A stretch of 26,455 nt of DNA from a virus: the UHGV virus genome UHGV-0075053. The stretch is one strand, 5' to 3'. Numbering within the stretch: position 1 is the stretch's first letter; the number at the start of each line of letters is the position of its first letter. The notes under the pieces are model-generated. The model saw only the letters and a list, made by a program, of their open reading frames with translations, was not told where the DNA came from and did not search any database. Positions 1-26,455 of the stretch are shown piece after piece. The position numbers and the translations under genes were made by a program.

Positions 1-41
1 GTGGGCCACGGAACCGGTACACCAACAGGCAATGCAGAGCC

Positions 42-67
42 TTCCCCCAAACCAACGTTTATCTCTC
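42..67. other. putative gix/pix-type recombination crossover site upstream of the invertase gene
   Basis: 26-bp TTCCCCCAAACCAACGTTTATCTCTC resembles the gix pattern TTCC..AAACC-NN-GGTTT (left half 9/12 vs gixL from memory); sits directly 5' of the invertase as in Mu gin and e14 pin. Confidence 0.35.
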
Positions 68-121
68 AAATCCTCCCCACATTATCTCAGTACTTTAACC
101 ACTCAAAAGGGAGTATTTTTA

Positions 122-694
122 ATGCTGATTGGCTACATACGTGTGTCAACAAATGACCAAAACACAGATTTGCAACGCAAAGCATTAATGTGCGCAGGAT
201 GTGAACAGATTTTTGAGGACAAAATGAGCGGAACCAAGTCGGAACGTCCAGGCCTGAAACGCGCTTTAAAGTGCCTTAAAAGAGGGGATACATTGGTGGT
301 CTGGAAGCTGGATCGGTTGGGTAGAAGAATGAAACACCTCATTGCTCTCACAGAAGAGCTACGCGCAAAAGGTGTCAATTTTCGCAGTCTGACGGATTCA
401 ATCGATACCAGCACTCCGATGGGAAGGTTCTTTTTTCATATGATGGGTGCACTGGCAGAAATGGAGCGTGAACTGATAGTTGAGCGCACGCTGGCAGGAC
501 TGGCTGCTGCGCGAGCACAAGGGAGAGTTGGAGGACGTCGCCCGAAACTGACGAAGGAGCAGCATGAGCAGATCGCAAGATTGCTCCAGAAAGGGTATGA
601 CAGAAAGCGGCTGGCAATTATCTATGATATTGGACTGTCAACGATCTACCGCTACCACCCTGTTGGGACTGTCATAACGCAACCTGAAATGTAA
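122..694 (+). CDS. pin: serine recombinase, DNA invertase (Pin/Gin/Hin/Cin family)
   Basis: Translation from ATG 122 (MLIGYIRVSTNDQNTDLQR...GDTLVVWKLDRLGR...) closely matches the e14 PinE N-terminal resolvase domain with catalytic Ser in YIRVST; C-terminal HTH region diverges. The ORF-track start at 32 is an upstream extension across the crossover site. Confidence 0.9.
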   Translation: MLIGYIRVSTNDQNTDLQRKALMCAGCEQIFEDKMSGTKSERPGLKRALKCLKRGDTLVVWKLDRLGRRMKHLIALTEELRAKGVNFRSLTDSIDTSTPMGRFFFHMMGALAEMERELIVERTLAGLAAARAQGRVGGRRPKLTKEQHEQIARLLQKGYDRKRLAIIYDIGLSTIYRYHPVGTVITQPEM

Positions 695-834
695 TTCTTT
701 TTCAAATAATGAAACGCCGCGTGGATGCCATTTATCGCACAAGATAGAGTGCATTTATCGCGCGGCGCATCATACAGCCCTTTAGCCTCCAGTTCTTCCG
801 CTTTGCTGTCTTTAATCATGCTGTACCTCACTGC

Positions 835-1260
835 TTAAAACGGTATTCCGTCCCCGTACGGATCATCGTGCTGGCCTGTCTGTTGTTTTGCCCTGTTCAG
901 TGCGTCAGTAGCCTGGCCCTGCTGGCCTTTTTTGCCGCCCGGTCGCGCCGTTCGCGCACTGATTACGCTGTCTGCGATGACCTGCCAGCCCTGCCGCGTT
1001 TCGCCGTTCTGGCCTGTCCACTGGCTTACCTGCATGTTACCCGCCACGCTCACCAGTTCGCCTTTCTGGTGTTTTGCCAGTGCGTCGGCCTGTCTGCCAA
1101 ACGCCAGGACGGATAACCACATCGTCGCCGTTCCGTCATCTGCCTGGCTGCATGGCAGGGGAACCGCCATACTCGCCATCGCCATTTGTGTTCCCTTGCT
1201 GGTGGTCTTTAACTGCGGGTCAGCCACCAGCCGCCCGTAAGCCGCTATCTGTGCTGTCAT
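835..1260 (-). CDS. SSB-like single-stranded DNA-binding protein
   Basis: OB-fold-like pattern (GRLVADPQL...TMWLSVLAFGRQADALAKHQKGELVSVAG...W) and Gly/Gln-rich tail ending DDPYGDGIPF, resembling the SSB acidic C-terminal tip; ATG at 1260 with GGAGAA upstream. Confidence 0.6.
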   Translation of the reverse strand: MTAQIAAYGRLVADPQLKTTSKGTQMAMASMAVPLPCSQADDGTATMWLSVLAFGRQADALAKHQKGELVSVAGNMQVSQWTGQNGETRQGWQVIADSVISARTARPGGKKGQQGQATDALNRAKQQTGQHDDPYGDGIPF

Positions 1261-1323
1261 GCTGTCTGTTCTCCGGTTTTAACGTTGATTGTTACGCTTG
1301 TTTACACCCTTATGGTGAAATTC

Positions 1324-1470
1324 TGCGGGTTATAATCGCACTTTTGCGGGTTATAACTGCCGTTTTGCGGGTTATTTTGGGTATTTTACGGGTTACGATT
1401 TTCCTGCCATTCCTTTAATAATCATATGGATACTGATTTATCCACAGAAATAACCCGCATAACCCGCAAA
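1324..1470. repeat. putative replication origin iterons of the satellite element
   Basis: Direct repeats TGCGGGTTAT(A) at 1324, 1345, 1366 and a degenerate copy at 1388, with exact 21-bp phasing; inverted copies ATAACCCGCATAACCCGCAAA at 1450-1470; lies between the ssb and primase genes. Confidence 0.6.
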
Positions 1471-1496
1471 ATTTTCACCCTACACGCGAGAAAAAA

Positions 1497-3623
1497 TTAA
1501 TCTTCTTCGCTTTCTGGCTGGAACATCAGCACGTAAAAAACATGCTGCTTCCCCCCAATTTTGCCGAGCGCCTTTTTCTTGTAACGGCGATCGTTACCCG
1601 CTTCCAGCATTCCGGCAGCACTCAACGCGCGGGCAAAGTGAGACGGATTAAATCCCTGTGCTATCTCACCCTCAAATACATGCGGGAACGTGTAAAAACG
1701 GAACTCGTCATCTTCGTTTCTGATACTCCCCTTTCTGTATCCGGCAAGCTCTTTAATCGGTAAATCACGCTCGTCAGAGTTGGGCCAGGGAAGGTATCTG
1801 CTGAATCCGAACGACGCTAAAAAAGCCTCTGCCTGTTCAACCATCTGTTTAAACTCCCTGTTACCCGTGCCGAACTCCTTCACCCAGGCATTAAAATTAT
1901 GCTGTATGGCATCGCGGCATTCCTGCTCATCCCAGCCAGTAACATGACCTGAAAGCACAAGCGCGGCCTCCAGTATGGCAAATCGCTCCCCCACACGGTG
2001 AACCTGTTCGCCGTAGCTCTCCGGTATCAGGTTGCGCCACCGCTCACGGCATGTCCTTACCGTGTCCTTTGCCTCCTGCTGGTGTTCTGCCAGCCATTTA
2101 ACCCACTCACGACCCGCCGCCCCGTGATTTGCTGTCCAGGCATCCTTTAACGCGTCTGCGTGCGCCTTTCCGGTGCTGTATTCGTGAAATTGCGTGGCTT
2201 TTTCCATCGGAACGTTAAGCAGGCGGACAAGCTGCCCCGCTTTGACTTTTATCCCCTCCGTTTTGAGGAATGTCTCAACGTCCATTTCTCCGGTGCTGAT
2301 TGCCACCGTTCGCCAGTGTTTTATCTCCCTGTTGCCGCCGTCCTTTGCCCCCTGTAATTTCCCGGAACCGTTAAACAGCGTATAGGCTGACGTGGACACC
2401 TCCCGCGCGTTTCCGGCCTGGCCTATTTCATCCAGGGGTAAAAGCCCGTCATTGTGTGCCTCTGCTTCGTTGGCGATACCTAACGCTGTGCCGTACCAGG
2501 TCAGCCGCTGCGCGTCCGGCTCTCCCCATAAACTTGATGCGATGTTCTGCGTTGTGGTCTTACCTGCCGATGACTGTTCGAAAAGATGTACCCCGAAGCC
2601 GTCAGCGCCCACCAGCCCGATTAATGGTGCGGATAACGATACCGCCACCCCCAGCATCATGGACGGATTACCACCAGCCAGTCGCGCCACGGTGTCGCGC
2701 CAGCCCTCCGCCGTTCCTGCCACGGAATAGCCATTAACAGCAGCAGTTTTTCCGGTAAACAGGACTGGCTTTTCGCAATCACCAATGACCGAACCGTCCG
2801 GCATGATGTACGCGCCAAAATGCCAGCCCGTTGTTGTGCTTAACTGCCATTCCTCATGGCTTCCGCTTAACTGCATCCAGTCAGCCAGGATTGCCCTGTA
2901 TTTACCGTTGGTTGTTACGTTCAGTCCGTGGTCTTTCAGCAGCCGCCAGCCGTCACGGTCGCCAATGCCACCGCACGGAACCGCCATTGTGATGACTTCA
3001 TGATTTGCTGGCTTTTTCCAGCGCATCACGCGGTAATGTTCTTTGCCGATTGTCCCCGTTCCCAGCAGTTCAAGCGGGGAACATAACCACGTCTCAGGCC
3101 GGATAATTTCGCCTGACTGCTTGTCCACTTTTGGCGTAACCCAGAAAACACCATCGGCGCGGCTTTCAACGCGGGGCTTTAATTCATCATCACCCGGGCT
3201 TTCTGTGATTTTTTTCTTTAAGGGCAACACCAGACTTTCCCCGCGCTCGTATTCGTCTTTGAGGCGAGGCAACTGGTCGGATAAATCCGCCGGGCTGGTG
3301 TCAGTTATCCCCGCGTATTCGTATACGGTCTTCACGCCAGCCACAGCCAGCAACGTGACGATCTGTGTAAGGCTACGTTCAGTGATGTGCCCTGCGCGGT
3401 AAATACGCACACACTGACGGCTATCATCAATAATTTGATAACCGGTAATATCTTTCAGGTGTTCATCTGACAGAACGACAGGCGGCACATTGTCGGCGGC
3501 AATATGCTTACCTGCCCATTCCTGCCACTCTTTCGCATGGCTCCACGCATCACTACCCGCAAAGATGATAACCTCCGTCATTTTGTCGGCTGGCTGGTGC
3601 TTTAAGTTTGGTGCGCGCTTCAT
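1497..3623 (-). CDS. primase/helicase-type replication protein of mobile elements (DUF927-like with P-loop)
   Basis: 708 aa; Walker-A-like SSAGKTTTQ; overall resemblance to primase-helicase proteins of E. coli integrative elements (from memory); start ATG overlaps the upstream gene stop (ATGA). Confidence 0.7.
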   Translation of the reverse strand: MKRAPNLKHQPADKMTEVIIFAGSDAWSHAKEWQEWAGKHIAADNVPPVVLSDEHLKDITGYQIIDDSRQCVRIYRAGHITERSLTQIVTLLAVAGVKTVYEYAGITDTSPADLSDQLPRLKDEYERGESLVLPLKKKITESPGDDELKPRVESRADGVFWVTPKVDKQSGEIIRPETWLCSPLELLGTGTIGKEHYRVMRWKKPANHEVITMAVPCGGIGDRDGWRLLKDHGLNVTTNGKYRAILADWMQLSGSHEEWQLSTTTGWHFGAYIMPDGSVIGDCEKPVLFTGKTAAVNGYSVAGTAEGWRDTVARLAGGNPSMMLGVAVSLSAPLIGLVGADGFGVHLFEQSSAGKTTTQNIASSLWGEPDAQRLTWYGTALGIANEAEAHNDGLLPLDEIGQAGNAREVSTSAYTLFNGSGKLQGAKDGGNREIKHWRTVAISTGEMDVETFLKTEGIKVKAGQLVRLLNVPMEKATQFHEYSTGKAHADALKDAWTANHGAAGREWVKWLAEHQQEAKDTVRTCRERWRNLIPESYGEQVHRVGERFAILEAALVLSGHVTGWDEQECRDAIQHNFNAWVKEFGTGNREFKQMVEQAEAFLASFGFSRYLPWPNSDERDLPIKELAGYRKGSIRNEDDEFRFYTFPHVFEGEIAQGFNPSHFARALSAAGMLEAGNDRRYKKKALGKIGGKQHVFYVLMFQPESEED

Positions 3624-3934
3624 TTTGCCTTTCTCCGTTCACGAATAATTTCACGTACTGCCTTAATGCGTTCCATACCTGTAACGCGCATGATTCTGTC
3701 GATGTCGCTTAAGTTCGCTGGTGGTGCTTTGCTTACCAGGGTGAATTCACTCTCAAAACGCATATGTGACGACACGCAGGGATGCGCATAACCTTCGCGG
3801 ATATAGGTCACGCGAAAATCATCGACGGTTTTAATCGTTATCGTGCTGCCGTATTTATCCTGGAAAATATCGCCGGGGCGGATTTCAGGCCGAGCGGAGC
3901 CGCTGGCAGTAAAGCCAGAATTTTTCTTTTTCAT
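3620..3934 (-). CDS. hypothetical protein (104 aa), translationally coupled to the primase
   Basis: ORF with ATGA overlap onto the primase start; GGAG-type RBS; no recognisable motif. Confidence 0.5.
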   Translation of the reverse strand: MKKKNSGFTASGSARPEIRPGDIFQDKYGSTITIKTVDDFRVTYIREGYAHPCVSSHMRFESEFTLVSKAPPANLSDIDRIMRVTGMERIKAVREIIRERRKAK

Positions 3935-3940
3935 GTTTTT

Positions 3941-4159
3941 TTACTCCAGAGGCCGCTTTTTAGCGAAGAGTTCAATATCAGATGTCAGAGAAACCTGTGT
4001 ATTTGCCAGGTCTAACAACAAAGAAATAAGAATTTCCTCTCTGCTATCTGATTTATCGGTGCTAAGGCTGTTCATCCACATATTGACGACTTCCCTGATT
4101 TTTTTCGCAGAGTGCATGGCTTCAAATGCCAGGTCTTCAATATCATGTTTATTTCGCAT
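3941..4159 (-). CDS. hypothetical small protein (start uncertain, 72-94 aa)
   Basis: ORF in the same operon; internal Met at 4159 gives minimal overlap with the upstream gene. Confidence 0.4.
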   Translation of the reverse strand: MRNKHDIEDLAFEAMHSAKKIREVVNMWMNSLSTDKSDSREEILISLLLDLANTQVSLTSDIELFAKKRPLE

Positions 4160-4361
4160 AATCGCCCCCGCGTAACTGGTCTGCACTAACACCCGATTTA
4201 GTGAGCATTTCAGAAAATCCCGCAAGAGTGCTGATAAATTCGTTTTCCATTAAACGGCACTGGCATTTAACCCGGCCTTTTTCCAGATACACCAGTACGC
4301 ACCCCGTATAATCTGACGGCACATTCAGCACTACAGATAAGTGCGCTTCATTATTATTCAT
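4149..4361 (-). CDS. hypothetical small protein (70 aa)
   Basis: ORF in the minus-strand operon; start overlaps the stop of the upstream gene. Confidence 0.4.
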   Translation of the reverse strand: MNNNEAHLSVVLNVPSDYTGCVLVYLEKGRVKCQCRLMENEFISTLAGFSEMLTKSGVSADQLRGGDYAK

Positions 4362-4590
4362 GGCTCACCACCTCCATATCAGCCATGATAATTTTGCTGG
4401 CCTCATTCAGTGCCATATCAGCACTAAGTTGCATTACAGCCAGTGAATGAGGAACGAAAGCCCCGGCATATTCTGTTTCGCTGGTGGCGTGCTTATGCGC
4501 CTTGTCTGCGATAACAGAAATATCAATCAGCGCGTGCATCAGCGTTTTGATGGCTTCGGCGGCTGCGTCCGGACGGGTGTTATTGCACAT
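4354..4590 (-). CDS. hypothetical small protein (78 aa)
   Basis: ORF in the operon; its ATG at 4588-4590 overlaps the stop of the upstream 68-aa gene. Confidence 0.45.
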   Translation of the reverse strand: MCNNTRPDAAAEAIKTLMHALIDISVIADKAHKHATSETEYAGAFVPHSLAVMQLSADMALNEASKIIMADMEVVSHE

Positions 4591-4786
4591 GGAGCACCCC
4601 CTGACGAATACGGGCGGCGAATACCATCACGCAGCCAGCCGGGGATTGCTGGCGTGCTTCCTGTTCGCTGGTGGCCACGATGTGAATCACGCGCGGTTGT
4701 GCGGTGCTCAGGGCGATAAAACGCCAGATGTATTTATTCAGGTTGTGCGAGTCCCGCCCTTGCGGGTGTGTGGTATGATTTCTCAT
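4580..4786 (-). CDS. hypothetical small protein (68 aa), first gene of the leftward satellite operon
   Basis: ATG at 4786 preceded by GAGGT RBS; located just downstream of the palindromic operator region; the longer 301-aa ORF-track version is judged an artefact. Confidence 0.5.
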   Translation of the reverse strand: MRNHTTHPQGRDSHNLNKYIWRFIALSTAQPRVIHIVATSEQEARQQSPAGCVMVFAARIRQGVLHVQ

Positions 4787-4863
4787 AGCTACCTCGATAC
4801 TCTTGCTATCGTTGGTGGTTAGACGCCCTGCATGTGTTGCGAGCACTGCGGGGCGTTGCTTAA

Positions 4864-4964
4864 TTTGAGTGACAAAACTCAAACTGTGCGCACAGATTAA
4901 AATCATGTGTGCGCACATGTCAATACTTAACATCTCATTTTTTTTGCTGTATTGTGTGCGCCCA
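4864..4964. promoter_or_regulatory. divergent promoter/operator region with TGTGCGCACA palindromes
   Basis: 7-bp inverted repeat TTTGAGT-N6-ACTCAAA (4864-4883); 12-bp perfect palindrome CTGTGCGCACAG (4884-4895); second TGTGCGCACA core (4908-4917); degenerate copy TGTGTGCGCCCA (4953-4964); between divergent genes at 4786 and 4992. Confidence 0.6.
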
Positions 4965-4991
4965 TAAAGTCCATTTAAGTGAGGTGCATCA

Positions 4992-5189
4992 ATGTCTAGC
5001 GGTAACACAAACAACAAATCAGCAAAGAAAAATATTCGATTCCCACATGAGCTTATAGATGGGATTGATGCCAGCGTTGAACAAGAAAAATTAACTAATC
5101 CTAGTGCTAATTTTTCCGCATGGGTCTTAGATGCCTGTGGACGCAAATTAAAATATGAACAGCGCCGGAAGGCCAAAGAATCAGAATAA
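4992..5189 (+). CDS. ribbon-helix-helix (Arc/CopG-like) putative transcriptional regulator
   Basis: 65 aa; KNIRFPHELIDGIDASV...ANFSAWVLDAC fits a beta-strand plus two-helix RHH pattern; GTGAGGTG RBS 6 nt before ATG; directly downstream of the palindromic operators. Confidence 0.55.
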   Translation: MSSGNTNNKSAKKNIRFPHELIDGIDASVEQEKLTNPSANFSAWVLDACGRKLKYEQRRKAKESE

Positions 5190-5231
5190 TCACTATCAGC
5201 GCCGTGGTGTGAGTAACTACGGCGCATTGCT

Positions 5232-5420
5232 ATGCAGGACAACACAATGACCGATAAAGAATTGACCAAAACATTATCACCGACACGGAAAAGACGGCGC
5301 AGAAAGATAGAGCATGAATCAGAAAGATTCGCACCTTGTTCGTTTGCTCTTGAGAAATTCCTTAAAGAGCGCAGGAAAAAGCTCTCGTTGCAAACCTTGG
5401 AACGAACCAAATCTGACTGA
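5232..5420 (+). CDS. hypothetical small basic protein (start 5232 or 5247)
   Basis: ORF downstream of the RHH gene on the same strand; Arg/Lys-rich; no recognisable motif. Confidence 0.35.
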   Translation: MQDNTMTDKELTKTLSPTRKRRRRKIEHESERFAPCSFALEKFLKERRKKLSLQTLERTKSD

Positions 5421-5611
5421 TCACATTGCCCACCAGCCGCAAATGTGGCATTGTTGGTGATGCTTTTGTTTTCCCTTGTTCCCACTGGCTACCCTTTTGC
5501 GGTCGCCTTTGTTTTGCCTGTTATCCGGCAATAGTGGCGCTTCGTCACCTGTCTGATATAATTCCACTGCTTATATTCATTTTTTGCGCAGTAGGTTAAT
5601 TGTTCGCAAGG

Positions 5612-5642
5612 GCGCTCCGGCAACGGGGCGCTTTTTGTTTTT
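5612..5642 (+). terminator. rho-independent terminator
   Basis: Stem GCGCTCC/GGGGCGC with 6-nt loop followed by TTTTTGTTTTT. Confidence 0.55.
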
Positions 5643-5800
5643 ACCCACCAGCACAATAAAAATCTTCATTTTCCATTTTTGTAAAATTTCATGCTTTCCG
5701 GACGACTGGTCATATGTCATTTTTTAGCAGAAGATTTTGCCTTGCTGGTGGGTAGCTTCCCGGTCAACACGATGTACCGTATAATCAACACCGCGTGTGG

Positions 5801-6382
5801 TTACTGAATACGCTCACCAAAGTAAAACTCAGGCTGGTATTCACGTATCAGCCTTTTTTCTTCTTCCTCCAGCTCACGCTTTTTGCGCTTACATGCCTGT
5901 AGCTCCCTCCCCTTCTCGCTGGCACTTATCTGATATTGCTCTTTGCGGCGGGAAAAATCCTGTAATGCGCCCCACGGGATACCATAAGCCCCCGTTTTTC
6001 TGATACCCGGTATCACATTTCTGAATACCCAGTTACTGAAACGATGGGCGAACGTGCCAGGAGTAGCAGCTTTGCGACTTCTGGCAATCAGCTTGTAAAA
6101 GCCAGATTCAGAAACGACGCTATGATTTGGATTTCCGCGAATACCGTAAGTTAAAGTTACGGTATTACTTTCATCATCATCCAGAGCTTGCAACGCCATG
6201 CGTGAATTGGATAATTCAAGCGCCGCACAAACATCCTTTGCAACAAACCACGGATCGCCGTTCAGATACACCACACGAACATCCACGCCATCAAAACGTA
6301 GAACGACCTGATCACGAATATCGCAGAATTTTTTCACTGGACGTGCATTCCCCTTGCCCATCATGGCAATATTTTTATTCAT
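5801..6382 (-). CDS. Bro-N domain protein (phage antirepressor-like)
   Basis: N-terminal VRVVYLNGDPWFVAKDVCAALEL motif typical of the Bro-N family; ATG at 6382 with GAGGTAG RBS (ORF-track start at 6385 is GTG). Confidence 0.65.
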   Translation of the reverse strand: MNKNIAMMGKGNARPVKKFCDIRDQVVLRFDGVDVRVVYLNGDPWFVAKDVCAALELSNSRMALQALDDDESNTVTLTYGIRGNPNHSVVSESGFYKLIARSRKAATPGTFAHRFSNWVFRNVIPGIRKTGAYGIPWGALQDFSRRKEQYQISASEKGRELQACKRKKRELEEEEKRLIREYQPEFYFGERIQ

Positions 6383-6401
6383 CACTTTCTACCTCACATA
6401 C

Positions 6402-6429
6402 AAAAAACCCCGCATTGCGTGGTGCGGGG
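6402..6429 (-). terminator. rho-independent terminator (minus strand)
   Basis: Stem CCCCGCA/TGCGGGG with 8-nt loop; T-run on the minus strand (A-run 6402-6407 on plus). Confidence 0.55.
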
Positions 6430-6439
6430 TTGTCGGTAA

Positions 6440-6718
6440 TTACTTATTGGCGTTTTTGTATGGGCTGTTTACTTCCTTTACTCCTGGCGGATGCATAACC
6501 CACCAGAGCACATCAGAGAGCAACCAGGAAACAGACACTTTCCCTAAATGAGCACGAGCAGGAAATGCTCCCTCCTGTTCAAGTACCCAACGTCTGCTTC
6601 TTGAAAGCCCGGTACGATTGGCACACTCATGTTCGCGTATACGGCGATCATACGGTTCGCCATGCTCTTTCAGAATCTGAATGCGTTCTTCGGGTGTAGG
6701 ATAAATAAATTTTTGCAT
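6440..6718 (-). CDS. AlpA-family DNA-binding protein (second copy)
   Basis: ECANRTGLSRSRRWVLEQEGAFPARAHLGKVSVSWLLSDVLWWV resembles the AlpA/Phage_AlpA HTH pattern; start taken at ATG 6718 because the ORF-track start 6748 overlaps the upstream terminator. Confidence 0.55.
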   Translation of the reverse strand: MQKFIYPTPEERIQILKEHGEPYDRRIREHECANRTGLSRSRRWVLEQEGAFPARAHLGKVSVSWLLSDVLWWVMHPPGVKEVNSPYKNANK

Positions 6719-6730
6719 AAAAATATCACC

Positions 6731-6758
6731 TATAAAAAAACCCGCCAAAAGACGGGTT
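6731..6758 (-). terminator. rho-independent terminator (minus strand)
   Basis: Stem AACCCG/CGGGTT with 8-nt loop; T-run on the minus strand. Confidence 0.5.
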
Positions 6759-6781
6759 GATTATATCTCATTTAATTTAGC

Positions 6782-7015
6782 TCAGGGTTTCCATTCACCC
6801 TTTACCCATTCCAGCACCTCAGATAAGCGCCAGACTTTTGTTTGTGGGCCAATACATATTTTTCGTGGAAATTTTCCTTCCTTTTCAAGTAACGATCTGT
6901 GTCTCCTGCCAAGAGCGGTTAACCATGCACATTCATCTTCCTTAATCATCCTGTCGATTGTTTTATCATTTTCAAGTTCTTCACGCGTAACTATTTGAAT
7001 CATTACCGTCACCAC
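6782..7015 (-). CDS. AlpA-family regulator adjacent to the integrase (start uncertain: 7015, 7003 or 6949)
   Basis: ECAWLTALGRRHRSLLEKEGKFPRKICIGPQTKVWRLSEVLEWV matches the AlpA pattern; position immediately downstream of int as in P4-like islands. Confidence 0.6.
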   Translation of the reverse strand: MVTVMIQIVTREELENDKTIDRMIKEDECAWLTALGRRHRSLLEKEGKFPRKICIGPQTKVWRLSEVLEWVKGEWKP

Positions 7016-8204
7016 TAATTAGCTTATTCAGATAGTCATACCACCAATTCATAGCTTCTTTTTTTCTGTCCATATACTGGCTTCTGTTATAAACCCCGGC
7101 AACACCGCCTAATGTGTGCCCAAGCAACTGTTCAACCACATTATGTTCAAAACCATGATCACTTAGCTTTGTGGCAAACACTCTTCGCATATCATGCGCC
7201 GTCCATTTCTCCGAGTGTTTCATCCTTTTCCATGTCTTACCGATAGTTACGCTTGCCGTACACTGACGCATATCAAACCCAATCACATTTTCTTTGTTAC
7301 CTGTTATTTTTTTTAACGTAACTAACCAGTTAAACATGCCATCAGGAATCGGTCTGATTATTTCCCTGCCATTTTTGCTATGATCAGCGGGAACGCGCCA
7401 TAATTTCTTATCAAAATCCCACTCTCCCCAGGAGGACAGTAATACTTCTGACAGTCGACAACCAAAAACTACCAGGAAACGTAAAATAATTCGGTTTTCA
7501 TATGATAATTCGTGATTGTCATAATCAGTATTAATACTTCGCCATAAATCTCTGATTTCATCATCTGTTAAAACCCTGCTTCTTCGCGCAGACTTTTTTC
7601 CCACATCACAGACCTCAAGATCATCAATTTCATGACTAATCGCGTATTTTCTTACCCGACAAAATTTAAGCGCCTGTTTTGATATACGCAACAAAGCTCC
7701 GGCCTGTACAGGTGCTACTTTTTTTATTTTGTCAAAACACTTGATCCACATAGATATAGAGCAATCACTAAGTGGTACATGACCAATCACCGGATAAATA
7801 TGTTTACCAAAGCACTGCCTGATATGTTCTGCTCCCCTACGCTTATCCATTGCATAATTATCAAGCCAGTATTCAAGTGCCTCACGAACGGTAACAGGTT
7901 GCAAGGTGGCTTCCCGTTCAATTTTTATCTGAATCCGTGGATCTCTGCCCTCCGCAAGCCAGGTTCGACACTGATCGCGCATCTCTCTCGCTGATTTGAG
8001 ACTCAGATCAGGATATTTCCCAAGTGTCAGCCAGATGGGCGCGGTTCCCCTTCCCGCCAGTCTGTAAAAGAAAACAAAACTAACACATCCGTATTTACTG
8101 ACCCGTACCGAAAGCCCGTTACCATCAGCGATGGTTTCCTGCCTCTCACTCCTGCGCCCAAGCAGGGAACGAAGTTTTTTATCGCTCAGTTTGTTTAGCG
8201 CCAT
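6981..8204 (-). CDS. int: tyrosine integrase, P4-like
   Basis: N-terminal arm-binding pattern (LSDKKLRSL...GNGLSVRVSKYG...FVFFYR), C-terminal catalytic region with HxxR-like LLGH and conserved Tyr context; start set to ATG 8204 (MALNKLSDKK). Confidence 0.85.
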   Translation of the reverse strand: MALNKLSDKKLRSLLGRRSERQETIADGNGLSVRVSKYGCVSFVFFYRLAGRGTAPIWLTLGKYPDLSLKSAREMRDQCRTWLAEGRDPRIQIKIEREATLQPVTVREALEYWLDNYAMDKRRGAEHIRQCFGKHIYPVIGHVPLSDCSISMWIKCFDKIKKVAPVQAGALLRISKQALKFCRVRKYAISHEIDDLEVCDVGKKSARRSRVLTDDEIRDLWRSINTDYDNHELSYENRIILRFLVVFGCRLSEVLLSSWGEWDFDKKLWRVPADHSKNGREIIRPIPDGMFNWLVTLKKITGNKENVIGFDMRQCTASVTIGKTWKRMKHSEKWTAHDMRRVFATKLSDHGFEHNVVEQLLGHTLGGVAGVYNRSQYMDRKKEAMNWWYDYLNKLISGDGNDSNSYA

Positions 8205-8209
8205 GTGAT

Positions 8210-9403
8210 TTATAACCCGTTTTTGCAATACACAGTGCAATACACAAATGATGAAAACAGCCAGAACCTTCCAGAAAAAACAAAAACGACGAACAAGAAA
8301 AAATCTTTTTCTTTCATTTGGTTACTAAAAAAATCAGGACAGGTCGCACTGTTGTTACGGCGTGATGTTACTTTCTTGGTAAAAAAATTCACCCGCGCAG
8401 AGACCTGCTCCTTCGCTTTTTTCGCCAGACGACGCAGATCATCCCAGCGTTTACAGATGCCCAGGCCAGGATTCGCTTTCTGCCAGACCGTTTCATCAAA
8501 CGGATCATCTCCCTCATCAAGCGTGTAAATGATCGCAAAGTAAGAGTCGTCTTTTACAGCGCCCTCCACGTCGCTGTTATAGCCTCGCAATACCTTGATG
8601 GCGTAATCACGCTGCTCGTAACAAATCCCTTCCTTGTTAAAGCCAGCCGTGGTGATACCAAATAACAGGGACTGCAGACGGGCACCGGTTGCCGTTTCCA
8701 GAACGTCCCACACGTCGCGGGTTTTATGTGCATGCAGCTCATCAATAATGGCGCAGTGGATGTTCAGACCGTCCAGGTTGTTTGCATCCGAGGAAAGCGG
8801 TTCAAATTTTGATGCGCTCTGCTCCTGGTAAATCGCCAGCTTGTTGAAATCAAACAACCGCCCGAGTGTCGACCGGGCTTTTCTGACCATATTTTTGGCG
8901 TCTTCAAACACGATTCTGGCCTGGTCAAGCGTGGTTGCGGCTGAATACACCTCAGCTCCGCCTTCACTATCTGCCCCCGTCATATACAGACCGATACCCG
9001 ATGACAGGGTTGATTTTGCGTTTTTACGGGCAACTTCGTTGTATGCTGTCCGGAACCGGCGCACCATCACCGGGCGTCCACTGCCATCGCTGCGCATGAC
9101 AACTTCCCCGGTTTCTTCATTCACCAGCGGAATGACAAAACCAAAAATATTAATGAGGATAAACACATGCCAGTCCATCAACTCAATGGGCTGACCTGCC
9201 AGCGCCCCTTTCACATGGGGTACAAATTTGTAGAAATTAAGGATGTGCTGTGCACGAGGTTCACTGAAATAAATCCCCCGCTCTTCGCCGTACTTCAGAT
9301 CATCAAGAAAACGCTGGCAGGCCAGACGGACAAATTCGCCAGCAACAATTTCTCCTGCAACAACACGTTCGGCGTAGCGGATCCCGTCAGCCACTTTTGC
9401 CAT
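8210..9403 (-). pseudogene. terminase large subunit, N-terminal ATPase portion only (C-terminally truncated)
   Basis: N-terminal ~340 aa look terminase-like; the last ~55 aa (about 8210-8400) are low-complexity read-through; full-length TerL would be far longer; ends next to the integrase gene. Confidence 0.7.
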
Positions 9404-9885
9404 CAGTCTCTCGCTTTTAAAAGCTCTGCCAGCGGATCAACATCATCCGGTCCGGCGGTATTTACTTTCGCCCGGCTTGCCGGTGACATACCAAACTCTG
9501 CAAGCATCGCCCGAATCCGCTTCCAGGCATCAGCCTTCATCGCAGCAGCCGGGTGTGCCTTGATCAGCACATCGCCATTCTGCGTTTTCGTGCGGTAGGT
9601 ATAACCCTCAACATCGAGTATTTCGCAGTGATGCCGGTATTCGGTGTAGGCTTCCACCAGTAACTCGAGCGCACGTGCATCGAGCTGAGAAATGATCCCT
9701 TCCGCATTCAGCTCTTCCGCCATTCGCCTGAACCAGTACTTCCCCTGCGCCCCTAAATGTTGCGGAATTTTAGGGAGACCTTTTTCATCCTTTTTAGCGG
9801 TTTTTTTGAGGTCTTTAACTGGCCGCTTTGAGGGGTTGCCTCGTATCAAATGCAGGCGTGGCGGGATTTTCGGGGGTCCAGACAT
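9403..9885 (-). CDS. terminase small subunit (phage P27-family-like)
   Basis: 160 aa, position immediately upstream of and overlapping terL by 1 nt; basic N-terminus; family assigned from memory. Confidence 0.65.
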   Translation of the reverse strand: MSGPPKIPPRLHLIRGNPSKRPVKDLKKTAKKDEKGLPKIPQHLGAQGKYWFRRMAEELNAEGIISQLDARALELLVEAYTEYRHHCEILDVEGYTYRTKTQNGDVLIKAHPAAAMKADAWKRIRAMLAEFGMSPASRAKVNTAGPDDVDPLAELLKARD

Positions 9886-10032
9886 AATCGGTTTTACCTA
9901 TCAATCATTTAATCACATTCCAAAAAAAAGTTTTCGAACCTGCGGCGATGCGAGGAAAGGTCAGGCGGCGGTACTGAGCAGCCAGGGTTGCAGAGATTTG
10001 ACCTGCCCCTCCCCTACAGATGGGAACTGTTA

Positions 10033-10383
10033 TCAATTGATGCGTTCGCGCGCTGTTTTTGCTTTATGACAGGGCCAGCACAGACTCTGCAGGTTACTGT
10101 CTGCATCCGTGCCACCATGAGCTTTCGGAATGATGTGGTCCACAGTTCTGGCTTCAACGGCTCTCCCATTGCGCAGGCAGTTCTGACACAGATGATTATC
10201 ACGCTTCAGTATGCGCGCACGTATGGCATCCCATTTCGAGCCATAGCCACGCTGGTGGCGGCTCAGTCCGCGTTGATGCTGTACCCATCCTTCGCCACGA
10301 TGTTTATCGCAGTAACCAGAACTGTCTGTGGTTGTACCTGCACATCCACGCTTACGGCAGGCGCGTGGGATTCGTGGGGGCAT
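10033..10383 (-). CDS. phage HNH endonuclease
   Basis: CRKRGCAG...YCDKH...DHIIPKAHGGTDADSNLQSLCWPCHKAKT is a classic HNH motif; start set to ATG 10383 (MPPRIPRACRKRGC). Confidence 0.8.
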   Translation of the reverse strand: MPPRIPRACRKRGCAGTTTDSSGYCDKHRGEGWVQHQRGLSRHQRGYGSKWDAIRARILKRDNHLCQNCLRNGRAVEARTVDHIIPKAHGGTDADSNLQSLCWPCHKAKTARERIN

Positions 10384-10605
10384 ATGTACTCCAATGAAGA
10401 AGCCACCGACATAGCCTCCTCCATTCATAGTGAAACTATTTTCATCTACCCAGTAATGAATTCTTTGTAGAGTTGTGATCAATACAACTCACTAATGGAG
10501 AGGCTTGTCCAACACGTTGGACAAGTTTCCTGTTTGATTTACTGGACACTATAGAAGGACAGAATGCCTTCATCACTCGAATAACATCAATTAAGGAGGT
10601 TCAAC

Positions 10606-10728
10606 ATGTTTCATTCCACAAATCATCAGGCTGTAATTATGGCTGCATCAGCTTGTGCCACAGACCTTTTCCGCTTCACTTTGAGCCTGATTCATTTCTA
10701 CCTGACCGGCTCGCCTCTATCTTTTTAA
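10606..10728 (+). CDS. unannotated small ORF (40 aa) with a near-consensus Shine-Dalgarno
   Basis: TAAGGAGGT 6 nt upstream of ATG 10606; encodes MFHSTNHQAVIMAASACATDLFRFTLSLIHFYLTGSPLSF; below the 60-aa cut-off of the ORF track. Confidence 0.4.
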   Translation: MFHSTNHQAVIMAASACATDLFRFTLSLIHFYLTGSPLSF

Positions 10729-10908
10729 TCCCCGCTTTATCCAAATTGCATTGCCAGAATGCCGACAACAGACTGACATTCAAATCCTGACTACCTCCAA
10801 TAGGCTGAGCATCCACCTATATAGTTTTAATTTTCATCAATCCATTTAACTATCGTTTAATTGTTGTCACATAGGATTCTGCCATTTTTAACAATGCAGG
10901 ATAATAAG

Positions 10909-11202
10909 ATGAAAAAAATGTTGTTTTCTGCCGCTCTGGCAATGCTTATTACAGGATGTGCTCAACAGACGTTTACTGTTGGAAACAAACCGACAGCAGT
11001 AACACCAAAGGAAACCATCACCCATCATTTCTTCGTTTCGGGAATTGGACAGGAGAAAACTGTTGATGCAGCCAAAATTTGTGGCGGCGCAGAAAATGTT
11101 GTTAAAACAGAAACCCAGCAAACATTCGTAAATGGATTTCTCGGTTTTATTACTTTAGGCATTTATACTCCACTGGAAGCGCGTGTGTATTGCTCACAAT
11201 AA
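10909..11202 (+). CDS. bor: Bor/Iss-family outer-membrane lipoprotein
   Basis: MKKMLFSAALAMLITGCAQQTFTVGNKPTAV... matches lambda Bor essentially throughout (from memory); lipobox LITGC; opposite strand to the lysis genes as in lambda. Confidence 0.9.
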   Translation: MKKMLFSAALAMLITGCAQQTFTVGNKPTAVTPKETITHHFFVSGIGQEKTVDAAKICGGAENVVKTETQQTFVNGFLGFITLGIYTPLEARVYCSQ

Positions 11203-11233
11203 TTGCATGAGTTGCCCATCGATATGGGCAGCT

Positions 11234-11710
11234 CTATCTGCACTGCTCATTAATATACTTCTGGGTTCCTTCCAGTTGTTTTTGCATAGTGATCAGCCTC
11301 TCTCTGAGGGTGAAATAATCCCGTTCAGCGGTGTCTGCCAGTCGGGGGCTGGTTGCATTATCCACGCCGGAGGCGGTGGTGGCTTCACGCACTGACTGAC
11401 AGACTGCTTTGATGTGCAACCGACGACGACCAGCGGCAACATCAGCGCGCAGAGTTTCATTTTCAGCTTTCGCATTGGCTAATTCTCTCGAGTACTTTGC
11501 ATCGAGTGCAGCAACATCACGCTGACGCTGCTGCATGTCAGCGATGGTGGCGATCGCCTGCTTCAGCTCACTGACTTTTTTATCACGCTGTTCTTTGTAG
11601 GCGATGGCGTTATCACGGTAATGATTGACCGCCCACGACAGGCAGACGATGATGCAGATAACCAAAGCATAAATAATCGCGGCGACTCTGCTCACTGCTC
11701 TATCCCCCAA
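11234..11710 (-). CDS. Rz: i-spanin Rz
   Basis: Near-identical to lambda Rz over most of its length ([21 protein letters not shown]...[13 protein letters not shown]). Confidence 0.9.
11293..11475 (-). CDS. Rz1: o-spanin Rz1 (embedded in Rz in the +1 frame)
   Basis: [42 protein letters not shown]... matches lambda Rz1; lipobox VVGC and proline-rich region. Confidence 0.85.
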
Positions 11711-12225
11711 CAGGCTAATGCGCTTTCCTGGTCACGACGAATAACCTGTCCATAGCAGTTATTTGAACGTATGCGGCAATCGCGCCCACCATCTTTTATC
11801 CACCAGCGAATCGCCTCGCATGCGCCCTTACGATCACCGGCATTCAGCCGCTTATAAAACGTCGACGGGAAACACTTACCGGGGCCAATGTTATAGGGAC
11901 AAAATGACGCGATACCCGCTTTTTGTGGTTCGGTCAGTGGTACTTTAATATTGCGCTCCACCCATGCCAGCGCCTTATCACGCTCAATGGCGTTGACCTG
12001 GTCGCATTTTTCCTTCGACAGTTTCATACCGGGAAAAACGGGTTTTCCATCCACCATCGTGGCACCCCGACAGATGGTCCAGATGCCGGACCCATCGCGG
12101 TATGCCGTTGTGTGGTTACCTTCTTTTTCATCCAGAAACTGGTCGAGAATATCAGGCGCGGGCGCACCGACGGCAATCAGTGCCAGAACGGCAGCCGACA
12201 GGCCGTATCTGATTTTTGCGTTCAT
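11692..12225 (-). CDS. phage lysozyme, SAR-endolysin type
   Basis: N-terminal hydrophobic signal-anchor ([14 protein letters not shown]) followed by a lysozyme-like domain; position between holin and Rz. Confidence 0.8.
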
Positions 12226-12288
12226 GGATATTTATCAGGATTTATCGGTTTCTGCCCACGGACAGGTTTATCTGTTCCGGTCAGTGAC

Positions 12289-12639
12289 TTAAGGTTGTGA
12301 TTCCGGAGGAGTCTTCAGAGAACCAGTAATTCTTCCCGGTAGCTTTCCTTTGTAGGTTATCCATACATTCTGCGCCTCTAAAATTACGGGGCGCTTTTCC
12401 GGCGACTGCTCATCCCCTTCACATAACCCGGCAGCAACATCCAGGAAGACCTGTCTGATGCTCCTTCTGGCTGCTGCCTCATAAAACTCCAGCGCGGCAC
12501 CTTCAACACGGTCCAGCGAGATGTCCAGGTCAAAAATTTCACCGTCAAAGCGTTTTTTGTCCCGTAACGCTAAAGTTACCGTAACTTTATTCTCAAAATT
12601 GCGGATCCCTTTCACAATCAGTTCATAGTTTTGAGTCAT
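12289..12639 (-). CDS. DUF1327-family protein (YdfR-like)
   Basis: Position between holin and endolysin, as for ydfR in Qin; family assignment from memory. Confidence 0.55.
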   Translation of the reverse strand: MTQNYELIVKGIRNFENKVTVTLALRDKKRFDGEIFDLDISLDRVEGAALEFYEAAARRSIRQVFLDVAAGLCEGDEQSPEKRPVILEAQNVWITYKGKLPGRITGSLKTPPESQP

Positions 12640-12643
12640 TGAA

Positions 12644-12859
12644 TTACTCTCCCCGTGCAGCCTTACGCTTGTCTTCTCTGATTTTGAAGTACAGATTTGT
12701 CAGATAAGTCAGGAAGCCCAGAACCAGACTCCCAAGTACACCAATCGCAGCCCACTGTGACGGACTGACCTGATCAAGCCACTGTAAAAACCAGTAGCCA
12801 GCACTGCCTGCGGAGGTGCCGTAGGCAATGCCCGTTGAAATTTTGTCCATGGATTTCAT
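12644..12859 (-). CDS. class II holin, phage 21 S-type, with MKSM dual-start motif
   Basis: [71 protein letters not shown] is near-identical to S21 (from memory); dual starts M1 and M4. Confidence 0.9.
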
Positions 12860-12920
12860 AGCCTCACCTCCGCAAATAACGGATGGCGTAGTTTTACACT
12901 GAGAAATGAAAGGGATTTGA

Positions 12921-12942
12921 AAAGAAAAAACCGCAAAAGCGG
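12921..12942 (-). terminator. weak rho-independent terminator-like hairpin (minus strand)
   Basis: CCGC-tetraloop-GCGG followed by a T-run on the minus strand; only a 4-bp stem. Confidence 0.3.
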
Positions 12943-13019
12943 GCGAAACGATATATACAGAAAGGAAAGCACTCTATCCAACAAACCACCCACAGTTGAT
13001 CGGAATAAAAGCAGAGTGC

Positions 13020-13092
13020 TTATGAATGATCGCCTGCCCGAAGGTTAGTATTTCTGCACAGCAATTTTGCAAAAAAAGGCGATCATTCATAA
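13020..13092. repeat. 16-bp perfect inverted repeat with 41-nt spacer
   Basis: TTATGAATGATCGCCT (13020-13035) and AGGCGATCATTCATAA (13077-13092); adjacent 8-bp inverted repeat AGCACTCT/AGAGTGCT at 12969-13020. Confidence 0.6.
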
Positions 13093-13151
13093 CTTAAACG
13101 TCTTTCAGTCACTCCGGGATTTCCCATCATCGCAGACTGAAAGACTCTGAC

Positions 13152-13226
<75 letters not shown>

Positions 13227-13342
13227 ATCCTGGAACTCGGCTACCTGATTTTCATTCTGCACTGAATATCGAGAGAAGCTCTCTTTATTCGAGCCGGTAA
13301 GCGAACTTATCGTCTCGGGCTACGCCATCGCGTGGCCGAAAT

Positions 13343-13427
<85 letters not shown>

Positions 13428-13435
13428 GGACTTGA

Positions 13436-13511
<76 letters not shown>

Positions 13512-13513
13512 AC

Positions 13514-13590
13514 TGGACCGCCACCGGGGACTCGAACCTCGCACACTCAACTTAAAGGGTTGACGCTCTTTCCTGATGAGCTAGTGGCGG
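13514..13590 (-). tRNA. atypical tRNA-like gene, anticodon UUU (Lys-like) with unusual anticodon loop CCUUUAA
   Basis: Cloverleaf can be drawn: acceptor CCGCCAC/GTGGCGG, D-arm GCTC/GAGC, anticodon stem TCAAC/GTTGA, T-loop TTCGAGT, 3' CCA; but C at position 33 and an A-C mismatch in the T-stem are non-canonical. Confidence 0.45.
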
Positions 13591-13591
13591 T

Positions 13592-13667
13592 TGGTGGCCC
13601 TTGCTGGATTTGAACCAGCGACCTGGCGATTATGAGTCGCTCGCTCTCACCACTGAGCTAAAGGGCC
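13592..13667 (-). tRNA. tRNA with CAU anticodon, ileX/ileY-like (tRNA-Ile2 type; Met not excluded)
   Basis: Reverse complement GGCCCTTTAGCTCAGTGGTGAGAGCGAGCGACTCATAATCGCCAGGTCGCTGGTTCAAATCCAGCAAGGGCCACCA resembles E. coli ileX from memory. Confidence 0.7.
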
Positions 13668-13787
13668 GGGCGCAGGATAATAACGTTACGAAATCAATGT
13701 TGCAAGCATTCAAAAATCACCTGGTTAAAAATCACCCTTATCTCCTCCACCAGCGCATTCACCATGTCTATCCGAGATAAGTGACAC

Positions 13788-13811
13788 AAAAAAACCGCTT
13801 GATGCGGGTTT
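13788..13811 (-). terminator. rho-independent terminator upstream of the tRNA cluster (possible tR'-like)
   Basis: Hairpin CCGC-TTGAT-GCGGG flanked by a T-run on the minus strand (AAAAAAA on plus). Confidence 0.4.
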
Positions 13812-13931
13812 AAGTTGTGTGGCGAAGCGACCACTCTTAACAGATTAAGATAGTTTTTGCGTACGCGTTAGTGATTTTTTCATAATTATCTGTATCCTGT
13901 GGCTATTTCTCTTGCGCAAAGGATGCTTTTG

Positions 13932-14810
13932 ATGACGCAGCAACTCGAAAACATGCCAATAACAGAAATCGAAATTGCCTACGGTGGAGAGGCATACGCA
14001 GATAATCAGATCGACGCGAAAACATTAGGCGAAGCCTTAACCTCTCTTAGTGCCCTGATTGAACACGCCGAAAAAATAATTAATGGCGAAACAGCAGAGC
14101 CGAAAGTCAACATCAAGGCAACAAAAGAAGGTTCATTTACTTTGCTTGTTGCTGTGATGGGGAGCATAAAAACTATTAACGCCCTTGGCCTCGTTGCAGG
14201 TGGTGGAGTTGCCGCAGGTGGCGTACTCGGGATAATCGAATGGCTCAAAGGGCGTAAAATCAGCTCCATTGTCGTCGATGAACAAAAAGATACAGCAGAA
14301 ATCGAAGTGGATGGTGAGAAGGTTAAATGCAGTAACGACATTCAAAAATTAATAACCAGTCCAATCATCCGAAAAGAACTGGATAAATTAATCTATAAAC
14401 CCCTGCAGACTGAAAAACCATCCACGTTCTCAGTTTCACAGCAGAAGCATAAGGTAGTCAGGGTGACGCAAGCTGAAGCAGTAAGTTTTAAAACTGCAAA
14501 ATCCACCTTTGTCGAGAAAACGCACGTAACGACACGCCAAGCTAATGTACATTTTGCTAATGTTCGATTCAAGCAAGGCAAAAGCTGGGATATCATCCTG
14601 CCAAATGGCGAAGAAGTTAGCGCATCTATGAAAGATGAGGCTTTTCTTGAACGGGTTGAACACAACCAAGCAGCATTCTGTAAGGGTGATCTTTTTGTTG
14701 TAGAACTGACAGAAACAACAAAAGAAACAAATGGCGCGCTGTCTAAACCACGCTATAGTATTACTAAGGTTATACGCCACAGAGCGGCGGCAGATAGGAA
14801 ACTACTTTAA
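13932..14810 (+). CDS. hypothetical protein (292 aa) with central Gly-rich hydrophobic hairpin; first gene of a three-gene cassette
   Basis: ATG 13932 with AAAGGA RBS 8 nt upstream; candidate promoter TTGCGT-18-CATAAT at 13857-13886; hydrophobic segment FTLLVAVMGSIKTINALGLVAGGGVAAGGVLGIIEWL; no recognised catalytic motif. Confidence 0.6.
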   Translation: MTQQLENMPITEIEIAYGGEAYADNQIDAKTLGEALTSLSALIEHAEKIINGETAEPKVNIKATKEGSFTLLVAVMGSIKTINALGLVAGGGVAAGGVLGIIEWLKGRKISSIVVDEQKDTAEIEVDGEKVKCSNDIQKLITSPIIRKELDKLIYKPLQTEKPSTFSVSQQKHKVVRVTQAEAVSFKTAKSTFVEKTHVTTRQANVHFANVRFKQGKSWDIILPNGEEVSASMKDEAFLERVEHNQAAFCKGDLFVVELTETTKETNGALSKPRYSITKVIRHRAAADRKLL

Positions 14811-14813
14811 ATC

Positions 14814-15059
14814 ATGTCAATCCTAAGCATTATGCTTTACATCACTGTATTCATGGCTGTCGCAGCGACGGTCAGATATGCTGTGCTTAGGTTCTTGGTT
14901 TGGGTAAAGCCGAATGCGTATATTGAACTAACCTACACCGATCCTGAAGGCAGAACCGCTAAAAGGAAAGTCAGCGTTAGAAACGAAAATGACGCAGAAG
15001 AGTTGGCGCTACTGCTACGCGAACTCAAAACTCGCAACGAAGCAAGTGCAGGAAGGTGA
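14814..15059 (+). CDS. small membrane protein (81 aa, one N-terminal TM helix)
   Basis: Starts 4 nt after the upstream stop; N-terminal hydrophobic helix SILSIMLYITVFMAVAATV; charged C-terminal tail. Confidence 0.55.
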   Translation: MSILSIMLYITVFMAVAATVRYAVLRFLVWVKPNAYIELTYTDPEGRTAKRKVSVRNENDAEELALLLRELKTRNEASAGR

Positions 15060-15446
15060 ATGGCGAACACTAAATCCTACCTGGCAATGCAGGCATGGTT
15101 TACCACCCTTATCACTGCGGGATTGAATTTCCTTTTTGACTGGCTTCCTCAATTAGCCTTCTTCAAATCATTGGCGCCTGGAGCTGCTGTCGGCTTATCT
15201 CATGTGGTAATTCTTCTTATCGCTTACATAGGTTTGCCTACGCTTAATGATGTAAGAATGAAAAGGGAAATAAAAACGGCCAGAAAATTCATCACGAACT
15301 GCCTGGCCAACCCTAACCTAACACCAGACCAAATTGCGCACTACAACCAATGTCTTATCGATCTAGACAATAAGCTATTAAAAAACATAAATATTCGTAT
15401 TGATGCTTTATCTGACGCCGAATCGAAAGCTCAAGCAAACGAGTAG
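15060..15446 (+). CDS. small membrane protein (128 aa, two predicted TM helices)
   Basis: ATG immediately follows the upstream TGA; GGAAGG RBS; hydrophobic segments AWFTTLITAGLNFLFDWL and AAVGLSHVVILLIAYIGL. Confidence 0.55.
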   Translation: MANTKSYLAMQAWFTTLITAGLNFLFDWLPQLAFFKSLAPGAAVGLSHVVILLIAYIGLPTLNDVRMKREIKTARKFITNCLANPNLTPDQIAHYNQCLIDLDNKLLKNINIRIDALSDAESKAQANE

Positions 15447-15459
15447 TAACAGTCATAAC

Positions 15460-15819
15460 TTATGATAGAATCAAGCATATACATCCATCAATAAAGCCTA
15501 ATGCAGTTTGCAGCTCCTTTCTTATAGTTCCATCTGAGCACCTGCGTTTCTTCGCGATTGAGCGTAGAGAAACACCAATAACAAAGTGAGCTATGAGCAG
15601 CTCATATTCCTCTGGTTTATACTTTCGCAACCGAGCCACACAACCGTCTATCATGATGCCTTCATCATCATCACACTGGAGACGTGACTTTTTGCCATGT
15701 GGCAAAAGCCCCTTGAAGCCCGCTGCTATCGGTTGCCAATCGACACCGCTATTTTCTGCTGCAGCCCATGCCCCCCAGCGATCTAAAACCTCATACATAT
15801 CACGCCCCATTACCATCAC
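15460..15819 (-). CDS. late antiterminator Q (Qin QuuQ / phage 82 type); start probably an internal Met
   Basis: YEVLDRWGAWAA...WQPIAAGFKGLLP...SRLQCDDD resembles E. coli QuuD/QuuQ (from memory); directly downstream of rusA. Confidence 0.75.
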   Translation of the reverse strand: MMVMGRDMYEVLDRWGAWAAAENSGVDWQPIAAGFKGLLPHGKKSRLQCDDDEGIMIDGCVARLRKYKPEEYELLIAHFVIGVSLRSIAKKRRCSDGTIRKELQTALGFIDGCICLILS

Positions 15820-16177
15820 CTCTGATTTCGCAAATCTTCACGCCCAGTCGCCCACCAGGAACGAGCTGACCGCGCACAATATTGATTTCATCAAACTGCT
15901 CGTCGTCTATAAGTAGTCCGGCATGCGTCAGCGCATCCAGTGGTGCCTTCAGGATATTGTCCAGGTCACGACGGCGCTTATCCGGTGGCTCTGCAATAAT
16001 CTTTATCGCCAGCCTTCCGGACAGGTTTAATTTCAGCCGCTGCTGGCGAACAATTAGCGCCACATCACGGCGATAACGCTTTCCGGCCTCCGAGATGAAA
16101 TACGTATTGCCATGACGTCGCCAGTAGGTATTCACCGTCGGCGGGTAAGGCAAAACAAATTCTATGCGTTCAGTCAT
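15800..16177 (-). CDS. rusA: Holliday junction resolvase RusA
   Basis: PPDKRRRDLDNILKAPLDALTHAGLLIDDEQ matches the RusA catalytic core. Confidence 0.85.
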   Translation of the reverse strand: MTERIEFVLPYPPTVNTYWRRHGNTYFISEAGKRYRRDVALIVRQQRLKLNLSGRLAIKIIAEPPDKRRRDLDNILKAPLDALTHAGLLIDDEQFDEINIVRGQLVPGGRLGVKICEIRGDGNGA

Positions 16178-17305
16178 TCATGCTTTCCACTTCAGAACAC
16201 CCGAATTTCTCGCGTGCATTAAAAAACGAATCAGCAACAACAGCTGGCTGCCGTGTTTTTCTTCAAAATCTTTTACCCCGGCGTGCAGTTCGTTATGACA
16301 TTTACGGCACAGCGGAATAACAAACAAATCATCAGCCTTTGTTCCCATACCTCCCAGGCCATGACCAATGATGTGATGCGGATCATCTGCCTGATTACCG
16401 CACGTCATGCATTTCTGCGTTTTTACCCAGCGCGTGTATACAGGCATCTCTTCCCGTTGTGGTTTCTGGCGCTGGAGATACTGAACCGGAGACTCCGGAT
16501 CAACGGCAATGCTGACCACCGTCTTTTCCTGTGGCGGGTTTTGCTGGTGGGCATGAGGCAACGGCGCAAGATTTTTTGTGCGCTGCTTCAGTATGCTGGT
16601 GGCGGTCTGCTCTCCCGGTACGATATCGCTTTCGCGGTACAAGGAGCGGATTTTTTCCGCACGTAACCCCAGAGAACGACGTAATACTGCCTCCGGAAGC
16701 GCGTCCGCCACCTGATTGCAGACCGCCCACCAGGATAATTCAGCCAGCGACAATTCCCGCTCCTGCGTGCCATTCATTGCATGGCGTATGACGTCAATCA
16801 TCCATGCTGACAGGTTTTGATGAGCAAGCTGCCCGAGTGATTCGGATGTCTGGTCACGCAACTGGTTGTCGCAGTGCCAGCACAACACCATCGCGCCGGT
16901 ACCGTAACGATGTATGACGATTTCACTGTGATGATAGTCACCATGAGGCCACTGGCAGGATTTGACATGACGCAACAGCCAGTCAGACAGTGCCCCAGCG
17001 CCGCCAGCAGCACGAATCACCCGCTCATCGCTGAAAAATGGCAGTAATGATTTATCCTCCGCCAGCGGCTGGCGAACGGCAGGGACGACTCCGGACGGCA
17101 GACCGCGCATGCTTTTCGGTTCAGGCTCCACCAGCACTCGAGGGTTATGAAATACTTGCATGGATTCACGGCCCGGCCTAAGGACCACCAGCCCAAGTTC
17201 CGGTACCAGAACAGGTCGAAGTAATATCCGCACGTTACCTCCAGATCCGTTGCTGGTATGTGCGGGATGGGCGCGGTGGGCGTTCGGAATAAGGGAGCCT
17301 GACAT
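16178..17305 (-). CDS. DUF968-family protein (YdfU-like) with C-terminal HNH-like zinc motif; true start possibly ATG 17161
   Basis: C-terminus CMTCGNQADDPHHIIGHGLGGMGTKADDLFVIPLCRKCHNELH; position between rusA and hok region as in Qin. Confidence 0.65.
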   Translation of the reverse strand: MSGSLIPNAHRAHPAHTSNGSGGNVRILLRPVLVPELGLVVLRPGRESMQVFHNPRVLVEPEPKSMRGLPSGVVPAVRQPLAEDKSLLPFFSDERVIRAAGGAGALSDWLLRHVKSCQWPHGDYHHSEIVIHRYGTGAMVLCWHCDNQLRDQTSESLGQLAHQNLSAWMIDVIRHAMNGTQERELSLAELSWWAVCNQVADALPEAVLRRSLGLRAEKIRSLYRESDIVPGEQTATSILKQRTKNLAPLPHAHQQNPPQEKTVVSIAVDPESPVQYLQRQKPQREEMPVYTRWVKTQKCMTCGNQADDPHHIIGHGLGGMGTKADDLFVIPLCRKCHNELHAGVKDFEEKHGSQLLLLIRFLMHARNSGVLKWKA

Positions 17306-17513
17306 AGATTATCCAGTGACGATAATCGAGGCTGAGGGCTTTCTTAATCTCGTATCCGCGTCTGCGATAGTTATGAATTAGCCATTCGGCCTGTTCTTCA
17401 GTACATGGGTCATGCTGGAACCAGTCAGATTTGAAAGTGCGGGAACGCCGCCCGCGCCTGCTGGCAAAGACGGCAGAATCATCAGAATTGTGTAATTTGG
17501 TATCGTGCGCCAT
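17235..17513 (-). CDS. hypothetical protein (92 aa from ATG 17513)
   Basis: ORF in the nin-like region; the ORF-track N-terminal extension starts with TTG inside a terminator T-run and is rejected. Confidence 0.4.
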   Translation of the reverse strand: MAHDTKLHNSDDSAVFASRRGRRSRTFKSDWFQHDPCTEEQAEWLIHNYRRRGYEIKKALSLDYRHWIIYVRLPYSERPPRPSRTYQQRIWR

Positions 17514-17585
17514 CGGTTGTCTCTGCTGGCGCAGCAGGTGCCAGTTGTTCAGGCTGGCGTGCGAATTGTAAACCAGAATGCCAGG

Positions 17586-17610
17586 AAAAAACAAAACCCG
17601 CCGAAGCGGG
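17586..17610 (-). terminator. rho-independent terminator (minus strand)
   Basis: CCCGC-CGAA-GCGGG hairpin followed by a T-run on the minus strand. Confidence 0.6.
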
Positions 17611-17809
17611 TATGCTAAAACAAACTGAAAGTAATATACCGGACTTGTAAAGGAACGATAGAATAATTATTGGATTAAACCCTGACTCAATCCAGATTTC
17701 ATAGGCAACAACTACGGACTAATCATCACAGTCATGTTTGATAGGCTTAGTCCACATTGGGTGAGGGTTTACGGCGTTTTCACTAATAATTTATCGTCCA
17801 AGCTATACA

Positions 17810-18202
17810 CTACTGCCCTGTTTTAACGAAGTTTTTAAAGGAAACAACTGCCTGATAGGGGTTTGGTTGACAGCCAAACATATTATCGCAAAAAGGCTTG
17901 ATGAAAATTCTTGAGGATCCATCTTCATTTGGCATTTTACTCACTTGATAAGCGAGGAATGGACTATTTGGAGAGGGATTATAAGTGGAAATTAGCGTGT
18001 CTGTCGCCGTTTGAATTTTCCATGAGGAATTATTAGCCAACCAGAATTGCGCTCGTTTCCAATAAAAGTCACATTGCTTTTCATCATTACATGTTAGTGG
18101 CTTCATTGCTTCTGCTTTCAACGCTGGATCGATCTTTGCTGCACACCCTCCCAACATTACTGTTGCAATCATTACACCTGCGACTAAAACAAGTTTCTTC
18201 AT
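17810..18202 (-). CDS. putative secreted lipoprotein (130 aa), moron-like
   Basis: Signal peptide with lipobox-like MLGGC; four further Cys in the mature part; AGGGAG RBS; flanked by AT-rich DNA and its own terminator. Confidence 0.6.
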   Translation of the reverse strand: MKKLVLVAGVMIATVMLGGCAAKIDPALKAEAMKPLTCNDEKQCDFYWKRAQFWLANNSSWKIQTATDTLISTYNPSPNSPFLAYQVSKMPNEDGSSRIFIKPFCDNMFGCQPNPYQAVVSFKNFVKTGQ

Positions 18203-18345
18203 CTCCCTGCCCCATCAATAAAAGTTCGGTTCTCTAATAACTAGAGTTAATCAACGGAAAAAACGCCGAAGCGGGTTAAGTGCGGGTGCGTTGAGGATGC
18301 CTGACACATCAGAGGTGGCGAGGGATTTCTCCCCCGCCAGGTCTC

Positions 18346-18501
18346 TTACTCCTCAGGTTCGTAAGCTGTGAAGACAGCGACCTCCGTCTGGCCGGTTCGG
18401 ATTCGTACCTCGCAGAGGTCTTTCCTCGTTACCAGTGCCGTCACTATGACGGTTAAACAGATGACGATCAGGGCGATTAACATCGCCTTTTGCTGCTTCA
18501 T
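18346..18501 (-). CDS. hokD: Hok/Gef-family small membrane toxin (HokD/RelF-like)
   Basis: MKQQKAMLIALIVICLTVIVTALVTRKDLCEVRIRTGQTEVAVFTAYEPEE matches E. coli HokD from memory; start set to ATG 18501. Confidence 0.9.
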   Translation of the reverse strand: MKQQKAMLIALIVICLTVIVTALVTRKDLCEVRIRTGQTEVAVFTAYEPEE

Positions 18502-19125
18502 AGCCTGCTTCTCCTTGCCTTTCGGCACGTAAGAGGCTAACCTAGATTTGCCGTTCATAGATTGAGCCTCAGATTAATGTTAAGCGTCTTGCAGGACGCG
18601 TAATGTTAACTGGGGCTTTTCTCTATCTGCCTTTGGTGTTCATGCCTGAGACAGATAGCCTCAAGCACCCGCAGCCATTCTACTTAACTCCCGTTACCTC
18701 GCCAATATAAAATCAATCAGAAAAGCGATCCATAAGAACAACAGCAAGACAATAAATTGCCATTACAGCTGCAATAGCCAGCGCACATTTGAGAACCAGC
18801 ACGACAACCTCCTGTATTGGACGTACACCAGTTCTGATAAATATGAGGCTGTCTCATCATTGATGAGATACAACTATTGGGTATAGTTTCTGTGATTTTG
18901 TTCTGTAGAAATGGAACACAACAACCAGTCACCACCAGCACTTCTTTAAATACGCCAAGTCCGACGCAAGCTAACCTTCTAGTCCGCTTTGAGCGAAAAG
19001 CAGACTGTCACGCGTTGAAGTTAATTGTATTACTTAGATAAACACTATCATTTTCCTGACGTTAAGTTGTATCTTTGATAGGATTAAAAAACGTATAGAT
19101 AGCTTATGCTACTGAGGGAATAAAA

Positions 19126-19935
19126 ATGACGAAAATTAGTGAACGATGGAAGCACAATGGCATTACTGAAGGTTATTGCAATATTTGTGGGAAATATGGC
19201 TTGCTCACAAAAGATCATGTTCCTCCAAAGTGCGCCATAACCTTAGGCCCTGTTTTGCAGAAAACAGTTAGCGAATTTTTTGGTATTCAGGAACCAGTTA
19301 AACCATTAAATGCTAAAAATGGCTCTTATTTCAGAACCATTTGCAGCCACTGTAACAATAAGGTATTAGGTGGGCTCGATGTTGCAATTGAAAATGTAAC
19401 AAAGTCCTTTAAAGAACAGTTAAGTCGATATATGAATGGTATGAATGTATATCCATTCATTAGAATACCTTTTGATAGCATATCTTTCACTAAGGCTATG
19501 ATTGGGCACGTGCTATCAGCAACTTCAGTTGAAGATTGTAAAAAAGAACCCGTAGATAGCCCCTTCTATACACCTTTAAAGGATTATGTTTTGGGTAAAA
19601 ATTCAAGTTTTGAGGAAACTCATGATATTTACTACTGGTTTTACCCACACAGAATGCACATATCCGCTCAAAGTGTAGCATTTATGAACGAAGGACATGT
19701 GGCATTTATTTGTGCTTTACATTTTTTTCCTATCGGTTTTATTATCACAATGAAAAATGAAGGAACATACCCTGCCCACTCTACAAAATTAGAACTTGAG
19801 GATAAATTCCTTACATTTAATATGACCTCTATAAATTATGAGTATACGACATTTCCATTTGTAAATCTTAAGGGAAACCAAATGTATGCGATAAGCAACG
19901 GTCATACTTGTGTGAGTTATCCAATAATTAAGTGA
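19126..19935 (+). CDS. hypothetical protein with N-terminal HNH/His-Me-finger-like motif and ~190-aa C-terminal domain of unknown function
   Basis: CNICGKYGLLTKDHVPPK...CSHCNN resembles the CxxC...DHxxP...CxxCN HNH pattern; GAGGGA RBS; AT-rich coding region; lone gene on the strand opposite its neighbours. Confidence 0.6.
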   Translation: MTKISERWKHNGITEGYCNICGKYGLLTKDHVPPKCAITLGPVLQKTVSEFFGIQEPVKPLNAKNGSYFRTICSHCNNKVLGGLDVAIENVTKSFKEQLSRYMNGMNVYPFIRIPFDSISFTKAMIGHVLSATSVEDCKKEPVDSPFYTPLKDYVLGKNSSFEETHDIYYWFYPHRMHISAQSVAFMNEGHVAFICALHFFPIGFIITMKNEGTYPAHSTKLELEDKFLTFNMTSINYEYTTFPFVNLKGNQMYAISNGHTCVSYPIIK

Positions 19936-20081
19936 CGGCTAAATCATACAATCTACGCATGTTCACTTTCTACATATACCATCTATAATGTCCGCTGTTG
20001 GCACAAAGCGGACAACCACGCTAGCTCTACCCTGTGCCACAAAATGTCAATTTGCATCTGAACTAATGCACTTTAATCTCG

Positions 20082-20504
20082 TCACTTCAATAAATACCGA
20101 ACATCACCCTGATAAAACGACAATATGCGCTGCATAACTTCACTCTTCCGGCACTCGCGACAGATTATGTTCTGACGCCTGTCGTAGCGACGTATTTCTC
20201 CGTCAGGTAATGGCCAGATAAGGTCCGGATCAACCGCAGATGGTTTCTTCAGCTTTGCCCTTGAGAGCTTTTTACGGGCATTTTGCCAGTCCTTACGCGC
20301 CTGTTCAGACGGGAATAACCCGTAACCAGAGTTGTATACATCGCCGCTGGCAACCAGCTCTCTTGCGAGAACGCTCATCAGATATCTTGTCGCACCTGTC
20401 TTGACTTCCAGTTGCCGTAACGTCTCACGCCCACTCTGGCGTACGAGTTCAACAACCTGTCCTTTAATTTTTTCCCGCTCTTCTTGTGTAAAAACTTTTG
20501 CCAC
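20082..20504 (-). CDS. hypothetical protein (140 aa) downstream of the replication gene
   Basis: GTG start at 20504 with AGGAGG RBS 5 nt upstream; no Walker motif, so not a DnaC-type loader. Confidence 0.5.
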   Translation of the reverse strand: MAKVFTQEEREKIKGQVVELVRQSGRETLRQLEVKTGATRYLMSVLARELVASGDVYNSGYGLFPSEQARKDWQNARKKLSRAKLKKPSAVDPDLIWPLPDGEIRRYDRRQNIICRECRKSEVMQRILSFYQGDVRYLLK

Positions 20505-20544
20505 AAGCCCTCCTGAAAATTACCTCATGACCAGAAATTAACAC

Positions 20545-21615
20545 TTACCCCCTGAAGCCCGGCGGAATTTCGTTATCCGGTTCAGAAATATGATTCACAC
20601 AACGCTGGTTGTTCGTGCCGCTTACCGGGAGCAACCAGGGGTTCTCAAAATTCCGGTCCGGTCCAAAAAACGTCGTCGCTCGCTGAACAAATTCCGTTCC
20701 CGTTTTCCCGGTAGCCGCCAAGTATCTTGCGTAACGCCTCACGCCATCCAGCATGGCCTCTGGTGGCACCCCCTCGCGTAATCTGGCCTTCCAGGCACTG
20801 AAAGCGGATTTCTTCGGGTTTGCTCCGGCACGCAACGGGTACTCCCGCCAGACCTGTTCGAACGCATCCGGATAATCCACTCGTCCCACAGACAGCCCGG
20901 TGTTTTCCGGGACTACCCGATCGGCTTTCCGCTGAATGGCGGAATCGGCTTCAGGCTGCTGCAGTTGGTGTGATTGCTCCGGCCTTGGGGTCATCACCTG
21001 CTGCACAGCGCCCGAATCGGCTTTCAGCGCATACGCTGAATCGGCTTCCGGTGTCGTGCCTGCTGGCTGACCAGGATTGACGGTCTGAACATCCCCTGCC
21101 TGGTTCGTGGCGTTTTTTACGCCATGGACCATAGTGTTTTGATCTTCTTGATCTGTATCTTTATCTGTATCTTTATCTGTCGTGACTCGTCGTGACATGT
21201 GCGTGACATTTCGTGACGCGCCGTGACAATCGCCATTTTGTTCCCGCTTTCTTTCCCTCTCTCGCTGCGCCCTCTTGCGCTCTGCAGGAGATTTTGCGGT
21301 TTGCGAAATATTGCCGTTGTCCTCTTTAAGCACCTGGCGTTTTTCCCATCCAGTGATTAAATCACCATCAAGTACCCGCCCCTGCATCGTCTGCAAAATT
21401 GAATCAATTACCTCTTCTGTCACGTCGAGCGCACTTGCCAAATCTTCTGTCGTGACATCAATGTGACCTCGCGTGACATTTCGTGACGCGCTCACCAGGA
21501 GGTGGATATACACTGCCATCACTGTTGCAATTGGCTGCCCTGACACCCTGGCAATTGTTCGCCACTTAGGGTCATTTGGCATGTCATGCCATAATCTGAG
21601 CCAGGCGTTAGCCAT
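20545..21615 (-). CDS. phage replication initiation / replisome organiser protein (lambda O-like role)
   Basis: N-terminal domain (ANAWLRLWHDMPNDPKWRTIARVSGQP...) typical of prophage replication proteins from memory; iteron clusters inside the coding sequence; ATG 21615 with strong RBS. Confidence 0.6.
   Translation of the reverse strand: MANAWLRLWHDMPNDPKWRTIARVSGQPIATVMAVYIHLLVSASRNVTRGHIDVTTEDLASALDVTEEVIDSILQTMQGRVLDGDLITGWEKRQVLKEDNGNISQTAKSPAERKRAQRERERKREQNGDCHGASRNVTHMSRRVTTDKDTDKDTDQEDQNTMVHGVKNATNQAGDVQTVNPGQPAGTTPEADSAYALKADSGAVQQVMTPRPEQSHQLQQPEADSAIQRKADRVVPENTGLSVGRVDYPDAFEQVWREYPLRAGANPKKSAFSAWKARLREGVPPEAMLDGVRRYARYLAATGKTGTEFVQRATTFFGPDRNFENPWLLPVSGTNNQRCVNHISEPDNEIPPGFRG
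21151..21230. repeat. iteron cluster 1 inside the replication gene (putative ori)
   Basis: Tandem 12-mer ATCTGTATCTTT x2.5 (21151-21180) followed by five CGTGAC motifs at about 10-bp spacing (21181, 21191, 21202, 21212, 21222). Confidence 0.6.
21451..21490. repeat. iteron cluster 2 inside the replication gene
   Basis: CGTGAC motifs at 21451, 21472, 21482; the 20-mer GCGTGACATTTCGTGACGCG (21471-21490) is an exact copy of 21201-21220. Confidence 0.6.
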
Positions 21616-21686
21616 ACTCACCTCTTCTGATACCGAATCTTTTTACTCACGAGTTGCCGGAAGCGATTCGATATGGCTATTATCAC

Positions 21687-22112
21687 TCAATGCACTGCCA
21701 CAGCATTTCCTGCCGGGCCACCACGGTTCATCTGATTGAAACCGGCGATTGCCACTGCGACAAAATCATCAGCGTCTCTCACCAGTCGCTCCCGCGTCTC
21801 CACCAGCTCCCGAAAATAAGCTGAACTGTGGCTGCGCATTCTGGCCACCAGCAAAGGTGGCATTGCCTTTTCGATCGCTGGTAACAACGCCTGAATTTTT
21901 TCAACTGCATCAGGGGTGTCTTTCTCTACCCAGCGGAAAATTTTCTGGGTATTGCGAGCCAGGGCTTCCGGATGGCTGTCGTCATACAGTTCCGGGAACG
22001 TCATACCCAACTCAAAATAAGCCTGGGTTATTCCAGCTGCTGGAACTTTTTCGCCATCAGGACGCGCCCAGGCATTCATCGCCATGCGGATGTGTTCATG
22101 CTTGATTTTCAT
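21687..22112 (-). CDS. YdaT-like regulatory protein (CII-position)
   Basis: Begins MKIKHEHI as remembered for Rac YdaT; 141 aa; sits between the Cro-like and replication genes. Confidence 0.5.
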   Translation of the reverse strand: MKIKHEHIRMAMNAWARPDGEKVPAAGITQAYFELGMTFPELYDDSHPEALARNTQKIFRWVEKDTPDAVEKIQALLPAIEKAMPPLLVARMRSHSSAYFRELVETRERLVRDADDFVAVAIAGFNQMNRGGPAGNAVAVH

Positions 22113-22324
22113 GAATCATTCTTTCCTTCGTTCGAGGTGCTATCCTGCTTCTTGTAAAGTTCTGGGTTGTATTTCAATTCACCGTTAGTAATTTCATCCA
22201 GTTCCATTGCGCGAAGTTTGGGAATAACTGCTTTCCACCGCACAACAGCCACATGTGAAATTCCAAGAGCCTCAGCTACTAGTCGCTTTTTTTTGAAATA
22301 GCGCAGAACATCATCTTTGAACAT
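22109..22324 (-). CDS. Cro/YdaS-like HTH regulator
   Basis: 71 aa; HTH-like RLVAEALGISHVAVVRW; divergent from the repressor gene; ATGA overlap with the downstream gene. Confidence 0.6.
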   Translation of the reverse strand: MFKDDVLRYFKKKRLVAEALGISHVAVVRWKAVIPKLRAMELDEITNGELKYNPELYKKQDSTSNEGKNDS

Positions 22325-22353
22325 AAAACTCTCCTGTTATTTCGAGCAGGAGG

Positions 22354-22415
22354 GTAACAATAGTTACATAGCAATGTCAACCATAGCAACATCACTTGGT
22401 AGTAACATTGGTTAC
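22354..22415. promoter_or_regulatory. immunity-region operator sites (GTAAC-N4-GTTAC)
   Basis: GTAACAATAGTTAC (22354-22367) and GTAACATTGGTTAC (22402-22415) between the divergent Cro-like and repressor genes. Confidence 0.55.
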
Positions 22416-23090
22416 ATGAAAAACACTATCAGCGAACGTATTCGGAATCGTCGAAAAGACGTTGGATTAACCCAACAGCAGGTTGCGAAAGCAATCGGCA
22501 TATCTCGTGTATCCGTAACAAAATGGGAAAATGGCTCTTCAAAACCTGACGGTGAGAATTTGCATCTACTGTCAAAATTGCTTTCCAAATCTCCTGAATG
22601 GATTCTTTATGGAAAGGACGGTCACGATAAAACCGATGATCTGCGTCTGAATCAGTATCTTTACATTAGTGACAACATCGCCCGGTTGCCCGTTTTAACG
22701 TGGGAACAGGCTGGTTATTGGGATATGAGTTGTCCAGTAACCGAGATTCCTGGCATTAAGAATTGGGTTGATGTCATGACAAAAACCGCTGAAAACTCTT
22801 TTTTATTGCATGTTGAGGGAGATGCGATGACAAACTCTAACGGCCTCCCAACCATCCCCGATGGATCTACCGTGCTGATCACACCATGCTCAAGTAACAT
22901 TAGAGAACTGGTGGGAAAAATAATCTTAATCCAATTGGAAGGAACGCCAAACGTAACACTAAAAAAAGTTGCGATTGACGGACCAAACATCTATCTGTTG
23001 TCACTGAATCCGCTTTACAAACCCATCGAACTGAATGGTGGTTACACCATTAAAGGTAAAGTTTCACAAATACATCAATACTTAGACTGA
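22416..23090 (+). CDS. CI-like prophage repressor (XRE-type HTH plus S24 LexA-like peptidase domain)
   Basis: N-terminal HTH (GLTQQQVAKAIGISRVSVTKWENG) and C-terminal S24-like domain (EGDAM...LKKV); start at ATG 22416 would be leaderless-like, ATG 22374 is the alternative; ORF-track start 22317 is TTG. Confidence 0.8.
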   Translation: MKNTISERIRNRRKDVGLTQQQVAKAIGISRVSVTKWENGSSKPDGENLHLLSKLLSKSPEWILYGKDGHDKTDDLRLNQYLYISDNIARLPVLTWEQAGYWDMSCPVTEIPGIKNWVDVMTKTAENSFLLHVEGDAMTNSNGLPTIPDGSTVLITPCSSNIRELVGKIILIQLEGTPNVTLKKVAIDGPNIYLLSLNPLYKPIELNGGYTIKGKVSQIHQYLD

Positions 23091-23094
23091 GTCA

Positions 23095-23119
23095 GAACCC
23101 GCATTCATTGCGGGTTTTT
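23095..23119 (+). terminator. rho-independent terminator after the repressor gene
   Basis: AACCCGC-ATTCATT-GCGGGTT hairpin followed by TTT. Confidence 0.65.
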
Positions 23120-23152
23120 CACGCCCTCAAATGTACCTTTTGCAACATCGTA

Positions 23153-23178
23153 TTGACTCGAAAGGTAACTCTTGTTAC
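23153..23178 (+). promoter_or_regulatory. putative early-left promoter with a third GTAAC-N4-GTTAC operator
   Basis: TTGACT -35-like hexamer (23153-23158) followed by operator GTAACTCTTGTTAC (23165-23178); precedes the plus-strand ydfC/dicF/dicB operon. Confidence 0.45.
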
Positions 23179-23501
23179 CTTAACGGCATACCAACCCACC
23201 CCGCCCCACAGAATGCAGGGCAATACTTCGAGTTACCAGGCAGTGGTCAGGGGTTAAGTAGCCAGCCCGAGGCGTAAGAACATGACGGCAGGGTTCAACT
23301 TTAATAACTATGCAGCAGGTTTTTGTTCCGCTACCCCGGCGTTAAGGGGAAACAGAGGATTTCTCAGTGGGCGAAGTCAAACATCAGAATGGAAGGCATC
23401 CCGGGATCGGCAAAGAAGCAGCAATGGCGCTTTATATTGACATCAGCGCCATTGCCGGACAGGTAAGAATTATCAGAGCGGTAACTAAGCGGTATGCGCC
23501 T

Positions 23502-23708
23502 TTACTTCAGAAAGTCTCTGGTGAGTGCACCGAAGATATTGTCAACGATTTCGTCATCGAACTGCGAGGACTCATCTTCAGTTACAAGGTGACCACAATT
23601 TTTGCAGATGGCTCCCGCGAAACTGTCAGAGCCCTGCGGCTTAAAGGATGTGTCAAAGACTTCGCCACCACATTCTGGGCAAGAAAACTTGATTGTACTC
23701 ATAACCAA
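23502..23708 (-). CDS. small zinc-ribbon protein (68 aa)
   Basis: Two CxxC pairs (CPEC...CKNC) about 25 residues apart; GAGAGGAAA RBS before ATG 23708; conflicts with a plus-strand 118-aa ORF that has a GTG start and no motif. Confidence 0.45.
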   Translation of the reverse strand: MVMSTIKFSCPECGGEVFDTSFKPQGSDSFAGAICKNCGHLVTEDESSQFDDEIVDNIFGALTRDFLK

Positions 23709-23794
23709 TTTCCTCTCGAGTAACAGACCCCTCAGAGGATACCACCTCGCCTGACGTGGTTAAAAGCAGGCAACGCTAACCACAAGGAGCCGAC

Positions 23795-24013
23795 ATGCAG
23801 AAACGAGAACCCGTCATCATCGCGCCAGACTATACCGATGATGAACTTTATGAGTGGATGCGCCAGAAAATTAATGCAGCGCAGGATCTGAAATGGGCTA
23901 ATGAAGCCAGGGCTAAGCAGGCTGAAAATCTGTCCGCTCTGGAGCAGGATATCACCAATCTGGAAAAAGCAGCGGCATTAAGCATTGCCAGAATGATTAC
24001 ATACCCGCGTTAA
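23795..24013 (+). CDS. YdfC-like small protein of the dicB operon
   Basis: 72 aa; AAGGAG RBS 6 nt before the ATG; position upstream of DicF as for ydfC in Qin. Confidence 0.55.
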   Translation: MQKREPVIIAPDYTDDELYEWMRQKINAAQDLKWANEARAKQAENLSALEQDITNLEKAAALSIARMITYPR

Positions 24014-24342
24014 TAGCTAACCAACGAAGCTAAGGTTGGTAATTAAGGAGTTCTCCACGGGTGAAGTGGAGTGCGTGCGCCGGACACGGGTGAACATCCG
24101 GCACTGACAGTTTACTGAAAGGATATTTCTCTGAAAAGTCAGAGCATAACGCGAAAGTACACGGAGAAGCTCGTCTCTCTGTACTTTGTCGTTAAATTTA
24201 ATTCGACCGTGCGCTTCCGGTTGTGGCAATCCGCGAAATGGCGCGGCGGTAAGTATGGCGGGGTTATTCCTTCCCCTTGAGGACACCGGGTTGTCAGGCT
24301 GACCATACGCTTAAGTGACAGCCCCGCCACAATATCCATGTG

Positions 24343-24393
24343 TAGTCTTTGGTGGCATCAGTTCTACTCCGTGACTGCTCTGCCGCCCTTTTT
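24343..24393 (+). ncRNA. dicF: DicF small RNA (ends approximate)
   Basis: GGTGGCATCAGTTCTACTCCGTGACTGCTCTGCCGCCCTTTTT matches the 3' part of E. coli DicF including its terminator hairpin (from memory); about 175 nt upstream of dicB. Confidence 0.65.
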
Positions 24394-24568
24394 AAAGTGA
24401 ATTTTGTGATGCGGTGAATGCGGCTCAGCGCACGCGGAACAGTTAAAACAAGCGGTCTTTTACGGGCGTAACGGGAATGCTCTGTATCCGGCGTTAATTG
24501 TTAACTGGTTAACGTCACCTGGAGGCACCAGGCACTGCATCACAAAATTCATTGTTGAGGACGCGATA

Positions 24569-24757
24569 ATGGAAACGTTATTACCAAACGTTAATACGTC
24601 TGAAGGTTGTTTTGATATTGGTGTTCTGCTCAGTAACCGGGAGTTTACGGAAGATGCCATTAAGATGAGAAAATATGAACCTTATCTTCTCAATGATAAT
24701 TCCATACTTTCCAGAATTGCCCTTCTTGAACTTGGTATTATCGGAGAACAGCAGTGA
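24569..24757 (+). CDS. dicB: cell-division inhibitor DicB
   Basis: METLLPNVNTSEGCFDIGVLLSNREFTEDAIKMRKYEP... matches the DicB N-terminus (MKTLLPNVNTSEGCFEIGV..., from memory); 62 aa. Confidence 0.8.
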   Translation: METLLPNVNTSEGCFDIGVLLSNREFTEDAIKMRKYEPYLLNDNSILSRIALLELGIIGEQQ

Positions 24758-24942
24758 CTTCAGCATTTGCGCTGGTGATGACCGTTTTTCTTATAACGGG
24801 TGAGCCACAAAATGTGATTACCGGAATTTATGACAGTAAGTCATCCTGCATTCAGGTAAGGGACGAACAAAAAATCCCCGGTGAATGCCTCCCGTTAAAA
24901 AAAGTATCGCTGAACCTGAATAACGAAATACCGGCTGGATAA
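24754..24942 (+). CDS. YdfD-like small membrane protein
   Basis: 62 aa with N-terminal hydrophobic helix; GTG start overlaps the dicB stop; same position as ydfD in Qin. Confidence 0.5.
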   Translation: MTSAFALVMTVFLITGEPQNVITGIYDSKSSCIQVRDEQKIPGECLPLKKVSLNLNNEIPAG

Positions 24943-25037
24943 CCCGCCAGCCATATTAACGCCATACCAACGGATTAAAAATGCCAGCAATGGCAGGGAT
25001 TCGTTCACCCTGAAATCTGTAATGAGGTTAAAACACA

Positions 25038-26455
25038 ATGAGTAAAATCTTTATTTGCGCTGCTATTCCTGACGAACAGGCCATAAAAGAAGATAGCGCT
25101 GTTGCGGTGGCCACTGCCATTGAAGCCGGTGATGAACGTCGCGCCCGCGCAAAATTTCACTGGCAATTCCTGGAACATTATCCGGCTGCTCAGGACTGCG
25201 CTTATAAATTTCTTGTTTGCGAGGATAAACCCGGTATACCCCGCCCTGCCCTCGATTCCTGGGATGCTGAATATATGCAGGAAAACCGCTGGGATGAGGA
25301 GTCTGCTTCCTTTGTCCCGGTTGAGACTGAATCCGATCCGATGAACGTCACTTTTGACAAGCTGGCCCCTGAAGTACAGAACGCTGTCATGGTTAAGTTC
25401 GACACATGTGAAAACATCACCGTTGATATGGTTATTAGCGCACAGGAATTGTTGCAGGAAGACATGGCAACATTCGACGGACATATCGTTGAAGCGTTGA
25501 TGAAAATGCCAGAAGTTAACGCCATGTATCCGGAGCTTAAGCTGCATGCCATCGGGTGGGTTAAGCATAAATGTAAGCCTGGTGCCAAATGGCCCGAAAT
25601 TCAGGCAGAGATGCGCATCTGGAAAAAACGTCGCGAAGGTGAACGTAAGGAAACCGGAAAATACACGTCTGTTATTGATCTCGCCCGCGCCAGAACCAAT
25701 CAACAGCACAGTGAAAATTCAACAGGAAAAATCAGCCCGGTCATTGCTGCCATTCATCGCGAATACAAGCAGACATGGAAAACACTGGATGACGAACTGG
25801 CCTACGCTCTCTGGCCTGGTGATGTGGATGCCGGAAACATTGACGGCAGCATCCATCGCTGGGCAAAAAATGAAGTTATCGACAACGACCGCGAAGACTG
25901 GAAGCGTATCTCGGCATCAATGCGCAAACAGCCTGATGCCCTTCGCTACGACCGCCAAACTATTTTTGGCCTTGTCCGTGAGCGTCCGATCGACATTCAC
26001 AAAGATCCCGTAGCACTGAACAAATACATCACTGAATACCTGACTACCAAGGGCGTGTTTGAAGATGACGAAGGAACAAATCAGGGCACAGCTGGTACTC
26101 TCCCGTCACCAGTACCAGAAACTGATGCAGTGGAAACGGCAATGCCGGACAACGAAAAAACCGAATGCGAAGTGGAAGACGAACCATCTGTAGAGCGTGA
26201 GGGACCGTTCTACTTCCTTTTCACCGATAAGGACGGCGAAAAATACGGTCGCGCAAACAAACTTTCTGGTCTGGAAAAAGCACTGGCCCTGGGAGCTACG
26301 GAAATCACAAAAGAGGAATACTTCGCACGTAAAAACGGCACGTACTCAGGTTCACAACAAAATACTGGTGCATCTGACACGATCGCACAACCAGAGCCGG
26401 TAAAAGTTACCGCTGACGAAGTAAACAAAATTATGCAGGCAGCCAATATCAGCCA
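25038..26455 (+). CDS. RecE/YdfE-like protein, 5' partial (runs off the window end)
   Basis: Uninterrupted reading frame from ATG 25038 to the window end (more than 470 codons), not in the ORF track for lack of a stop; acidic; early-left position after dicB/ydfD; family assignment from memory only. Confidence 0.5.
   Translation, partial: MSKIFICAAIPDEQAIKEDSAVAVATAIEAGDERRARAKFHWQFLEHYPAAQDCAYKFLVCEDKPGIPRPALDSWDAEYMQENRWDEESASFVPVETESDPMNVTFDKLAPEVQNAVMVKFDTCENITVDMVISAQELLQEDMATFDGHIVEALMKMPEVNAMYPELKLHAIGWVKHKCKPGAKWPEIQAEMRIWKKRREGERKETGKYTSVIDLARARTNQQHSENSTGKISPVIAAIHREYKQTWKTLDDELAYALWPGDVDAGNIDGSIHRWAKNEVIDNDREDWKRISASMRKQPDALRYDRQTIFGLVRERPIDIHKDPVALNKYITEYLTTKGVFEDDEGTNQGTAGTLPSPVPETDAVETAMPDNEKTECEVEDEPSVEREGPFYFLFTDKDGEKYGRANKLSGLEKALALGATEITKEEYFARKNGTYSGSQQNTGASDTIAQPEPVKVTADEVNKIMQAANIS

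Follow-up and report, generated by a model that had tools for sequence, protein, structure and literature searches.

The minus strand of positions 773–8382 of UHGV-0075053 (a 26,455-nucleotide virus genome, the whole of which is referred to here as the window) very probably carries the proximal half of a ~15.2-kb helper-embedded PICI (HE-PICI) that is integrated in the terL gene of a lambdoid prophage and is itself interrupted in perC, at 772/773, by a Mu-like prophage. Within this stretch lie attL; the integration, Bro, and replication zones; and the first perC codons. Sequence comparison places it in the catalogued site group A:Terminase_1:246 (Tommasini, Mageeney & Williams 2023; PMC10111431) and indicates that the satellite lies inside codons 341–343 of the helper terL, in the same direction as that gene. 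The helper is a Qin/DicF-type lambdoid prophage with HK97-type head genes. The original prediction of a phage satellite integrated within the terL of such a prophage, with a definable att core, was borne out, and the minus-strand components that it named (int, two AlpA genes, Bro-N, five small genes, an iteron origin, and ssb) were all found. HE-PICIs at exactly the same terL site are already known, and one of them, in E. coli 042, is nearly identical. The nesting of three elements, with a Mu-like prophage inside a satellite that is itself inside a prophage, is a curiosity; it is more certain than the coupling of TerL' to int considered below, and less interesting.

Full-length relatives of this element are ~15.2 kb long and 96%–99% identical to it over the shared part. 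After ssb, they continue with perC, a cf-PICI-type capsid gene, protease, portal, connector, HNH, terS, terL, attR, and the rest of the helper terL. Genes for the capsid, protease, portal, head-tail connector, HNH, TerS, and TerL are all present in the full-length relatives L001 and L002, and none is in the window. The capsid protein of the relatives matches the cf-PICI capsid PDB 9GYI over its full length (2.9e-155), and the satellite TerL has only 32% identity to the helper TerL. Full-length A:Terminase_1:246 members are probably also capsid-forming PICIs (cf-PICIs). Beyond attR, the relatives contain a C-terminal terL fragment (TerL_nuclease profile 58–283), followed by the helper portal, protease, and capsid genes. 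The E. coli 042 element, listed as Eco33.15.A_Terminase_1_246 (FN554766.1/2250958-2235714) with helper Eco33.57.zinT|mtfA (PMC10111431), has 96% DNA identity to the window block. Homology to the full-length satellites ends on the left at 773 (BLAST of the window versus L001). The left limit of 835 given in the original prediction is not an end of the element, which extends to 773, where foreign DNA interrupts it.

The break coincides exactly with the last base of the Mu-like prophage. By comparison with relatives, positions 1–772 (plus strand) are assigned to the right terminus of a Mu-like transposable prophage, outside the satellite, which ends in ...GCGCGGCGCATCA at 772 and includes a Gin/Pin-type invertase gene (122–694; Resolvase Pfam 7.4e-51). 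Prophage ends in a range of E. coli strains are 100% identical to this segment, and the chromosomal genes that they abut vary from strain to strain; these prophages lie in dgcQ or beside rstB, yeiB, flgJ, and others. In SCU-172, a 37.5-kb prophage with the same terminal bases and with Mor, gp16, Gam, and MuB- and MuA-like genes splits dgcQ as a clean insertion, leaving both dgcQ halves and a 5-bp duplication. Independent metagenome assemblies also contain the junction seen in the window, followed by 21 kb of Mu-like tail genes, and the longest contig bearing it (41.9 kb) ends inside the Mu-like prophage. Insertion of this prophage at the window edge would explain why the satellite seems to have no capsid genes, and its position in perC at 772/773 why only the proximal half is in the window. 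It had been proposed that the island replaced the distal late region; this is contradicted by the relatives, in which the C-terminal half of terL and the portal, protease, and capsid genes come directly after attR, and by the coincidence of the 772/773 break with the terminal nucleotide of the Mu-like prophage. A deletion running from ssb to a pin gene of the same prophage was also considered and rejected, because the terminus at 1–772 is found at many unrelated loci.

A simple insertion predicts that the Mu-like left end is joined to the satellite as ...GCCGCTCTCCGGTACAG followed directly by TTGATCAG..., after which come what remains of perC, the capsid module, and attR. The left end of the Mu-like prophage reads TTGATCAGACATGAGATAAATG..., and for a simple insertion the perC side of the left junction is predicted to be ...CTCTCCGGTACAG plus the remainder of perC, with TACAG at the junction. 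The predicted left-junction sequences were absent from JGI metagenomes, from GTDB genomes, and from IMG/VR when these were scanned by pattern, and an exact look-up of two predicted PerC-fusion ORFs in a protein collection gave no match. The right-junction control was also absent from GTDB and IMG/VR, the two collections where it was run; these collections therefore do not include this genome, and the left-junction negatives from them are uninformative.

It is unlikely that the distal half of the satellite and the helper head and tail genes were truly lost or relocated, for example when Mu-like replicative transposition led to an adjacent deletion or inversion, which would leave a dead stump never able to excise beside a permanently terL-defective helper. 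Such a loss would agree with the single visible junction, with the fact that no contig spans the Mu-like prophage, and with the searches for the left junction and fusion ORFs, although these negatives weigh little given that the control failed too. The HE-PICI paper also notes that many helpers appear truncated (PMC10111431). The SCU-172 copy of the same prophage, however, is a clean insertion with both target halves and a target duplication. Resident transposable prophages are usually simple insertions, which also counts against loss.

The zones of the interrupted HE-PICI appear in the window in the order Integration, Bro, and Replication, as in the published HE-PICI gene order, with a Late zone of only 15 perC codons before the Mu-like insertion. 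The int, alpA, and replication genes are on the same strand as HNH, terS, and terL'. The tyrosine integrase gene int (6981–8204, minus strand) encodes 407 aa (Pfam Phage_integrase 4.7e-19, Arm-DNA-bind_3 1.1e-17), of which 403 (99%) are identical in the catalogued E. coli 042 HE-PICI integrase; identity to the integrase of the founder, 11capE, is 50% over 396 aa. Pairwise identity to catalogued members was used for clade placement and assigns the integrase to the HE-PICI clade, A:Terminase_1:246 subclade. Two genes of the AlpA excisionase/activator family follow on the minus strand. The first, alpA-1 (6782–7015; Pfam Phage_AlpA 1.9e-9), overlaps the end of int; the gene caller starts it at 7003. 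A consensus scan found an intrinsic terminator-like hairpin after it (6739–6758, minus strand), which is also the terminator part of a chance Trp_leader match. The second, alpA-2 (6440–6748; Pfam Phage_AlpA 7.2e-10; PHROG 2790 "excisionase and transcriptional regulator" 1.7e-34), likely starts at 6718 and is followed by another such hairpin (6406–6431, minus strand; terminator scan). A Bro-N domain protein (5801–6385, minus strand; Pfam Bro-N 1.7e-17; PHROG 2593 "anti-repressor" 1.6e-80) occupies the region called the "Bro zone" in the HE-PICI paper (PMC10111431). No ORF in 5190–5800 has a Pfam match, and no P4-type immunity RNA was found in the Bro zone.

The only plus-strand gene of the element is a YlcI/YnfO-family (DUF3950) gene (4992–5189; Pfam DUF3950 1.6e-6; NCBIfam YlcI_YnfO_N 3.5e-16), with a plus-strand terminator downstream (5608–5635; terminator scan). 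It diverges from a leftward replication operon headed by a gene for an Icd-like small protein (4580–4786, minus strand; NCBIfam phage_ICD_like 5.5e-20; PHROG 6196 "transcriptional repressor" 3.1e-44), and the region between these two genes is plausibly a regulatory switch. The five small genes of this operon are the Icd-like gene, three ORFs called as genes in metagenome copies and assigned to PHROG families of unknown function (4354–4590, 4149–4361, and 3941–4159, minus strand), and a DUF4222 gene (3620–3934, minus strand; 2.2e-18). Next is a 708-aa DUF927 protein (1497–3623, minus strand; Pfam DUF927 5.4e-46). Its PDB matches are SaPI-type Rep helicases (8tch, "pathogenicity island protein," 1.9e-14; 5dgk, SaPI helicase), which support its identification as a replication initiator/helicase. 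This gene had been called a primase. A replicative role is supported, but no primase domain was detected among the Pfam, PHROG, and PDB matches of the protein, and its match to PHROG 1139 "DNA primase" covers only profile positions 284–894 (the C-terminal two thirds). In the iteron origin (1324–1468), an AT-rich spacer is surrounded by five exact copies of ATAACCCGCA; three of them are on the minus strand, spaced 21 bp apart, and the other two are on the plus strand. At one mismatch or fewer, ATAACCCGCA occurs 10 times in the window against 1.5 expected (0 of 100 shuffles reach 10), and the arrangement is repeated in NRZ96606 (L001 12553–12675). The block ends with ssb (835–1260, minus strand; Pfam SSB 3.8e-16) and the first 15 codons of the truncated perC (773–819, minus strand), whose start codon is at 819; the L001 PerC matches Pfam PerC at 3.1e-35.

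This gene content had been taken for a P4-like or classical PICI-like satellite without structural genes of its own, which replaced the distal late region and might carry accessory or defense cargo. That reading now appears very improbable. It is true that 835–8400 contains no capsid, tail, or terminase gene and that an Icd-like domain is present, as in P4. The absence of structural genes holds for this interval but not as a trait of the satellite, since its 96%–99% identical relatives carry a full capsid and packaging module and attR. Furthermore, the block runs up to a Mu-like terminus inside perC rather than to an att site, and the window contains a single copy of the doubled arm motif. The Icd-like domain is the sole P4 marker found; C4/isrK immunity RNA gave no match at the gathering threshold or at E ≤ 1. 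Defense cargo is likewise not supported, with no PADLOC match for any visible gene.

The attachment site was defined by aligning an intact attB (terL of phage Evi), the attL of the window, and the attR of NRZ96606. The three share a 7-bp crossover core, TTACCAA, that lies at 8376–8382 (minus strand) in the window, within helper terL codons 341–343, and is common to attR of the full-length relatives and intact attB in phage terL. The att identity listed for A_Terminase_1_246 is "ttaccaa" (Supp File 1, PMC10111431), and the window agrees base for base with the published A_Terminase_1_246 attL sequences (PMC10111431). The core was derived here independently, from the three-way alignment, and equals the entry in that paper (PMC10111431). 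In HE-PICI attP, a doubled motif, tgTGTATTGCantgTGTATTGCa, occurs ~81 bp upstream and ~132 bp downstream of the center (PMC10111431). The downstream copy, the P' arm doubled motif tgTGTATTGCactgTGTATTGCa that is diagnostic of HE-PICI attP, is present once in the window (8224–8246, minus strand; 0 expected). The doubled TGTATTGC motif starts 133 bp from the core center at 8379, and the published spacing to the attP center is 132 ± 2 bp (PMC10111431). The second copy is on the attR side in NRZ96606, where its distance from the core is 79–100 bp and varies with the reference point chosen. Of the att repeats anticipated near 8205–8400 and near 695–835, the former is the core at 8376–8382, while none was found near the latter. 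Direct repeats within the window were accordingly rejected as an att pair, since attL alone is present and the doubled arm motif occurs once. After excision, the predicted attB junction is ...GTGAATTTTTTTACCAAACACATGAATG... and the predicted attP is ...GAAATATTCTTACCAAGAAAGTAACATC....

The helper terL is cut at codon ~342, and its N-terminal 341 codons remain at 8383–9403 (minus strand; Pfam TerL_ATPase 2.3e-26 plus the start of TerL_nuclease). This terL' is 97%–98.5% identical to intact phage terL up to 8376. The distance from the end of terL similarity to the integrase start had been put at about 200 bp; the short gap is real but measures 171 bp (8376 to the int ATG at 8204). Comparison with uninterrupted relatives, as the original prediction had suggested, showed that terL is intact in phage Evi, in ten further phages, and in a near-identical prophage located at potC. 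In the eleven phage genomes and related prophages, an uninterrupted 585-aa terL is followed directly by portal, protease, and capsid. That the int-to-ssb block is instead an ancestral part of a lambdoid phage with continuous synteny, as its co-orientation with the late operon and the extension of the terL' frame to the int start might suggest, is refuted by these empty sites, by the 7-bp core common to attL, attR, and attB, and by the listing of an off-target chromosomal copy of this element (PMC10111431), and we consider it extremely unlikely.

From TerL', the reading frame continues for 55 codons across attL, to a stop at 8210–8212 that lies 5 nt upstream of the int ATG. The interval between terL' and int contains no predicted terminator, and int lacks a good Shine-Dalgarno sequence. 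Some members (NRZ96606 and the 042 type) have one additional T in a T-run, which joins TerL' and Int in a single 807-aa ORF; in the window, the T-run is located at ~8296–8307. These features raise the possibility, an unlikely one, that integrase expression in A:Terminase_1:246 is tied to translation of the interrupted helper terL. If functional, the coupling would be a termination-reinitiation or slippage device that makes excision of the satellite dependent on helper late-gene translation. Coupling as a general HE-PICI trait was rejected, because it was not seen in 11capE or in the Arsenophonus member of A:Terminase_1:246.

The literature on HE-PICIs and cf-PICIs suggests a life cycle for the satellite. 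When the helper is induced by the SOS response, Q-dependent late transcription would cross the lysis genes, HNH, terS, and terL' and continue into int and alpA. Int and AlpA may then recombine attL with attR at TTACCAA, releasing the satellite and restoring the helper terL. The satellite circle would be replicated by the DUF927 helicase with the iterons and SSB, and its late module would make small capsids to be completed with helper tails. Mitomycin C treatment leads, in the case of 11capE, first to excision of the composite, next to its replication, and finally to excision of the satellite; excision at predicted att sites has been demonstrated experimentally for 11capE only (PMC10111431). 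An insert of ~37 kb would part the replication and late modules of the window copy, destroy perC, and make the excised circle ~53 kb. Although int, alpA, and attL appear intact, this copy is probably immobilized, because a ~53-kb circle would not fit into satellite-sized capsids. Restoration of the helper terL would need excision of the ~53-kb composite, provided that the distal half has been retained. The finding adds little to the biology, as a near-identical HE-PICI at the same terL site is catalogued in E. coli 042. Its value is as a warning for annotation: a nested, interrupted satellite resembles an island without structural genes beside a "truncated" terminase, and satellite finders that require a late module would misclassify or miss such an element.

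Among known systems, Mu resembles the Mu-like prophage in several ways. The prophage has a terminal ...CA end, both of its ends carry repeated transposase-binding-like motifs, (G/C)GATAAATG, and in SCU-172 it is accompanied by a 5-bp target duplication. It is found inserted in many unrelated genes, has genes for Mor, Gam, and MuA/MuB-like proteins, and carries a Gin-type invertase beside the right end. The early region of the SCU-172 prophage is arranged differently from that of Mu, and the window holds only the last 772 bp. With P4, the satellite has in common the Icd-like domain and a replication helicase with an iteron origin, and window-type tyrosine integrases fall in a wider PICI/P4 clade (PMC10111431). 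Unlike P4, it integrates in a prophage gene and not a tRNA gene. The full-length relatives have no P4 capsid-size or Psu genes, and no other P4 marker matched among the visible genes in general searches, not specific to psu, sid, or delta.

Capsid-forming PICIs are represented by EcCIEDL933 (Alqurainy et al., bioRxiv 10.1101/2022.09.08.507074) and by the capsid structure PDB 9GYI (He et al., bioRxiv 10.1101/2025.02.11.637232). The full-length relatives share with them the capsid, protease, portal, connector, HNH, TerS, and TerL genes and the int-alpA front, and likewise have no tail or lysis genes. Cf-PICIs were defined, as a search criterion, by unique chromosomal att sites never occupied by prophages (bioRxiv 10.1101/2022.09.08.507074), whereas the att site of the window lineage is inside a prophage terL.

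The founder HE-PICI, 11capE (Eco567.11.E_Phage_cap_E_80, E. coli NRG857c), has AlpA, YlcI/YnfO, Icd-like, DUF4222, replication protein, and SSB genes in the same order, with the doubled motif near both of its ends, and both elements are embedded co-directionally in a helper late gene. It differs in its target (capsid gene E) and core (AACCCAAGCA), its length (11 kb), a late zone with capsid and decoration genes only, and a different primase family. The frame of the interrupted gene in 11capE stops 10 codons after the core, whereas that of terL' in the window continues for 55 codons, to the int start. The int-to-ssb gene order of the A:Terminase_1:246 group is the same as in the window, at 96%–98% DNA identity; the window copy differs in being interrupted in perC, with the late zone and attR outside the window, and from NRZ96606 also in a ~230-bp segment (4171–4400) that includes one small ORF. 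One member of the group, Eco33.15.A_Terminase_1_246 of E. coli 042, has the same terL codon, the same TTACCAA core, and the doubled TGTATTGC motif at the published spacing.

The native sequence of the helper terminase large-subunit gene (terL) ends at 8376 in the window, to the right of a minus-strand block at 773–8382; beyond it come a P27-type terS and then an HNH gene. Uninterrupted terL genes, 97%–98.5% identical to the window up to 8376, were identified in 11 phage genomes. Strain LSN03-016011/A carries, at potC, a near-identical prophage that provided the proposed comparison with an uninterrupted relative: its 585-aa terL is intact, with head genes directly after it. The att core was sought by aligning terL from phage Evi (attB), the window (attL), and NRZ96606, a strain with a full-length relative of the block (attR). 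All three share TTACCAA (8376–8382; terL codons 341–343), and the two cores in NRZ96606 are 15,280 bp apart. Because terL is intact in the phages and the potC prophage and the core is common to all three sites, the block is, from these alignments, an inserted element located in terL, in line with the original prediction of a satellite beside the terminase gene. That it is an ancestral part of one phage genome is refuted by the empty sites and the core. The C-terminal terL fragment of relatives begins at TerL_nuclease profile position 58, approximately where the native part ends in the window; the Pfam match itself reaches position 68, the extra few residues coming from the element-encoded tail. 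terL is thus split rather than truncated.

Scans against Pfam, PHROG, and NCBIfam, together with a listing of ORFs, confirm a co-directional minus-strand block containing the genes originally listed. These code for a tyrosine integrase (6981–8204), two AlpA proteins (6782–7015 and 6440–6748), Bro-N (5801–6385), an Icd-like protein (4580–4786), three small ORFs (3941–4590), DUF4222 (3620–3934), a 708-aa DUF927 replication protein (1497–3623), and Ssb (835–1260). A YlcI/YnfO-like gene (4992–5189, plus strand) is divergent. The putative primase is a replication protein resembling SaPI Rep helicases (PDB 8tch, 5dgk), but no primase domain was found in it, which makes replication initiator/helicase the more cautious label. 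The iteron ATAACCCGCA occurs in five exact copies, in inverted arrangement, between ssb and the DUF927 gene. With at most one mismatch, there are 10 matches in the window (1.5 expected), a number reached by none of 100 shuffles. In NRZ96606 the origin iteron (ATAACCCGC) is clustered again at the distal satellite end, between satellite terL and attR (4385–4537 of that locus; two copies per strand), in addition to the rep-ssb cluster. This second cluster may serve as another origin, bind Rep, or have a part in packaging. Window 4171–4400 is the sole segment of the block without megablast homology to NRZ96606, and one small ORF there has apparently been exchanged compared with other members. The ~600 bp at 5190–5800, in the Bro zone, contain only short broken ORFs with no Pfam or Rfam matches; RefSeq annotates a pseudogene at the matching region in relatives. 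A C4/isrK immunity RNA was sought in the block and not found. The suggestion of defence cargo gained no support, as a defence-system search returned no matches.

At least 80% of window 600–8600 is carried by 30 of 5,426 complete E. coli genomes at 94%–97% identity. In two of these, NRZ96606 and E. coli 042, the int-to-ssb block is followed by perC and two small genes, and then by major capsid, prohead protease, portal, head-tail connector, HNH, terS, and terL genes. The original view that the satellite lacks structural genes of its own is thus not supported. Nor is the view that it replaced the late region: beyond satellite terL, these genomes retain the rest of the interrupted terL (its C-terminal part) and then the helper portal, protease, and capsid genes. 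The relatives' capsid matches PDB 9GYI (2.9e-155), a capsid of capsid-forming PICIs (He et al.), and their own terL is only 32% identical to that of the helper. We infer on this basis that the lineage is both helper-embedded and capsid-forming.

Homology to full-length satellites ends at 773, 15 codons into perC. Window 1–772 is 100% identical to a prophage end that in other strains adjoins dgcQ, rstB, yeiB, flgJ, a fimbrial usher gene, and others. This Mu-like right terminus contains a Gin/Pin-type invertase (122–694). In SCU-172, dgcQ is cleanly interrupted by a 37.5-kb Mu-like prophage, with duplication of 5 bp; the prophage contains Mor, gp16, Gam, MuB-/MuA-like, P2/Mu-type tail, and Gin-type invertase genes. 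Its end, ...GCGCGGCGCATCA, is exactly the last bases before 773. The perC'::Mu-like junction recurs in separately assembled human-gut metagenome contigs, of which the longest reaches 21 kb into Mu-like tail genes, and is found in 0 of 5,426 complete E. coli genomes. Given the terminus, the stop in satellite homology, and the recurring junction, these comparisons indicate that a transposable prophage landed in satellite perC, which is why the structural genes are not visible in the window. Mu-like prophage, satellite, and lambdoid prophage form a three-level nesting. Resident Mu-like prophages are usually simple insertions. Since the SCU-172 copy is also one, simple insertion is very probably what happened here; a transposition-associated deletion or rearrangement is unlikely on the same two grounds. 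Junction scans of JGI metagenomes, GTDB genomes, and IMG/VR gave no match; the right-junction control, run in GTDB and IMG/VR, was also negative, and exact look-up of predicted fusion ORFs gave none.

All helper late genes visible in the window (holin, lysozyme, Rz, HNH, terS, and the N-terminal terL part, terL') lie on the same strand as int, alpA, and the replication genes of the satellite, with no terminator predicted between terL' and int. The published cis-regulatory model therefore fits. Helper late transcription would read into int and alpA, excision at TTACCAA would restore terL, and the satellite would replicate from its iterons and package itself in its own small capsids with helper tails. 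Excision timing has been demonstrated experimentally only for 11capE, the founder helper-embedded PICI (HE-PICI) (PMC10111431). Intrinsic terminator-like hairpins directly after each alpA (6739–6758 and 6406–6431, minus) suggest antitermination-dependent read-through into bro and replication genes. A strong plus-strand terminator (5608–5635) follows the ylcI-like gene at a distance of ~420 bp and suggests a ~680-nt rightward transcript. As the insert would destroy perC and make the excised circle ~53 kb, the satellite in the window is probably no longer transferable. Through attL (8204–8382), the terL' frame meets no stop for 55 codons; its stop codon, at 8210–8212, lies 5 nt before the int ATG, and int lacks a good SD. 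One extra T in a T-run in NRZ96606 (19170–19392 of its locus) creates a single 807-aa TerL'-Int ORF. No such frame link was found in 11capE or the Arsenophonus member, and the arrangement may be coincidence or lineage-specific coupling. This possible translational link and the triple nesting are minor curiosities.

DicF (24337–24388, plus, 58.3 bits) and sok antitoxin RNA of hokD (18496–18670, minus, 110 bits) support a Qin-type lambdoid early region in the helper. Five tRNA genes (13152–13667, minus) lie upstream of the lysis genes: Gly-TCC, Tyr-GTA, Thr-TGT, Lys-TTT, and a CAT anticodon called Met (Ile in relatives). The closest relative, LSN03-016011/A, has four, without the Tyr gene. An iss/bor-type serum-survival lipoprotein gene (~10861–11202, plus), with 98% homology to annotated iss of NRZ96606, sits between the helper HNH and lysis genes.

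The satellite belongs to an already known group, the HE-PICIs described and catalogued by Tommasini, Mageeney & Williams (NAR Genom Bioinform 2023, PMC10111431). These have one integrase clade, 14 target sites in prophage late genes, and four zones (Integration, Bro, Replication, and Late). The 042 element is listed there as Eco33.15.A_Terminase_1_246 (Supplementary File 1), where its att identity is given as 'ttaccaa' and its helper as Eco33.57.zinT|mtfA, and published attL sequences of the A_Terminase_1_246 group equal the window base for base. In HE-PICIs, the attP centre has the doubled motif tgTGTATTGCantgTGTATTGCa on both sides, ~81 bp away upstream and ~132 bp away downstream (PMC10111431); NRZ96606 has both copies, whereas the window has one (8224–8246), 133 bp from the core centre. 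The window integrase is identical to that of 042 at 403 of 407 positions and 50% identical to that of 11capE from E. coli NRG857c.

Follow-up and report, generated by a model that had tools for sequence, protein, structure and literature searches.

A probable Rep-binding iteron origin next to the DUF927 initiator-helicase gene of a truncated PICI-type satellite

Results

The 26,455-nucleotide stretch of viral DNA analyzed here (hereafter the window) carries on its minus strand the gene for a 708-aa DUF927 initiator-helicase (rep, 1497-3623) and, on the same strand, a satellite single-strand DNA-binding protein gene (ssb, 835-1260). The 236-bp spacer separating the two genes is occupied by short repeats, or iterons, and ssb is the first gene downstream of them. 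The gene order of the element is int, AlpA, Bro-N, Icd-like, DUF4222 (with small ORFs), DUF927 rep, iterons, and ssb, with a tyrosine integrase at 6981-8240 on the minus strand and an AlpA-type regulator at 6440-6748. This matches the organization of phage-inducible chromosomal islands (PICIs), with an integrase, an AlpA-type regulator, and a replication module but no lysis or tail genes of its own. The satellite integrase borders directly on a 5' fragment of a prophage terL (8210-9403), beyond which lie terS, HNH, and lysis genes. In E. coli relatives of 96-98% identity, the genes after ssb are perC and those of a capsid-protease-portal-connector-HNH-terS-terL module, and the 3' fragment of the prophage terL lies beyond them. 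Since its close relatives continue with perC and this capsid/portal/terminase module, the element is, judged from its sequence, a capsid-forming PICI (bioRxiv 10.1101/2022.09.08.507074) within terL of a lambdoid prophage.

The element in the window is truncated. Homology to the relatives ends at about 772/773, roughly 47 nt into perC (codon ~16), where a tail-fibre-type DNA invertase gene (32-694) is joined on, and the truncation removed the capsid/terminase module together with prophage structural genes from the window. A related rep is present in about 734 of 5,426 complete E. coli genomes, and none among the matches listed from these genomes spans the 772/773 junction. Homologues number ~2,100 in all. 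Two ORFs of the element deserve comment with regard to annotation. The 301-aa ORF at 4580-5485 on the minus strand has an Icd-like domain in its last ~50 residues only, and it is probably over-extended because relatives annotate an Icd-like gene of ~63 aa and an ash pseudogene. The C-terminal third of the integrase ORF (6981-8240, minus strand) matches a PHROG labelled 'terminase large subunit', probably because integrase-terL junctions of this type have been annotated as fusions.

We found five exact copies of the iteron in the window, all within one 145-bp stretch, compared to ~0.05 expected from length alone; its 9-nt core is TAACCCGCA. On the plus strand, exact copies of TGCGGGTTAT lie at 1324-1333, which is the outermost unit and the farthest from rep, and at 1345-1354 and 1366-1375, each 21 bp after the preceding copy. 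The innermost unit of this array (1387-1396) reads TACGGGTTAC, with two mismatches to the 10-mer and one to the 9-nt core. In the closest relative, CP016546, the same unit is TGCGGGTTAC with the core intact, so that the window copy represents a G-to-A change. Thus, the four repeats at exact 21-bp intervals that had been reported in the preliminary description keep their start-to-start distances exactly, but they comprise three exact copies and one degenerate copy. Between units 3 and 4, alignment reveals a decayed iteron relic, TTTGGGTAT (1376-1384, plus strand), whose counterpart in the CP048330, O157, and Salmonella variants is the innermost iteron, the one at 11-bp spacing. On the rep side, two inverted copies (1450-1468, minus strand) read ATAACCCGCA twice over on the plus strand at 9-bp spacing. 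They occupy 1450-1459 and 1459-1468 with one base common to both, and this array begins 29 nt past the rep stop codon. Both inverted copies, which the preliminary description had noted, are exact, and it was also right in treating as artefactual the plus-strand ORF (1074-1418) that reads the iterons as LRVI, LRVI, LRVI, and LRVT, because this ORF starts with TTG, runs antisense to ssb, and contains a 26-bp indel in a close relative.

Looser matches to the iteron are also found elsewhere. With up to two mismatches, there are 46 near-iteron matches in the whole window compared to 22.8 expected from shuffled sequence, and the 9-mer with up to one mismatch occurs 18 times compared to 5.6 expected. 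The excess persists once the 7 origin matches are taken out, and it may reflect composition or codon usage.

The two iteron sets are separated by an AT-rich spacer of ~53 bp (1397-1449; about 67% A+T), which includes a local GC minimum of 0.32-0.34 and is where the DNA presumably unwinds. The spacer also holds a perfect DnaA box, TTATCCACA (1438-1446, plus strand), 4 nt from the 9-bp iteron pair, and this is the sole exact one in the window. At the same offset, CP048330, O157, and Salmonella carry TTATACACA in spacers that have otherwise diverged, and Klebsiella and Tenebrionibacter carry TTATCCACT. Elements of iteron class B (defined below) have degenerate versions. The box is conserved only in classes A and A', and no DnaA box was found at the corresponding spacer offset in the Rep classes that bear a TOPRIM domain. 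The perfect box in the spacer suggests that host DnaA may participate. We found neither IHF consensus nor GATC sites in the spacer of the window, no relevant family in an Rfam search of the origin region, and no DNA match to the spacer region in the phage database. A further short motif, CCTTTAATAA on the plus strand (~1407-1416), reads TTAAAGG or TATAAGG in the direction of rep. It is present in the spacers of 15 of 19 related loci, 15-25 nt ahead of the first iteron of the 21-bp array, spans different iteron classes, and has a similar counterpart in the second cluster of L001 (see below). This motif could be a melting, priming, or host-factor site.

Rep consists of a TOPRIM-like N-domain (residues 1-140), a conserved AAA+ core homologous to PDB 8tch (141-590), and a variable C-terminal domain (CTD; 591-708). 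Its sole Pfam domain is DUF927 (residues 168-435, E = 5e-46). A single-sequence search matched Rep to 8tch, a staphylococcal 'Pathogenicity island protein', with E = 1.9e-14, and the family profile did so with E = 1.5e-16 over residues 209-604. The match to the SCCmec Cch helicase 5dgk was weaker (E = 0.001), and the NCBIfam Cch-type score was 39.8 bits compared to a 700-bit cut-off. Longer relatives of Rep have a zinc ribbon and a Toprim_3 domain ahead of DUF927, and Rep of the window has its 140-residue N-domain instead. Inspection of this domain by eye revealed FAGSD and RAGH in place of the TOPRIM motifs E-G-x-x-D and D-x-D-x-A-G, and the domain seems to be devoid of the catalytic acidic residues. 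Because of these replacements, we infer with moderate confidence that Rep is not an active primase. The preliminary description had located the repeats between ssb and a primase gene. The spacer between ssb and the replication gene is indeed where they lie, but that gene encodes a DUF927 AAA+ helicase-initiator related to SaPI Reps, in which no primase signature was detected, and no primase could be identified among the genes of the element. For the CTD, an AF2 model of residues 560-708 had a pLDDT of 47 and a helix-helix-strand-strand pattern. The CTD scored 19.7 bits against the Pfam Cch HTH domain (HTH_56), below the 26.2-bit cut-off, with matches in 2 of 30 members, and a PDB sequence search with the CTD returned noise only.

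To place the window among its relatives, we compared it with 19 related loci from seven genera, namely Escherichia (E. coli and E. albertii), Salmonella, Klebsiella, Serratia, Yersinia, Plesiomonas, and Tenebrionibacter. The preliminary description had tied its reading to the presence of the repeats in related elements with the same initiator, and we found iterons with a shared layout in all 19 loci, their sequence co-varying with the initiator. In these relatives, the first iteron is reached 23-29 nt past the rep stop, and the rep-side set comprises 2-3 copies spaced 9 bp apart. Next comes an AT-rich spacer, 33-55 nt long and 64-87% A+T, and the far-side set consists of iterons in the opposite orientation at spacings of 11, 21, and 21 bp. 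The inner iterons of the two sets are 52-54 nt apart in some loci and 62-64 nt apart in others, and these two distances differ by roughly one turn of the helix. A slight departure from this layout is seen in the window and CP016546, where the 11-bp copy has decayed and the array reads 21, 21, 21. Conservation within class A is higher at iteron positions than at other positions of the spacer region (Fisher p = 0.0003-0.0014). No annotation of an origin for the DUF927-rep family was found in the database records of the relatives examined.

The relatives fall into several iteron classes. Class A, TAACCCGCA, is present in the window, three E. coli relatives, and Salmonella; TAACCCAC(T) is found in Klebsiella, Plesiomonas, and Tenebrionibacter; class B, TGGGACAAG or TGGGATAAG, is found in E. 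coli, E. albertii, and Serratia oryzae; and GAGACAACA and TGAACCAAC accompany the TOPRIM-bearing Reps. When Rep segments of the relatives were compared with Rep of the window, the iteron class tracked the last ~115 residues (591-708), independently of the N-domain and the helicase core, across the 19 loci, so that the sequence class of the CTD (codons 591-708; 1500-1853, minus strand) predicts the iteron sequence. Rep of O157 (N-domain 44%, core 94%, and CTD 87% identity) and Rep of Salmonella (42%, 93%, and 93%) both accompany the same iteron as in the window. On the other hand, Rep of L007 and L019 (99%, 95%, and 38%) accompanies a different iteron, TGGGACAAG, and the Klebsiella-type Reps (44-48%, 73-74%, and 62-66%) accompany TAACCCAC, which differs by one base. 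Wherever the CTD is 87-99% identical to that of the window, TAACCCGCA is retained, even when the N-domain identity is 42-44%. The N-terminal domain, which had earlier been put forward as the candidate for footprinting, is therefore not the part of Rep with which iteron specificity goes; the C-terminal ~115 residues are.

A nucleotide comparison between the window and a class-B element located the boundaries of this difference. The two are 84-98% identical as far as 350 nt ahead of the rep stop, 28-60% identical from -300 to +200 around the stop, and 76-98% identical again from +201 into ssb. Since the dip is limited to -300 to +200, the exchanged cassette is exactly the CTD and the iterons. 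The cassette spans the last ~100 rep codons and the ~200-bp iteron region (1500-1853 plus 1297-1496 in the window; also L004, L007, and L019), and it has been swapped between elements that are otherwise 84-98% identical. The N-terminal 140 residues of Rep have been exchanged independently of it, and from these two kinds of exchange Rep can be described as a three-part mosaic. Both the limits of the cassette and the persistence of the iterons in a diverging spacer speak for the CTD and the iterons being a cognate protein-DNA pair. Since the two are adjacent, their co-variation could also be partly simple linkage.

Intact relatives possess a second iteron cluster, in which the iteron of the element itself and the 9-bp/21-bp layout are repeated in mirror orientation. 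This cluster lies distally, after the satellite's terL, in L001 (CP016546; 4106-4260), L002 (1038-1192), and L030 (19682-19934), and at the distal end of the element in L028 (13927-14049) and L031 (4375-4487). The two halves adjoin each other in L003, L005, L008, L011, L016, L023, and EcCICFT073, giving a quasi-palindrome of ~230-350 bp. Among the relatives with enough flanking sequence and halves that are not adjacent, 5 of 6 have the second cluster. A Salmonella element that IS elements have disrupted has a single cluster within 10 kb. We found no second cluster in the window, which retains the rep-proximal cluster alone because the deletion took the region where the other would lie. The portions of the PICI literature consulted (PMC6092414 and PMC9371898) make no mention of a distal second cluster.

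Discussion

Gene context, the homology of the initiator, and the comparison with relatives agree in supporting the reading that 1324-1468 is the Rep-binding replication origin, or more precisely the rep-proximal iteron cluster, of a PICI-type satellite, and we regard this as very probable. The preliminary description had suggested a satellite origin whose iterons are bound by an initiator, and this suggestion is thereby supported. How the origin would work, from binding, melting, and self-loading to any role of DnaA or DnaG, is modelled here on SaPI and EcCICFT073. Upon induction, minus-strand transcription would proceed across rep, the origin, and ssb, and the 708-aa DUF927 Rep would act as both initiator and replicative helicase, with its variable CTD recognizing TAACCCGCA. 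Rep would occupy the two 9-bp-spaced copies on the rep side as well as 3-4 copies of opposite orientation on the ssb side, which recur every 21 bp, or two helical turns, and would thus present one face of the helix. The ~53-bp AT-rich spacer would then melt, Rep hexamers would self-load there, and the single strands would be coated by the satellite's own SSB. Priming would probably be carried out by the host primase, since the TOPRIM-like N-domain of Rep seems to be without catalytic acidic residues.

Since the innermost iteron of the window is mutated and its second cluster is gone, the single cluster that remains may be insufficient on its own. A first alternative takes this further and holds that the cluster is an origin by descent that no longer functions in the window, as half an origin could not fire if the two clusters must cooperate in the manner of P4 ori and crr. 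That intact relatives have two clusters and the window one fits this alternative, as do the truncation at ~772/773, the G-to-A change relative to CP016546, and the precedent of P4, in which crr directly follows alpha and ori is 4.5 kb off. However, Rep is full length and 99% identical to Rep of intact relatives, and five exact iterons are left. In addition, SaPI origins function with a single cluster (PMC9371898), and the IS-disrupted Salmonella element also shows one cluster within 10 kb. We therefore consider it rather unlikely that the origin in the window is dead. Loss of function is, all the same, the weightiest reservation about the main reading.

A broader proposal concerns the whole satellite family. 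These satellites in general could have an origin made of two mirror-image parts, of which the cluster in the window is one. The two halves would either be back-to-back or bracket the segment from ssb to the last gene, and in the latter arrangement they would cooperate through looping mediated by Rep, in the manner of P4 ori and crr. In addition, the conserved box could recruit DnaA in lineages where the TOPRIM domain of Rep is catalytically dead, and initiation would then combine a self-loading helicase of the satellite with the initiator of the host. As a whole, we put this proposal forward tentatively and hold it to be unlikely.

A different reading of the repeats is that they serve mainly as a transcriptional operator array for ssb, perC, and the late (packaging) genes, bound by Rep or by another protein. 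In favor of this reading, the array is placed 64-136 nt ahead of the ssb start, we found no terminator after rep, and a sigma-70-like site with -35 at 1410 and -10 at 1383 overlaps the inner iterons. Moreover, the iteron-binding initiators of iteron plasmids commonly autoregulate. The predicted promoter is weak (9/12), though, and sits in a block that is missing from close relatives. In intact elements, an identical second cluster sits beyond the last gene, with no gene left to regulate, and the iteron sequence tracks the CTD of the helicase. The layout is, furthermore, that of an experimentally validated PICI origin (PMC6092414). Taken with these points, a mainly regulatory role is highly improbable.

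It is scarcely credible that the inverted copies instead fold into a functional hairpin, within single-stranded DNA or within the transcript of rep and ssb, with a role in, for example, processing, attenuation, or priming and with the class co-variation being stem co-variation. The iteron arms do pair in RNA and DNA folds (RNA, -59.8 kcal/mol, z = -4.2; DNA, z = -4.15, versus shuffled sequence), but such z values are expected of any inverted repeat. Given the unequal copy numbers (2-3 versus 3-5) and spacings (9 versus 11/21 bp), the majority of copies have no pairing partner. A hairpin also does not account for the direct copies phased at 21 bp, and no Rfam family matches. A cos or pac site was rejected, as the cluster is far from terS and its sequence tracks Rep, not the terminase.

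With the cluster read as a Rep-binding origin, our analysis locates an origin and its likely specificity determinant, the Rep CTD, for a widespread family of enterobacterial satellites. The natural swaps of CTD plus iterons predict which satellites would be compatible in replication, and they provide ready-made chimeras for the study of specificity. If functional, the second mirror-image cluster and the DnaA box would alter the picture of PICIs as having one cluster after rep. The window itself is mostly ordinary, a recognizable origin in a decayed element. A full-text search of the literature with the iteron sequence returned unrelated primer matches only, and we found no text on iterons of the DUF927 family.

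Several known systems resemble this origin in part. We know of no iteron origin of such a layout in SCCmec. The likeness of SCCmec Cch and Cch2 (PDB 5dgk; PMC7581432) lies in the DUF927/MCM-like AAA+ core and in the weak match of the CTD to the Cch HTH, but the similarity to Rep is distant (E = 0.001).

Origins of iteron plasmids such as pSC101, R6K, RK2, F, and P1 combine repeats phased at ~21-22 bp with a DnaA box, an AT-rich region, and an initiator of their own. The window shares the 21-bp phasing, the TTATCCACA box at 1438-1446, and a spacer of 67% A+T. The initiators of these plasmids are small winged-helix proteins (RepA, pi, and TrfA) that recruit host DnaB, whereas in the window the initiator, a DUF927 protein of 708 aa, is itself built on an AAA+ helicase core. 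The window also differs in having two opposed iteron sets, one of which is packed at 9 bp.

P4 is likewise a satellite of E. coli phage with a multifunctional initiator, the alpha primase-helicase, that binds short repeats, some of which are at 9-10-bp spacing. Its crr cluster directly follows alpha with ori 4.5 kb away, and intact relatives of the window element also have two clusters. On the other hand, the repeats differ, those of P4 being octamers, and the window has a single cluster. To our knowledge, P4 replication does not use DnaA. Homology between Rep and P4 alpha was considered and rejected, as the best BLASTP match had E = 0.07 over 51 residues and the Pfam domain of Rep is DUF927, not D5_N/Pox_D5.

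The closest correspondence is to PICI and SaPI origins (Ubeda et al. 2007, 2012; Fillol-Salom et al. 2018, PMC6092414; Qiao et al. 2022, PMC9371898). There, a fragment comprising rep and ori of EcCICFT073 replicates a plasmid (PMC6092414), and SaPI Reps are described as helicases that load themselves and that bind, through a C-terminal winged helix, iterons a short way past rep; each side carries two or more iterons, and the two sides are opposite in orientation (PMC9371898). In the window as in these systems, the origin is immediately 3' of the initiator-helicase gene, opposed iteron sets flank an AT-rich region, the initiator is an AAA+ protein (with helicase activity predicted here from homology), and the iterons are allele specific. 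EcCICFT073 has the order DUF4222-rep-ori-ssb-perC, which is also found in the family of the window (int-alpA-...-rep-ori-ssb-perC), and it has a 9-bp-spaced iteron pair 14 nt past the rep stop, followed by an AT-rich stretch and inverted copies, but its Rep is of a different family (D5_N/DUF5906/Pox_D5). The iterons of SaPIs are 5-6 nt long, compared to the 9-nt core of the window. Nor do the consulted portions of those papers mention, for PICIs or SaPIs, the strict 9/11-21-21 layout, a DnaA box, or a distal second cluster. Altogether, the origin in the window is a member of the known PICI/SaPI kind, whose architecture has already been published (PMC6092414 and PMC9371898).

Follow-up and report, generated by a model that had tools for sequence, protein, structure and literature searches.

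In satellite P4, the left operon (kil ... epsilon–orf151–alpha primase) carries small accessory genes in front of the primase, and its immunity is RNA-based. In the nin region of lambdoid phages, small genes follow one another with overlapping stop and start codons, and mosaic exchange takes place at the gene boundaries. In the immI region of phage P1 (c4 RNA–icd–ant1/ant2), icd is ATGA-coupled to the next gene and was described as "required for expression of ant". E. coli PICIs and cf-PICIs, such as EcCIEDL933/CP-933C/O-island 51 (z1835–z1843, including rgdR) and EcCICFT073 with c1493, possess an early part composed of int, alpA, (BRO), a divergent small regulator, an Icd-like gene, small ORFs, a DUF4222 gene and a replicase gene, next to which ssb and perC are found and, in cf-PICIs, capsid and packaging genes (PMC3378721; 10.1101/2022.09.08.507074). 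A DUF4222 protein, RgdR (ECs1581), is a regulator of type III secretion and motility in E. coli O157; its DNA binding is non-specific, and it affects the expression of LEE1 and motility (PMC3378721). The prophage-encoded programmed-cell-death locus of E. coli ECOR61 comprises six genes, among them an Icd-like gene, small overlapping genes and a primase gene; the Icd-like gene, whose annotation includes an N-terminal extension, is required for toxicity, and orf24 is the trigger (Silas et al., bioRxiv 10.1101/2023.04.06.535777).

The early gene order of the E. coli PICIs was found in the window, i.e., the whole analysed stretch of 26,455 nucleotides of the UHGV virus genome UHGV-0075053. Its array of five small genes (4786–3620, minus strand) can be assigned by gene content to the known E. 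coli PICI early-operon type, with a middle cassette set and order of its own: the window has g2-g3-g4, whereas A3 or E cassettes, fusions or tandem copies occur in other E. coli islands. In contrast to these islands, the window also has a replicase of the DUF927 type and an island located inside a prophage terL gene, and unlike the RgdR islands it encodes a g5 of the 104-aa RPGD subtype instead of the 99-aa RGD RgdR subtype. The array resembles the ECOR61 locus in its Icd-like gene, small overlapping genes and primase, and P4 in having small accessory genes 5' of the primase in one early satellite operon. It shares overlapping small genes and boundary mosaicism with the nin region; however, the gene families are unrelated and the linkers of the window, unlike those of nin, carry the next Shine–Dalgarno sequence inside the last ~6 codons of the previous gene. 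As in P1 immI, a structured leader precedes an Icd-type first ORF whose end overlaps the beginning of the gene after it, and with such an overlap the downstream expression would depend on Icd translation. Unlike in P1, small ORFs and a primase gene, not an antirepressor gene, lie downstream.

Reading frames of the array

The initial annotation had described five small genes of 68–104 aa leading into a satellite primase gene, and these were confirmed as ORFs on the minus strand (Table 1). The five ATG-initiated ORFs of at least 60 aa covered 98% of 1181 nt of the operon strand, while the mean coverage in the shuffle control was 19% and none of 1000 dinucleotide shuffles reached 90%. A purine-rich Shine–Dalgarno sequence was located 5–9 nt 5' of each start in the array. 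For g4, a TTG in the ORF listing provides an alternative start, giving a longer form of 94 aa.

Table 1. Positions of the small-gene array, its primase partner and its control region in the window
Feature	Position	Strand	Description
g1	4786-4580	minus	68 aa, pI 11.3, Icd-like; first ORF of the operon
g2	4590-4354	minus	78 aa, pI 5.1 (acidic), family A1
g3	4361-4149	minus	70 aa, family A2
g4	4159-3941	minus	72 aa from ATG, acidic, helical, distant member of family D
g5	3934-3620	minus	104 aa, pI 10.0, DUF4222/RgdR family; last small gene
primase gene	3623-1497	minus	708 aa, DUF927 primase/helicase; downstream partner in the same operon
leader RNA	4787-4889	minus	~100 nt, three hairpins; transcription start inferred from the -10 box
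divergent promoter/operator region	4885-4964		defined by repeats and sequence
YlcI/YnfO-family (DUF3950) gene	4992-5189	plus	divergent; 65 aa, pI 9.3; candidate repressor

The overlapping, ATGA-type coupling proposed previously stood only in part. Three junctions do overlap, by 11 nt for g1/g2 (ATGTGCAATAA), 8 nt for g2/g3 (ATGAATAA) and 11 nt for g3/g4 (ATGCGAAATAA), but a gap of 6 nt lies between g4 and g5, and ATGA is present only at the g5/primase junction. No terminator-like sites were found on the operon strand within the array, and the earlier view of the array and the primase gene as one unit was supported.

The same genes were annotated by PGAP in 13 E. coli loci, and HMM families (Pfam, PHROG, NCBIfam) were found for four of the five, while the plus-strand ORFs of the region (3843–4175, 4447–4719 and 4484–4822) had no Pfam family match. 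The dN/dS values were below 1 for g1–g5 and their families at dS up to 1–2, which indicates that the genes are under purifying selection. A loss of the frames in related elements, raised at the outset as an argument against the genes, was not seen; they are kept in many islands with a dN/dS of about 0.15–0.6 (up to 0.89 for g1). Judging from these signatures, the array ORFs are real genes and not chance ORFs.

Gene families and cassette order in related islands

The statement that none of the products has a recognisable motif had to be withdrawn, as g1 matches NF033153, g5 matches DUF4222 and g2 and g3 match PHROG families. The g1 product matched the NCBIfam model NF033153 (phage_ICD_like) at residues 19–62 with 71.2 bits (cutoff 25, E 5.5e-20) and phrog_6196 at 3e-44, and a pairwise BLASTP with phage P1 Icd gave 37% identity over 43 aa (E 4e-7). 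Based on the HMM and on this identity over 43 residues, g1 appears to be a distant homologue of P1 Icd. In a tblastn search with g1 against the whole phage collection (E 1e-3), P1 and P4 were not reached and the single match was the cf-PICI-like "phage" vB_KppS-Ant. Counterparts of g1 in other E. coli islands show 85–97% identity to it, and dN/dS was 0.17–0.89 in 11 comparisons. By analogy, g1 may arrest host cell division, an activity known for P1 Icd only. A 301-aa ORF (4580–5485, minus strand), considered as a long N-extended Icd, was rejected; its sole conserved stretch is antisense to ylcI, the remainder corresponds to the promoter and leader, and it has no Pfam or PHROG coverage beyond 25 codons 5' of the g1 ATG.

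The g2 product matched phrog_5146 at 2.4e-38, and its homologues formed 232 clusters, all "hypothetical", with E. coli and E. albertii as the listed sources; dN/dS was 0.27–0.52 in 13 comparisons (dS up to about 1). The AF2 model (pLDDT 76), with helices at residues 9–37 and 42–77, predicts a two-helix hairpin protein, for which a fold search against PDB returned no significant match. Similarities to ATP synthase c subunits and the DesK DHp domain were set aside as uninformative, being generic helical hairpins at E ~1 or more. The g3 product, a small alpha/beta protein, matched phrog_340 at 3e-17 and had only 6 close homologue clusters, with 21 representatives obtained by exhaustive phmmer. 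The g3 domain is tandemly duplicated or fused in two relatives (L008_4 and L009_3), and in another protein (P0245), 43% identical over 58 aa, it is joined to a CHC2 zinc ribbon of the DnaG type; within the family, dN/dS was 0.15–0.30. Matches of g3 to long TPR, NB-ARC and repeat proteins (P0236, P0240, P0246 and P0248) were judged to be repeat-summed chance, because the Pfam domains there are TPR or InlB repeats.

Conservation of g4 could be followed in four orthologues ~95% identical, where dN/dS of 0.26–0.67 is based on 7 substitutions only. A profile of other members of family D matched g4 with an E of 3e-8, and in the family dN/dS was 0.24–0.38. A family D gene lies directly 5' of the DUF4222 gene in 12 of 13 arrays (the window and 12 E. 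coli loci) and directly 5' of the primase gene in vB_KppS-Ant. A PDB sequence search (phmmer) with all five array proteins gave nothing at E <0.5. The products of g2–g4 are small acidic accessory proteins, the best guess at their role being the binding of host or replication factors.

The g5 product matched Pfam PF13973 (DUF4222) at residues 16–67 with 66 bits (cutoff 27) and has a Tudor/KOW-like barrel fold. Its counterparts in other E. coli islands reach 96% identity, but its identity to RgdR-type proteins is only ~50%. The RGD tripeptide at residues 20–22, important for RgdR activity (PMC3378721), is absent from g5, which reads R19-P20-G21-D22; RPGD is the norm of the DUF4222 family and TRGD a minority subtype. 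In two 99-aa relatives (L008_7 and L012_6), the RgdR variant positions 10, 20, 27, 35, 45 and 61 mostly equal those of ECs1581 or of C1493, the positions and the orthology of C1493 to ECs1581 being taken from PMC3378721, where phenotypes of the RgdR type are reported for these two proteins only. The ATGA coupling of the DUF4222 gene to the replicase gene is invariant in all 16 related loci. The g5 protein may bind nucleic acid or a polymerase, which would explain both the fixed link with replication and the pleiotropic transcriptional effects of RgdR. A common origin of the N-terminal domain of the replicases, instead of a functional link, could also account for the adjacency, since all three replicase types share ~100–160 N-terminal residues.

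All array families recur in related E. coli islands. A search of genome contigs with g5 yielded 3 loci only, and the comparison was therefore based on E. coli RefSeq loci. About a third of complete E. coli genomes (1829 of 5426 with a match) contain arrays of this kind. The window and 12 E. coli loci have a fixed layout, in which an Icd-like gene is followed by 1–5 shuffled cassettes, a g4-like gene, the DUF4222 gene and the replicase gene, and this layout holds across three replicase types. The Shine–Dalgarno/ATG/stop linkers at the junctions are conserved. Because each linker places the next Shine–Dalgarno sequence within the end of the previous gene, the protein tail changes with the downstream neighbour.

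Island type and control region

The primase matched Pfam DUF927 at 5e-46 and phrog_1139 ("DNA primase") at 7e-174, and its dN/dS versus close relatives was 0.04–0.10. Together with int (6981–8204) and two AlpA genes (6440–7015), the primase gene displays the PICI order. The window ends ~1.5 kb past the primase gene and the capsid/packaging module was read in relatives L001 and L002, which have the same int–terL junction and primases 99% identical. In L002, int, alpA (two copies), BRO, ylcI, icd and small genes are followed by DUF4222, pri, ssb, perC, MCP, protease, portal, connectors, HNH, TerS and TerL genes; in both relatives the module lies in a 15.5-kb insert devoid of tail and lysis genes. 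Thus, the proposal that the element is a phage satellite was supported and could be narrowed, the gene order together with the module of the relatives pointing to a probable cf-PICI, inserted in terL of a lambdoid prophage. The attachment core is the 7-bp TTGGTAA. A 21-nt repeat, GCAATACACAG(T/C)GCAATACAC, near both island ends was rejected as the core, as excision there fails to restore terL. No psu, delta or sid gene was annotated in the complete L002 island, and by this annotation the element does not belong to the P4-like satellite type; it also differs from P4 in g1, for which the above tblastn search gave no P4 match.

The promoter and operators noted previously upstream of the array are real sequence features. 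The minus-strand promoter consists of a -35 TTGACA (4923–4918), a 16-nt spacer and a -10 TTTAAT (4901–4896), as in a near-consensus sigma-70 promoter. Palindromes TGTGCGCACA, regarded as candidate operators, are located at 4885–4894 and 4908–4917, with a degenerate copy TGTGCGCCCA at 4955–4964. In 13 loci, the -35 box is invariant in the same alignment column, whereas the operator palindromes differ between loci. The divergent ylcI product matched NCBIfam NF041551 at 3.5e-16 and also Pfam DUF3950. Operators are identical in the window, L001 and L010, where YlcI is 100% identical, and loci with YlcI only 33–38% identical have other palindromes. This co-variation of the YlcI protein sequence with the operator sequence points to the YlcI/YnfO-like protein as the likely repressor of the operon. 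No functional study of YlcI, YnfO or DUF3950 was found in the literature.

In Gram-negative PICIs, AlpA and not a YlcI-like repressor is at the top of induction (10.1101/2022.09.08.507074), which counts against a YlcI-repressor scheme.

Single-sequence folds of 12 leaders and RNAalifold predicted three hairpins in the leader, HP1 (~4884–4863), HP2 (~4855–4823) and HP3 (~4816–4791). Five pairs of HP2 showed compensatory changes in RNAalifold. HP3 is invariant and, in the predicted fold, pairs with the g1 Shine–Dalgarno sequence GAGGT (4795–4791). The operon had no Rfam match at the gathering score, and at E up to 5 only chance-level matches (mir-27, snoRNA and similar) and no C4 RNA, the antisense RNA controlling icd in P1, were obtained for 3400–5900. 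Without a C4-family match the regulatory analogy to P1 is incomplete, and control in the window appears to be exerted by protein operators, not by antisense RNA.

Role of the operon and alternative explanations

On the framework of real genes, their families, operon architecture, conservation, cassettes and operator–regulator co-variation, the array is probably a derepressible, translationally coupled early operon of a cf-PICI serving host takeover and replication; we infer every biochemical activity in it. Positions 4786–3620 would form the promoter-proximal part of the cf-PICI early/replication operon, held off in the integrated state, most likely by the divergent YlcI/YnfO-like small basic protein. 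A helper phage would derepress it, giving a single mRNA with a structured leader that hides the first Shine–Dalgarno sequence, and ribosomes would be passed from gene to gene via the overlapping Shine–Dalgarno/ATG/stop linkers as far as the primase gene. The Icd-like g1 may arrest host division during island replication and, as a leader ORF, its translation may license downstream expression as in P1. The g2–g4 genes would supply small acidic accessory proteins from cassette families shuffled, duplicated and fused between islands. The basic g5 with its Tudor/KOW-like barrel, always directly 5' of the replicase gene and translationally coupled to it, would bind nucleic acid or polymerase.

Alternatively, the unit of six genes, from the Icd-like gene to the primase gene, might primarily be a phage-sensing abortive-infection or superinfection-exclusion module, in which the operon is turned on by a protein of the infecting phage and the cell is then arrested by the Icd-like product with the help of its small neighbours, to the benefit of the population and the resident elements. 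In ECOR61, whose layout is the same as that of the window, cell death is set off by orf24, an accessory gene of a phage, transposon insertions that suppress it lie in the Icd-like gene and the next two small overlapping genes (QOYT01000045.1 9309–9675, 9131–9317 and 8940–9132), and removal of the Icd-like gene abolished toxicity (10.1101/2023.04.06.535777). However, the ECOR61 small genes differ in size (62 and 64 aa) and are like g2–g4 by layout, the transposon insertions are polar and leave the effector not pinned down, and the same phenotype would be expected if a phage protein simply induced a satellite. Moreover, PADLOC-DB searched at E up to 0.01 returned no family for g1–g5, ylcI, primase, ssb or recombinase. 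We regard such a module as unlikely, though worth serious consideration; it does not exclude the early-operon explanation.

The initial annotation favoured helper-interference, derepression or anti-defence functions, but the families of g1 and g5 point instead to division inhibition and an RgdR-type regulator. For g2–g4 (perhaps g5), helper derepression similar to that by P4 epsilon, interference with helper packaging or inhibition of host immunity could still be considered on account of their position, analogous to epsilon/orf151 5' of alpha in P4, of small acidic proteins in rapidly shuffled, duplicated and fused cassettes typical of accessory or counter-defence genes, and of an "ash family" gene at the array head in some related islands (e.g., L007). 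Nevertheless, g2–g4 had no match to Ash/epsilon-type or any other Pfam families at E up to 0.1 and none in PADLOC, the cf-PICI prototype was reported to act without helper interference (10.1101/2022.09.08.507074), and the g4-like and g2-like genes, at dN/dS ~0.3 and in a fixed position, are more like core functions than exchangeable cargo. These roles thus seem rather improbable.

Equally doubtful is the view of g5 (possibly with others) as a "moron" selected for its effect on the host, an RgdR-type regulator that would tune virulence, motility and surface properties from the integrated island, independent of the satellite cycle. RgdR on OI-51/CP-933C activates LEE1/type III secretion and represses motility, deletion of OI-51 lowered excretion by sheep and deletion of ecs1581 lowered type III secretion (PMC3378721). 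OI-51/CP-933C (14.93 kb, P4-type genes) appears to be the cf-PICI prototype EcCIEDL933 (15.4 kb), an identity that we infer from size, strain and gene content and that is stated in neither paper; PerC-family regulators are carried on the same islands. The low identity of g5 to RgdR-type proteins and its RPGD in place of RGD at the critical position speak against this view, as does the frequency of DUF4222 genes in strains without LEE (PMC3378721), and the invariant ATGA coupling favours a function in the life cycle of the island itself.

In a further reading, which we also hold to be improbable, the array consists of diversity-generating cassettes, whose ~20-nt linkers both couple translation and recombine, doubling as a phage-triggered arrest switch of the ECOR61 type, with DUF4222 acting on RNA polymerase or the replicase. 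Were this true, satellites would be able to combine different small proteins directed at host or phage, encoded 5' of an unchanging g4-like/DUF4222 gene pair, and the Icd-like effector and primase would belong to a phage-triggered cell-arrest (abortive infection) unit. Finally, untranslated ORFs, in a long leader or by chance 5' of the primase gene, would fit the very few substitutions between close g4 orthologues, but this is close to refuted by the ORF coverage that no shuffle reached, the dN/dS below 1 in every family, the correct Shine–Dalgarno spacing at every start, the HMM families and the plus-strand ORFs lacking Pfam families.

In PICI and cf-PICI satellites, which carry virulence and defence genes from strain to strain, the replication operon begins with arrays of this kind. 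In E. coli O157, type III secretion, motility and the colonisation of animals are affected by a DUF4222 member, RgdR, and in strain ECOR61 a similar locus brings about cell death in response to a phage accessory protein. Together, the gene starts, cassette families, the pairing of g4-like, DUF4222 and replicase genes and the pairing of operators with YlcI provide a parts list for satellite takeover and switch-on.

Five coupled small genes upstream of the primase

The minus strand upstream of the DUF927 primase gene carries five small genes (g1–g5), whose open reading frames cover 98% of the array region on the operon strand, compared with a mean of 19% in 1000 dinucleotide-preserving shuffles of that region, none of which reached 90%. 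A Shine-Dalgarno sequence of the GGAGG or GGGGG type precedes each start (g1–g5 and primase) by 5–9 nt. The overlaps amount to 11 nt (g1/g2), 8 nt (g2/g3) and 11 nt (g3/g4), and 6 nt lie between g4 and g5. The coupling of the ATGA type ascribed to the whole array in the initial annotation turned out not to be uniform, as ATGA occurs at the g5/primase junction only. For g4, a longer form starting with TTG was also possible in the mechanical ORF list; ATG is used in all annotated relatives. No terminator-like sites were found on the operon strand inside the array.

The array was compared with 15 related loci, 12 annotated ones from E. coli and three from other Escherichia and Pseudocitrobacter species. 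Apart from the dN/dS values of the individual genes (see the table), ratios of 0.15–0.30 were obtained within the g3-like cassette family (A2) and of 0.24–0.38, at dS of 0.45–2, within the g4-like family (D). These values indicate that the small genes are coding and under weaker constraint than the primase. For all E. coli relatives examined, the RefSeq annotation contains the same frames as g1–g5. The earlier view of the small ORFs as genes was borne out, since the frames were not found to be missing from related elements, as checked through dN/dS and the RefSeq annotation.

Features of the window and, where indicated, of the related locus L002
Feature	Coordinates	Strand	Product	dN/dS	Remarks
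Serine recombinase (Resolvase + HTH_7)	32-694	plus	220 aa		just past ssb; probably variable cargo of the island
Primase	3623-1497	minus	708 aa	0.04-0.10 (close relatives)	follows g5
g5	3934-3620	minus	104 aa	0.20-0.76	
g4	4159-3941	minus	72 aa	0.26-0.67 (only about 7 substitutions)	
g3	4361-4149	minus	70 aa	0.16 (against the Escherichia ruysiae orthologue, L005)	
g2	4590-4354	minus	78 aa	0.27-0.52 (13 comparisons, dS up to about 1)	
g1	4786-4580	minus	68 aa	0.17-0.89 (11 comparisons)	
Long open frame	4580-5485	minus	301 aa		crosses the promoter, antisense to ylcI, in frame with the Icd-like gene
Leader RNA	4787-4889	minus	~100 nt		three hairpins in every island folded (12 islands)
YlcI/YnfO-family gene	4992-5189	plus			divergent from the operon
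BRO-N antirepressor-like gene	5801-6385	minus			after the AlpA pair, between integrase and divergent regulator
AlpA-family genes, two in tandem	6782-7015 and 6440-6748	minus			
Integrase	6981-8204	minus			
Tandem repeat GCAATACAC(A)G(T/C)GCAATACAC	8225-8245; L002 5832-5852, 21119-21139				just inside both island ends
TTGGTAA, 7-bp core	8376-8382				same core as L002
terL, N-terminal part	8383-9403	minus			terminase likeness ends beside the island integrase
tRNA cluster, five genes	13155-13667				host prophage
sok antitoxin RNA (hok/sok type I toxin-antitoxin system)	18496-18670				host prophage
DicF sRNA	24337-24388				host prophage

At the internal junctions GGGGG or GGAGG stands 7–9 nt before ATG and the preceding gene stops 5 or 8 nt inside its successor, so about six residues at the end of each protein depend on whatever gene comes next. 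The C-termini of g2-type proteins read EVVSHE, QGAHHA or ENGGGDYAK, varying with the downstream cassette, and an identical GGGGGCGATTATGCGAAATAA precedes g4 with g3 upstream in the window or a g2-type gene upstream in the related locus L001. The shared linkers and context-set tails place the beginning of the exchange unit roughly 20 nt ahead of each start codon. Judged from the sequence, such a unit would agree both with translational coupling and with recombination at short shared linkers.

Recurring architecture and families of the small proteins

Small proteins from the window and from the 12 E. coli loci were grouped by clustering. All 13 arrays followed one plan, in which an Icd-like gene comes first and is followed by one to five cassettes, a g4-like gene (12 of the 13 arrays), a DUF4222 gene (all 13) and a replicase. 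The middle cassettes, belonging to the A1 (g2-like), A2, 'MRDDRF' (A3) and a fourth (E) families, occurred in variable order and some were duplicated or fused. Of 5426 complete E. coli genomes, 1829 had a match to the array, in most cases a partial one that took in the ends and not the middle. In loci L003–L015 the replicases are annotated in three ways, as DUF927, P4-family primase or RepA helicase; these and the window primase have in common the N-terminal 100–160 residues (36–59% identity), a domain which in the related loci always comes after the DUF4222 gene. A g4-like gene also lies directly 5' of the primase in a Klebsiella-type capsid-forming phage-inducible chromosomal island (cf-PICI) deposited as 'phage vB_KppS-Ant'.

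By HMM, g1 belongs to the Icd-like family, scoring well above the cutoff of the NCBIfam 'phage_ICD_like' model, and an alignment of 43 residues with phage P1 Icd shows 37% identity (E 4e-7). The annotation of P1 calls icd a cell-division inhibitor and 'apparently required for expression of ant'; the gene shares an ATGA overlap with ant1. The 301-aa frame that includes g1 was rejected as a real gene; it looks like a shadow ORF because its sole conserved stretch mirrors ylcI. Such long frames are called 'Icd-like' or hypothetical in some public records, e.g., vB_KppS-Ant 8578-9552.

The g2 protein matched phrog_5146, with 232 homologue clusters, every one named 'hypothetical'; its predicted structure is a two-helix hairpin, for which no significant structural neighbours were found. 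The g3 protein matched phrog_340 and has few close relatives. Its domain of about 55 residues is present as a tandem duplicate in the 121-aa proteins of L008 and L014 and fused to other cassettes in L009 (197 aa). In P0245 (134 aa, representative library) a DnaG-type CHC2 zinc ribbon is joined to a g3-like domain (43% identity over 58 residues), a fusion hinting at a link between the g3 family and priming or, failing that, at a place next to primase genes in other elements. The g4 protein belongs, as a distant member, to a helical family (profile E 3e-8). Proteins g2, g3 and g4 are acidic (pI 5.1–5.7), and g1 (pI 11.3) and g5 (pI 10.0) are basic. None of g1–g5 matched the PADLOC defence models or, by sequence, solved structures.

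The g5 protein carries Pfam DUF4222, the family of RgdR (ECs1581), a 99-aa protein from O-island 51/cryptic prophage CP-933C of E. coli O157:H7 (PMC3378721). LEE1 and type III secretion are activated by RgdR, which also represses motility and shows non-specific DNA binding (PMC3378721; PMC10877973). The 99-aa DUF4222 proteins of L008 and L012, to which g5 is about 50% identical, have the residues reported in RgdR and the orthologous C1493 (A10, R20-G21-D22, Q27, K35 and R61); g5 has R19-P20-G21-D22 and lacks the RGD motif. As 'PEIRPGD' was nearly invariant among 35 g5 homologues, the RGD form is a minority subtype. PF13973 was present in 105 of 105 g5 homologue clusters, and all source names given were Enterobacteriaceae.

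Promoter, operators and leader RNA

In the alignment of 13 upstream regions the -35 element (TTGACA/G) was invariant at one column, and island-specific palindromes were located at three places: between -35 and -10, just past -10 and near the ylcI start. The palindrome of the window is TGTGCGCACA; other islands have GTGTAAGACAC, GTGGGCCACAC, GGAATCCAG and TACGTACGTAAC. Identical operators and a 100% identical YlcI-like protein are common to the window, L001 and L010, and the other palindromes occur in islands in which this protein is just 33–38% identical. Such co-variation of operator and protein suggests that the YlcI/YnfO (DUF3950) family is the island repressor, which binds the operators and exists in several immunity types. 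The N-terminus of the YlcI-like protein (KKNIRFPHELIDGID) gives the impression of a ribbon-helix-helix strand; a search for functional literature on the family found none.

Of the leader hairpins, the second (HP2) shows compensatory changes at five pairs that maintain the stem and is retained in L009 despite an entirely different sequence, and the third (HP3) is invariant and pairs with the Shine-Dalgarno sequence of g1. An invariant single-stranded CUAACCACCAAC lies between the hairpins. The leader matched no Rfam family, including the C4 RNA located upstream of icd in P1; unlike in P1, where icd is under C4 control, control of this type was not found in the window.

The island within the prophage terminase gene and the role of the array

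The operon is surrounded by the integrase, two AlpA genes, the BRO-N gene and the divergent YlcI/YnfO-family gene, which identifies the element as a satellite. Most related islands have a single AlpA gene and many lack BRO. At the position of the serine recombinase, L001 and L002 have a PerC-family regulator and hypothetical genes.

The primase of L002 (E. coli strain 10) is 99% identical to that of the window. Beyond it, L002 encodes ssb, perC and then the major capsid protein, protease, portal, head closure/connector proteins, HNH, TerS and TerL, a gene order that is the cf-PICI layout (10.1101/2022.09.08.507074); the window ends before this capsid/packaging module. A lambdoid prophage makes up the window from about position 8383 onward; it contains terS, HNH, five tRNA genes, sok and DicF. 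The terL fragments of L002 align to reference TerL residues 6–311 and 307–528, and the in silico removal of 15,519 bp between the two TTGGTAA cores of L002 (5751-21276) restored an intact 585-aa TerL. Judged by L002, the element is a probable cf-PICI, inserted within the large-terminase gene of a lambdoid prophage. A query spanning the int–terL junction was matched over at least 80% of its length in 20 complete E. coli genomes. A terL attachment site for cf-PICI was not found described in the accessible literature. The GCAATACAC tandem repeat was rejected as the crossover core, since the TTGGTAA cores restore TerL; it may be an arm-type binding site of the integrase. As long as the island stays integrated, packaging by the host prophage should be blocked.

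One derepressible promoter with a candidate repressor, a structured leader and five coupled small genes run into the cf-PICI replicase. Helper-phage induction would relieve the repressor; Gram-negative PICIs need AlpA for induction (10.1101/2022.09.08.507074). The g1 protein would halt host division and open the coupled reading train, g2–g4 might modulate host or replication factors and g5, always joined to the replicase, might bind nucleic acid or polymerase.

The main rival explanation is a dedicated abortive-infection module. Cell death in E. coli ECOR61 is triggered by a phage accessory protein, suppressors were located in an Icd-like gene and in the pair of small overlapping genes after it, and the effect was reconstituted only with all six linked genes, the primase included (10.1101/2023.04.06.535777). 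The phenotype may reflect a dedicated abortive-infection role or simple satellite induction. The ECOR61 data lend such units functional backing from an independent source.

The array of the window is the standard head of a PICI/cf-PICI replication operon. The cf-PICI prototype EcCIEDL933 (15.4 kb; 10.1101/2022.09.08.507074) is presumably the counterpart of OI-51/CP-933C (14.93 kb; PMC3378721); if so, the z1835–z1843 fragment of the latter has rgdR where g5 stands in the window. The array type is widespread; what is new in the window is the way in which known cassette families are combined, together with a DUF4222 protein of the RPGD type and a DUF927 replicase.

Follow-up and report, generated by a model that had tools for sequence, protein, structure and literature searches.

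Does the short region between two divergently read genes of a phage satellite hold the operators of a repressor, and if so, which protein reads them and what would it control? The question arises from a 26,455-nucleotide stretch of virus DNA (UHGV-0075053), here called the window, in which palindromic boxes lie between the start of an icd-like gene at 4786 on the - strand and the start of ylcI at 4992 on the + strand. A preliminary description, made from the sequence alone, had taken this region for the immunity/induction switch of the satellite.

The element and its genes

The window contains the genes expected of a Gram-negative PICI: an integrase gene, two AlpA-like genes, a DUF927 primase gene and an SSB gene (Table 1). 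The genes to the left of the boxes had been described as the replication operon of a satellite, and this description is borne out by the presence of an icd-like gene together with DUF4222, the DUF927 primase/helicase and SSB; RefSeq annotates the same set in the E. coli locus L001, which is 96-98% identical. L001 continues into genes for PerC, major capsid, protease, portal, connector, HNH and terS. The window lacks this capsid/packaging module: its homology to L001 begins only at 773, and a Pin-like invertase lies beyond that position. Next to int lies a truncated ORF for the terminase large subunit (8210-9403), and RefSeq labels the same junction in L001 'terminase large subunit, incomplete'. 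Because L001 carries both the capsid module and a broken terminase large-subunit flank, the element is, judged by its gene content, a Gram-negative PICI of the capsid-forming type residing in the terminase (late) gene of a prophage. Insertion of this kind, within a late gene of a lambdoid prophage, is the helper-embedded configuration that has been described for PICIs (PMC10111431). The supplement of that study maps 'Int, AlpA, AlpA, -DUF3950, ... DUF4222, Primase, SSB' for the site group 'A_Terminase_1_132' and leaves DUF3950 uncommented (PMC10111431). A 1-kb query covering the centre of the module (4500-5500) matched 1772 of 5426 complete E. coli genomes, and a search of a phage genome collection gave one marginal match of 75 bp only.

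To the right of the boxes, ylcI and the 57-aa ORF downstream of it are closed off by a strong intrinsic terminator at 5608-5635. A 301-aa ORF on the - strand (4580-5485) lies antisense to ylcI and crosses the intergenic region; we regard it as open by chance and set it aside.

Table 1. Genes, predicted signals and putative operators, with positions in the window.
Feature	Position	Strand	Description
SSB	835-1260	-	
DUF927 primase/helicase	1497-3623	-	
DUF4222	3620-3934	-	
icd-like gene	4580-4786	-	NCBIfam NF033153, 71 bits; ATG at 4786
Leftward operon	835-4786	-	icd-like, three small ORFs, DUF4222, DUF927 primase/helicase, SSB; proposed operator control
Structured 5' leader of replication operon	4786-4862	-	GC-rich hairpin B (4823-4856) and a small hairpin adjoining the Shine-Dalgarno site
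Hypervariable 'immunity-like' cassette	4860-5160		5' hairpin, O1-O3, both promoters, ylcI codons 1 to ~56; flanks keep 83-97% identity across E. coli elements of six other box types
7-bp inverted repeat	4864-4870 / 4877-4883	-	TTTGAGT-N6-ACTCAAA; predicted hairpin starting ~5 nt into the leftward mRNA
Putative operator O1	4884-4895		CTGTGCGCACAG, a perfect 12-bp palindrome with core TGTGCGCACA at 4885-4894; overlaps 3' end of leftward -10 and predicted leftward start; invariant in nine-element footprint
Predicted leftward (icd/replication) -10	4894-4899	-	TAATCT; 18-bp spacer from -35
Putative operator O2	4908-4917		TGTGCGCACA; fills leftward -35/-10 spacer; 23 bp start-to-start from O1; invariant in nine-element footprint
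Predicted leftward -35	4918-4923	-	TTGACA; GTCAA invariant in nine-element footprint
Predicted rightward (ylcI) promoter	4927-4955	+	TTAACA (4927-4932), 17 bp, TATTGT (4950-4955); consensus scan
Putative operator O3	4955-4964		TGTGCGCCCA; overlaps -10/+1 of predicted rightward ylcI promoter
ylcI	4992-5189	+	65 aa, YlcI/YnfO (DUF3950); proposed beta-strand K13-N14-I15-R16-F17-P18, helices 19-35 and 41-64
57-aa ORF	5247-5420	+	conserved; possibly second gene of rightward unit
BRO-N/antirepressor-like gene	5801-6385	-	
AlpA-like gene	6440-6748	-	
AlpA-like gene	6782-7015	-	
Integrase	6981-8240	-	

Three boxes on two predicted promoters

Exact copies of the box TGTGCGCACA occur twice in the 26.4-kb window against an expected 0.09, and 0 of 100 dinucleotide shuffles contained at least two. 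The first copy forms the core of O1, the second is O2, and a third copy with one mismatch is O3. All three boxes lie inside 80 bp, at spacings of 23 and 47 bp. The mismatch in O3 is an A-to-C change in this E. coli lineage; other genera have a perfect TGTGCGCACA at this position. A motif search beyond these boxes, which the preliminary description had suggested, gave no further copy at ≤1 mismatch across the window and no enrichment of matches at ≤2 mismatches. The palindrome copies, the degenerate third copy, a 7-bp inverted repeat and the divergent starts of that description were all recovered at or within 1 nt of the positions given there.

We give practically no credence to the reading that the palindromes are chance or functionless leftover repeats. 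The 3 matches at ≤1 mismatch compare with 1.44 expected in the whole window, a count that is unremarkable by itself, but the excess of exact copies, the clustering of the sites and the invariance of the boxes across genera amid diverged flanks all speak against such a reading, and the comparative data refute it.

For the comparison, related loci were taken from one genome per species (12), from IMG/VR (52), from complete E. coli genomes and from strain CFT073. The analysed set comprised 58 loci with 51 distinct intergenic regions, from several genera of Enterobacterales. A 130-bp region was aligned for the nine elements that have TGTGCGCACA-type boxes (from E. coli, Rahnella, Klebsiella, Erwinia and others), and the invariant columns of this footprint correspond very closely to the three boxes, the motif GTCAA, parts of the rightward promoter and the GG of the Shine-Dalgarno sequence. 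Among the 58 loci, O2 stands directly left of the conserved GTCAA in almost all, O1 and O2 are 23 bp apart in most (25-26 or 33-35 bp in a few), and O3 starts about 39 nt ahead of the ylcI ATG. In the locus L034 a 23-bp duplication has produced four boxes, and in L038 a 23-bp deletion fuses O1 and O2.

The rightward promoter was found by a consensus scan, and a -10 of the type TAT(G/T)GT, ending about 36 nt ahead of the ylcI ATG, is present in many related loci. The leftward promoter went unreported by the same scan because its -10 matches the consensus at only 3 of 6 positions. Its two elements recur in the related loci: TTGAC(G/A) occupies the -35 position in 45 of the 51 distinct regions, and TAnnnT follows on its 3' side in 46, at a spacing of 18 bp in 40 and of 17 bp in 6. 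These data predict a conserved leftward promoter with its spacer filled by O2 and its -10 and start covered by O1. The earlier view that the boxes sit on two divergent promoters agrees with these predictions, the positions being constant across genera.

It is also conceivable that the palindromes work as nucleic-acid structure, either as RNA hairpins or as a terminator for transcripts arriving from the alpA/bro side, and are not protein sites. A scan reported a terminator-like site on the - strand that consists of O2 plus ATTTTAAT (4919 to 4904), but the stem of this site is merely 6 bp. What is conserved is the sequence of the box at three promoter-tied positions, not the potential to pair, and in many cassette types the boxes at these positions are not palindromes; L015, L017 and L020 are examples of types in which the boxes are non-palindromic or arranged differently. 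We consider the structural reading extremely unlikely; as a general explanation, termination at O2 was rejected on account of the types with non-palindromic boxes. Given the boxes of L015, L017 and L020, the notion of one dimer per palindrome may itself fail as a general rule.

The leader of the replication operon

The 7-bp inverted repeat had been counted as part of the promoter switch. Its sequence is not conserved in the nine-element footprint, and the repeat is better read as a hairpin that the leftward mRNA is predicted to form close to its 5' end (-10.2 kcal/mol, z = -2.0). Folding predictions for 33 loci place a hairpin near the 5' end in most of them, its sequence differing between loci; the mean z is -1.15, and z < -1.5 in 13 loci. 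Further into the leader, hairpin B and the small hairpin are backed by compensatory double changes at 10 of their 15 consensus pairs across the 33 loci. RNA immunity of the P4 type was not detected: Rfam gave no match at the gathering threshold over the window, C4/isrK included, and no C4/isrK match at E ≤ 5 in 4500-6900.

Boxes and ylcI vary together

The boxes of one locus resemble each other (identity of 11.0/13 between O1 and O2 and of 10.6/13 between O2 and O3) more closely than O2 boxes resemble each other between loci (7.6/13). Such concerted evolution is the pattern expected if one shared protein binds all the boxes of a locus. O1 and O2 are better conserved than O3. Box type also tracks the three residues that precede the IRFP strand of YlcI: KKN is found with TGTGCGCACA, YKG with TGTTTAAACA, KKH with GTGTGCACCCAC and TKK with GTGCGGCCACAC. 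In a partial Mantel analysis that controlled for the rest of the protein, operator distance correlated with protein distance over the 10 N-terminal residues (r = 0.49, permutation p ~2e-4), the strength of this correlation being inflated by shared ancestry.

Weightier than this correlation are the limits of homology: when E. coli elements of six other box types are aligned with the window, the match is lost at 4828-4861 and picks up again at 5152-5183. Because homology breaks and returns at these points, the boxes, the promoters and most of ylcI are, on the evidence of the alignments, one exchangeable cassette (Table 1). The slot can also hold a different gene, for in an element of O55:H7 it is occupied by an Arc-like ORF that had no annotation (PHROG 228, 'Arc-like repressor', E = 1.5e-6), and in this element two copies of a different palindrome, ATGGTAATTACCAT, stand at the positions of O1 and O2. 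The ylcI/three-box module is present as well in EcCICFT073, the prototype Gram-negative PICI, where the boxes are GGTGTGGCCCAC.

The boxes might be read by a protein other than YlcI, with AlpA, the Icd-like protein, the BRO-N/antirepressor protein, a replication protein for which they would serve as iterons, or a host factor as candidates. PHROG 6196 and PHROG 1743 label Icd-like proteins 'transcriptional repressor', iterons are a possible meaning of repeated boxes near replication genes, and the TGTG...CACA of the boxes bears a loose likeness to the half-sites of CRP, a host regulator. However, the AlpA protein WP_000953274.1 is identical in L002, which has GTGTTGAACAC boxes, and in CFT073, which has GGTGTGGCCCAC boxes; Icd-like proteins are 85-94% identical across the six other box types; and the same cassette is found beside a replication gene of either the primase type or the RepA-helicase type. 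AlpA, Icd and the replicase were rejected as box readers, each being constant or exchanged independently of box type. The BRO genes fall outside the cassette and in many cases are pseudogenes, and a host factor is unable to account for at least a dozen box types that change together with ylcI. A reading of the boxes as CRP sites was likewise set aside, the 6-bp spacer of such sites being absent. Taken together, another reader appears very unlikely. The boxes behave as would be expected of operators of the adjacent small protein, as had been proposed: they evolve in concert and are inherited with the DNA-binding part of its gene.

YlcI as a probable ribbon-helix-helix protein

The product of ylcI had been described as an Arc/CopG-like ribbon-helix-helix (RHH) protein. 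YlcI belongs to the YlcI/YnfO family (NCBIfam NF041551, 59 bits with a cut-off of 30) and to DUF3950 (Pfam PF13132, 28.3 bits with a cut-off of 25), and it falls into PHROG 949 (E = 1.4e-27), a family of unknown function. No Pfam RHH model matched YlcI at E ≤ 0.1, and there was no match to an HTH model. The AlphaFold monomer (pLDDT 77) has helices at residues 19-35 and 41-64, with residues 1-18 unstructured; the strand of an RHH protein forms only in the dimer. A Foldseek search of the PDB with this monomer model returned 0 matches.

Several comparisons with known RHH proteins gave results that agree with one another. Alignment by hhalign placed YlcI in register with the strand and helix A of Arc (E = 0.0085, probability < 5%), so that RFPHELID of YlcI faces RWPREVLD of Arc (KSAKKNIRFPHELIDGIDA against KMPQFNLRWPREVLDLVRK). 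An exhaustive profile search collected 76 distant relatives of YlcI, among which 4 match CopG_antitoxin, 1 matches RHH_5 and 1 matches HicB. In a sequence search of the PDB with a widened profile the best match was the RHH protein CdbA, at a non-significant E of 0.096, and the profile of close homologues gave only an insignificant match to 'Protein delta'. Every one of these indicators is below normal significance; together they are consistent, and YlcI is probably an RHH protein. The Arc/CopG-like assignment is thus upheld in part, by weak indicators that agree, and finds no counterpart in the Pfam RHH models or in the Foldseek search.

We found no paper on the function of YlcI, YnfO or DUF3950; the ExcludonFinder paper merely lists ybcW-ylcI of K-12. 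YlcI of K-12 (from DLP12) and YnfO (from Qin) are members of the same DUF3950 family as the 65-aa protein, but the setting of K-12 ylcI differs, for it adjoins cos and nohD and is without the three-box divergent promoter. Family membership alone therefore does not carry the operator function.

A model for repression and its relation to induction

We think it likely, from the comparative evidence, that YlcI, as a probable RHH dimer, represses the replication operon through O1 and O2 and regulates its own synthesis through O3, the whole forming an exchangeable cassette. Dimers of YlcI would bind the three boxes of 10-13 bp. With O1 and O2 occupied, the leftward promoter that serves the icd-like/primase/SSB replication operon would be blocked, because O2 fills the spacer and O1 covers the -10/+1 region. 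Occupancy of O3, a weak box in this element, would limit the synthesis of YlcI when repressor levels are high. Exchange of the operators together with the DNA-reading part of the protein would give rise to many specificity ('immunity') types. Arc contacts bases through Gln9, Asn11 and Arg13. By analogy, the invariant R16 of YlcI may read the outer GTG/CAC that is nearly universal among the boxes, and residue 14, itself variable, may read the centre of the box, which varies between types.

Alternatively, YlcI may bind the boxes but belong to a self-contained, autoregulated unit that is antitoxin-like or accessory, perhaps with the 57-aa ORF as partner, or it may activate or fine-tune the leftward promoter. 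The rightward unit is indeed compact, consisting of ylcI, the 57-aa ORF and a strong terminator; RHH proteins are often autoregulated antitoxins, and distant relatives of YlcI match CopG_antitoxin and HicB; and AlpA alone induces EcCICFT073, which carries the module. Against this, the core of the leftward promoter holds two of the three boxes, in the spacer and at -10/+1, which are classic positions for repression, and this arrangement is kept in 46 of the 51 regions. Moreover, the best-conserved boxes are O1 and O2 and not the autoregulatory O3, and the 57-aa ORF has no match to a toxin family. We judge this alternative unlikely, and repression of the replication operon by YlcI is the reading that we prefer.

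A further point is the role in induction that the preliminary description had assigned to the region. Induction of Gram-negative PICIs has been assigned by experiment to the activator AlpA, and over-expression of AlpA alone induces EcCICFT073 (PMC6092414). Since EcCICFT073 carries the module, the cassette can be at most a second, repressive layer, and YlcI either is no dominant lock or is bypassed or relieved by AlpA. The label of an induction switch is in this respect supported only in part. Speculatively, AlpA-driven transcription from the int/alpA side could pass antisense through ylcI, lower the level of YlcI and so free the leftward promoter. Simple read-through of this kind is opposed by the strong - strand terminators that follow each of the two AlpA-like genes (6758 to 6739 and 6431 to 6406); these terminators merit attention because AlpA of Pseudomonas is an antiterminator, according to two reports (PMC7969949, PMC9371919).

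A bolder proposal is that Gram-negative PICIs, EcCICFT073 and the capsid-forming PICIs included, have a master repressor. The hypervariable YlcI RHH cassette would then silence the replication operon, define heteroimmune groups and be the real point of induction, upon which antisense transcription driven by AlpA, a helper-phage protein or the BRO/Ant antirepressor of the island would act. We hold this proposal to be doubtful, if still worth entertaining.

Significance

The mechanism that we favour is conventional, with a small repressor and operators on divergent promoters. What would be new is the existence of a repressor-type cassette in Gram-negative PICIs, the prototype included, and the assignment of this role to DUF3950; our searches of the literature turned up no account of either, and a search for work on an RHH or other repressor in Gram-negative PICIs gave nothing relevant. 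If the model is true, DUF3950 (YlcI/YnfO) gains a function along with defined operator sequences, and a repressive layer is added to the regulation of Gram-negative PICIs, which has so far been described through AlpA only (PMC6092414). The many types of box and protein point to immunity-like groups among satellites resident in one cell, and they represent a potential set of small orthogonal repressor/operator pairs. The presence of the module in EcCICFT073 makes the idea directly testable in an existing system.

Comparison with known regulatory systems

Of the systems compared here, Mnt and Arc of P22, the Stl/Rpr repressors and the lambdoid immunity cassettes come nearest in function and layout; membership extends only to the YlcI/YnfO family and to the PICI and helper-embedded PICI types of element. 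Among satellites, the closest parallel in map position is with the Gram-positive PICIs (SaPIs), of which Stl and Rpr are the master repressors (PMC6092414). The position and logic are the same, with a regulator divergent from the excision/replication operon and placed between the int and pri/rep sides. However, Stl is a much larger helix-turn-helix protein that is inactivated by helper-phage proteins, whereas YlcI is a probable RHH protein of 65 aa without an HTH match, and its resemblance to repressors of the Stl/CI type is confined to map position. Gram-negative PICIs differ further in that they also need the activator AlpA.

In the plasmids pMV158 and pSM19035, CopG and omega are RHH proteins that act as copy-control or global repressors. 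As proposed here for YlcI, each is a small RHH protein that represses replication genes through short repeated sites overlapping a promoter. The arrangements differ in that copG is co-transcribed with repB, and in that omega binds arrays of 7-bp heptads and serves in plasmid partition as well.

The immunity regions of lambdoid phages have a tripartite OR at the divergent promoters PR and PRM, and their cassettes are exchanged between heteroimmune phages. The likeness to the present locus, as modelled here, lies in three operators that serve two back-to-back promoters, with the weakest on the promoter of the repressor itself, and in the exchange of repressor and operators as a unit between conserved flanks to give many specificity types. 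The protein fold is different, the locus has no second regulator such as Cro and no SOS-cleavable domain, and the operators are spaced at 23 and 47 bp.

In the immI region of P22, the RHH repressors Mnt and Arc act at the divergent promoters Pant and Pmnt. The P22 system has a single tetramer operator of 17-21 bp in contrast to the three separate boxes of 10-13 bp here, it controls an antirepressor operon in a phage and not a replication operon in a satellite, and YlcI is without significant sequence membership in the Arc family. The two systems would be alike in having a small repressor, of RHH type or probably so, divergent from the operon that it controls, with operators on the core promoter and autoregulation. 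YlcI aligns in register with the beta-strand and helix A of Arc, and in one island it is an Arc-like ORF that takes the place of ylcI.

The leader of the replication operon and the icd-like protein

The predicted 5' leader of the icd/replication operon contains a GC-rich hairpin and a second, small hairpin that adjoins the Shine-Dalgarno site of the icd-like gene, with the conserved single-stranded stretch UCUAACCAC lying between the two. Comparison of 33 loci identified compensatory double changes in 10 of the 15 consensus pairs of these hairpins; no match for the leader was found in Rfam. The Icd-like family is labelled 'transcriptional repressor' in PHROGs (phrog_6196, E = 3e-44) and cell-division-inhibitor-like in NCBIfam. 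We also considered the Icd-like protein as the reader of O1, O2 and O3, the boxes proposed as operators between the icd-like and ylcI starts. This protein is, however, nearly constant across elements that carry six other box types, which argues against such a role.

Positions of features in the window and in related loci
Feature	Position	Strand	Remarks
Predicted 5' leader of icd/replication operon	4786-4862	-	conserved hairpins
GC-rich leader hairpin	4823-4856	-	conserved, predicted
icd-like gene	4580-4786	-	PHROGs and NCBIfam labels disagree
57-aa ORF 3' of ylcI	5247-5420	+	conserved; core EHESERFAPCxFALExFLKE
Predicted intrinsic terminator 3' of 57-aa ORF	5608-5635	+	strong
Intrinsic terminators, one immediately 3' of each AlpA-like gene	6758-6739; 6431-6406	-	strong
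Satellite integrase	6981-8240	-	abuts prophage terminase remnant
Prophage terminase large-subunit ORF	8210-9403	-	truncated
Pin/Hin-type invertase gene	32-694	+	in place of capsid module (window 1-835)
Prophage tRNA/sok/DicF RNA matches	13155-13667; 18496-18670; 24337-24388	-; -; +	Rfam
57-aa Arc-like ORF in ylcI slot	L021 2110-2283		E. coli O55:H7 TB182A; unannotated
Module with ylcI (C_RS30120) divergent from icd-like gene	L076 9474-9853		E. coli CFT073, EcCICFT073
K-12 ylcI region	L077 5252-5834		E. coli K-12 DLP12

Extent of the transcription units

The reading frame of the 57-aa ORF downstream of ylcI is open in 19 sequence variants, is kept by a 6-nt indel, and exhibits a mild excess of third-position changes; the ORF matches PHROG 21027, labelled as of unknown function. 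Because a strong terminator is predicted 3' of this ORF, the rightward unit may hold two genes, ylcI and the 57-aa ORF. The terminators that follow both AlpA-like genes are suggestive because Pseudomonas AlpA is described as an antiterminator (PMC7969949, PMC9371919); they bear on the route by which AlpA-dependent transcription might extend to the replication operon.

Variation in the boxes and in the ylcI slot

Box number varies within the cassette of boxes, promoters and ylcI: one IMG/VR locus (L034, 1000-1200) has four boxes through a 23-bp tandem duplication, and in another (L038, 1000-1200) a 23-bp deletion fuses O1 and O2 to a single box. Both variants are consistent with recombination between direct repeats. 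In E. coli O55:H7 TB182A, where the Arc-like ORF containing MSTPLEKRSPPYQMRLPEDF occupies the ylcI slot, ATGGTAATTACCAT palindromes occupy the O1 and O2 positions; RefSeq has only a pseudogene on the opposite strand there, and similar matches were found in O157:H7.

Element boundaries and comparison with known elements

The integrase abutting a broken terminase is the helper-embedded PICI configuration, corresponding here to site group 'A_Terminase_1_132' in the supplement of PMC10111431. Relative to the 96-98% identical E. coli locus L001, homology of the window starts only at 773, and the PerC/capsid/portal/terS module of capsid-forming PICIs is absent; the satellite may be truncated or rearranged. 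L001 carries IS2 near the iss/lysis region (15315-16646), and the window is without IS2 at approximately 10811-10816. The surrounding prophage encodes five tRNA genes, the sok antitoxin RNA and DicF RNA (Rfam gathering threshold).

The experimentally studied prototype island EcCICFT073 has the ylcI/box module, with two GGTGTGGCCCAC boxes and one CTGTCCCCCAC; our literature search found no mention of this module. The three-box divergent promoter was absent at K-12 ylcI in DLP12, where the neighbours are a lambda-like cos site and nohD, and where the only upstream palindrome is an unrelated one of 17 bp, 164 nt away. The YlcI family may have more than one role.

Follow-up and report, generated by a model that had tools for sequence, protein, structure and literature searches.

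The window analysed here is the whole 26,455-nt stretch of the virus genome UHGV-0075053, and the locus of interest occupies the gap between a gene whose product matches Pfam HNH and a gene whose product matches Pfam Lambda_Bor (Table 1). The original prediction had placed in this gap a near-consensus Shine-Dalgarno (SD) sequence, an ATG and a 40-codon frame, here called ORF40, and all of these are present at 10592-10728. It had also treated the frame as a genuine unannotated small gene. The frame is indeed conserved (see below), although the picture was incomplete, in that promoters, the context of the hairpin and an overlap with Rz1 had been missed. As to annotation, RefSeq/PGAP leaves the frame out in all of the entries listed for some 600 E. 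coli genomes, whereas GenBank ON470612 has a hypothetical protein there; sister GenBank phage records call an antisense 46-codon frame a "DUF4347 fragment" in place of ORF40. What makes the locus unusual is a pair of lytic-phage RNA polymerase promoters flanking the hairpin, which the earlier description, correct in the elements that it did list, had overlooked.

Table 1. Features of the locus between the HNH gene and bor, with positions in the 26,455-nt window.
Feature	Position	Strand	Details
HNH gene	10033-10383	-	
T7-group promoter, Berlinvirus phi4.3 type (-17 to +6)	10480-10502	+	CAATACAACTCACTAAT then GGAGAG; predicted start G 10497
Stem-loop	10500-10529 (core 10504-10525)	+	9 bp CTTGTCCAA (10504-10512), CACG loop (10513-10516), TTGGACAAG (10517-10525)
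SP6-group promoter, Vectrevirus (K1E/K1-5) type	10537-10559	+	ATTTACTGGACACTATA then GAAGGA; predicted start G 10554
5' stem	10554-10571	+	GAAGG-N8-CCUUC; from RNA fold of 10554-10640; start of SP6-type transcript
Shine-Dalgarno	10592-10600	+	TAAGGAGGT; spacer TCAAC (5 nt) to ATG at 10606
ORF40	10606-10728	+	MFHSTNHQAVIMAASACATDLFRFTLSLIHFYLTGSPLSF; 40 sense codons; TAA 10726-10728
Rz1 o-spanin remnant, SfIV type	10676-10816	-	C-terminal ~40 codons; no lipobox; antisense to ORF40 codons 24-40
bor	10909-11202	+	

The exact SD 9-mer occurs once in the 26-kb window, and versions with one mismatch number five against 3.7 expected by chance, so that the SD is not significant on its own; its weight comes from position and conservation and not from sequence alone. 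It is kept in SfIV and in almost all ORF40 variants, and relatives carry AAGGAGG or AAAGGAG at an equal distance from the start. The hydrophobic C-terminal half that had been ascribed to the peptide proved only moderately so, the best 17-residue Kyte-Doolittle window (residues 10-26) scoring 1.37, which falls below the usual transmembrane threshold and makes ORF40 the least hydrophobic member of a family in which the best windows of the relatives' peptides reach 1.5-2.45. AlphaFold models it as a single-helix micro-protein, with the helix predicted at residues 3-34 (pLDDT 83). Searches with ORF40 and seven relatives against Pfam, NCBIfam, PHROGs and PADLOC returned no credible match, and no PADLOC model of catalogued anti-phage defence matched the ORF40 cassette at E <= 1. 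Neither the peptide nor its DNA string is present in two supplements, covering EHEC Ribo-seq and Enterobacteriaceae micro-ORFs, and a scan of contigs with the SD-ATG 20-mer matched only unrelated Firmicutes and metagenome-assembled genomes.

The first promoter belongs to the T7 group. The 21-mer ATCAATACAACTCACTAATGG (10478-10498) is identical to one promoter copy of Berlinvirus S523, which reads ATCAATACAACTCACTAATGGGACAGAC; S523 has four occurrences of the 18-mer and six of the core CTCACTAATGG, every one of them on the coding strand, and the homologous site in BA14 is annotated "promoter phi4.3". The stretch 10478-10498 thus agrees with the Berlinvirus consensus of about 23 bp that recurs on the coding strand. 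The window holds one copy of this promoter, on the + strand only. Its similarity to the lytic-phage sites is bounded, running from about -19 to about +2 between flanks without homology, and its positions +1 to +6 differ at +3 to +6 from GGGACA or GGGAGA.

The second promoter lies 57 nt from the first on the same strand and is of the SP6 type. The 21-mer at 10537-10557 is identical to four intergenic, coding-strand sites of K1E (13925, 15932, 24431 and 41717) and to many copies in K1E-like IMG/VR genomes of about 44 kb, and in this it agrees with the intergenic, coding-strand recurrent Vectrevirus consensus. It is unique in the window at up to three mismatches, and 100 shuffles gave no match. 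Beyond the 5' stem, the leader is unstructured in the predicted RNA fold of 10554-10640 and the SD is unpaired; the promoter copies of lytic phages are likewise trailed by a short 5' stem-loop. S523 and K1E each encode a phage RNA polymerase.

The hairpin between the promoters had been described as a 9-bp stem preceding the ORF. The stem is there, beginning at 10504, one base to the left of the position first given, and when G-U pairs are counted it grows to 13 pairs (10500-10529), after which comes CTGTTTGATT; a 13-bp stem also dominates the RNA fold. It does not simply precede the ORF, however, since in the T7-type transcript it spans +3 to +33, and it stands upstream of the second promoter. 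Together with the adjoining U-rich tail, it could attenuate transcripts from the first promoter. A homologue, GTCCAACACGTTGGAC, stands upstream of a promoter in the SP6-like Klebsiella phage KpnP_VR702, K1E has the allelic hairpin GTCTCACGTGTGAGAC at the equivalent place, and the stretch from hairpin to promoter resembles its lytic-phage counterpart with z = 15-27 against shuffles. The hairpin and the second promoter form a unit that has its homologue in a single intergenic region of SP6-like phages. Changes in the stem that appear compensatory were dropped as evidence of covariation, because both prophage alleles of the hairpin also occur ready-made in lytic phages and were possibly imported. 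We likewise set aside the idea that the N-terminal half of ORF40 is a fused remnant of an SP6-like gene 18, for which local alignment was not significant in the window (P of about 0.05-0.13) and no more than marginal with the Klebsiella form.

The frame of ORF40 is open in all 57 unique homologues retrieved via the ORF itself (40 codons in E. coli and Shigella, 38 in Klebsiella) and, with no indel, in all 19 unique versions retrieved via the upstream promoter, independently of the ORF. The original prediction would have fallen with indels or stops in homologous regions, and on this point it is borne out: comparison among relatives indicates that ORF40 is real and conserved. Tests by codon position are less clear-cut. 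In the C-terminal half, six of the eight variable sites are third codon positions (P = 0.02), a test that the overlap with Rz1 confounds; these sites are second codon positions in the Rz1 frame, so that the changes alter Rz1. The variable sites of the N-terminal half fall 10, 9 and 5 times at codon positions 1, 2 and 3, with no codon periodicity, and the same tests gave weak results for other peptide groups (P = 0.03-0.27). The E. coli allele could be a weakened version of the peptide, given that it is the least hydrophobic of the family and that its N-terminal half lacks codon periodicity.

In Klebsiella and other temperate phages, the slot is filled by hydrophobic ORFs of 32-41 codons from at least four unrelated sequence groups (MLEVLNSLAPFAPAINAIVILICSIIAKYYGVLPLPF and MSHIEIIQLIDSYVLLATHIISLIIVCRKLIADLSRRS are Klebsiella-type examples), each of which has a strong SD, ends at an identical stop position and is accompanied by an array of T7-group promoter-like sites of its own on the same strand. 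An anchor-based set contained 53 distinct peptide calls with an SD, ranging from 32 to 68 residues, in which any length beyond 41 residues comes from calling the same frame with an upstream extension. Four loci of this set, which share one variant (L286 type), have no ORF. With a T7-group promoter-like site defined as one that has 16 or more matches out of 23, the 73 unique relatives have a mean of 1.29 such sites per 332 nt on the strand of the ORF, against 0.03 on the opposite strand and 0.035 in the background of the same loci. At this threshold 63 of the 73 have one or two sites per 332 nt, all on the same strand. Further, weaker sites can be discerned by eye in some relatives. The alleles vary at the specificity positions -12 to -10, where CTG, GGT, ATG and CTT are found; CTG, GGT and CTT, the three that were checked, also occur outside ORF-bearing prophage loci, in SP6/K1E-like genomes. 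Temperate phages of Klebsiella pneumoniae have the K11-like AATTAGGGCCCACTATAGAGA instead. The Klebsiella-type sites TTAAGACTCACTATTAGG and GTTACACGAGTAGGA were never multi-copy in an IMG/VR genome, and for some such sites the search turned up no cognate lytic phage.

The last 17 codons of ORF40 are antisense to an Rz1 frame that matches the Rz-like spanin family phrog_3001 of PHROGs (E = 8e-8) and that aligns as far as about 10795 with SfIV, whose Rz1 ends ...LDLNVSLLSALGQCNLDKAGIRRIEASRSGRSESGSK. We regard this minus-strand frame as a remnant because its C-terminal domain is present but its N-terminus and lipobox are absent. Some relatives have a full-length, lipobox-bearing Rz1 and others a remnant of 39-62 aa, and the frame of ORF40 is kept even where the overlapping Rz1 is dead. 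Of 5426 complete E. coli genomes, 628 (about 11.6%) have the cassette, and the RefSeq entries listed annotate nothing at this place. Carriers include E. coli O157:H7 and Shigella. The cassette stays one unit through the mosaic exchange of its neighbours, which may be bor, an intact Rz1 or Rha on the right and HNH with a P27-type terminase or a lambda-type nohD on the left; sitABCD, relevant here in that a review ties the T7-like promoter islands of 2006 (see below) to the sit island, was not seen beside the cassette in the contexts inspected.

We propose that 10480-10728 is a self-contained cassette fired when a superinfecting lytic podophage supplies its single-subunit RNA polymerase, with a role that is probably defensive, and we give this reading about an even chance of being correct. 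Host RNA polymerase probably does not fire it. Since exact copies of phage-polymerase-specific promoters lie directly upstream, the small, putatively membrane-bound peptide would probably be made only during infection by a T7-like or SP6/K1E-like lytic phage. The promoters are identical to ones that lytic phages carry in multiple copies and point towards a conserved ORF that relatives replace with others of their own; we infer that they fire in vivo, that the peptide is active at the membrane and that the outcome is defence. An infecting phage of either type would make its polymerase and thereby drive strong transcription and translation of the cassette, each transcript beginning with a short 5' stem-loop and continuing into an unstructured leader. 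The peptide would then act at the inner membrane against the invader, by depolarisation, by triggering premature lysis (abortive infection) or by blocking polymerase-driven genome entry. In such a scheme the array of promoters would serve as sensor, with the micro-protein as its effector, and the cassette may be an anti-phage tripwire.

Several other explanations have to be weighed against this proposal. First, the locus could be a recombination scar, which we consider unlikely. Promoters and hairpin acquired in mixed infections would have hitch-hiked at a mosaic junction, and ORF40 would be a fortuitous, functionless antisense frame. There is indeed a mosaic junction at the locus, the Rz1 remnant stopping at about 10795 where lambda-type bor DNA starts; moreover, the hairpin-promoter unit is plainly homologous to the SP6-like intergenic region, the pre-existence of the prophage hairpin alleles in lytic phages means that changes may reflect allele import, and the N-terminal half of ORF40 is devoid of coding periodicity. 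A scar would not, however, predict that the ORF is open in every lineage or that unrelated small hydrophobic ORFs occupy the slot, and it sits poorly with tandem, same-orientation promoters of different subfamilies placed just 5' of a near-consensus SD. The roughly 40-fold strand bias among the 73 relatives and the restriction of T7-type similarity to the promoter itself also argue against it, as does the third-position bias, which fits the frame of ORF40 better than that of Rz1.

Second, ORF40 might be an ordinary prophage gene transcribed by the host, either a modulator of lysis or spanins or a type I toxin-like gene with the late Rz1 transcript, which converges on it, as its antisense partner, in which case the resemblance to phage promoters would be irrelevant. 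In favour of such an arrangement stand the position of the ORF, antisense to the 3' end of Rz1 in every relative, and a C-terminus that co-varies with the Rz1 tail. It also suits the size, single helix and hydrophobicity of the peptide, which are like those of the type I toxins TisB, Ldr and Hok taken as controls, and a hok/sok locus elsewhere in the window is an instance of such systems living in the prophage. We nonetheless hold this explanation, too, to be improbable. A scan for sigma-70-type promoters over 10200-11300 predicted none, where shuffles give 2.3, and Rfam returned nothing at the locus, its matches in the whole window being confined elsewhere to sok, DicF and five tRNAs. In the window and in most E. 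coli copies, Rz1 is dead and far from a late promoter context, yet the ORF and its promoters are intact; and exact copies of lytic-phage promoters, matched to the genus of the host, would be left unexplained.

Third, the prophage might hijack the incoming polymerase for its own benefit, in the manner of a satellite, so that a T7-group enzyme transcribes the prophage and the RNA, not the peptide, is what matters. We found no phage-polymerase terminator after ORF40, and transcripts would consequently continue into bor and, in antisense, into the lysis genes; the RNA could therefore be the active product. Possible effects could include the priming of replication, or long transcripts through bor and in antisense through lysis and regulatory genes. 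The promoters of T7 serve as its replication origins, and the promoter-bearing islands of Chen and Schneider (2006) were reportedly discussed as phage-dependent elements, both of which would accord with a hijack. Transcription nevertheless leaves the packaging and structural genes behind it and runs antisense to the lysis genes, a consensus SD and a conserved small ORF right after the promoters would have no explanation, and T7-group phages degrade host DNA, which leaves a prophage little scope for escape; we regard a hijack as quite improbable. Finally, that the hairpin is a + strand rho-independent terminator or insulator and the SD-ORF a separate chance feature is the simplest extension of the original prediction and agrees with a consensus scan in which the 13 pairs and the following tail are terminator-like, but it is very improbable, given that no upstream + strand gene needs termination, that the homologous hairpins of K1E and KpnP_VR702 lack the T-run and that the hairpin lies inside the promoter pair.

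Going beyond the triggering of the cassette itself, we suggest more tentatively, and at rather less than even confidence, a new form of anti-phage immunity with a DNA sensor, in which promoters that each answer to the single-subunit RNA polymerase of another lytic phage group make up an array coupled to a swappable micro-peptide effector, and the polymerase of the invader transcribes its own poison. Promoter alleles would be expected to follow the local phages: E. coli and Shigella would have the K1E, SP6 and Berlinvirus types, Klebsiella the K11-like ones. If this is correct, the invader would be sensed by its transcription specificity, not by a phage protein or nucleic acid or by metabolic damage, and the effector would have only about 40 residues. 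We know of no natural defence system that has the whole RNA polymerase of the invader as its trigger. The proposal would also bear on phage therapy. The cassette is found in roughly one complete E. coli genome in nine, ST131 and O157:H7 included, and in Klebsiella pneumoniae prophages, and it is against such hosts that K1-5/K1E-like and T7-like podophages are preferred in therapy. Annotation also has a gap here, since PGAP, Pfam, PHROGs and PADLOC all miss a whole family of micro-ORFs that have strong ribosome-binding sites.

Orphan T7-like promoters in enterobacterial genomes are themselves not new. Chen and Schneider in 2006 reportedly described prophage-like islands of 4-13 kb in enterobacteria bearing tandem T7-like promoters, in clusters of two or three sites lying within a few hundred bases of one another that would transcribe two to five phage-related proteins, and E. 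coli O157:H7 and Shigella were probably among the genomes scanned. The family of micro-ORFs with consensus SDs, the overlap with Rz1 and the exact identity with Berlinvirus and K1E promoters are not known to be described there. Like those islands as reported, the cassette has two tandem sites and no phage-type polymerase gene accompanies it in the 26 kb of prophage visible in the window, the longest ORF of which (708 aa) is a DUF927 protein. To our knowledge, no mechanism was ever given for the 2006 observation, and explicit coordinates for promoters and ORF now make the question directly testable.

A close structural parallel is found in the Autographiviridae, whose units of promoter, 5' stem-loop, strong SD and gene (for example the leaders of T7 phi10/gene 10 and of K1E gene 18) are built from the parts found in the cassette, with matching order and spacing; the promoter sequence is identical, and a homologue of the hairpin precedes K1E gene 18 and KpnP_VR702 gene 21. 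The cassette differs in residing in a lambdoid, HK97-like temperate phage without such a polymerase, in combining promoters of two subfamilies and in having a downstream leader and ORF with no detectable homology to the lytic phage gene. With the type I toxins Hok, TisB, Ldr and ShoB, ORF40 shares a length below 50 residues, one predicted helix, a moderately hydrophobic character and overlap with a convergent antisense transcript. Unlike them, it has no dedicated antisense sRNA at the locus according to Rfam, the only antisense feature being the 3' end of Rz1, and no predicted sigma-70 promoter; its hydrophobicity is below the usual transmembrane threshold, and control would lie in promoter specificity and not in an antitoxin. 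The bor (iss) moron of lambda occupies the same neighbourhood and strand, between lysis and packaging genes, but it encodes a lipoprotein of 97 aa and has a host promoter of its own, and the cassette occurs with or without it.

In its proposed logic, the cassette resembles systems in which a resident element is silent until an invader supplies a transcription factor. P2 Ogr and P4 delta and the derepression of PICI/SaPI are cases of resident elements trans-activated by an infecting phage, and an engineered "triggered-suicide" defence was reportedly constructed by Djordjevic et al. in 1997. What would set the cassette apart from P2/P4 and PICI/SaPI is the trigger, which we propose to be the whole RNA polymerase of the invader, recognised via its own promoter.

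ORF40, a 40-codon plus-strand frame, closes a cassette of two phage-type promoters, a hairpin, a Shine-Dalgarno (SD) sequence and the frame itself (10480-10728). The elements described in the original prediction were all recovered: the SD (TAAGGAGGT, followed by TCAAC and the ATG), 40 sense codons (MFHSTNHQAVIMAASACATDLFRFTLSLIHFYLTGSPLSF) ending in TAA at 10726-10728, and an upstream hairpin (CTTGTCCAA-CACG-TTGGACAAG) with a T-rich tail, which extends in a consensus scan to 13 pairs over 10500-10529. The perfect 9-mer SD occurs once in the window, its one-mismatch versions being at chance level. The description of the frame as unannotated held for PGAP, which has no feature there in any listed row, although one GenBank phage record carries a 'hypothetical protein'; sister GenBank phage records name an antisense 46-codon frame 'DUF4347 fragment'. 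Of 5426 complete E. coli genomes, 628 carry the stretch 10440-10605, with 100% identity in ST131 EC958 and 94% in O157:H7.

The HNH/terminase, bor, Rz and lysozyme neighbours thus mark the window as a lambdoid, HK97-like prophage, given here on the strand opposite to its late operon. Its tRNA cluster lies downstream of the antiterminator region, where no more than two tRNA genes are present in the near-identical prophage of EC958. The sok hit implies a hok/sok type I toxin locus, and DicF lies among the prophage's early genes. In relatives terL is intact (1758 nt) and followed by the portal gene; window 1-8240, with a junction near 8210-8240, resembles a PICI/P4-like integrative element lodged in terL.

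Features of the window around and beyond the cassette
Feature	Position	Strand	Remark
Serine resolvase	32-694	plus	
SSB	835-1260	minus	
DUF927 primase-type protein	1497-3623	minus	708 aa
DUF4222	3620-3934	minus	
Bro-N protein	5801-6385	minus	
AlpA	6440-6748	minus	
Tyrosine integrase	6981-8240	minus	with Arm-binding domain
Large-terminase gene	8210-9403	minus	stops after ~349 residues, inside nuclease domain
HNH endonuclease	10033-10383	minus	P27-type small terminase and large terminase on its left
T7-type site	10478-10498	plus	ATCAATACAACTCACTAATGG
Hairpin	10504-10525		
SP6-type site	10537-10557	plus	ATTTACTGGACACTATAGAAG
SD	10592-10600	plus	
ORF40	10606-10728	plus	
Rz1 remnant frame	10676-10816	minus	
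bor	10909-11202	plus	
Rz	11234-11710	minus	right of ORF40
Lysozyme	11692-12225	minus	right of ORF40
tRNA cluster	13155-13667	minus	five genes, late-operon strand
sok antitoxin RNA	18496-18670	minus	Rfam, 110 bits
DicF	24337-24388	plus	Rfam, 58 bits

Two lytic-phage promoters beside ORF40 were overlooked in the original prediction. The first clue was unexpected: an alignment of window 10507-10557 with a stretch between genes in the virulent, SP6-like Klebsiella podophage KpnP_VR702 (GTCCAACACGTTGGAC...GATTTAGGGGACACTATAGAAGAAG, then an SD and a gene). The SP6-type 21-mer has no other copy in the window even at three mismatches and gave 0 matches in 100 shuffles. Many copies occur in ~44 kb IMG/VR genomes, which are K1E/K1-5-like Vectrevirus (at most three sites per single fetched stretch), and the K1E reference genome, which encodes a single-subunit polymerase, has four, every one intergenic and on the coding strand and one directly upstream of the major capsid gene. 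The T7-type site, just upstream, has an exact counterpart among the promoters of Berlinvirus S523, whose genome holds four copies of AATACRACTCACTAATGG and six of the core CTCACTAATGG, on the coding strand throughout; a homologous site in phage BA14 is annotated 'promoter phi4.3'. The cassette promoters are identical to promoters that lytic phages carry in multiple copies, and both point strictly towards the ORF. Lytic-phage similarity at the T7-type site spans about -19 to about +2 and is that of the promoter alone; at the SP6-type site it takes in hairpin, spacer and promoter (z = 15-27 vs shuffles), with no significant extension, relative to shuffles, into the window's leader or ORF.

A site was scored as promoter-like if 16 or more of its 23 positions agreed with one of six T7-group consensus sequences. 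In the 332 nt upstream of the ORFs across the family, such sites averaged 1.29 per 332 nt on the ORF strand, against 0.03 on the opposite strand and 0.035 over the same loci overall. SP6-type alleles differ at -12 to -10 (CTG, GGT, ATG, CTT), and the three forms looked for elsewhere (CTG, GGT and CTT) also occur outside ORF-bearing prophage loci, in SP6/K1E-like genomes; position -11 of the T7-type site is A or G, and S523 has both forms. Cassettes of Klebsiella pneumoniae temperate phages (ST101-KPC2phi6.1, ST13-OXA48phi12.5, Kp4864-1) have instead K11-like AATTAGGGCCCACTATAGAGA, T7-like TAATGCGACTCACTATAGAGAGA and other sites. The cassette stays intact while its neighbours vary, from HNH with P27-type terminase, lambda-type nohD or PBSX-type terminases on the left to bor, intact Rz1 or Rha on the right. 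In SfIV-type E. coli prophages (L005 829-1023; L229 4672-4866), the gap between HNH and cassette holds a minus-strand 64-aa hypothetical protein (WP_109161702.1), for which the close window-type relatives (L007, EC958) have no PGAP-annotated equivalent. At one locus (L134, IMG/VR 2778261354_000001), both promoters are intact and divergence sets in right after GAAG of the SP6-type site (TAAGCGTGCAGCAAGAACCG...), ~50 nt before the end of the contig; this may be an insertion, or other cargo under the same two promoters.

Frame conservation, proposed at the outset as a check, spoke for ORF40, which was open in 57 of 57 unique sequences retrieved via the ORF; with retrieval solely via the upstream promoter, all 19 unique versions had 40 codons and no indels. 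Among these promoter-retrieved close relatives, six of the eight variable sites in codons 21-40 are third positions (binomial P = 0.02). ORF40 position 3 is position 2 of the antisense Rz1 frame, so that third-position changes leave the ORF40 peptide as it is and replace residues of Rz1 (K/R, N/S); Rz1-silent changes would fall on ORF40 position 2, where only one was found. Variation is free in codons 2-20, with 10 first-position, 9 second-position and 5 third-position sites and with two main haplotypes plus recombinants; such relaxed constraint in the N-terminal half of the peptide, in its E. coli allele, is a weak point. In O157:H7-type alleles (L004; equivalent of window ~10565-10605), a substitution abolishes the in-frame TAA upstream of the ATG, and the frame consequently reaches back to a leader ATG as a 54-codon version (MPSSLESHQLRRFNMFHS...), the SD-proximal ATG being intact. 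In the E. coli copy P0006, foreign sequence, which we take to resemble an IS2 end, breaks in after codon 35 (...LTGFAPIFPDTCYHLTHYWPAAADIPVA), and disrupted ORF40 copies therefore exist.

The strongest evidence that ORF40 is a gene comes from distant relatives, namely 81 unique upstream regions anchored on a conserved Rz1 motif just past the stop codon. The ORF40 slot is filled by ORFs of 32-41 codons that fall into at least four unrelated groups (examples are MLKISLLSTIVNHKITFAVIYFLLSLIHFYLTGSPLSF, MLEVLNSLAPFAPAINAIVILICSIIAKYYGVLPLPF and MSQNQFFELAKAYADGINAIISLICLLIAKHYGVLQYF, and further MSHIEIIQLIDSYVLLATHIISLIIVCRKLIADLSRRS and MTEKNKMICQLAIVYAPLITIFAKVILGALWITAFGFPLPF), all with a strong SD and a common stop position; an ORF is missing from a single variant only (L286 type), common to four loci. 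The slot for a micro-ORF is kept across the family, with interchangeable content. Most distant-group peptides reach 1.5-2.45 over 17 residues on the hydropathy scale, similar to TisB, Ldr and Hok; the peptide of the window is of the least hydrophobic kind (1.37), and this modest hydrophobicity is a weak point. Its AlphaFold model is a single helix over residues 3-34 (pLDDT 83). No slot peptide searched matched Pfam, NCBIfam, PHROGs or PADLOC.

We favour, at about an even chance, an abortive-infection or entry-blocking tripwire, in which a superinfecting phage of Berlinvirus or K1E/SP6 type would fire the cassette with its polymerase, the product would be a membrane-active peptide, and the invader would be harmed. 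Such a tripwire would account for the multi-specificity array, the host-matched alleles, the strong signals for translation and the missing host promoter.

Window 10380-10795 is 85.6% identical to Shigella phage SfIV, in which the matching stretch extends from the beginning of HNH to within the 3' end of the o-spanin gene Rz1, whose product ends in ...LDLNVSLLSALGQCNLDKAGIRRIEASRSGRSESGSK. The window's minus frame (...QDLNVSLLSAFWQCNLDKAGIKKIEASRSGRNESGSK), antisense to ORF40 codons 24-40, matches the PHROG 'Rz-like spanin' (E = 8e-8) and has neither signal peptide nor lipobox; it is therefore a remnant of an SfIV-type Rz1, left from the replacement of SfIV-type lysis genes by a lambda-type bor-Rz module. 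The Rz1 partner varies from relative to relative: some loci have the complete, lipobox-bearing form, others a stump of 39-62 aa. In Klebsiella temperate phages (L306 1888-2064; L307 1786-1959), the cassette adjoins a free-standing Rz1-like ORF of 57-58 aa, and another small gene intervenes between this ORF and Rz; what is conserved is the cassette together with the C-terminal ~40 codons of Rz1, rather than a functional spanin pair. Loci of both E. coli/Shigella type and Klebsiella type, retrieved with the 29-nt Rz1 motif GGCARTGCAATYTGGATAARGCGGGGATT as search pattern, share that motif. It is unlikely that the whole locus is a functionless recombination scar.

By the usual T7/SP6 promoter numbering, we take transcription to start at G10497 and G10554. 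The predicted transcript from 10497 begins with a 13-bp hairpin and that from 10554 with a 5-bp stem (GAAGG...CCUUC), beyond which the leader shows no excess of structure over shuffles (z = +0.99), and the SD is therefore left free. Genuine promoters of these lytic phages show the same layout (promoter, 5' stem-loop, open leader, strong SD, ATG), and promoters and ORF are arranged like units of the lytic phages themselves. No sigma-70-like promoter was predicted in 10200-11300 (shuffles average 2.3); that the host expresses ORF40 as a lysis modulator or as a gene of type I toxin kind is unlikely. No ORF in the window is long enough for a T7-type polymerase gene and no Rfam family was found at the cassette locus. 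A satellite-like hijack, in which the RNA would be what matters, is improbable. The tripwire reading has weak points in the U-rich-tailed hairpin immediately after the first promoter and in the lack of a phage-polymerase terminator 3' of ORF40. That this hairpin makes the locus a plain terminator is very improbable.

The cassette matched no catalogued defence system in PADLOC, and its function is now directly testable. The T7-like promoter islands attributed to Chen and Schneider in 2006 reportedly comprise 12 clusters from nine enteropathogens, each with two or three T7-like promoters, and are said to lie in prophage-like islands without a polymerase gene; we know of no experimental follow-up. 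A review links these islands with the sit island, and no sit genes were seen beside the cassette in the contexts inspected. The cassette locus very probably belongs to this class of promoter islands and is perhaps one of the clusters themselves.

Follow-up and report, generated by a model that had tools for sequence, protein, structure and literature searches.

The second tRNA gene of a five-gene array in a lambdoid prophage encodes a tRNA-Lys(UUU) (allele A; positions 13514-13590, minus strand) that, as judged by sequence comparison, belongs to a phage lineage and was not copied from host tRNA-Lys: it is related to argN, the tRNA-Arg(UCG) of Stx phages, but has a switched anticodon and compensatory changes in its stems. 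We tentatively propose that this tRNA would serve as a lysine decoder insensitive to nucleases directed at host tRNA-Lys, a property that would reside in its argN-type scaffold and not in the unusual C at position 33. The gene lies in the UHGV virus genome UHGV-0075053, the whole analyzed stretch of which (26,455 nucleotides) is referred to here as the window.

Organization of the tRNA array in the late operon

The array reads Ile2(CAU)-Lys-Thr-Tyr-Gly, all on the minus strand, and occupies the late-operon leader of a lambdoid prophage, with the late antiterminator gene Q on one side and holin S on the other. The window is collinear with a prophage of E. coli S51, for which PGAP annotates tRNA-Ile, -Lys, -Thr and -Gly between Q and the holin. 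Upstream of the cluster, RusA and Q are encoded, the latter being intact (15460-15819, minus strand; Pfam PF06530, 3.8e-45) and marking the start of the late operon. The first lysis gene 3′ of the cassette encodes a P21-type holin S (12644-12859, minus strand; Pfam PF04971, 1.4e-35, and synteny with S51), and genes for a DUF1327/YdfR protein and a lysozyme are also found on this side. Rfam searches additionally detected sok/hok and DicF in the window.

The first gene of the cassette is an ileZ-type tRNA(CAU) (13592-13667, minus strand; ARAGORN, and Rfam with 72.5 bits), identical in alignment to the ileZ of Stx2 phages and named tRNA-Ile by PGAP in E. coli S51, that is, of the lysidine Ile2 type. 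A promoter-like site, TTGCAA-17-TATTAT (13677-13705, minus strand; 9 of 12 matching positions), ends 10 nt upstream of this gene and is conserved in the Stx2 phage; the number of promoter-like sites that a promoter scan returned for the region was not above chance.

On the other side of tRNA-Lys, positions 13152-13512 are 100% identical to thrU-tyrU-glyT of E. coli K-12. This segment comprises tRNA-Thr(UGU), equal to host thrU (13436-13511), an 8-nt spacer, tRNA-Tyr(GUA), an exact copy of tyrU (13343-13427), a 116-nt spacer that is the same as that between tyrU and glyT in the host (13227-13342) and tRNA-Gly(UCC), an exact copy of glyT (13152-13226), the three genes being supported by ARAGORN, Rfam and alignment, the spacer by alignment with K-12, and all lying on the minus strand. 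The complete identity to K-12 indicates that Thr, Tyr and Gly are verbatim captures of a host operon and not resistant variants. We had considered the neighboring tRNA-Thr(UGU) as a resistant variant similar to that of phage 21, which is ruled out by its identity to host thrU and by its retention of the CUG/CAG motif.

The commoner form of the cassette lacks tyrU and the spacers, and the whole five-gene array was detected in none of 5426 complete E. coli genomes and in no phage-database record. The same array is present in a 515-kb metagenome contig (L340), within a related prophage 95-99% identical to the window, and in further contigs a complete or truncated tyrU comes after Thr. The window probably retains the array as it was originally captured, and the four-gene form that is common would have arisen from it by deletion. 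The possibility that Thr-Tyr-Gly represents an assembly chimera generated through 76-nt repeats was discarded in view of the array in L340 and of the partial versions elsewhere.

Structure of the tRNA-Lys(UUU) gene

ARAGORN placed a tRNA-Lys(ttt) on the minus strand with the exact boundaries 13514-13590, and Rfam RF00005 matched 13517-13590 with 44.4 bits (E=1.4e-6; gathering threshold 29), the lowest score among the five tRNAs of the cluster. The four-arm cloverleaf, the 7-nt anticodon loop and U8, A14, G18G19, T54-Psi55-C56 and A58 are all represented in the cmscan alignment. The acceptor stem is CCGCCAC/GUGGCGG, as deduced from the sequence and the cmscan alignment, the D arm is GCUC-AUCAGGAAA-GAGC, and the anticodon stem UCAAC/GUUGA encloses the loop C32 C33 U34 U35 U36 A37 A38 (13558-13552), with C33 at 13557 and the UUU anticodon at 13556-13554. 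In the T stem, CGAGG/CCCCG, A51 (13539) faces C63 (13527), forming a mismatch. U73 serves as discriminator and is followed by an encoded CCA (13516-13514), so that the complete RNA reads CCGCCAC-UA-GCUC-AUCAGGAAA-GAGC-G-UCAAC-CCUUUAA-GUUGA-GUGUG-CGAGG-UUCGAGU-CCCCG-GUGGCGG-U-CCA.

These results bear out the first-pass annotation, made from the letters of the DNA, which had described a tRNA fold with all arms and CCA, a CCUUUAA loop with C33 together with an A-C mismatch in the T stem, and a separation of 1-2 nt from the neighboring genes (the gaps being 1 nt on the upstream side, towards tRNA(CAU), and 2 nt on the tRNA-Thr side). Its hand transcription was right throughout, and the ARAGORN and covariance-model scoring that it had suggested as a check returned a tRNA call and a score above the Rfam threshold. 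The molecule has C33 in place of U33, and neither a fully paired T stem nor a cloverleaf as its stable predicted fold. Another register of the anticodon loop was rejected, the 5-bp stem and 7-nt loop being unambiguous and supported by covariation at pairs 27-43 and 30-40. A chance match is refuted by the occurrence of the identical 77-mer in 279 of 5426 genomes and of near-identical sequences in about 500 more.

Relationship to argN

A close relationship was identified to argN of the ileZ-argN-argO cassette upstream of stx2 (e.g. in Stx2a_F349, AP012530), which is identical to the tRNA-Lys of the window at 65 of 77 positions, compared with 47 of 77 for host tRNA-Lys(UUU) (lysT and others). Both argN and the window tRNA-Lys are the second gene of their cassettes, 1 nt past an identical ileZ and in the leader between Q and the lysis genes. 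They have in common C1-G72, a D loop with A20, a T arm with A51·C63, U73 and an encoded CCA, and their Rfam scores are nearly equal (43.0 bits for the Stx2-phage argN and 44.4 bits for tRNA-Lys). Host tRNA-Lys shares with the window tRNA-Lys the UUU anticodon, C32, A37, A38 and the 36-UAA-38 motif, but is unlike it in having G1-C72, A73, U33, U16 and U39 C40 A41.

The two phage tRNAs differ in that argN carries UCG in a canonical CUUCGAA loop (U33), whereas UUU is embedded in CCUUUAA in the window, where the arginine anticodon (C35 with G36) is replaced by U35 and U36. Their anticodon stems are UCAGC/GCUGG, with a paired CNG, in argN and UCAAC/GUUGA in tRNA-Lys, and the acceptor wobbles G3·U70 and U7·G66 of argN correspond to Watson-Crick pairs in tRNA-Lys. 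The 12 differences between argN and tRNA-Lys affect 6 of the 17 positions of the anticodon arm and 6 of the 60 positions elsewhere (Fisher p=0.02), and include UCG to UUU, U33 to C and pair-preserving changes in the stems.

When IMG/VR contigs were sampled without bias, with ileZ as the anchor, the slot after ileZ proved to be polymorphic, with the Lys allele, many argN body variants and scrambled pseudogenes. A loose pattern for the family, scanned against genome contigs, matched almost exclusively unrelated actinobacterial tRNAs, a single E. coli locus (L158) being informative. Nearly all of the argN body variants had a perfect cloverleaf and the canonical CUUCGAA loop. In an alignment of 42 distinct full-length sequences, 96.3% of the cloverleaf cells contained standard pairs, against 29-53% in slid controls, and both sides were changed at four pairs, 4-69, 7-66, 27-43 and 30-40. 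At 7-66, 27-43 and 30-40, the Lys lineage is distinct from the majority of argN sequences, and 4-69 separates the two Lys alleles described below. These double changes amount to few evolutionary events, yet they show, as far as aligned sequences can tell, that the base pairing of the tRNA was maintained during the evolution of the Lys lineage.

Two alleles and the origin of C33

A second Lys allele (allele B; CCGUCAC...AUCAAC-CUUUUAU-GUUGA...CGGGG/CCCCG...GUGACGG-U-CCA) was found in one IMG/VR contig (L232, UViG_2861053794_000003) and in E. coli ECOR29, 95-3322 and others. It was much rarer than allele A, with 13 exact and 7 near matches among the 5426 complete E. coli genomes. The alleles are identical at 70 of 77 positions and share UUU, the UCAAC/GUUGA stem, U73 and the slot after an ileZ-type tRNA, but allele B, unlike allele A, has the canonical U33, a perfect T stem with G51-C63 and a compensatory U4-A69 pair. 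Its Rfam score is higher (53.2 versus 44.4 bits). On the other hand, U38 converts the motif to 36-UAU-38 in allele B and so breaks the t6A determinant, whereas allele A keeps 36-UAA-38.

The presence of U33 in allele B and in the argN outgroup indicates that, in allele A, C33 is the derived state. It was present in each of the 103 copies of this allele sampled from IMG/VR, and a synthetic query of allele A with U33 had no exact match in the 5426 E. coli genomes; C33 is fixed in allele A. Both C33 and the A·C mismatch count as derived in this one allele, and can equally be read as early decay.

Predicted folding energetics

Folding was modeled with nearest-neighbor parameters for unmodified RNA, leaving aside tertiary contacts and modifications, and its outcome is a caution more than a verdict. 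For allele A, the predicted cloverleaf (-22.3 kcal/mol) was less stable than a rod-like minimum free energy (MFE) structure (-25.0 kcal/mol), the cost of A51·C63 in this model being about 7 kcal/mol. The change A51G was predicted to make the cloverleaf the MFE structure of allele A (-29.2 kcal/mol), as it already is in the model for allele B (-27.0 kcal/mol), and the Stx2-phage argN, which has the same mismatch, likewise had no predicted cloverleaf MFE. We also considered C33 as the cause of the defect, which was ruled out because C33U left the fold unchanged and the defect arose from A51·C63. The folding z-score was -1.5 for the window tRNA-Lys and -4.6 for host tRNA-Lys.

Distribution and preservation among prophages

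Matches to the tRNA were detected in 798 of 5426 complete E. coli genomes (279 exact, 474 with 95-99% and 45 with 90-95% identity), counts that are confounded by clonal over-sampling. Carriage is thus about 15%, or about one in seven of the complete genomes, with many of the copies lesioned. Among the near-identical variants, A45 and U2·G71 are harmless. Two damaged forms are abundant, one that lacks 1 nt of the D stem and occurs in STEC in the arrangement ileZ-Lys*-argO, and another with U8C/C11U; deletions in the anticodon arm also occur among the damaged descendants. Both abundant forms score lower than the Rfam threshold and lack a PGAP annotation, although ARAGORN still calls them tRNA-Lys, as do GenBank PPompW records in the case of the D-stem form. 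The existence of large lesioned sub-lineages implies that selection on the gene is not strong everywhere. The label tRNA-Lys is already attached to the gene in public genomes.

Among the lysogens with the exact allele are E. coli S51 and 4/4. Exact allele A was also found in the induced or isolated temperate phages vB_EcoM-606R7 and vB_EcoS-689R5, while PhiR47_1 carries a variant of it. In a comparison of 62 distinct Ile-Lys-Thr-Gly cassettes, pi (nucleotide diversity) was 0.0017 for ileZ, 0.0089 for Lys, 0.0088 for Thr and 0.0083 for Gly, against 0.16-0.26 in the 150 nt on either side of the cassette. The Lys value is biased downward, half of its positions having been fixed by the search pattern, but when doubled it is still about 10-fold lower than that of the flanks. 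The low diversity of the cassette may reflect recent spread instead of selection.

Lysine identity and decoding

Lysine identity in E. coli is determined by U34, U35, U36 and A73, and arginine identity by A20 as the main element together with C35, U/G36 and A/G73 (PMC9976931). The window tRNA-Lys has lost the arginine determinant C35 and has three of the four lysine determinants, namely the UUU anticodon, with U73 in place of A73. Since any substitution of A73 reduces lysine acceptance (PMC9976931), a lower efficiency of lysylation is expected. The 36-UAA-38 motif needed for t6A37 is intact, and the bacterial TsaBD complex does not read U33 base-specifically (PMC13276492). C33 takes away the base that forms the U-turn, and we count it against a functional decoder.

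Recognition elements of tRNA-directed defense nucleases

The tRNA with the UUU anticodon is targeted by PARIS AriB, PrrC and RloC and, secondarily, by P2-OLD. The first-pass annotation had pointed out that host nucleases attack tRNA-Lys(UUU), and escape from such nucleases by phage-borne variants is by now well established (PMC11464382, PMC12409363, PMC11555353): the tRNA-Lys of phage T5 counteracts PARIS (PMC11464382, PMC12409363), and a phage tRNA-Lys, unlike extra host tRNA-Lys, rescues from PrrC170 (PMC11555353). AriB cuts E. coli tRNA-Lys between C40 and A41, and in this substrate U39A abolishes cleavage while A41C and U16C impair it (PMC12409363). A T5 tRNA-Lys with the site restored is still not cleaved, implying contacts with the tRNA body (PMC12409363). 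Where the host has U39 C40 A41 and U16, the window tRNA-Lys has G39 U40 U41 and C16, thereby differing from the host at every position experimentally shown to matter for AriB.

P2-OLD, which acts as effector in P2-lambda interference, cleaves a paired CNG at 28-30/40-42 after C28 and after C40; it prefers tRNA-Thr(UGU) and also cleaves tRNA-Lys (PMC12445682). At these positions, argN has CAG/CUG and the window tRNA-Lys has CAA/UUG, as a result of the compensatory change from G30-C40 to A30-U40. PrrC cleaves on the 3′ side of U33, and the wobble nucleotide is excised by RloC (PMC2610378); in the window tRNA-Lys, the nucleotide on the 5′ side of the scissile bond is C, not U. On the role of position 33 in recognition by PrrC, the literature searched yielded this cut next to U33 and no mutational data, and cleavage by the unrelated anticodon nuclease gamma-toxin is unaffected by U33C (PMC2275089).

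Two phage tRNAs with resistance demonstrated by experiment allow a direct comparison. Like the window tRNA-Lys, the AriB suppressor tRNA-Lys(UUU) of T5 is phage-encoded, differs from the host at positions 39 and 41 and has C16. T5 tRNA-Lys is, however, a homologue of tRNA-Lys with a GGGU acceptor, A73 and a CUUUUAA loop with U33, whereas the tRNA of the window has an Arg-type body, U73 and C33. The resistance of T5 tRNA-Lys and its rescue of infection are experimental findings; the literature searched contained no experiments on the window tRNA-Lys. In tRNA-Thr21 (UGU), from the lambdoid phage 21, an altered anticodon stem removes the determinant of P2-OLD, a Toprim tRNase encoded by a prophage (PMC12445682); its anticodon and target are other than those discussed here, and in the window it is the tRNA-Thr that is host-identical and only tRNA-Lys that is divergent.

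The suggestion of the first-pass annotation that the variant could be a cleavage-resistant substitute therefore stands in part, since the AriB and P2-OLD determinants are absent from its argN-derived scaffold, but its basis is not C33. As a source of resistance, C33 finds no support: the validated T5 tRNA-Lys keeps U33 and gamma-toxin is indifferent to U33C.

Discussion

The sequence of events that we propose begins with a switch of the anticodon to UUU on the argN scaffold, within a cassette of the ileZ-argN-argO type in the late-operon leader. Q-dependent read-through would lead to transcription of the gene together with the late genes, with the promoter-like site that precedes ileZ as a possible additional start, and RNase P together with trimming of the 3′ end would release the tRNA from the densely spaced array. 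As UUU supplies the larger part of the lysine identity, host LysRS could lysylate the product, which would then decode AAA and AAG. With its Arg-type anticodon stem, D loop and acceptor, the tRNA lacks the features that tRNA-Lys-directed nucleases recognize (U36AAUCA41, cut after C40, and U16 for AriB; the paired CNG for P2-OLD), and so might survive the destruction of host tRNA-Lys, allowing late translation to go on. C33 is not needed for this mechanism.

We consider a nuclease-insensitive lysine decoder to be the best-supported reading among those weighed, although our confidence in it stays somewhat short of even. In its favor we count the shared slot and identity with argN, the pair-preserving changes, the concentration of differences in the anticodon arm, the low diversity, the presence of the allele in phages, the retained 36-UAA-38 motif and the lack of the published AriB and P2-OLD determinants, as well as, by analogy, the rescue by phage tRNA-Lys from AriB and PrrC170 and by the tRNA-Thr of phage 21 from P2-OLD. 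Against it we count U73, C33, the predicted folding cost of A51·C63, the lowest Rfam score of the array and the lesioned sub-lineages, together with the host-identical state of Thr, Tyr and Gly and the fact that T5 tRNA-Lys keeps U33, A73 and a Lys-like body. A stronger version, in which recoding of the scaffold would hide the tRNA from all nucleases that recognize the body of host tRNA-Lys and C33 would add a block to PrrC and RloC, which cut 3′ of position 33, appears to us quite improbable.

Alternatively, the gene would be a decaying relic, a barely functional or non-functional passenger of the argN lineage with U33C, A51·C63 and U73, in a cassette that spread recently. The derived state of C33 relative to allele B and argN points in this direction, as do a predicted cloverleaf that is not the MFE structure unless repaired by A51G, the gap of 44.4 to 53.2 bits to allele B and the many further-damaged descendants with D-stem deletion, U8C or anticodon-arm deletions; many of the carrier prophages are themselves defective, that of S51 having several frameshifted genes. 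In diversity, however, Lys is equal to Thr and Gly, which are host-identical, and lies below the flanks by a factor of at least 10, the exact sequence is kept over diverse prophage backgrounds and in inducible phages, and pair-preserving double changes occurred on the lineage. Moreover, A51·C63 is common to the widespread argN of Stx2 phages, which argues for long persistence and not recent decay. We regard a relic as possible, if doubtful.

That the cassette might instead boost the tRNA supply for AT-richer late genes, Lys adding capacity for AAA and AAG, is in our view unlikely for this gene. The cassette anticodons all read A-ending and mostly rare codons (AUA, AAA, ACA and GGA), and the late genes of the window contain, per 1000 codons, 64 AAA plus AAG, 10.2 AUA, 14.6 GGA and 11.2 ACA, all above the E. 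coli averages of about 44, 4, 8 and 7, respectively. Such a role suits Ile2, Thr and Gly well but Lys poorly. Host tRNA-Lys(UUU) is not rare, K-12 having six tRNA-Lys genes in total, five of them in one cluster, which makes a plain dosage role less compelling. With its U73, C33 and weakened T stem, the tRNA would do little to supplement the host pool, and an Arg scaffold was recoded even though Thr, Tyr and Gly were copied verbatim from the host, where lysT was not. The late genes are also AGA-heavy (12.2 per 1000), yet argO is missing from the cassette. Still less can be said for a non-decoding RNA, either a processing signal for RNase P or RNase E upstream of the lysis genes or a decoy or competitive inhibitor of a nuclease, which we consider very improbable. 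The 1-2-nt packing implies obligatory endonucleolytic processing, and competition of over-expressed viral tRNAs against AriB has been raised as a possibility (PMC12409363). A processing signal, however, would have no need of a conserved UUU, of 36-UAA-38 or of an encoded CCA, and a decoy would be expected to look like the tRNA that the nuclease attacks, but the window tRNA-Lys is devoid of the published determinants for AriB and OLD; the decoy role entertained in the first-pass annotation found no evidence in its support.

The idea of phage tRNAs as counter-defense elements is already established. What appears to be new, with no description in the literature searched, is the recognition of a widespread prophage tRNA-Lys as an anticodon-switched argN, of its two alleles that differ in U33/C33 and in the integrity of the T stem, and of a scaffold devoid of the mapped AriB and P2-OLD determinants. 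If the gene is decaying, it is a caution that ARAGORN-type calls and some GenBank annotations label damaged copies as tRNA-Lys. The allele pair, C33 with an A·C mismatch versus U33 with a perfect stem, offers a natural test of the weight of U33 and of T-stem integrity in vivo, and of whether position 33 has an effect on nucleases that cut beside it. If the reading that involves C33 were true, it would represent a natural case of alloacceptor remolding for counter-defense and a functional bacterial elongator tRNA devoid of the near-universal U33. Counter-defense tRNAs have so far been known mainly from large virulent phages such as T5, plus one lambdoid tRNA-Thr. If the tRNA-Lys described here is functional, temperate lambdoid phages too would carry a tRNA-Lys that escapes nucleases of the PARIS, PrrC or P2-OLD type, and they would have arrived at it by a new route, placing a Lys anticodon on an unrelated body rather than mutating a Lys tRNA.

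Origin of the tRNA array and variability of its second gene

The Thr-Tyr-Gly segment of the window (13152-13512, minus strand) matched the thrU-tyrU-glyT operon of the host at 100% identity, both spacers included. The complete five-tRNA array was found in 0 of 5426 complete E. coli genomes and was likewise not detected in the phage database; it was recovered again from a metagenome contig of 515 kb that carries a related prophage (L340, 5600-6115), and truncated forms were present in other loci (L339, L325 and L338). The window array is probably the ancestral capture of the host operon, and the common Ile-Lys-Thr-Gly cassette was probably derived from it through deletion of tyrU.

Derivatives of the Lys gene damaged either by a 1-nt deletion in the D stem or by the U8C/C11U substitutions (loci L226, 1501-1576, and L227, 1501-1577) did not reach the Rfam threshold for tRNA, and PGAP leaves them unannotated. 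ARAGORN called both forms tRNA-Lys, and the form with the D-stem deletion is labelled tRNA-Lys in the GenBank PPompW records (LC5678xx). These derivatives are likely pseudogenes that carry gene annotation. In about 25-30 IMG/VR contigs an intact ileZ is followed by a scrambled argN, exemplified by the class starting CCGCCATTAGCTTATCAGGAAGAGCAGACGACACGATAACAGGG, in which unrelated sequence replaces the anticodon arm, and ARAGORN reported only Ile and Arg(UCU) in these contigs. The position after ileZ, second in the cassette, is a hotspot for change and loss, whereas ileZ itself is invariant.

The argN of Stx phages is widely distributed. In Stx2a_F349 (L003, 2501-2577) it combines a G3·U70 wobble with U73 and an A51·C63 mismatch, and its cloverleaf lies far from the predicted minimum free energy structure. 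G3·U70 is the classical alanine identity pair. The true aminoacylation identity of the Stx-phage argN may be worth checking.

Genomic surroundings of the cassette

A promoter-like site (TTGCAA-17-TATTAT; 13677-13705, minus strand), ending 10 nt upstream of the first tRNA, is conserved between the window prophage and the Stx2 phage. Through this site the tRNAs could be expressed independently of Q, in the lysogenic state; the overall number of sites in the promoter scan did not exceed chance expectation.

Small RNA searches of the window identified a sok antitoxin RNA (18496-18670, minus strand; 110 bits) with an adjoining hok-type ORF, and a DicF sRNA (24337-24388, plus strand; 58 bits), a combination typical of lambdoid prophages of the Qin/Rac-like kind. 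Downstream of the tRNAs in L232, the contig bearing the rarer allele B of the Lys gene, the STnc100 sRNA family occurs as four tandem copies (2265-3380, minus strand); the Stx2 phage locus L003 has a single copy.

Q is separated from the tRNA cassette by an inserted three-ORF module (13899-14810, 14814-15059 and 15060-15446) on the plus strand, opposite to both. Its 303-aa protein contained no Pfam domain and matched the candidate defence system PDC-S42 in PADLOC (E = 3.3e-53), while the remaining two ORFs matched solely PHROGs of unknown function. The module is possibly a defence moron, adjoining a tRNA that may act in counter-defence.

Follow-up and report, generated by a model that had tools for sequence, protein, structure and literature searches.

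A cassette of three genes, A, B and C, carried by a lambda-like prophage of E. coli beside its antiterminator gene Q, most likely gives its host protection against phages. We estimate at about 60% the probability that the prophage thereby defends its host with a module of the type known as gp29/gp30 in the mycobacterial prophage MichelleMyBell, expanded to three genes in Proteobacteria. This appears to be the best reading of the soluble-plus-membrane layout that had loosely reminded the first-pass annotation of exclusion systems, and it follows from homology to a validated system, from a listing in the defence family PDC-S42, from the mobility of the cassette as a unit, from its defence neighbourhood and from its orientation and the selection that acts on it. 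The defence activity of the cassette is an inference, as are its trigger, the target in the membrane and the part that each protein would play. The window, the whole stretch of DNA that was analysed (UHGV-0075053), spans 26,455 nucleotides.

The locus and its signals

Table 1. Features of the cassette and its surroundings (positions in the window)
Feature	Position	Strand	Description
P21-type holin	12644-12859	-	Beyond the tRNAs from the cassette
Five tRNAs	13152-13667	-
Conserved element	13783-13889		Comes straight after the stop codon of Q in a relative lacking the cassette
Candidate promoter	13857-13886	+	TTGCGT (13857-13862), 18-nt spacer, CATAAT (13881-13886); putative, read from sequence
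Direct repeat TCATAA, left copy	13880-13885		From junction comparison with L022
RBS of A	13919-13923	+	AAGGA, 8 nt ahead of ATG
Gene A, 292 aa	13932-14810	+	ORF; the module's core protein, of the PDC-S42 / LAPAL_fam / gp29-like kind
Gene B, 81 aa	14814-15059	+	ORF; N-terminal membrane helix, then short conserved tail
Gene C, 128 aa	15060-15446	+	ORF; two hydrophobic segments, basic stretch, long charged C-terminal helix
Direct repeat TCATAA, right copy	15453-15458		Beside the Q stop codon (15460-15462); from comparison with L022
Q antiterminator, 119 aa, Q21 type	15460-15819	-	PF06530, Pfam E 3.8e-45

The reading frames first proposed for the cassette agree exactly with the coordinates of Table 1, as do their gaps, 3 nt between A and B and 0 nt between B and C, the ATG of C abutting the stop codon of B. 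A GTG upstream, at 13899, is an alternative start for gene A and would extend its product to 303 residues. That A, B and C are real genes can be concluded from the strong purifying selection acting on each of them (dN/dS 0.04-0.08 against two diverged copies, with 0.06-0.08 for B and 0.04-0.06 for C) and from the recurrence of the trio down to 30% identity of A. The general picture drawn from the letters alone was equally sound: the cassette has Q on one side and, on the other, the tRNAs and then the holin; it is richer in AT than its surroundings (GC is 0.42-0.43 from 14001 to 15500 and 0.48-0.50 in the flanks); and it is accessory, or 'moron', cargo in a cargo hotspot, on the strand of the cI-like repressor. 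The claim that it runs antisense to the late operon holds for the strand; late transcripts may or may not cross the cassette, since a conserved element that directly follows Q in a relative lacking the cassette is found here between the cassette and the tRNAs.

This conserved element is 85% identical to positions 3400-3511 of that relative, L022, and 82% identical to positions 401-488 of L023. Its minus strand bears a hairpin followed by T8, a terminator at about 13795-13815, and the element may be a late promoter/terminator region or a promoter region shared by various cargoes. In comparison with E. coli N39, the cassette is bracketed by the 6-bp TCATAA repeats. In diverged phages it is Q and the cassette that travel as a block, for L037, L038 and L059 share the segment 13809-15805 in the same order, with DNA identities of 70-86%; Q is likewise adjacent to the cassette in L050.

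Of the promoter and ribosome-binding site once called plausible, the latter stands for A and also for C, where GGAAGG lies 5 nt ahead of the ATG; B has no readable site, and only the proximity of stop and start codons is seen there. Upstream of A, no promoter was detected on the plus strand by a consensus scan, whose hits did not rise above chance, and the weaker candidate given in Table 1 scores below the threshold of that scan. The geometry of this candidate is kept in L037, L038 and L059, and its counterpart in the unrelated context of L041 reads TTGCGA-18-TAAAAA.

Protein A in the catalogues of protein families

Protein A belongs to a large family that has been catalogued several times, under different names. 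Residues 11-288 align with positions 4-294 of the 302 of the PADLOC profile PDC-S42 (PDLC05015; E 2.8e-53), and the same profile gathers Gram-positive, actinobacterial, Vibrio and Pseudomonas relatives of A. PDC-S42 is a defence candidate of the single-gene, or 'S', class (Payne et al., bioRxiv 10.1101/2024.01.29.577857), and what led to the proposal of such candidates was their location inside BREX, DISARM or type I RM loci; no entry for PDC-S42 was found in the accessible part of the supplementary tables of that preprint. The cassette of the window is not embedded in a locus of any of these three types and, unlike a single-gene candidate, A has B and C behind it in all the proteobacterial contexts that were examined. 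A also matches phrog_3243 (PHROG 3243; E 2.4e-94), and 53 of 137 diverse members of its family match Pfam DUF7946 over at most some 150 residues at their N terminus, the protein of the window lying beyond the reach of that model.

The NCBIfam model NF053583 (LAPAL_fam), which A matches with 225.5 bits for a cut-off of 60, is named 'LAPAL motif-containing putative phage structural protein'. Homology of A to a virion structural protein was, for the first-pass annotation, a reason to abandon the defence idea, and formally this name says just that; the name is, however, a guess with which the genomic contexts conflict. What argues against a structural role for A is its strand, opposite to that of the late genes, and the presence of its relatives in nin regions, on plasmids, in a satellite-like island and beside integrases. 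A has no literal LAPAL motif, the aligned position reading AKTLGEAL. In the accessible literature, no relevant paper was found for PDC-S42, the LAPAL motif, DUF7946, the PHROG and NCBIfam identifiers or the protein accessions.

The structure model of A is confident (pLDDT 92.6). The chain begins with an alpha/beta domain, continues with a Gly-rich segment free of charges (~81-105) and a middle domain, and has an OB-fold at its C-terminal end (~190-285). The Gly-rich stretch, 21 uncharged residues in the hydropathy analysis, had been taken for a membrane hairpin, and this is not established because the model places it, as a helix-loop-helix, inside a globular fold. None of the three proteins displays an enzyme motif, in keeping with what was first noted. 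Comparison of the model with PDB structures found no whole-chain counterpart, and a PDB sequence search with the profiles of A, B and C returned nothing significant.

A weak resemblance to EACC1 (PF19953), a protease-activated pore-forming toxin (bioRxiv 10.1101/2025.11.14.688446), was also considered. A matches the Pfam model with E 0.016 and 15.6 bits, for a gathering threshold of 23.6. A pore-former of this type was discarded, only four of the 137 family members matching (E <= 0.1), all of them below threshold; the cassette has no adjacent protease gene.

Relation to gp29/gp30 and to RexAB

The validated system in question is gp29/gp30, a prophage-mediated defence that DefenseFinder lists as MMB_gp29_gp30 (Dedrick et al., 2017, as cited by PMC6426606, PMC8549241 and PMC11856565). 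According to these sources, the MichelleMyBell prophage cuts the plating of Tweety by 4-5 logs in a manner that resembles abortive infection (PMC8549241, PMC6426606), adsorption and injection proceed (PMC6426606), gp29 is toxic and gp30 is a membrane protein (PMC11856565). Taking as a stand-in for gp29 the gp31 protein of Pipsqueaks, 99.5% identical to it, we find the family of A at the profile level (hhalign probability 97.4%, E 1.5e-11), the PDC-S42 model (E 8.7e-13) and the structure model of A (Foldseek, E 9.7e-8). The full-length orthologue gp32 of Gordonia phage Ohgeesy aligns with the family of A over 266 columns (probability 98.9%, E 1.5e-17), and the GenBank record of a Vibrio relative of A bears the note 'MMB_gp29_gp30__gp29'. 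By profile comparison, then, the kinship of A with the gp29 family extends over the full length; identity between the two is ~18-22%, a distance at which function can drift. In MichelleMyBell, an unannotated reading frame upstream corresponds to the N-terminal half of the family.

The likeness extends to gene order. In both systems a large gene precedes at least one small gene for a membrane protein, in overlapping or abutting frames, and both are found in accessory regions of prophages near lysis or integration genes. They differ in that A is joined by two membrane proteins (81 and 128 aa) where gp29 has one (67 aa), in that the host of the cassette is a diderm proteobacterium and not an actinobacterium, and in that the Gly-rich central segment of A is longer and more hydrophobic. 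The partnership must be regarded as analogous, and not demonstrably homologous, because the family profiles of B and C detect no relatedness to gp30, represented by Pipsqueaks gp32 (hhalign probabilities 0.3% and 3.6%, respectively).

A loose likeness to RexAB, without sequence similarity, had been pointed out, and it is borne out as a matter of layout: searches of Pfam and PADLOC with E values up to 1 found no homologue of RexA (DUF4747) or RexB among A, B and C. RexAB of lambda and gp30/gp31 of mycobacteriophage Sbash associate a lysogen-expressed soluble protein with small membrane protein(s), for which a collapse of the membrane potential upon infection has been proposed (PMC6426596). The cassette shares with them a soluble protein of ~280-290 aa and its small membrane partner(s); it differs from both in genomic position, and from RexAB in that RexB has four membrane helices as opposed to one in B and two in C.

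The two small proteins

Hydropathy gives B one clear N-terminal membrane helix, and in the tail that follows P33, G46 and L64 are nearly invariant among 20 aligned orthologues. B matches phrog_27630 (E 8e-57) and is absent from RefSeq annotation, which has no PGAP gene call at its coordinates; no relative of B was found in Pfam or in the PDB. C has a weak N-terminal hydrophobic segment (~8-30) followed by a strong one (35-63). It matches phrog_26468 (E 6.7e-89), its homologues are all named 'hypothetical protein', and the C family has no relative in Pfam, in the PDB or among named proteins. PADLOC has no model for either protein, and neither has detectable similarity to a known family.

Distribution of the cassette

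All the proteobacterial loci that were examined, with identities of A as low as 30%, have B and C after the gene of the A family, so that the linkage is obligate in Proteobacteria. The trio is found in lambdoid nin regions, in Mu-like and PM2-like prophages, in a VapE-type satellite-like island, on a contig that encodes MobA, on Pseudomonas megaplasmids and beside tail genes. Solitary A-like genes were met only in the phages of Firmicutes and Bifidobacterium that were examined; in Gram-positive phages the gene belongs to the lysogeny module and adjoins the integrase, and in Listeria phage 188 the gene beside it carries the annotation 'superinfection immunity protein'. The family comprises about 2,900 clusters at 50% identity. 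The copy of the window is present in 37 of 5426 E. coli genomes, while sister prophages are devoid of it; a tblastn search with A against 50,697 isolated phage genomes gave a single match, in a Vibrio prophage element, and a scan of genome contigs for related loci gave 3 loci only.

A relative in Tatumella lies right beside a DRT8 system (E 7.9e-151 and 3e-73), the 52% variant of E. coli adjoins hok, and in E. coli S3 the slot after Q holds Dcm, a DUF262 protein similar to NsnA/PD-T4-2_A, and a HEPN protein. The slot downstream of Q is, in sister prophages, a site of defence or toxin cargo. Lysis genes are neighbours in the prophage of the window, in a Mu-like prophage of Orbaceae, in Lactobacillus phage A2 and in cluster N phages, and a Pantoea copy adjoins tail genes and runs against the direction of the late genes.

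What the cassette may do

On the defence reading, a weak promoter belonging to the cassette itself would drive the expression of its three genes in the lysogen, on the repressor strand. A would reside in the cytoplasm, where its C-terminal OB-fold and its middle domain would sense some feature of an infecting phage, while B and C, as small proteins of the inner membrane, would dock or restrain it. On sensing, the A-B-C complex would damage membrane function, possibly through the Gly-rich segment of A and the helices of B and C, and the infection would abort ahead of the release of progeny.

Several other roles have to be weighed against this one. The cassette could be an addiction or stabilisation module of the toxin-antitoxin kind, or any other lysogenic conversion function that helps the element or its host and has no phage as its target. 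Its carriage by plasmids, satellite-like islands and prophages alike would fit such a role, as would hok beside the 52% variant and the toxicity reported for gp29 (PMC11856565); but no similarity of the cassette proteins to a known toxin or antitoxin family was found, gp29/gp30, the system of the homologue, has a demonstrated anti-phage phenotype, and the neighbouring genes and occupants of the slot are defence systems. We consider this unlikely, and in part it merges with defence, since many modules of the toxin-antitoxin kind also defend. Envelope exclusion is exemplified by SieA of P22, Imm and Sp of T4 and gp32 of Charlie. Here, an inner-membrane complex of A, B and C would block the entry of phage DNA without killing the cell. 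That the two small membrane partners are obligate in diderm hosts and absent from the copies of monoderm phages hints at a role specific to the envelope, position and strand suit a gene expressed by the lysogen, and the annotation seen in Listeria phage 188 goes the same way. Such a block is nevertheless unlikely: in the related MichelleMyBell system, adsorption and injection go ahead and the outcome resembles abortive infection (PMC6426606), and A, modelled as a large and mostly soluble protein with an OB-fold, would make a better cytoplasmic sensor than a channel plug.

Least probable of all, and by our estimate very improbable, is a structural, morphogenetic or lysis-accessory function. It has for itself the name of NF053583 and the lysis or tail genes that adjoin the cassette in the window, Orbaceae, A2, cluster N and Pantoea. 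Against it stand the strand, opposite to the late genes in the window and in Pantoea, the copies located in nin regions and by integrases, those borne by plasmids and by a satellite-like island, elements that encode no virion, and the sporadic occurrence of a cassette without which sister prophages manage. No holin, spanin or structural assignment came from Pfam or PHROG, and the single tblastn match to A among isolated phage genomes argues in the same sense.

Significance of the cassette

With defence as the preferred reading, the hope of an undescribed system has to be divided: the family of protein A is already catalogued and has a homologue in gp29, while the conserved A-B-C trio appears to be new. 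Profile comparisons join PDC-S42, proposed as a single-gene candidate, to gp29/gp30, which DefenseFinder had reported in Actinobacteria only (bioRxiv 10.1101/2023.03.30.534874). The proteobacterial form is a strictly conserved unit of three genes, one of which is usually missed by genome annotation, and members of the family turn up in prophages with and without a tail as well as in satellite-like islands and on megaplasmids.

We may tentatively go further, along a line that is possible and still rather doubtful, and see in PDC-S42 and gp29/gp30 a single ancient, pan-bacterial defence superfamily of prophages and mobile elements, to which Proteobacteria would have added two dedicated partners in the inner membrane and whose mechanism would be unlike that of characterised systems. 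A protein of ~300 residues, with an overall fold unmatched among solved structures and an OB-fold at its end, would sense infection, and the membrane partners would execute or gate the damage to the membrane. The slot downstream of Q is known for the toxins it carries in pathogenic E. coli. An active E. coli cassette would add a documented type of cargo to this hotspot of lambdoid prophages, and it would offer a model amenable to genetics for a family that is very widespread.

A mobile, strongly selected trio

The three plus-strand reading frames of the cassette, A, B and C, with gaps of 3 and 0 nt between them, are borne out by the ORF list and by the sequence itself: 3 nt separate the TAA stop of A from the ATG of B, and the ATG of C abuts the TGA stop of B. 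They do stand between Q and the tRNA and lysis genes, in DNA that is, as had been noted, richer in AT (GC 0.42-0.43 vs 0.48-0.50 alongside), and on the strand of the cI-like repressor. Rightward, beyond Q, are found RusA and a DUF968 protein. A 269-aa frame on that same repressor strand lies where the GC of the window is lowest (about 0.35); it has no Pfam match and may be a second cargo gene.

Features of the window and of related sequences
Feature	Sequence	Coordinates	Strand	Remark
A, 292 aa	window	13932-14810 (alternative start 13899)	+	ORF list
B, 81 aa	window	14814-15059	+	ORF list; uncalled in RefSeq
C, 128 aa	window	15060-15446	+	ORF list
Q antiterminator, 119 aa	window	right of cassette	minus	PF06530, E 3.8e-45
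Five tRNAs	window	left of cassette	minus	
P21-type holin	window	left of cassette		PF04971
tRNA Thr-Tyr-Gly block	window	13152-13512	minus	
Remnant of older Q, 36 codons	window	~13725-13835	minus	RefSeq label 'antiterminator'
Conserved element	window	13783-13889		
Candidate cassette promoter	window	13857-13886	+	TTGCGT-18-CATAAT
Direct repeats	window	13880-13885 and 15453-15458		TCATAA
Possible late promoter	window	15491-15462		TTGATG-18-TATCAT
269-aa ORF	window	19126-19935	+	
cI-like repressor	window	22317-23090	+	HTH_3 plus Peptidase_S24
B	E. coli E66 (L001)	13113-13361		uncalled in RefSeq
Kinase/PP2C pair	E. coli E66 (L001)	16920-18414		
DRT type 8 system	Tatumella saanichensis (L002)	2124-4522		
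Cargo after Q	E. coli S3 (L023)	536-3394		
Cargo after Q	E. coli N39 (L022)	1991-3277		
gp31 and its upstream frame	Pipsqueaks (L072)	5365-6304		upstream stretch annotated non-coding
gp29 and its upstream frame	MichelleMyBell (KF986246)	~24400-25311		upstream stretch annotated non-coding

A, B and C are under strong purifying selection. Compared at dS 0.5-1.5 with two diverged viral contigs carrying the cassette, L037 and L059 respectively, dN/dS is 0.055 and 0.047 for A, 0.082 and 0.061 for B, and 0.060 and 0.038 for C. Because its ratio is so low, B is a real gene despite its omission by NCBI's annotation pipeline from RefSeq genomes, and its conservation reaches from E. coli as far as marine viral contigs.

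The trio is a mobile unit. It is found, identical, in 37 of 5426 complete E. coli genomes. The A homologues of a first search (33 clusters, 37-100% identity) were traced to their contigs, and every proteobacterial context examined repeated the A-B-C order and sizes (A 284-308, B 79-87, C 110-161 aa): lambdoid prophages of E. coli and Raoultella (in the nin region), an Orbaceae and Gilliamella Mu-like prophage (between repressor and lysis genes), a PM2-like Vibrio prophage (adjoining its integrase), Pantoea (adjacent to tail genes, on the other strand), a degraded element of Serratia, the border of an Enterobacter VapE/resolvase island, a 6-kb contig with a MobA relaxase gene, the Pseudomonas megaplasmid pBM413, and marine viral contigs in which A is 30-34% identical. 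In Tatumella saanichensis a DRT type 8 system (Drt8, E 7.9e-151; PD-(D/E)xK partner RTasPDDEXK, E 3e-73) lies ~1.5 kb upstream of the cassette, with a 157-aa ORF between them.

An exhaustive profile search for A collected 2,926 clusters (50% identity) at E <= 0.001, and nearly all of the best 150 of these are 275-320 aa long. In three temperate phages of Gram-positive bacteria a full-length A-like gene is solitary, in the lysogeny module: ORF19 of Lactobacillus phage A2, between endolysin and integrase, ORF27 of Listeria phage 188, adjoining the integrase, and a gene of Bifidobacterium phage Bbif-1. All three match PDC-S42, a PADLOC phage defence candidate (E 1.8e-39 to 6.6e-77).

The slot after Q

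The E. coli XDL backbone has DUF968, RusA, a 229-aa Q and the tRNAs, in that order. The window retains only 36 codons of that older Q, derived from a 229-aa, PF06323-type parent, and the 119-aa Q and the cassette are therefore a block that replaced most of the older Q module. In the cassette-free relative N39, the Q of which is 95% identical to that of the window, the stop codon of Q is directly followed by a homologue of the conserved element (85% identity). Relative to N39 the cassette amounts to about 1.57 kb between 6-bp direct repeats, which fits insertion or a precise deletion through microhomology. Its association with Q is old, since three other viral contigs, with differing flanks, share the whole block 13809-15805 (element, cassette and Q) in colinear order at 70-86% DNA identity.

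The cassette had been termed antisense to the late operon. This holds for strand alone, because the late promoter may lie either within the conserved element or in the 3'-terminal part of Q, and late transcripts would not necessarily cross the cassette. The minus strand of the element carries a hairpin and T8 terminator. Overall, the hits of the promoter scan did not exceed chance. A weak plus-strand motif is, from its sequence, a candidate cassette promoter; its geometry is kept in relatives, including one with an unrelated context (L041).

This slot is a hotspot where defence and toxin genes are carried as cargo. In E. coli S3 a Dcm methyltransferase comes after a related Q, together with a DUF262 protein on the other strand that matches NsnA (E 5.6e-46) and PD-T4-2_A (E 4.3e-27), plus a HEPN nuclease; in N39 the conserved element precedes a scabin-like ADP-ribosyltransferase and a subtilase-type AB5 toxin B subunit.

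The sister prophage of E. coli E66, with the same cassette, carries another accessory pair, a serine/threonine kinase and a PP2C phosphatase, next to hokD within the early region and on the other strand. As for the tRNA Thr-Tyr-Gly block, it is 100% identical to a tRNA-Tyr/Thr/Gly cluster found in every complete E. coli genome searched, which we take to be the chromosomal thrU-tyrU-glyT segment. Sister prophage tRNAs are Ile-(Lys)-Thr-Gly, without Tyr, and this comparison suggests that the prophage array has recombined with the host tRNA operon.

Kinship of A with a prophage defence protein

Protein A matches PDC-S42 in PADLOC (E 2.8e-53), NF053583 in NCBIfam ('LAPAL motif-containing putative phage structural protein', 225.5 bits) and phrog_3243 in PHROG. 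PDC systems are defence candidates, proposed because relatives lie within BREX, DISARM or type I RM loci. Pfam gave nothing significant for the window protein itself, and 53 of 137 diverse family members match DUF7946 over, at most, the N-terminal ~150 residues. For B and C, neither Pfam, PADLOC, NCBIfam nor PDB yielded a relative, and none of their homologues is named.

A GenBank note on a Vibrio relative of A reads 'MMB_gp29_gp30__gp29', after the defence system of the MichelleMyBell prophage, and Foldseek matched A to gp31 of mycobacteriophage Pipsqueaks (184 aa), 99.5% identical to MichelleMyBell gp29. The hhalign alignment of this gp31 covers the C-terminal ~160 residues of the A family (probability 97.4%, E 1.5e-11), and gp31 also matches the PDC-S42 HMM (E 8.7e-13). 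The annotated gp29/gp31 is the C-terminal part of the family only: in these cluster N phages the N-terminal half of the family lies just upstream in another reading frame (hmmsearch E 4.5e-4). In the validated system the gene could be frameshifted, translated by programmed frameshift, or split. Ohgeesy, a Gordonia phage, has a full-length orthologue in gp32 (300 aa), which aligns to the A family over 266 columns with a probability of 98.9% (E 1.5e-17), and M. abscessus prophiT48-1 has another, gp86 (310 aa). After each comes a small protein, of 67 or 49 aa, which in Ohgeesy is labelled a membrane protein.

A is thus homologous to the core protein of an abortive-infection-type prophage defence, whereas B and C show no detectable relatedness to gp30. 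The MichelleMyBell prophage cuts Tweety plating by 4-5 orders of magnitude (PMC8549241), and its defence is described as typical of abortive infection (PMC6426606); at second hand, gp29 is called toxic, with gp30 as a putative membrane protein (PMC11856565). Detection of gp29/gp30 by DefenseFinder was confined to Actinobacteria (bioRxiv 10.1101/2023.03.30.534874). The cassette had been proposed as an undescribed system; this cannot stand for its core gene, catalogued three times and related to gp29/gp30. What appears undescribed in the literature searched is the obligate trio in Proteobacteria, together with the unification of PDC-S42 with gp29/gp30.

A probable defence module

The first-pass annotation was right on position, architecture and probable role, and the lack of sequence similarity to RexAB is upheld. 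Exclusion at the level of the envelope is improbable, and addiction or another conversion function hardly less so; a role in the virion, as the NCBIfam name would have it, or as an accessory to lysis is very unlikely. We read the cassette as a defence module, with a probability of about 0.6, because it is a mobile and selected unit with a gp29-type core, placed in a hotspot, near defence genes and in the orientation of the repressor.

Any particular step of its action is much less likely than this reading as a whole. The Gly-rich stretch of A that had been noted as a hairpin is an uncharged segment of 16-22 residues followed by basic ones, conserved in full-length relatives sampled from several phyla; since the structural model of A places it in the protein interior, it is at most a putative permanent hairpin in the membrane. 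The basic residues after the single membrane helix of B suggest a cytoplasmic tail, and C would be a two-helix hairpin with a cytoplasmic charged helix. It may be that A senses infection via its OB-fold and middle domains, while B and C would anchor, restrain or carry out a membrane insult, and infection would then be aborted.

Follow-up and report, generated by a model that had tools for sequence, protein, structure and literature searches.

Tail-tip gene clusters and immunity-adjacent spots are typical places for phage exclusion genes such as llp and cor, and gp15 of HK97 is an exclusion moron located inside the tail gene cluster. Mature Llp and Cor have a size of about 60 residues. Llp, a periplasmic lipoprotein whose gene adjoins that of the receptor-binding protein, shuts FhuA by an allosteric mechanism; like Cor, it is a small lipoprotein with only one disulfide (PMC9586334). 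They are made during infection and do not need a promoter active in the lysogen. The prophage gene described here resembles T5 llp and the cor genes of T1, phi80 and N15 in encoding a small phage lipoprotein with a putative disulfide-stabilised periplasmic domain. Its Enterobacter and Pantoea relatives also lie, as do llp and cor, in or beside tail or receptor-binding modules. However, the protein has no sequence or fold kinship to Llp and Cor; its mature part is about twice as large and contains four cysteines instead of two, and the gene resides in a hok/nin region and not beside a receptor-binding gene. A second group of described systems, the classical lambdoid morons (lambda bor and lom and HK97 gp15), shares with our locus the anatomy of a discrete, compositionally deviant and terminator-bounded insert for an envelope protein, which some of the otherwise collinear phages have and others lack. 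The locus differs from them in that no promoter of its own was detected, its terminator is a duplicated copy of that of hokD, and its protein comes from a family with no relation to Bor, Lom and gp15; the lipoprotein gave no Pfam match to lambda Bor/Iss (PF06291).

The window analysed is a 26,455-nucleotide stretch of viral DNA (UHGV virus genome UHGV-0075053). It is a lambdoid, Qin-like Escherichia coli prophage, and the lipoprotein cassette lies in the early-right (nin-like) operon. Downstream of the cI-like repressor region, the minus strand reads through the replication genes, an opposite-strand 269-aa ORF, sok/hokD, the lipoprotein gene, a rem-like ORF, DUF968 (YdfU), RusA, Q, a tRNA cluster and the lysis genes. 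The features of the locus are as follows.

17235..17513, minus strand: rem-like small ORF of 92 aa (phrog_1212), the downstream neighbour, followed by DUF968, RusA and Q
17586..17611, minus strand: intact intrinsic terminator, with its stem at 17611..17596 and its U-tract reaching 17586; holds the downstream repeat copy (17599-17611)
17612..17809, minus strand: AT-rich non-coding 3' spacer of 198 nt, 36.9% GC, with stop codons in all frames
17810..18202, minus strand: lipoprotein coding sequence from the ORF list, 130 aa, identical to WP_000737634.1 ('hypothetical protein'); phrog_16082
18143..18202, minus strand: putative signal peptide read from the sequence, with the lipobox L17-G18-G19-C20 and A21 at position +2
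18203..18263, minus strand: 61-nt leader with the palindrome CTCTA-N5-TAGAG, the conserved ACTTTTATTGATGGGG and a GGGAG directly before the ATG, without a match to a sigma-70 promoter
18264..18276, minus strand: upstream copy of the 13-bp repeat, ACCCGCTTCGGCG on this strand, a crippled hairpin whose 3' arm lacks GG, followed by TTTTTT
18346..18501, minus strand: hokD toxin coding sequence (Pfam HOK_GEF, 3e-23; hokD in RefSeq), whose terminator hosts the cassette
18496..18670, minus strand: hok leader and sok antitoxin RNA (Rfam RF01794 sok, 110 bits, E = 1.4e-25)

We first consider the protein. The original prediction of a 130-aa product with a signal peptide, an LGGC lipobox and four cysteines in the mature domain was borne out in all of these points. 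The ORF was found on the minus strand at 18202..17810, and the N-terminus of its product reads MKKLVLVAGVMIATVMLGGC… / MKKLVLVAGVMIATVMLGGCAAK…. Direct reading showed agreement with the PROSITE lipoprotein pattern PS51257, with K2/K3, the uncharged 13-residue stretch LVLVAGVMIATVM and L-G-G-C20. The corresponding lipobox in homologues is a classical LSGC, LAGC or LVGC, and Cys20 is invariant in 52 diverse homologues. C38, C44, C105 and C111 of the mature part are likewise invariant or nearly so in these 52 proteins, which are 31-80% identical; the four conserved cysteines probably form two periplasmic disulfides. By the Lol +2 sorting rule of E. coli, lipoproteins without Asp at +2 go to the outer membrane. 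The +2 residue here is Ala, and the mature lipoprotein is therefore predicted to reside in the outer membrane.

The ORF is a real gene under purifying selection. The dN/dS of the E. coli lipoprotein gene is 0.08-0.31, and none of the 60 IMG/VR loci has a disrupted reading frame; about 250 complete E. coli genomes likewise carry an intact ORF. E. coli APEC IMT5155 and other strains share a 901-bp region with the window at 100% identity, and the gene product there is WP_000737634.1. The phrog_16082 HMM matches the full length of the protein (residues 1-130 of 130; E = 2.9e-84). No paper was found when the literature was searched with the protein accession. In the 90%-identity protein collection the lipoprotein was clustered with 70-aa Hok toxins, apparently a clustering artefact arising from partial or fused gene calls; the initial homology search consequently gave only fragments as E. 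coli representatives.

The gene is carried by a 652-bp cassette (17612-18263 of the window) that encodes this 130-aa prolipoprotein as its only protein and has a GC content of 38.8%, compared with 52-55% in the flanks. Direct repeats of 13 bp, located at 17599-17611 and 18264-18276 on the plus strand, flank the insert. Read from hokD, the order in the window is ACCCGCTTCGGCG/TTTTTTCC…, the cassette and then …AGCAT/ACCCGCTTCGGCGGGTTTTGTTTTTTCC, where the slashes mark the junctions. The downstream repeat copy is part of an intact hairpin (ACCCGC-UUCG-GCGGGU, followed by UUUUGUUUUUU) with a folding energy of -13.1 kcal/mol and z = -3.3. The upstream copy reaches only -6 kcal/mol in a different structure (z = -0.36), compared with -13 to -14.7 kcal/mol for intact copies. 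Loss of the GG is fixed in all 55 E. coli-type copies whose upstream junction is readable, including alleles that are 93-97% identical.

Comparison with cassette-free prophages indicated what the cassette has entered. K-12 Qin and roughly 2400 complete genomes have …TTAACCCGCTTCGGCGGGTTTTGTTTTTT directly 3' of hokD, that is, an unfilled site, and APEC E18055 contains the exact empty site, in which one intact hairpin is followed at once by the rem-like flank of the window. As the identical hairpin stands directly after hokD in prophages lacking the cassette, the terminator 3' of the cassette is the native hokD terminator. Thus, the clean rho-independent terminator of the original prediction is present, but it belongs to hokD and is not the lipoprotein gene's own; the range assigned earlier (17611-18345) covers the gene and the spacer, and its start at 17611 cuts off the terminator at 17586-17611. 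The cassette is a horizontally acquired insert inside the hokD terminator. It occurs in about 250-255 of 5426 complete E. coli genomes (~4.7%) and is absent from most sister prophages. All 55 E. coli-type IMG/VR copies occupy the same slot wherever the flanks are within the contig, and two isolated phages carry the cassette in the same arrangement. Base composition and frequency are the grounds for reading the event as an insertion; the repeats by themselves give no direction, and a deletion between the 13-bp repeats could have occurred instead. Entry of the cassette into the hokD terminator by recombination between near-identical UUCG hairpins is plausible.

Two of the moron features of Hendrix/Juhala are present here, namely presence or absence between the same flanking genes and a deviant base composition. 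As for another, a promoter of its own for expression from the repressed prophage, a consensus scan from hokD to the ATG gave no candidate. The earlier designation of the locus as a moron therefore holds for a discrete low-GC insert that is missing from collinear prophages with an intact empty site, but not for an autonomous transcription unit, as no promoter was found and the terminator is common to hokD. The hokD/rem-like gene junction is a mosaic hot spot. NZ_CM187540.1 (locus L004, ~1665-2120) has an intact hokD terminator, and at the same junction with the rem-like gene this is immediately followed by another, non-coding insert that measures about 291 bp.

The predicted stretch of about 200 bp of AT-rich DNA corresponds to the 198-bp spacer following the stop codon (36.9% GC). 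Of 5426 complete E. coli genomes, 255 contain this spacer, and in each case the lipoprotein gene accompanies it. It gave no Rfam match and folded no better than shuffled sequences (z = -0.73); a small RNA or riboswitch was rejected on these grounds. An origin as a remnant of the second lipoprotein gene of Pantoea-type prophages (see below) was also rejected, there being no tblastn similarity. A second allele group with 95-98% aa identity (IMG/VR L026, L046, L054-L056, L058-L060 and L062-L064) has a spacer of 129 nt in place of 198 nt, indicating that part of the spacer is dispensable.

No sigma-70-like promoter was detected from hokD to the lipoprotein ATG, the 61-nt leader included; this was a simple consensus scan, so a weak promoter or one for an alternative sigma factor may still be present. 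The closest same-strand promoter-like site in the scan is at 18705..18677, upstream of hok. The 'strong RBS' proposed originally is doubtful, since the GGGAG occupies positions -5 to -1 and abuts the ATG with zero spacer, and the better placed GGGG at -11 to -8, which is kept in all relatives, is a weak Shine-Dalgarno candidate. Such poor spacing may limit translation of the lipoprotein. Although synonymous sites are saturated, the different genera have kept the leader and start region.

The hok/sok locus (18264-18670, minus strand) looks intact apart from the terminator. Because the cassette splits that terminator, the hok mRNA may gain a 3' extension of ~650 nt, with possible consequences for the regulation of hok translation through the 3' end. 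Upstream of sok/hokD, a 269-aa ORF of about 33% GC (19126-19935, plus strand) runs opposite to the early-right operon; it belongs to phrog_21495, which has no assigned function, gave no Pfam or PADLOC match and is possibly a defence gene. In APEC IMT5155 the same slot is occupied by queH, which marks it as a second site of exchangeable accessory genes. Between Q and the lysis genes, at 13152-13667, the minus strand carries a cluster of five tRNA genes (Gly-TCC, Tyr-GTA, Thr-TGT, Lys-TTT and Met-CAT). Farther along this strand, a region at 1497-9403 looks like a P4-like or satellite element inserted in the prophage terL: the terminase large subunit (8210-9403, 397 aa) is truncated within its nuclease domain and adjoins genes for an integrase (6981-8240) and for a DUF927 primase/helicase-like protein of 708 aa (1497-3623).

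Homologues with 66-84% aa identity are present in Enterobacter and Pantoea prophages, where AACCCGCTTCGG(C/T)GGGTTTT is found ahead of the gene, just upstream of the leader. The leader is partly conserved (…TTTACTGATGGGGATAGGGAT-ATG) and the flanking genes differ, a combination that favours movement of the cassette together with a 5' hairpin. The Enterobacter and Pantoea homologues each end in a different terminator of their own. The gene orders around homologues in other phages are as follows.

Enterobacter (L005): tape measure gene, lipoprotein gene, gpM
Pantoea type (L067): gpI, lipoprotein gene, gpJ
L009, L065 and L066: ant, lipoprotein gene plus a second lipoprotein gene, then further genes including gpI and gpJ
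L074 (33% identical), a GTA-like siphophage: homologue flanked by tail genes on one side and by distal-tail, hub and host-specificity genes on the other
L080, L082 and L083: homologue adjoining repressor-like or early genes

The family has been captured repeatedly by temperate siphophages, often within tail-tip gene clusters. The Pantoea-type loci L009, L065 and L066 carry a two-lipoprotein cassette beside gpI/gpJ, in which the second gene (6374-6721, 6374-6784 and 6332-6679, respectively) is unrelated to the first and overlaps the 3' end of the homologue.

The lipoprotein is an ordinary prophage accessory gene for an envelope protein and comes from a large uncurated family. The close relatives returned by a word-indexed search numbered only 16 and came from Enterobacter, Pantoea and Phytobacter, and an exhaustive profile search returned 1140 clusters (50% identity) at E <= 1e-3, with 532 at E <= 1e-10. 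Members are mostly lipoproteins of 125-135 aa, some having a C-terminal PDZ domain or a tandem duplication. Scans of the lipoprotein and 52 family members against Pfam, NCBIfam and PADLOC gave nothing curated, and a Pfam scan of the lipoprotein at E <= 0.1 gave no family apart from a spurious C4 match. The only PHROGs matched by the family are phrog_16082 and phrog_4186, both without assigned function; all 52 diverse members match phrog_16082. The distant members (~40-50% identity) are chromosomal genes of Burkholderiaceae. They were retrieved by a profile scan of genome contigs with a narrower alignment of distant members, the same type of scan with the close-relative alignment having given no matches. 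Among 80 species of Paraburkholderia, Caballeronia and Mycetohabitans, 62 have it immediately downstream of gshA (glutamate-cysteine ligase). The Burkholderiaceae loci (L084-L163, gene at ~5001-5380) also show ada and alkA upstream and an emrB/marR/outer-membrane efflux cluster downstream. This ada-alkA-gshA-lipoprotein-emrB/marR-OEP neighbourhood was dropped as a functional lead, as it looks like lineage synteny. We regard phrog_16082, phrog_4186 and the gshA-linked Burkholderiaceae lipoprotein as true homologues, on the basis of the same length, the lipobox, the four cysteines and a CDNMFGC-like motif; the chromosomal proteins differ in not being phage-associated and in that some carry C-terminal PDZ domains. 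Since most of the family is chromosomal and includes PDZ fusions, the domain must serve the cell in a way that is not necessarily connected with phages.

The AF2 model has an overall pLDDT of 83.8, with values above 90 for residues 30-130. It predicts that the mature domain of ~110 aa is an alpha+beta, generic helix-grip-like binding module, a fold that points to no particular activity. The fold-search figures were 8.6 for Flpp3/DUF3568, ~8 for AMPK and KA1 domains, 7.8 for the N-terminal domain of BamC and ~6 for START/Bet v1. Foldseek searches against the PDB and BFVD viral structures returned nothing below E = 1e-3, and sequence-profile searches against the PDB returned only noise. Flpp3 (DUF3568, from Francisella) and BamC-N resemble the predicted fold, but the identity is 11-14% with no profile-level match, and the four cysteines are particular to the family of the E. 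coli lipoprotein. Neither protein hints at a function for it.

These observations can be joined in a model in which a horizontally acquired lipoprotein cassette is expressed by read-through and acts in phage exclusion at the envelope level, a reading to which we assign a probability of about 40%. The prolipoprotein would be acylated at Cys20, cleaved and sorted to the outer membrane, and its helix-grip-like domain would form two disulfides in the periplasm. Transcription would enter from upstream, from the hok promoter and/or the early-right operon, cross the GG-less hairpin copy and end at the intact downstream hairpin. Read-through is suggested by the missing promoter between hokD and the ATG and by the weakness of the upstream hairpin (-6 kcal/mol), the truncation of which is fixed; as the gene itself shows no promoter, its expression in lysogens is only proposed. 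At the envelope, the lipoprotein may protect the lysogen or the induced cell against adsorption of phages or entry of their DNA. It would then bring about superinfection exclusion or lytic conversion in a manner functionally like Llp and Cor, which engage an outer-membrane receptor from its periplasmic side, but using an unrelated fold.

Superinfection exclusion, already suggested in the original prediction, or lytic conversion is our best guess for the function, and it is a circumstantial one drawn from genomic context. It is favoured by the recurrence of relatives inside siphophage tail-tip clusters or beside immunity regions; against it, the window's own copy is not near tail or receptor-binding genes, and the wider family consists mostly of chromosomal genes that are not phage-associated. 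PADLOC gave no match for the lipoprotein, and neither its sequence nor its fold resembles Cor, Llp or other known exclusion proteins. A more far-reaching version appears doubtful to us: the lipoprotein would be the founder of an unrecognised family of exclusion or lytic-conversion lipoproteins, derived from a housekeeping envelope lipoprotein of Proteobacteria and passed from siphophage to siphophage as a hairpin-bounded cassette, with UUCG hairpins serving as portable homology. Its expression in the lysogen would come from read-through from a constitutive hok promoter, made possible by the 2-nt loss that disables the upstream hairpin.

Among the other explanations, a conversion factor for host fitness or virulence is unlikely but survives best. 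The protein would, in a Bor-like way and with no anti-phage role, help the lysogen through envelope changes such as serum or complement resistance, stress tolerance or adhesion. A predicted outer-membrane lipoprotein on a low-GC prophage cassette is what one would expect for such a factor, and in a plain list of hosts and sources, avian-pathogenic, other extra-intestinal and livestock isolates appear frequent among the best matches. The nearest fold match, Flpp3, was deposited as an 'F. tularensis virulence determinant', and the chromosomal relatives suggest a general envelope role. However, the protein is not homologous to Bor/Iss, no promoter for expression in the lysogen is visible, and the recurrent placement in tail clusters, in the same orientation as the late genes, suggests that the gene is expressed in the lytic phase and not in lysogens.

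This last pattern would suit a periplasmic binding or inhibitor module that serves the phage's own lytic cycle, acting on an envelope enzyme, a protease or PDZ partner, or outer-membrane biogenesis, and that has kept the cellular role of the chromosomal family. Promoterless positions in late or early-right operons fit lytic-growth expression, the gene is conserved on the chromosomes of Burkholderiaceae with some PDZ fusions or tandem duplicates, and the helix-grip-like fold resembles the protein- or ligand-binding BamC-N, KA1 and START domains. With no conserved functional partner gene across the contexts, we consider such a module quite unlikely. Still less probable is an effectively neutral hitchhiking cassette that is spread by recombination at terminator hairpins and has no phenotype in E. 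coli. Its low frequency (only about 4.7% of genomes) and absence from most sister prophages, the lack of a visible promoter, the poor Shine-Dalgarno spacing and the variable, apparently dispensable 3' spacer agree with neutrality, but the purifying selection on the ORF, a frame intact in 60 of 60 viral-contig copies and the retention of the leader and start region across genera at saturated synonymous sites do not. Membership of the lipoprotein in the Cor/Llp family as a divergent, FhuA-blocking exclusion lipoprotein is effectively refuted by the sequence and fold comparisons, because the weak PHROG match to Cor (phrog_1119, E = 0.0088) is limited to residues 1-43, which are the signal peptide, and a mature domain of ~110 aa with four cysteines and a predicted alpha+beta helix-grip fold contrasts with the small single-disulfide Llp and Cor and found no structural match to Llp in PDB searches.

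If no phage-related effect exists, the lipoprotein is one more uncharacterised prophage accessory gene. If envelope-level exclusion is true, it would represent a structurally new class beside the few exclusion lipoproteins of Gram-negative hosts (Cor and Llp), would point to an outer-membrane or periplasmic entry factor used by siphophages, and would provide a function for a family that comprises over 1000 sequence clusters and is absent from curated databases. The most useful leads are the hairpin-in-hairpin anatomy and the recurrent association with tail modules. The anatomy is a clean example of accessory-gene shuffling at terminator hairpins, in which transcription from a toxin-antitoxin locus can take over a cargo gene once it is inserted.
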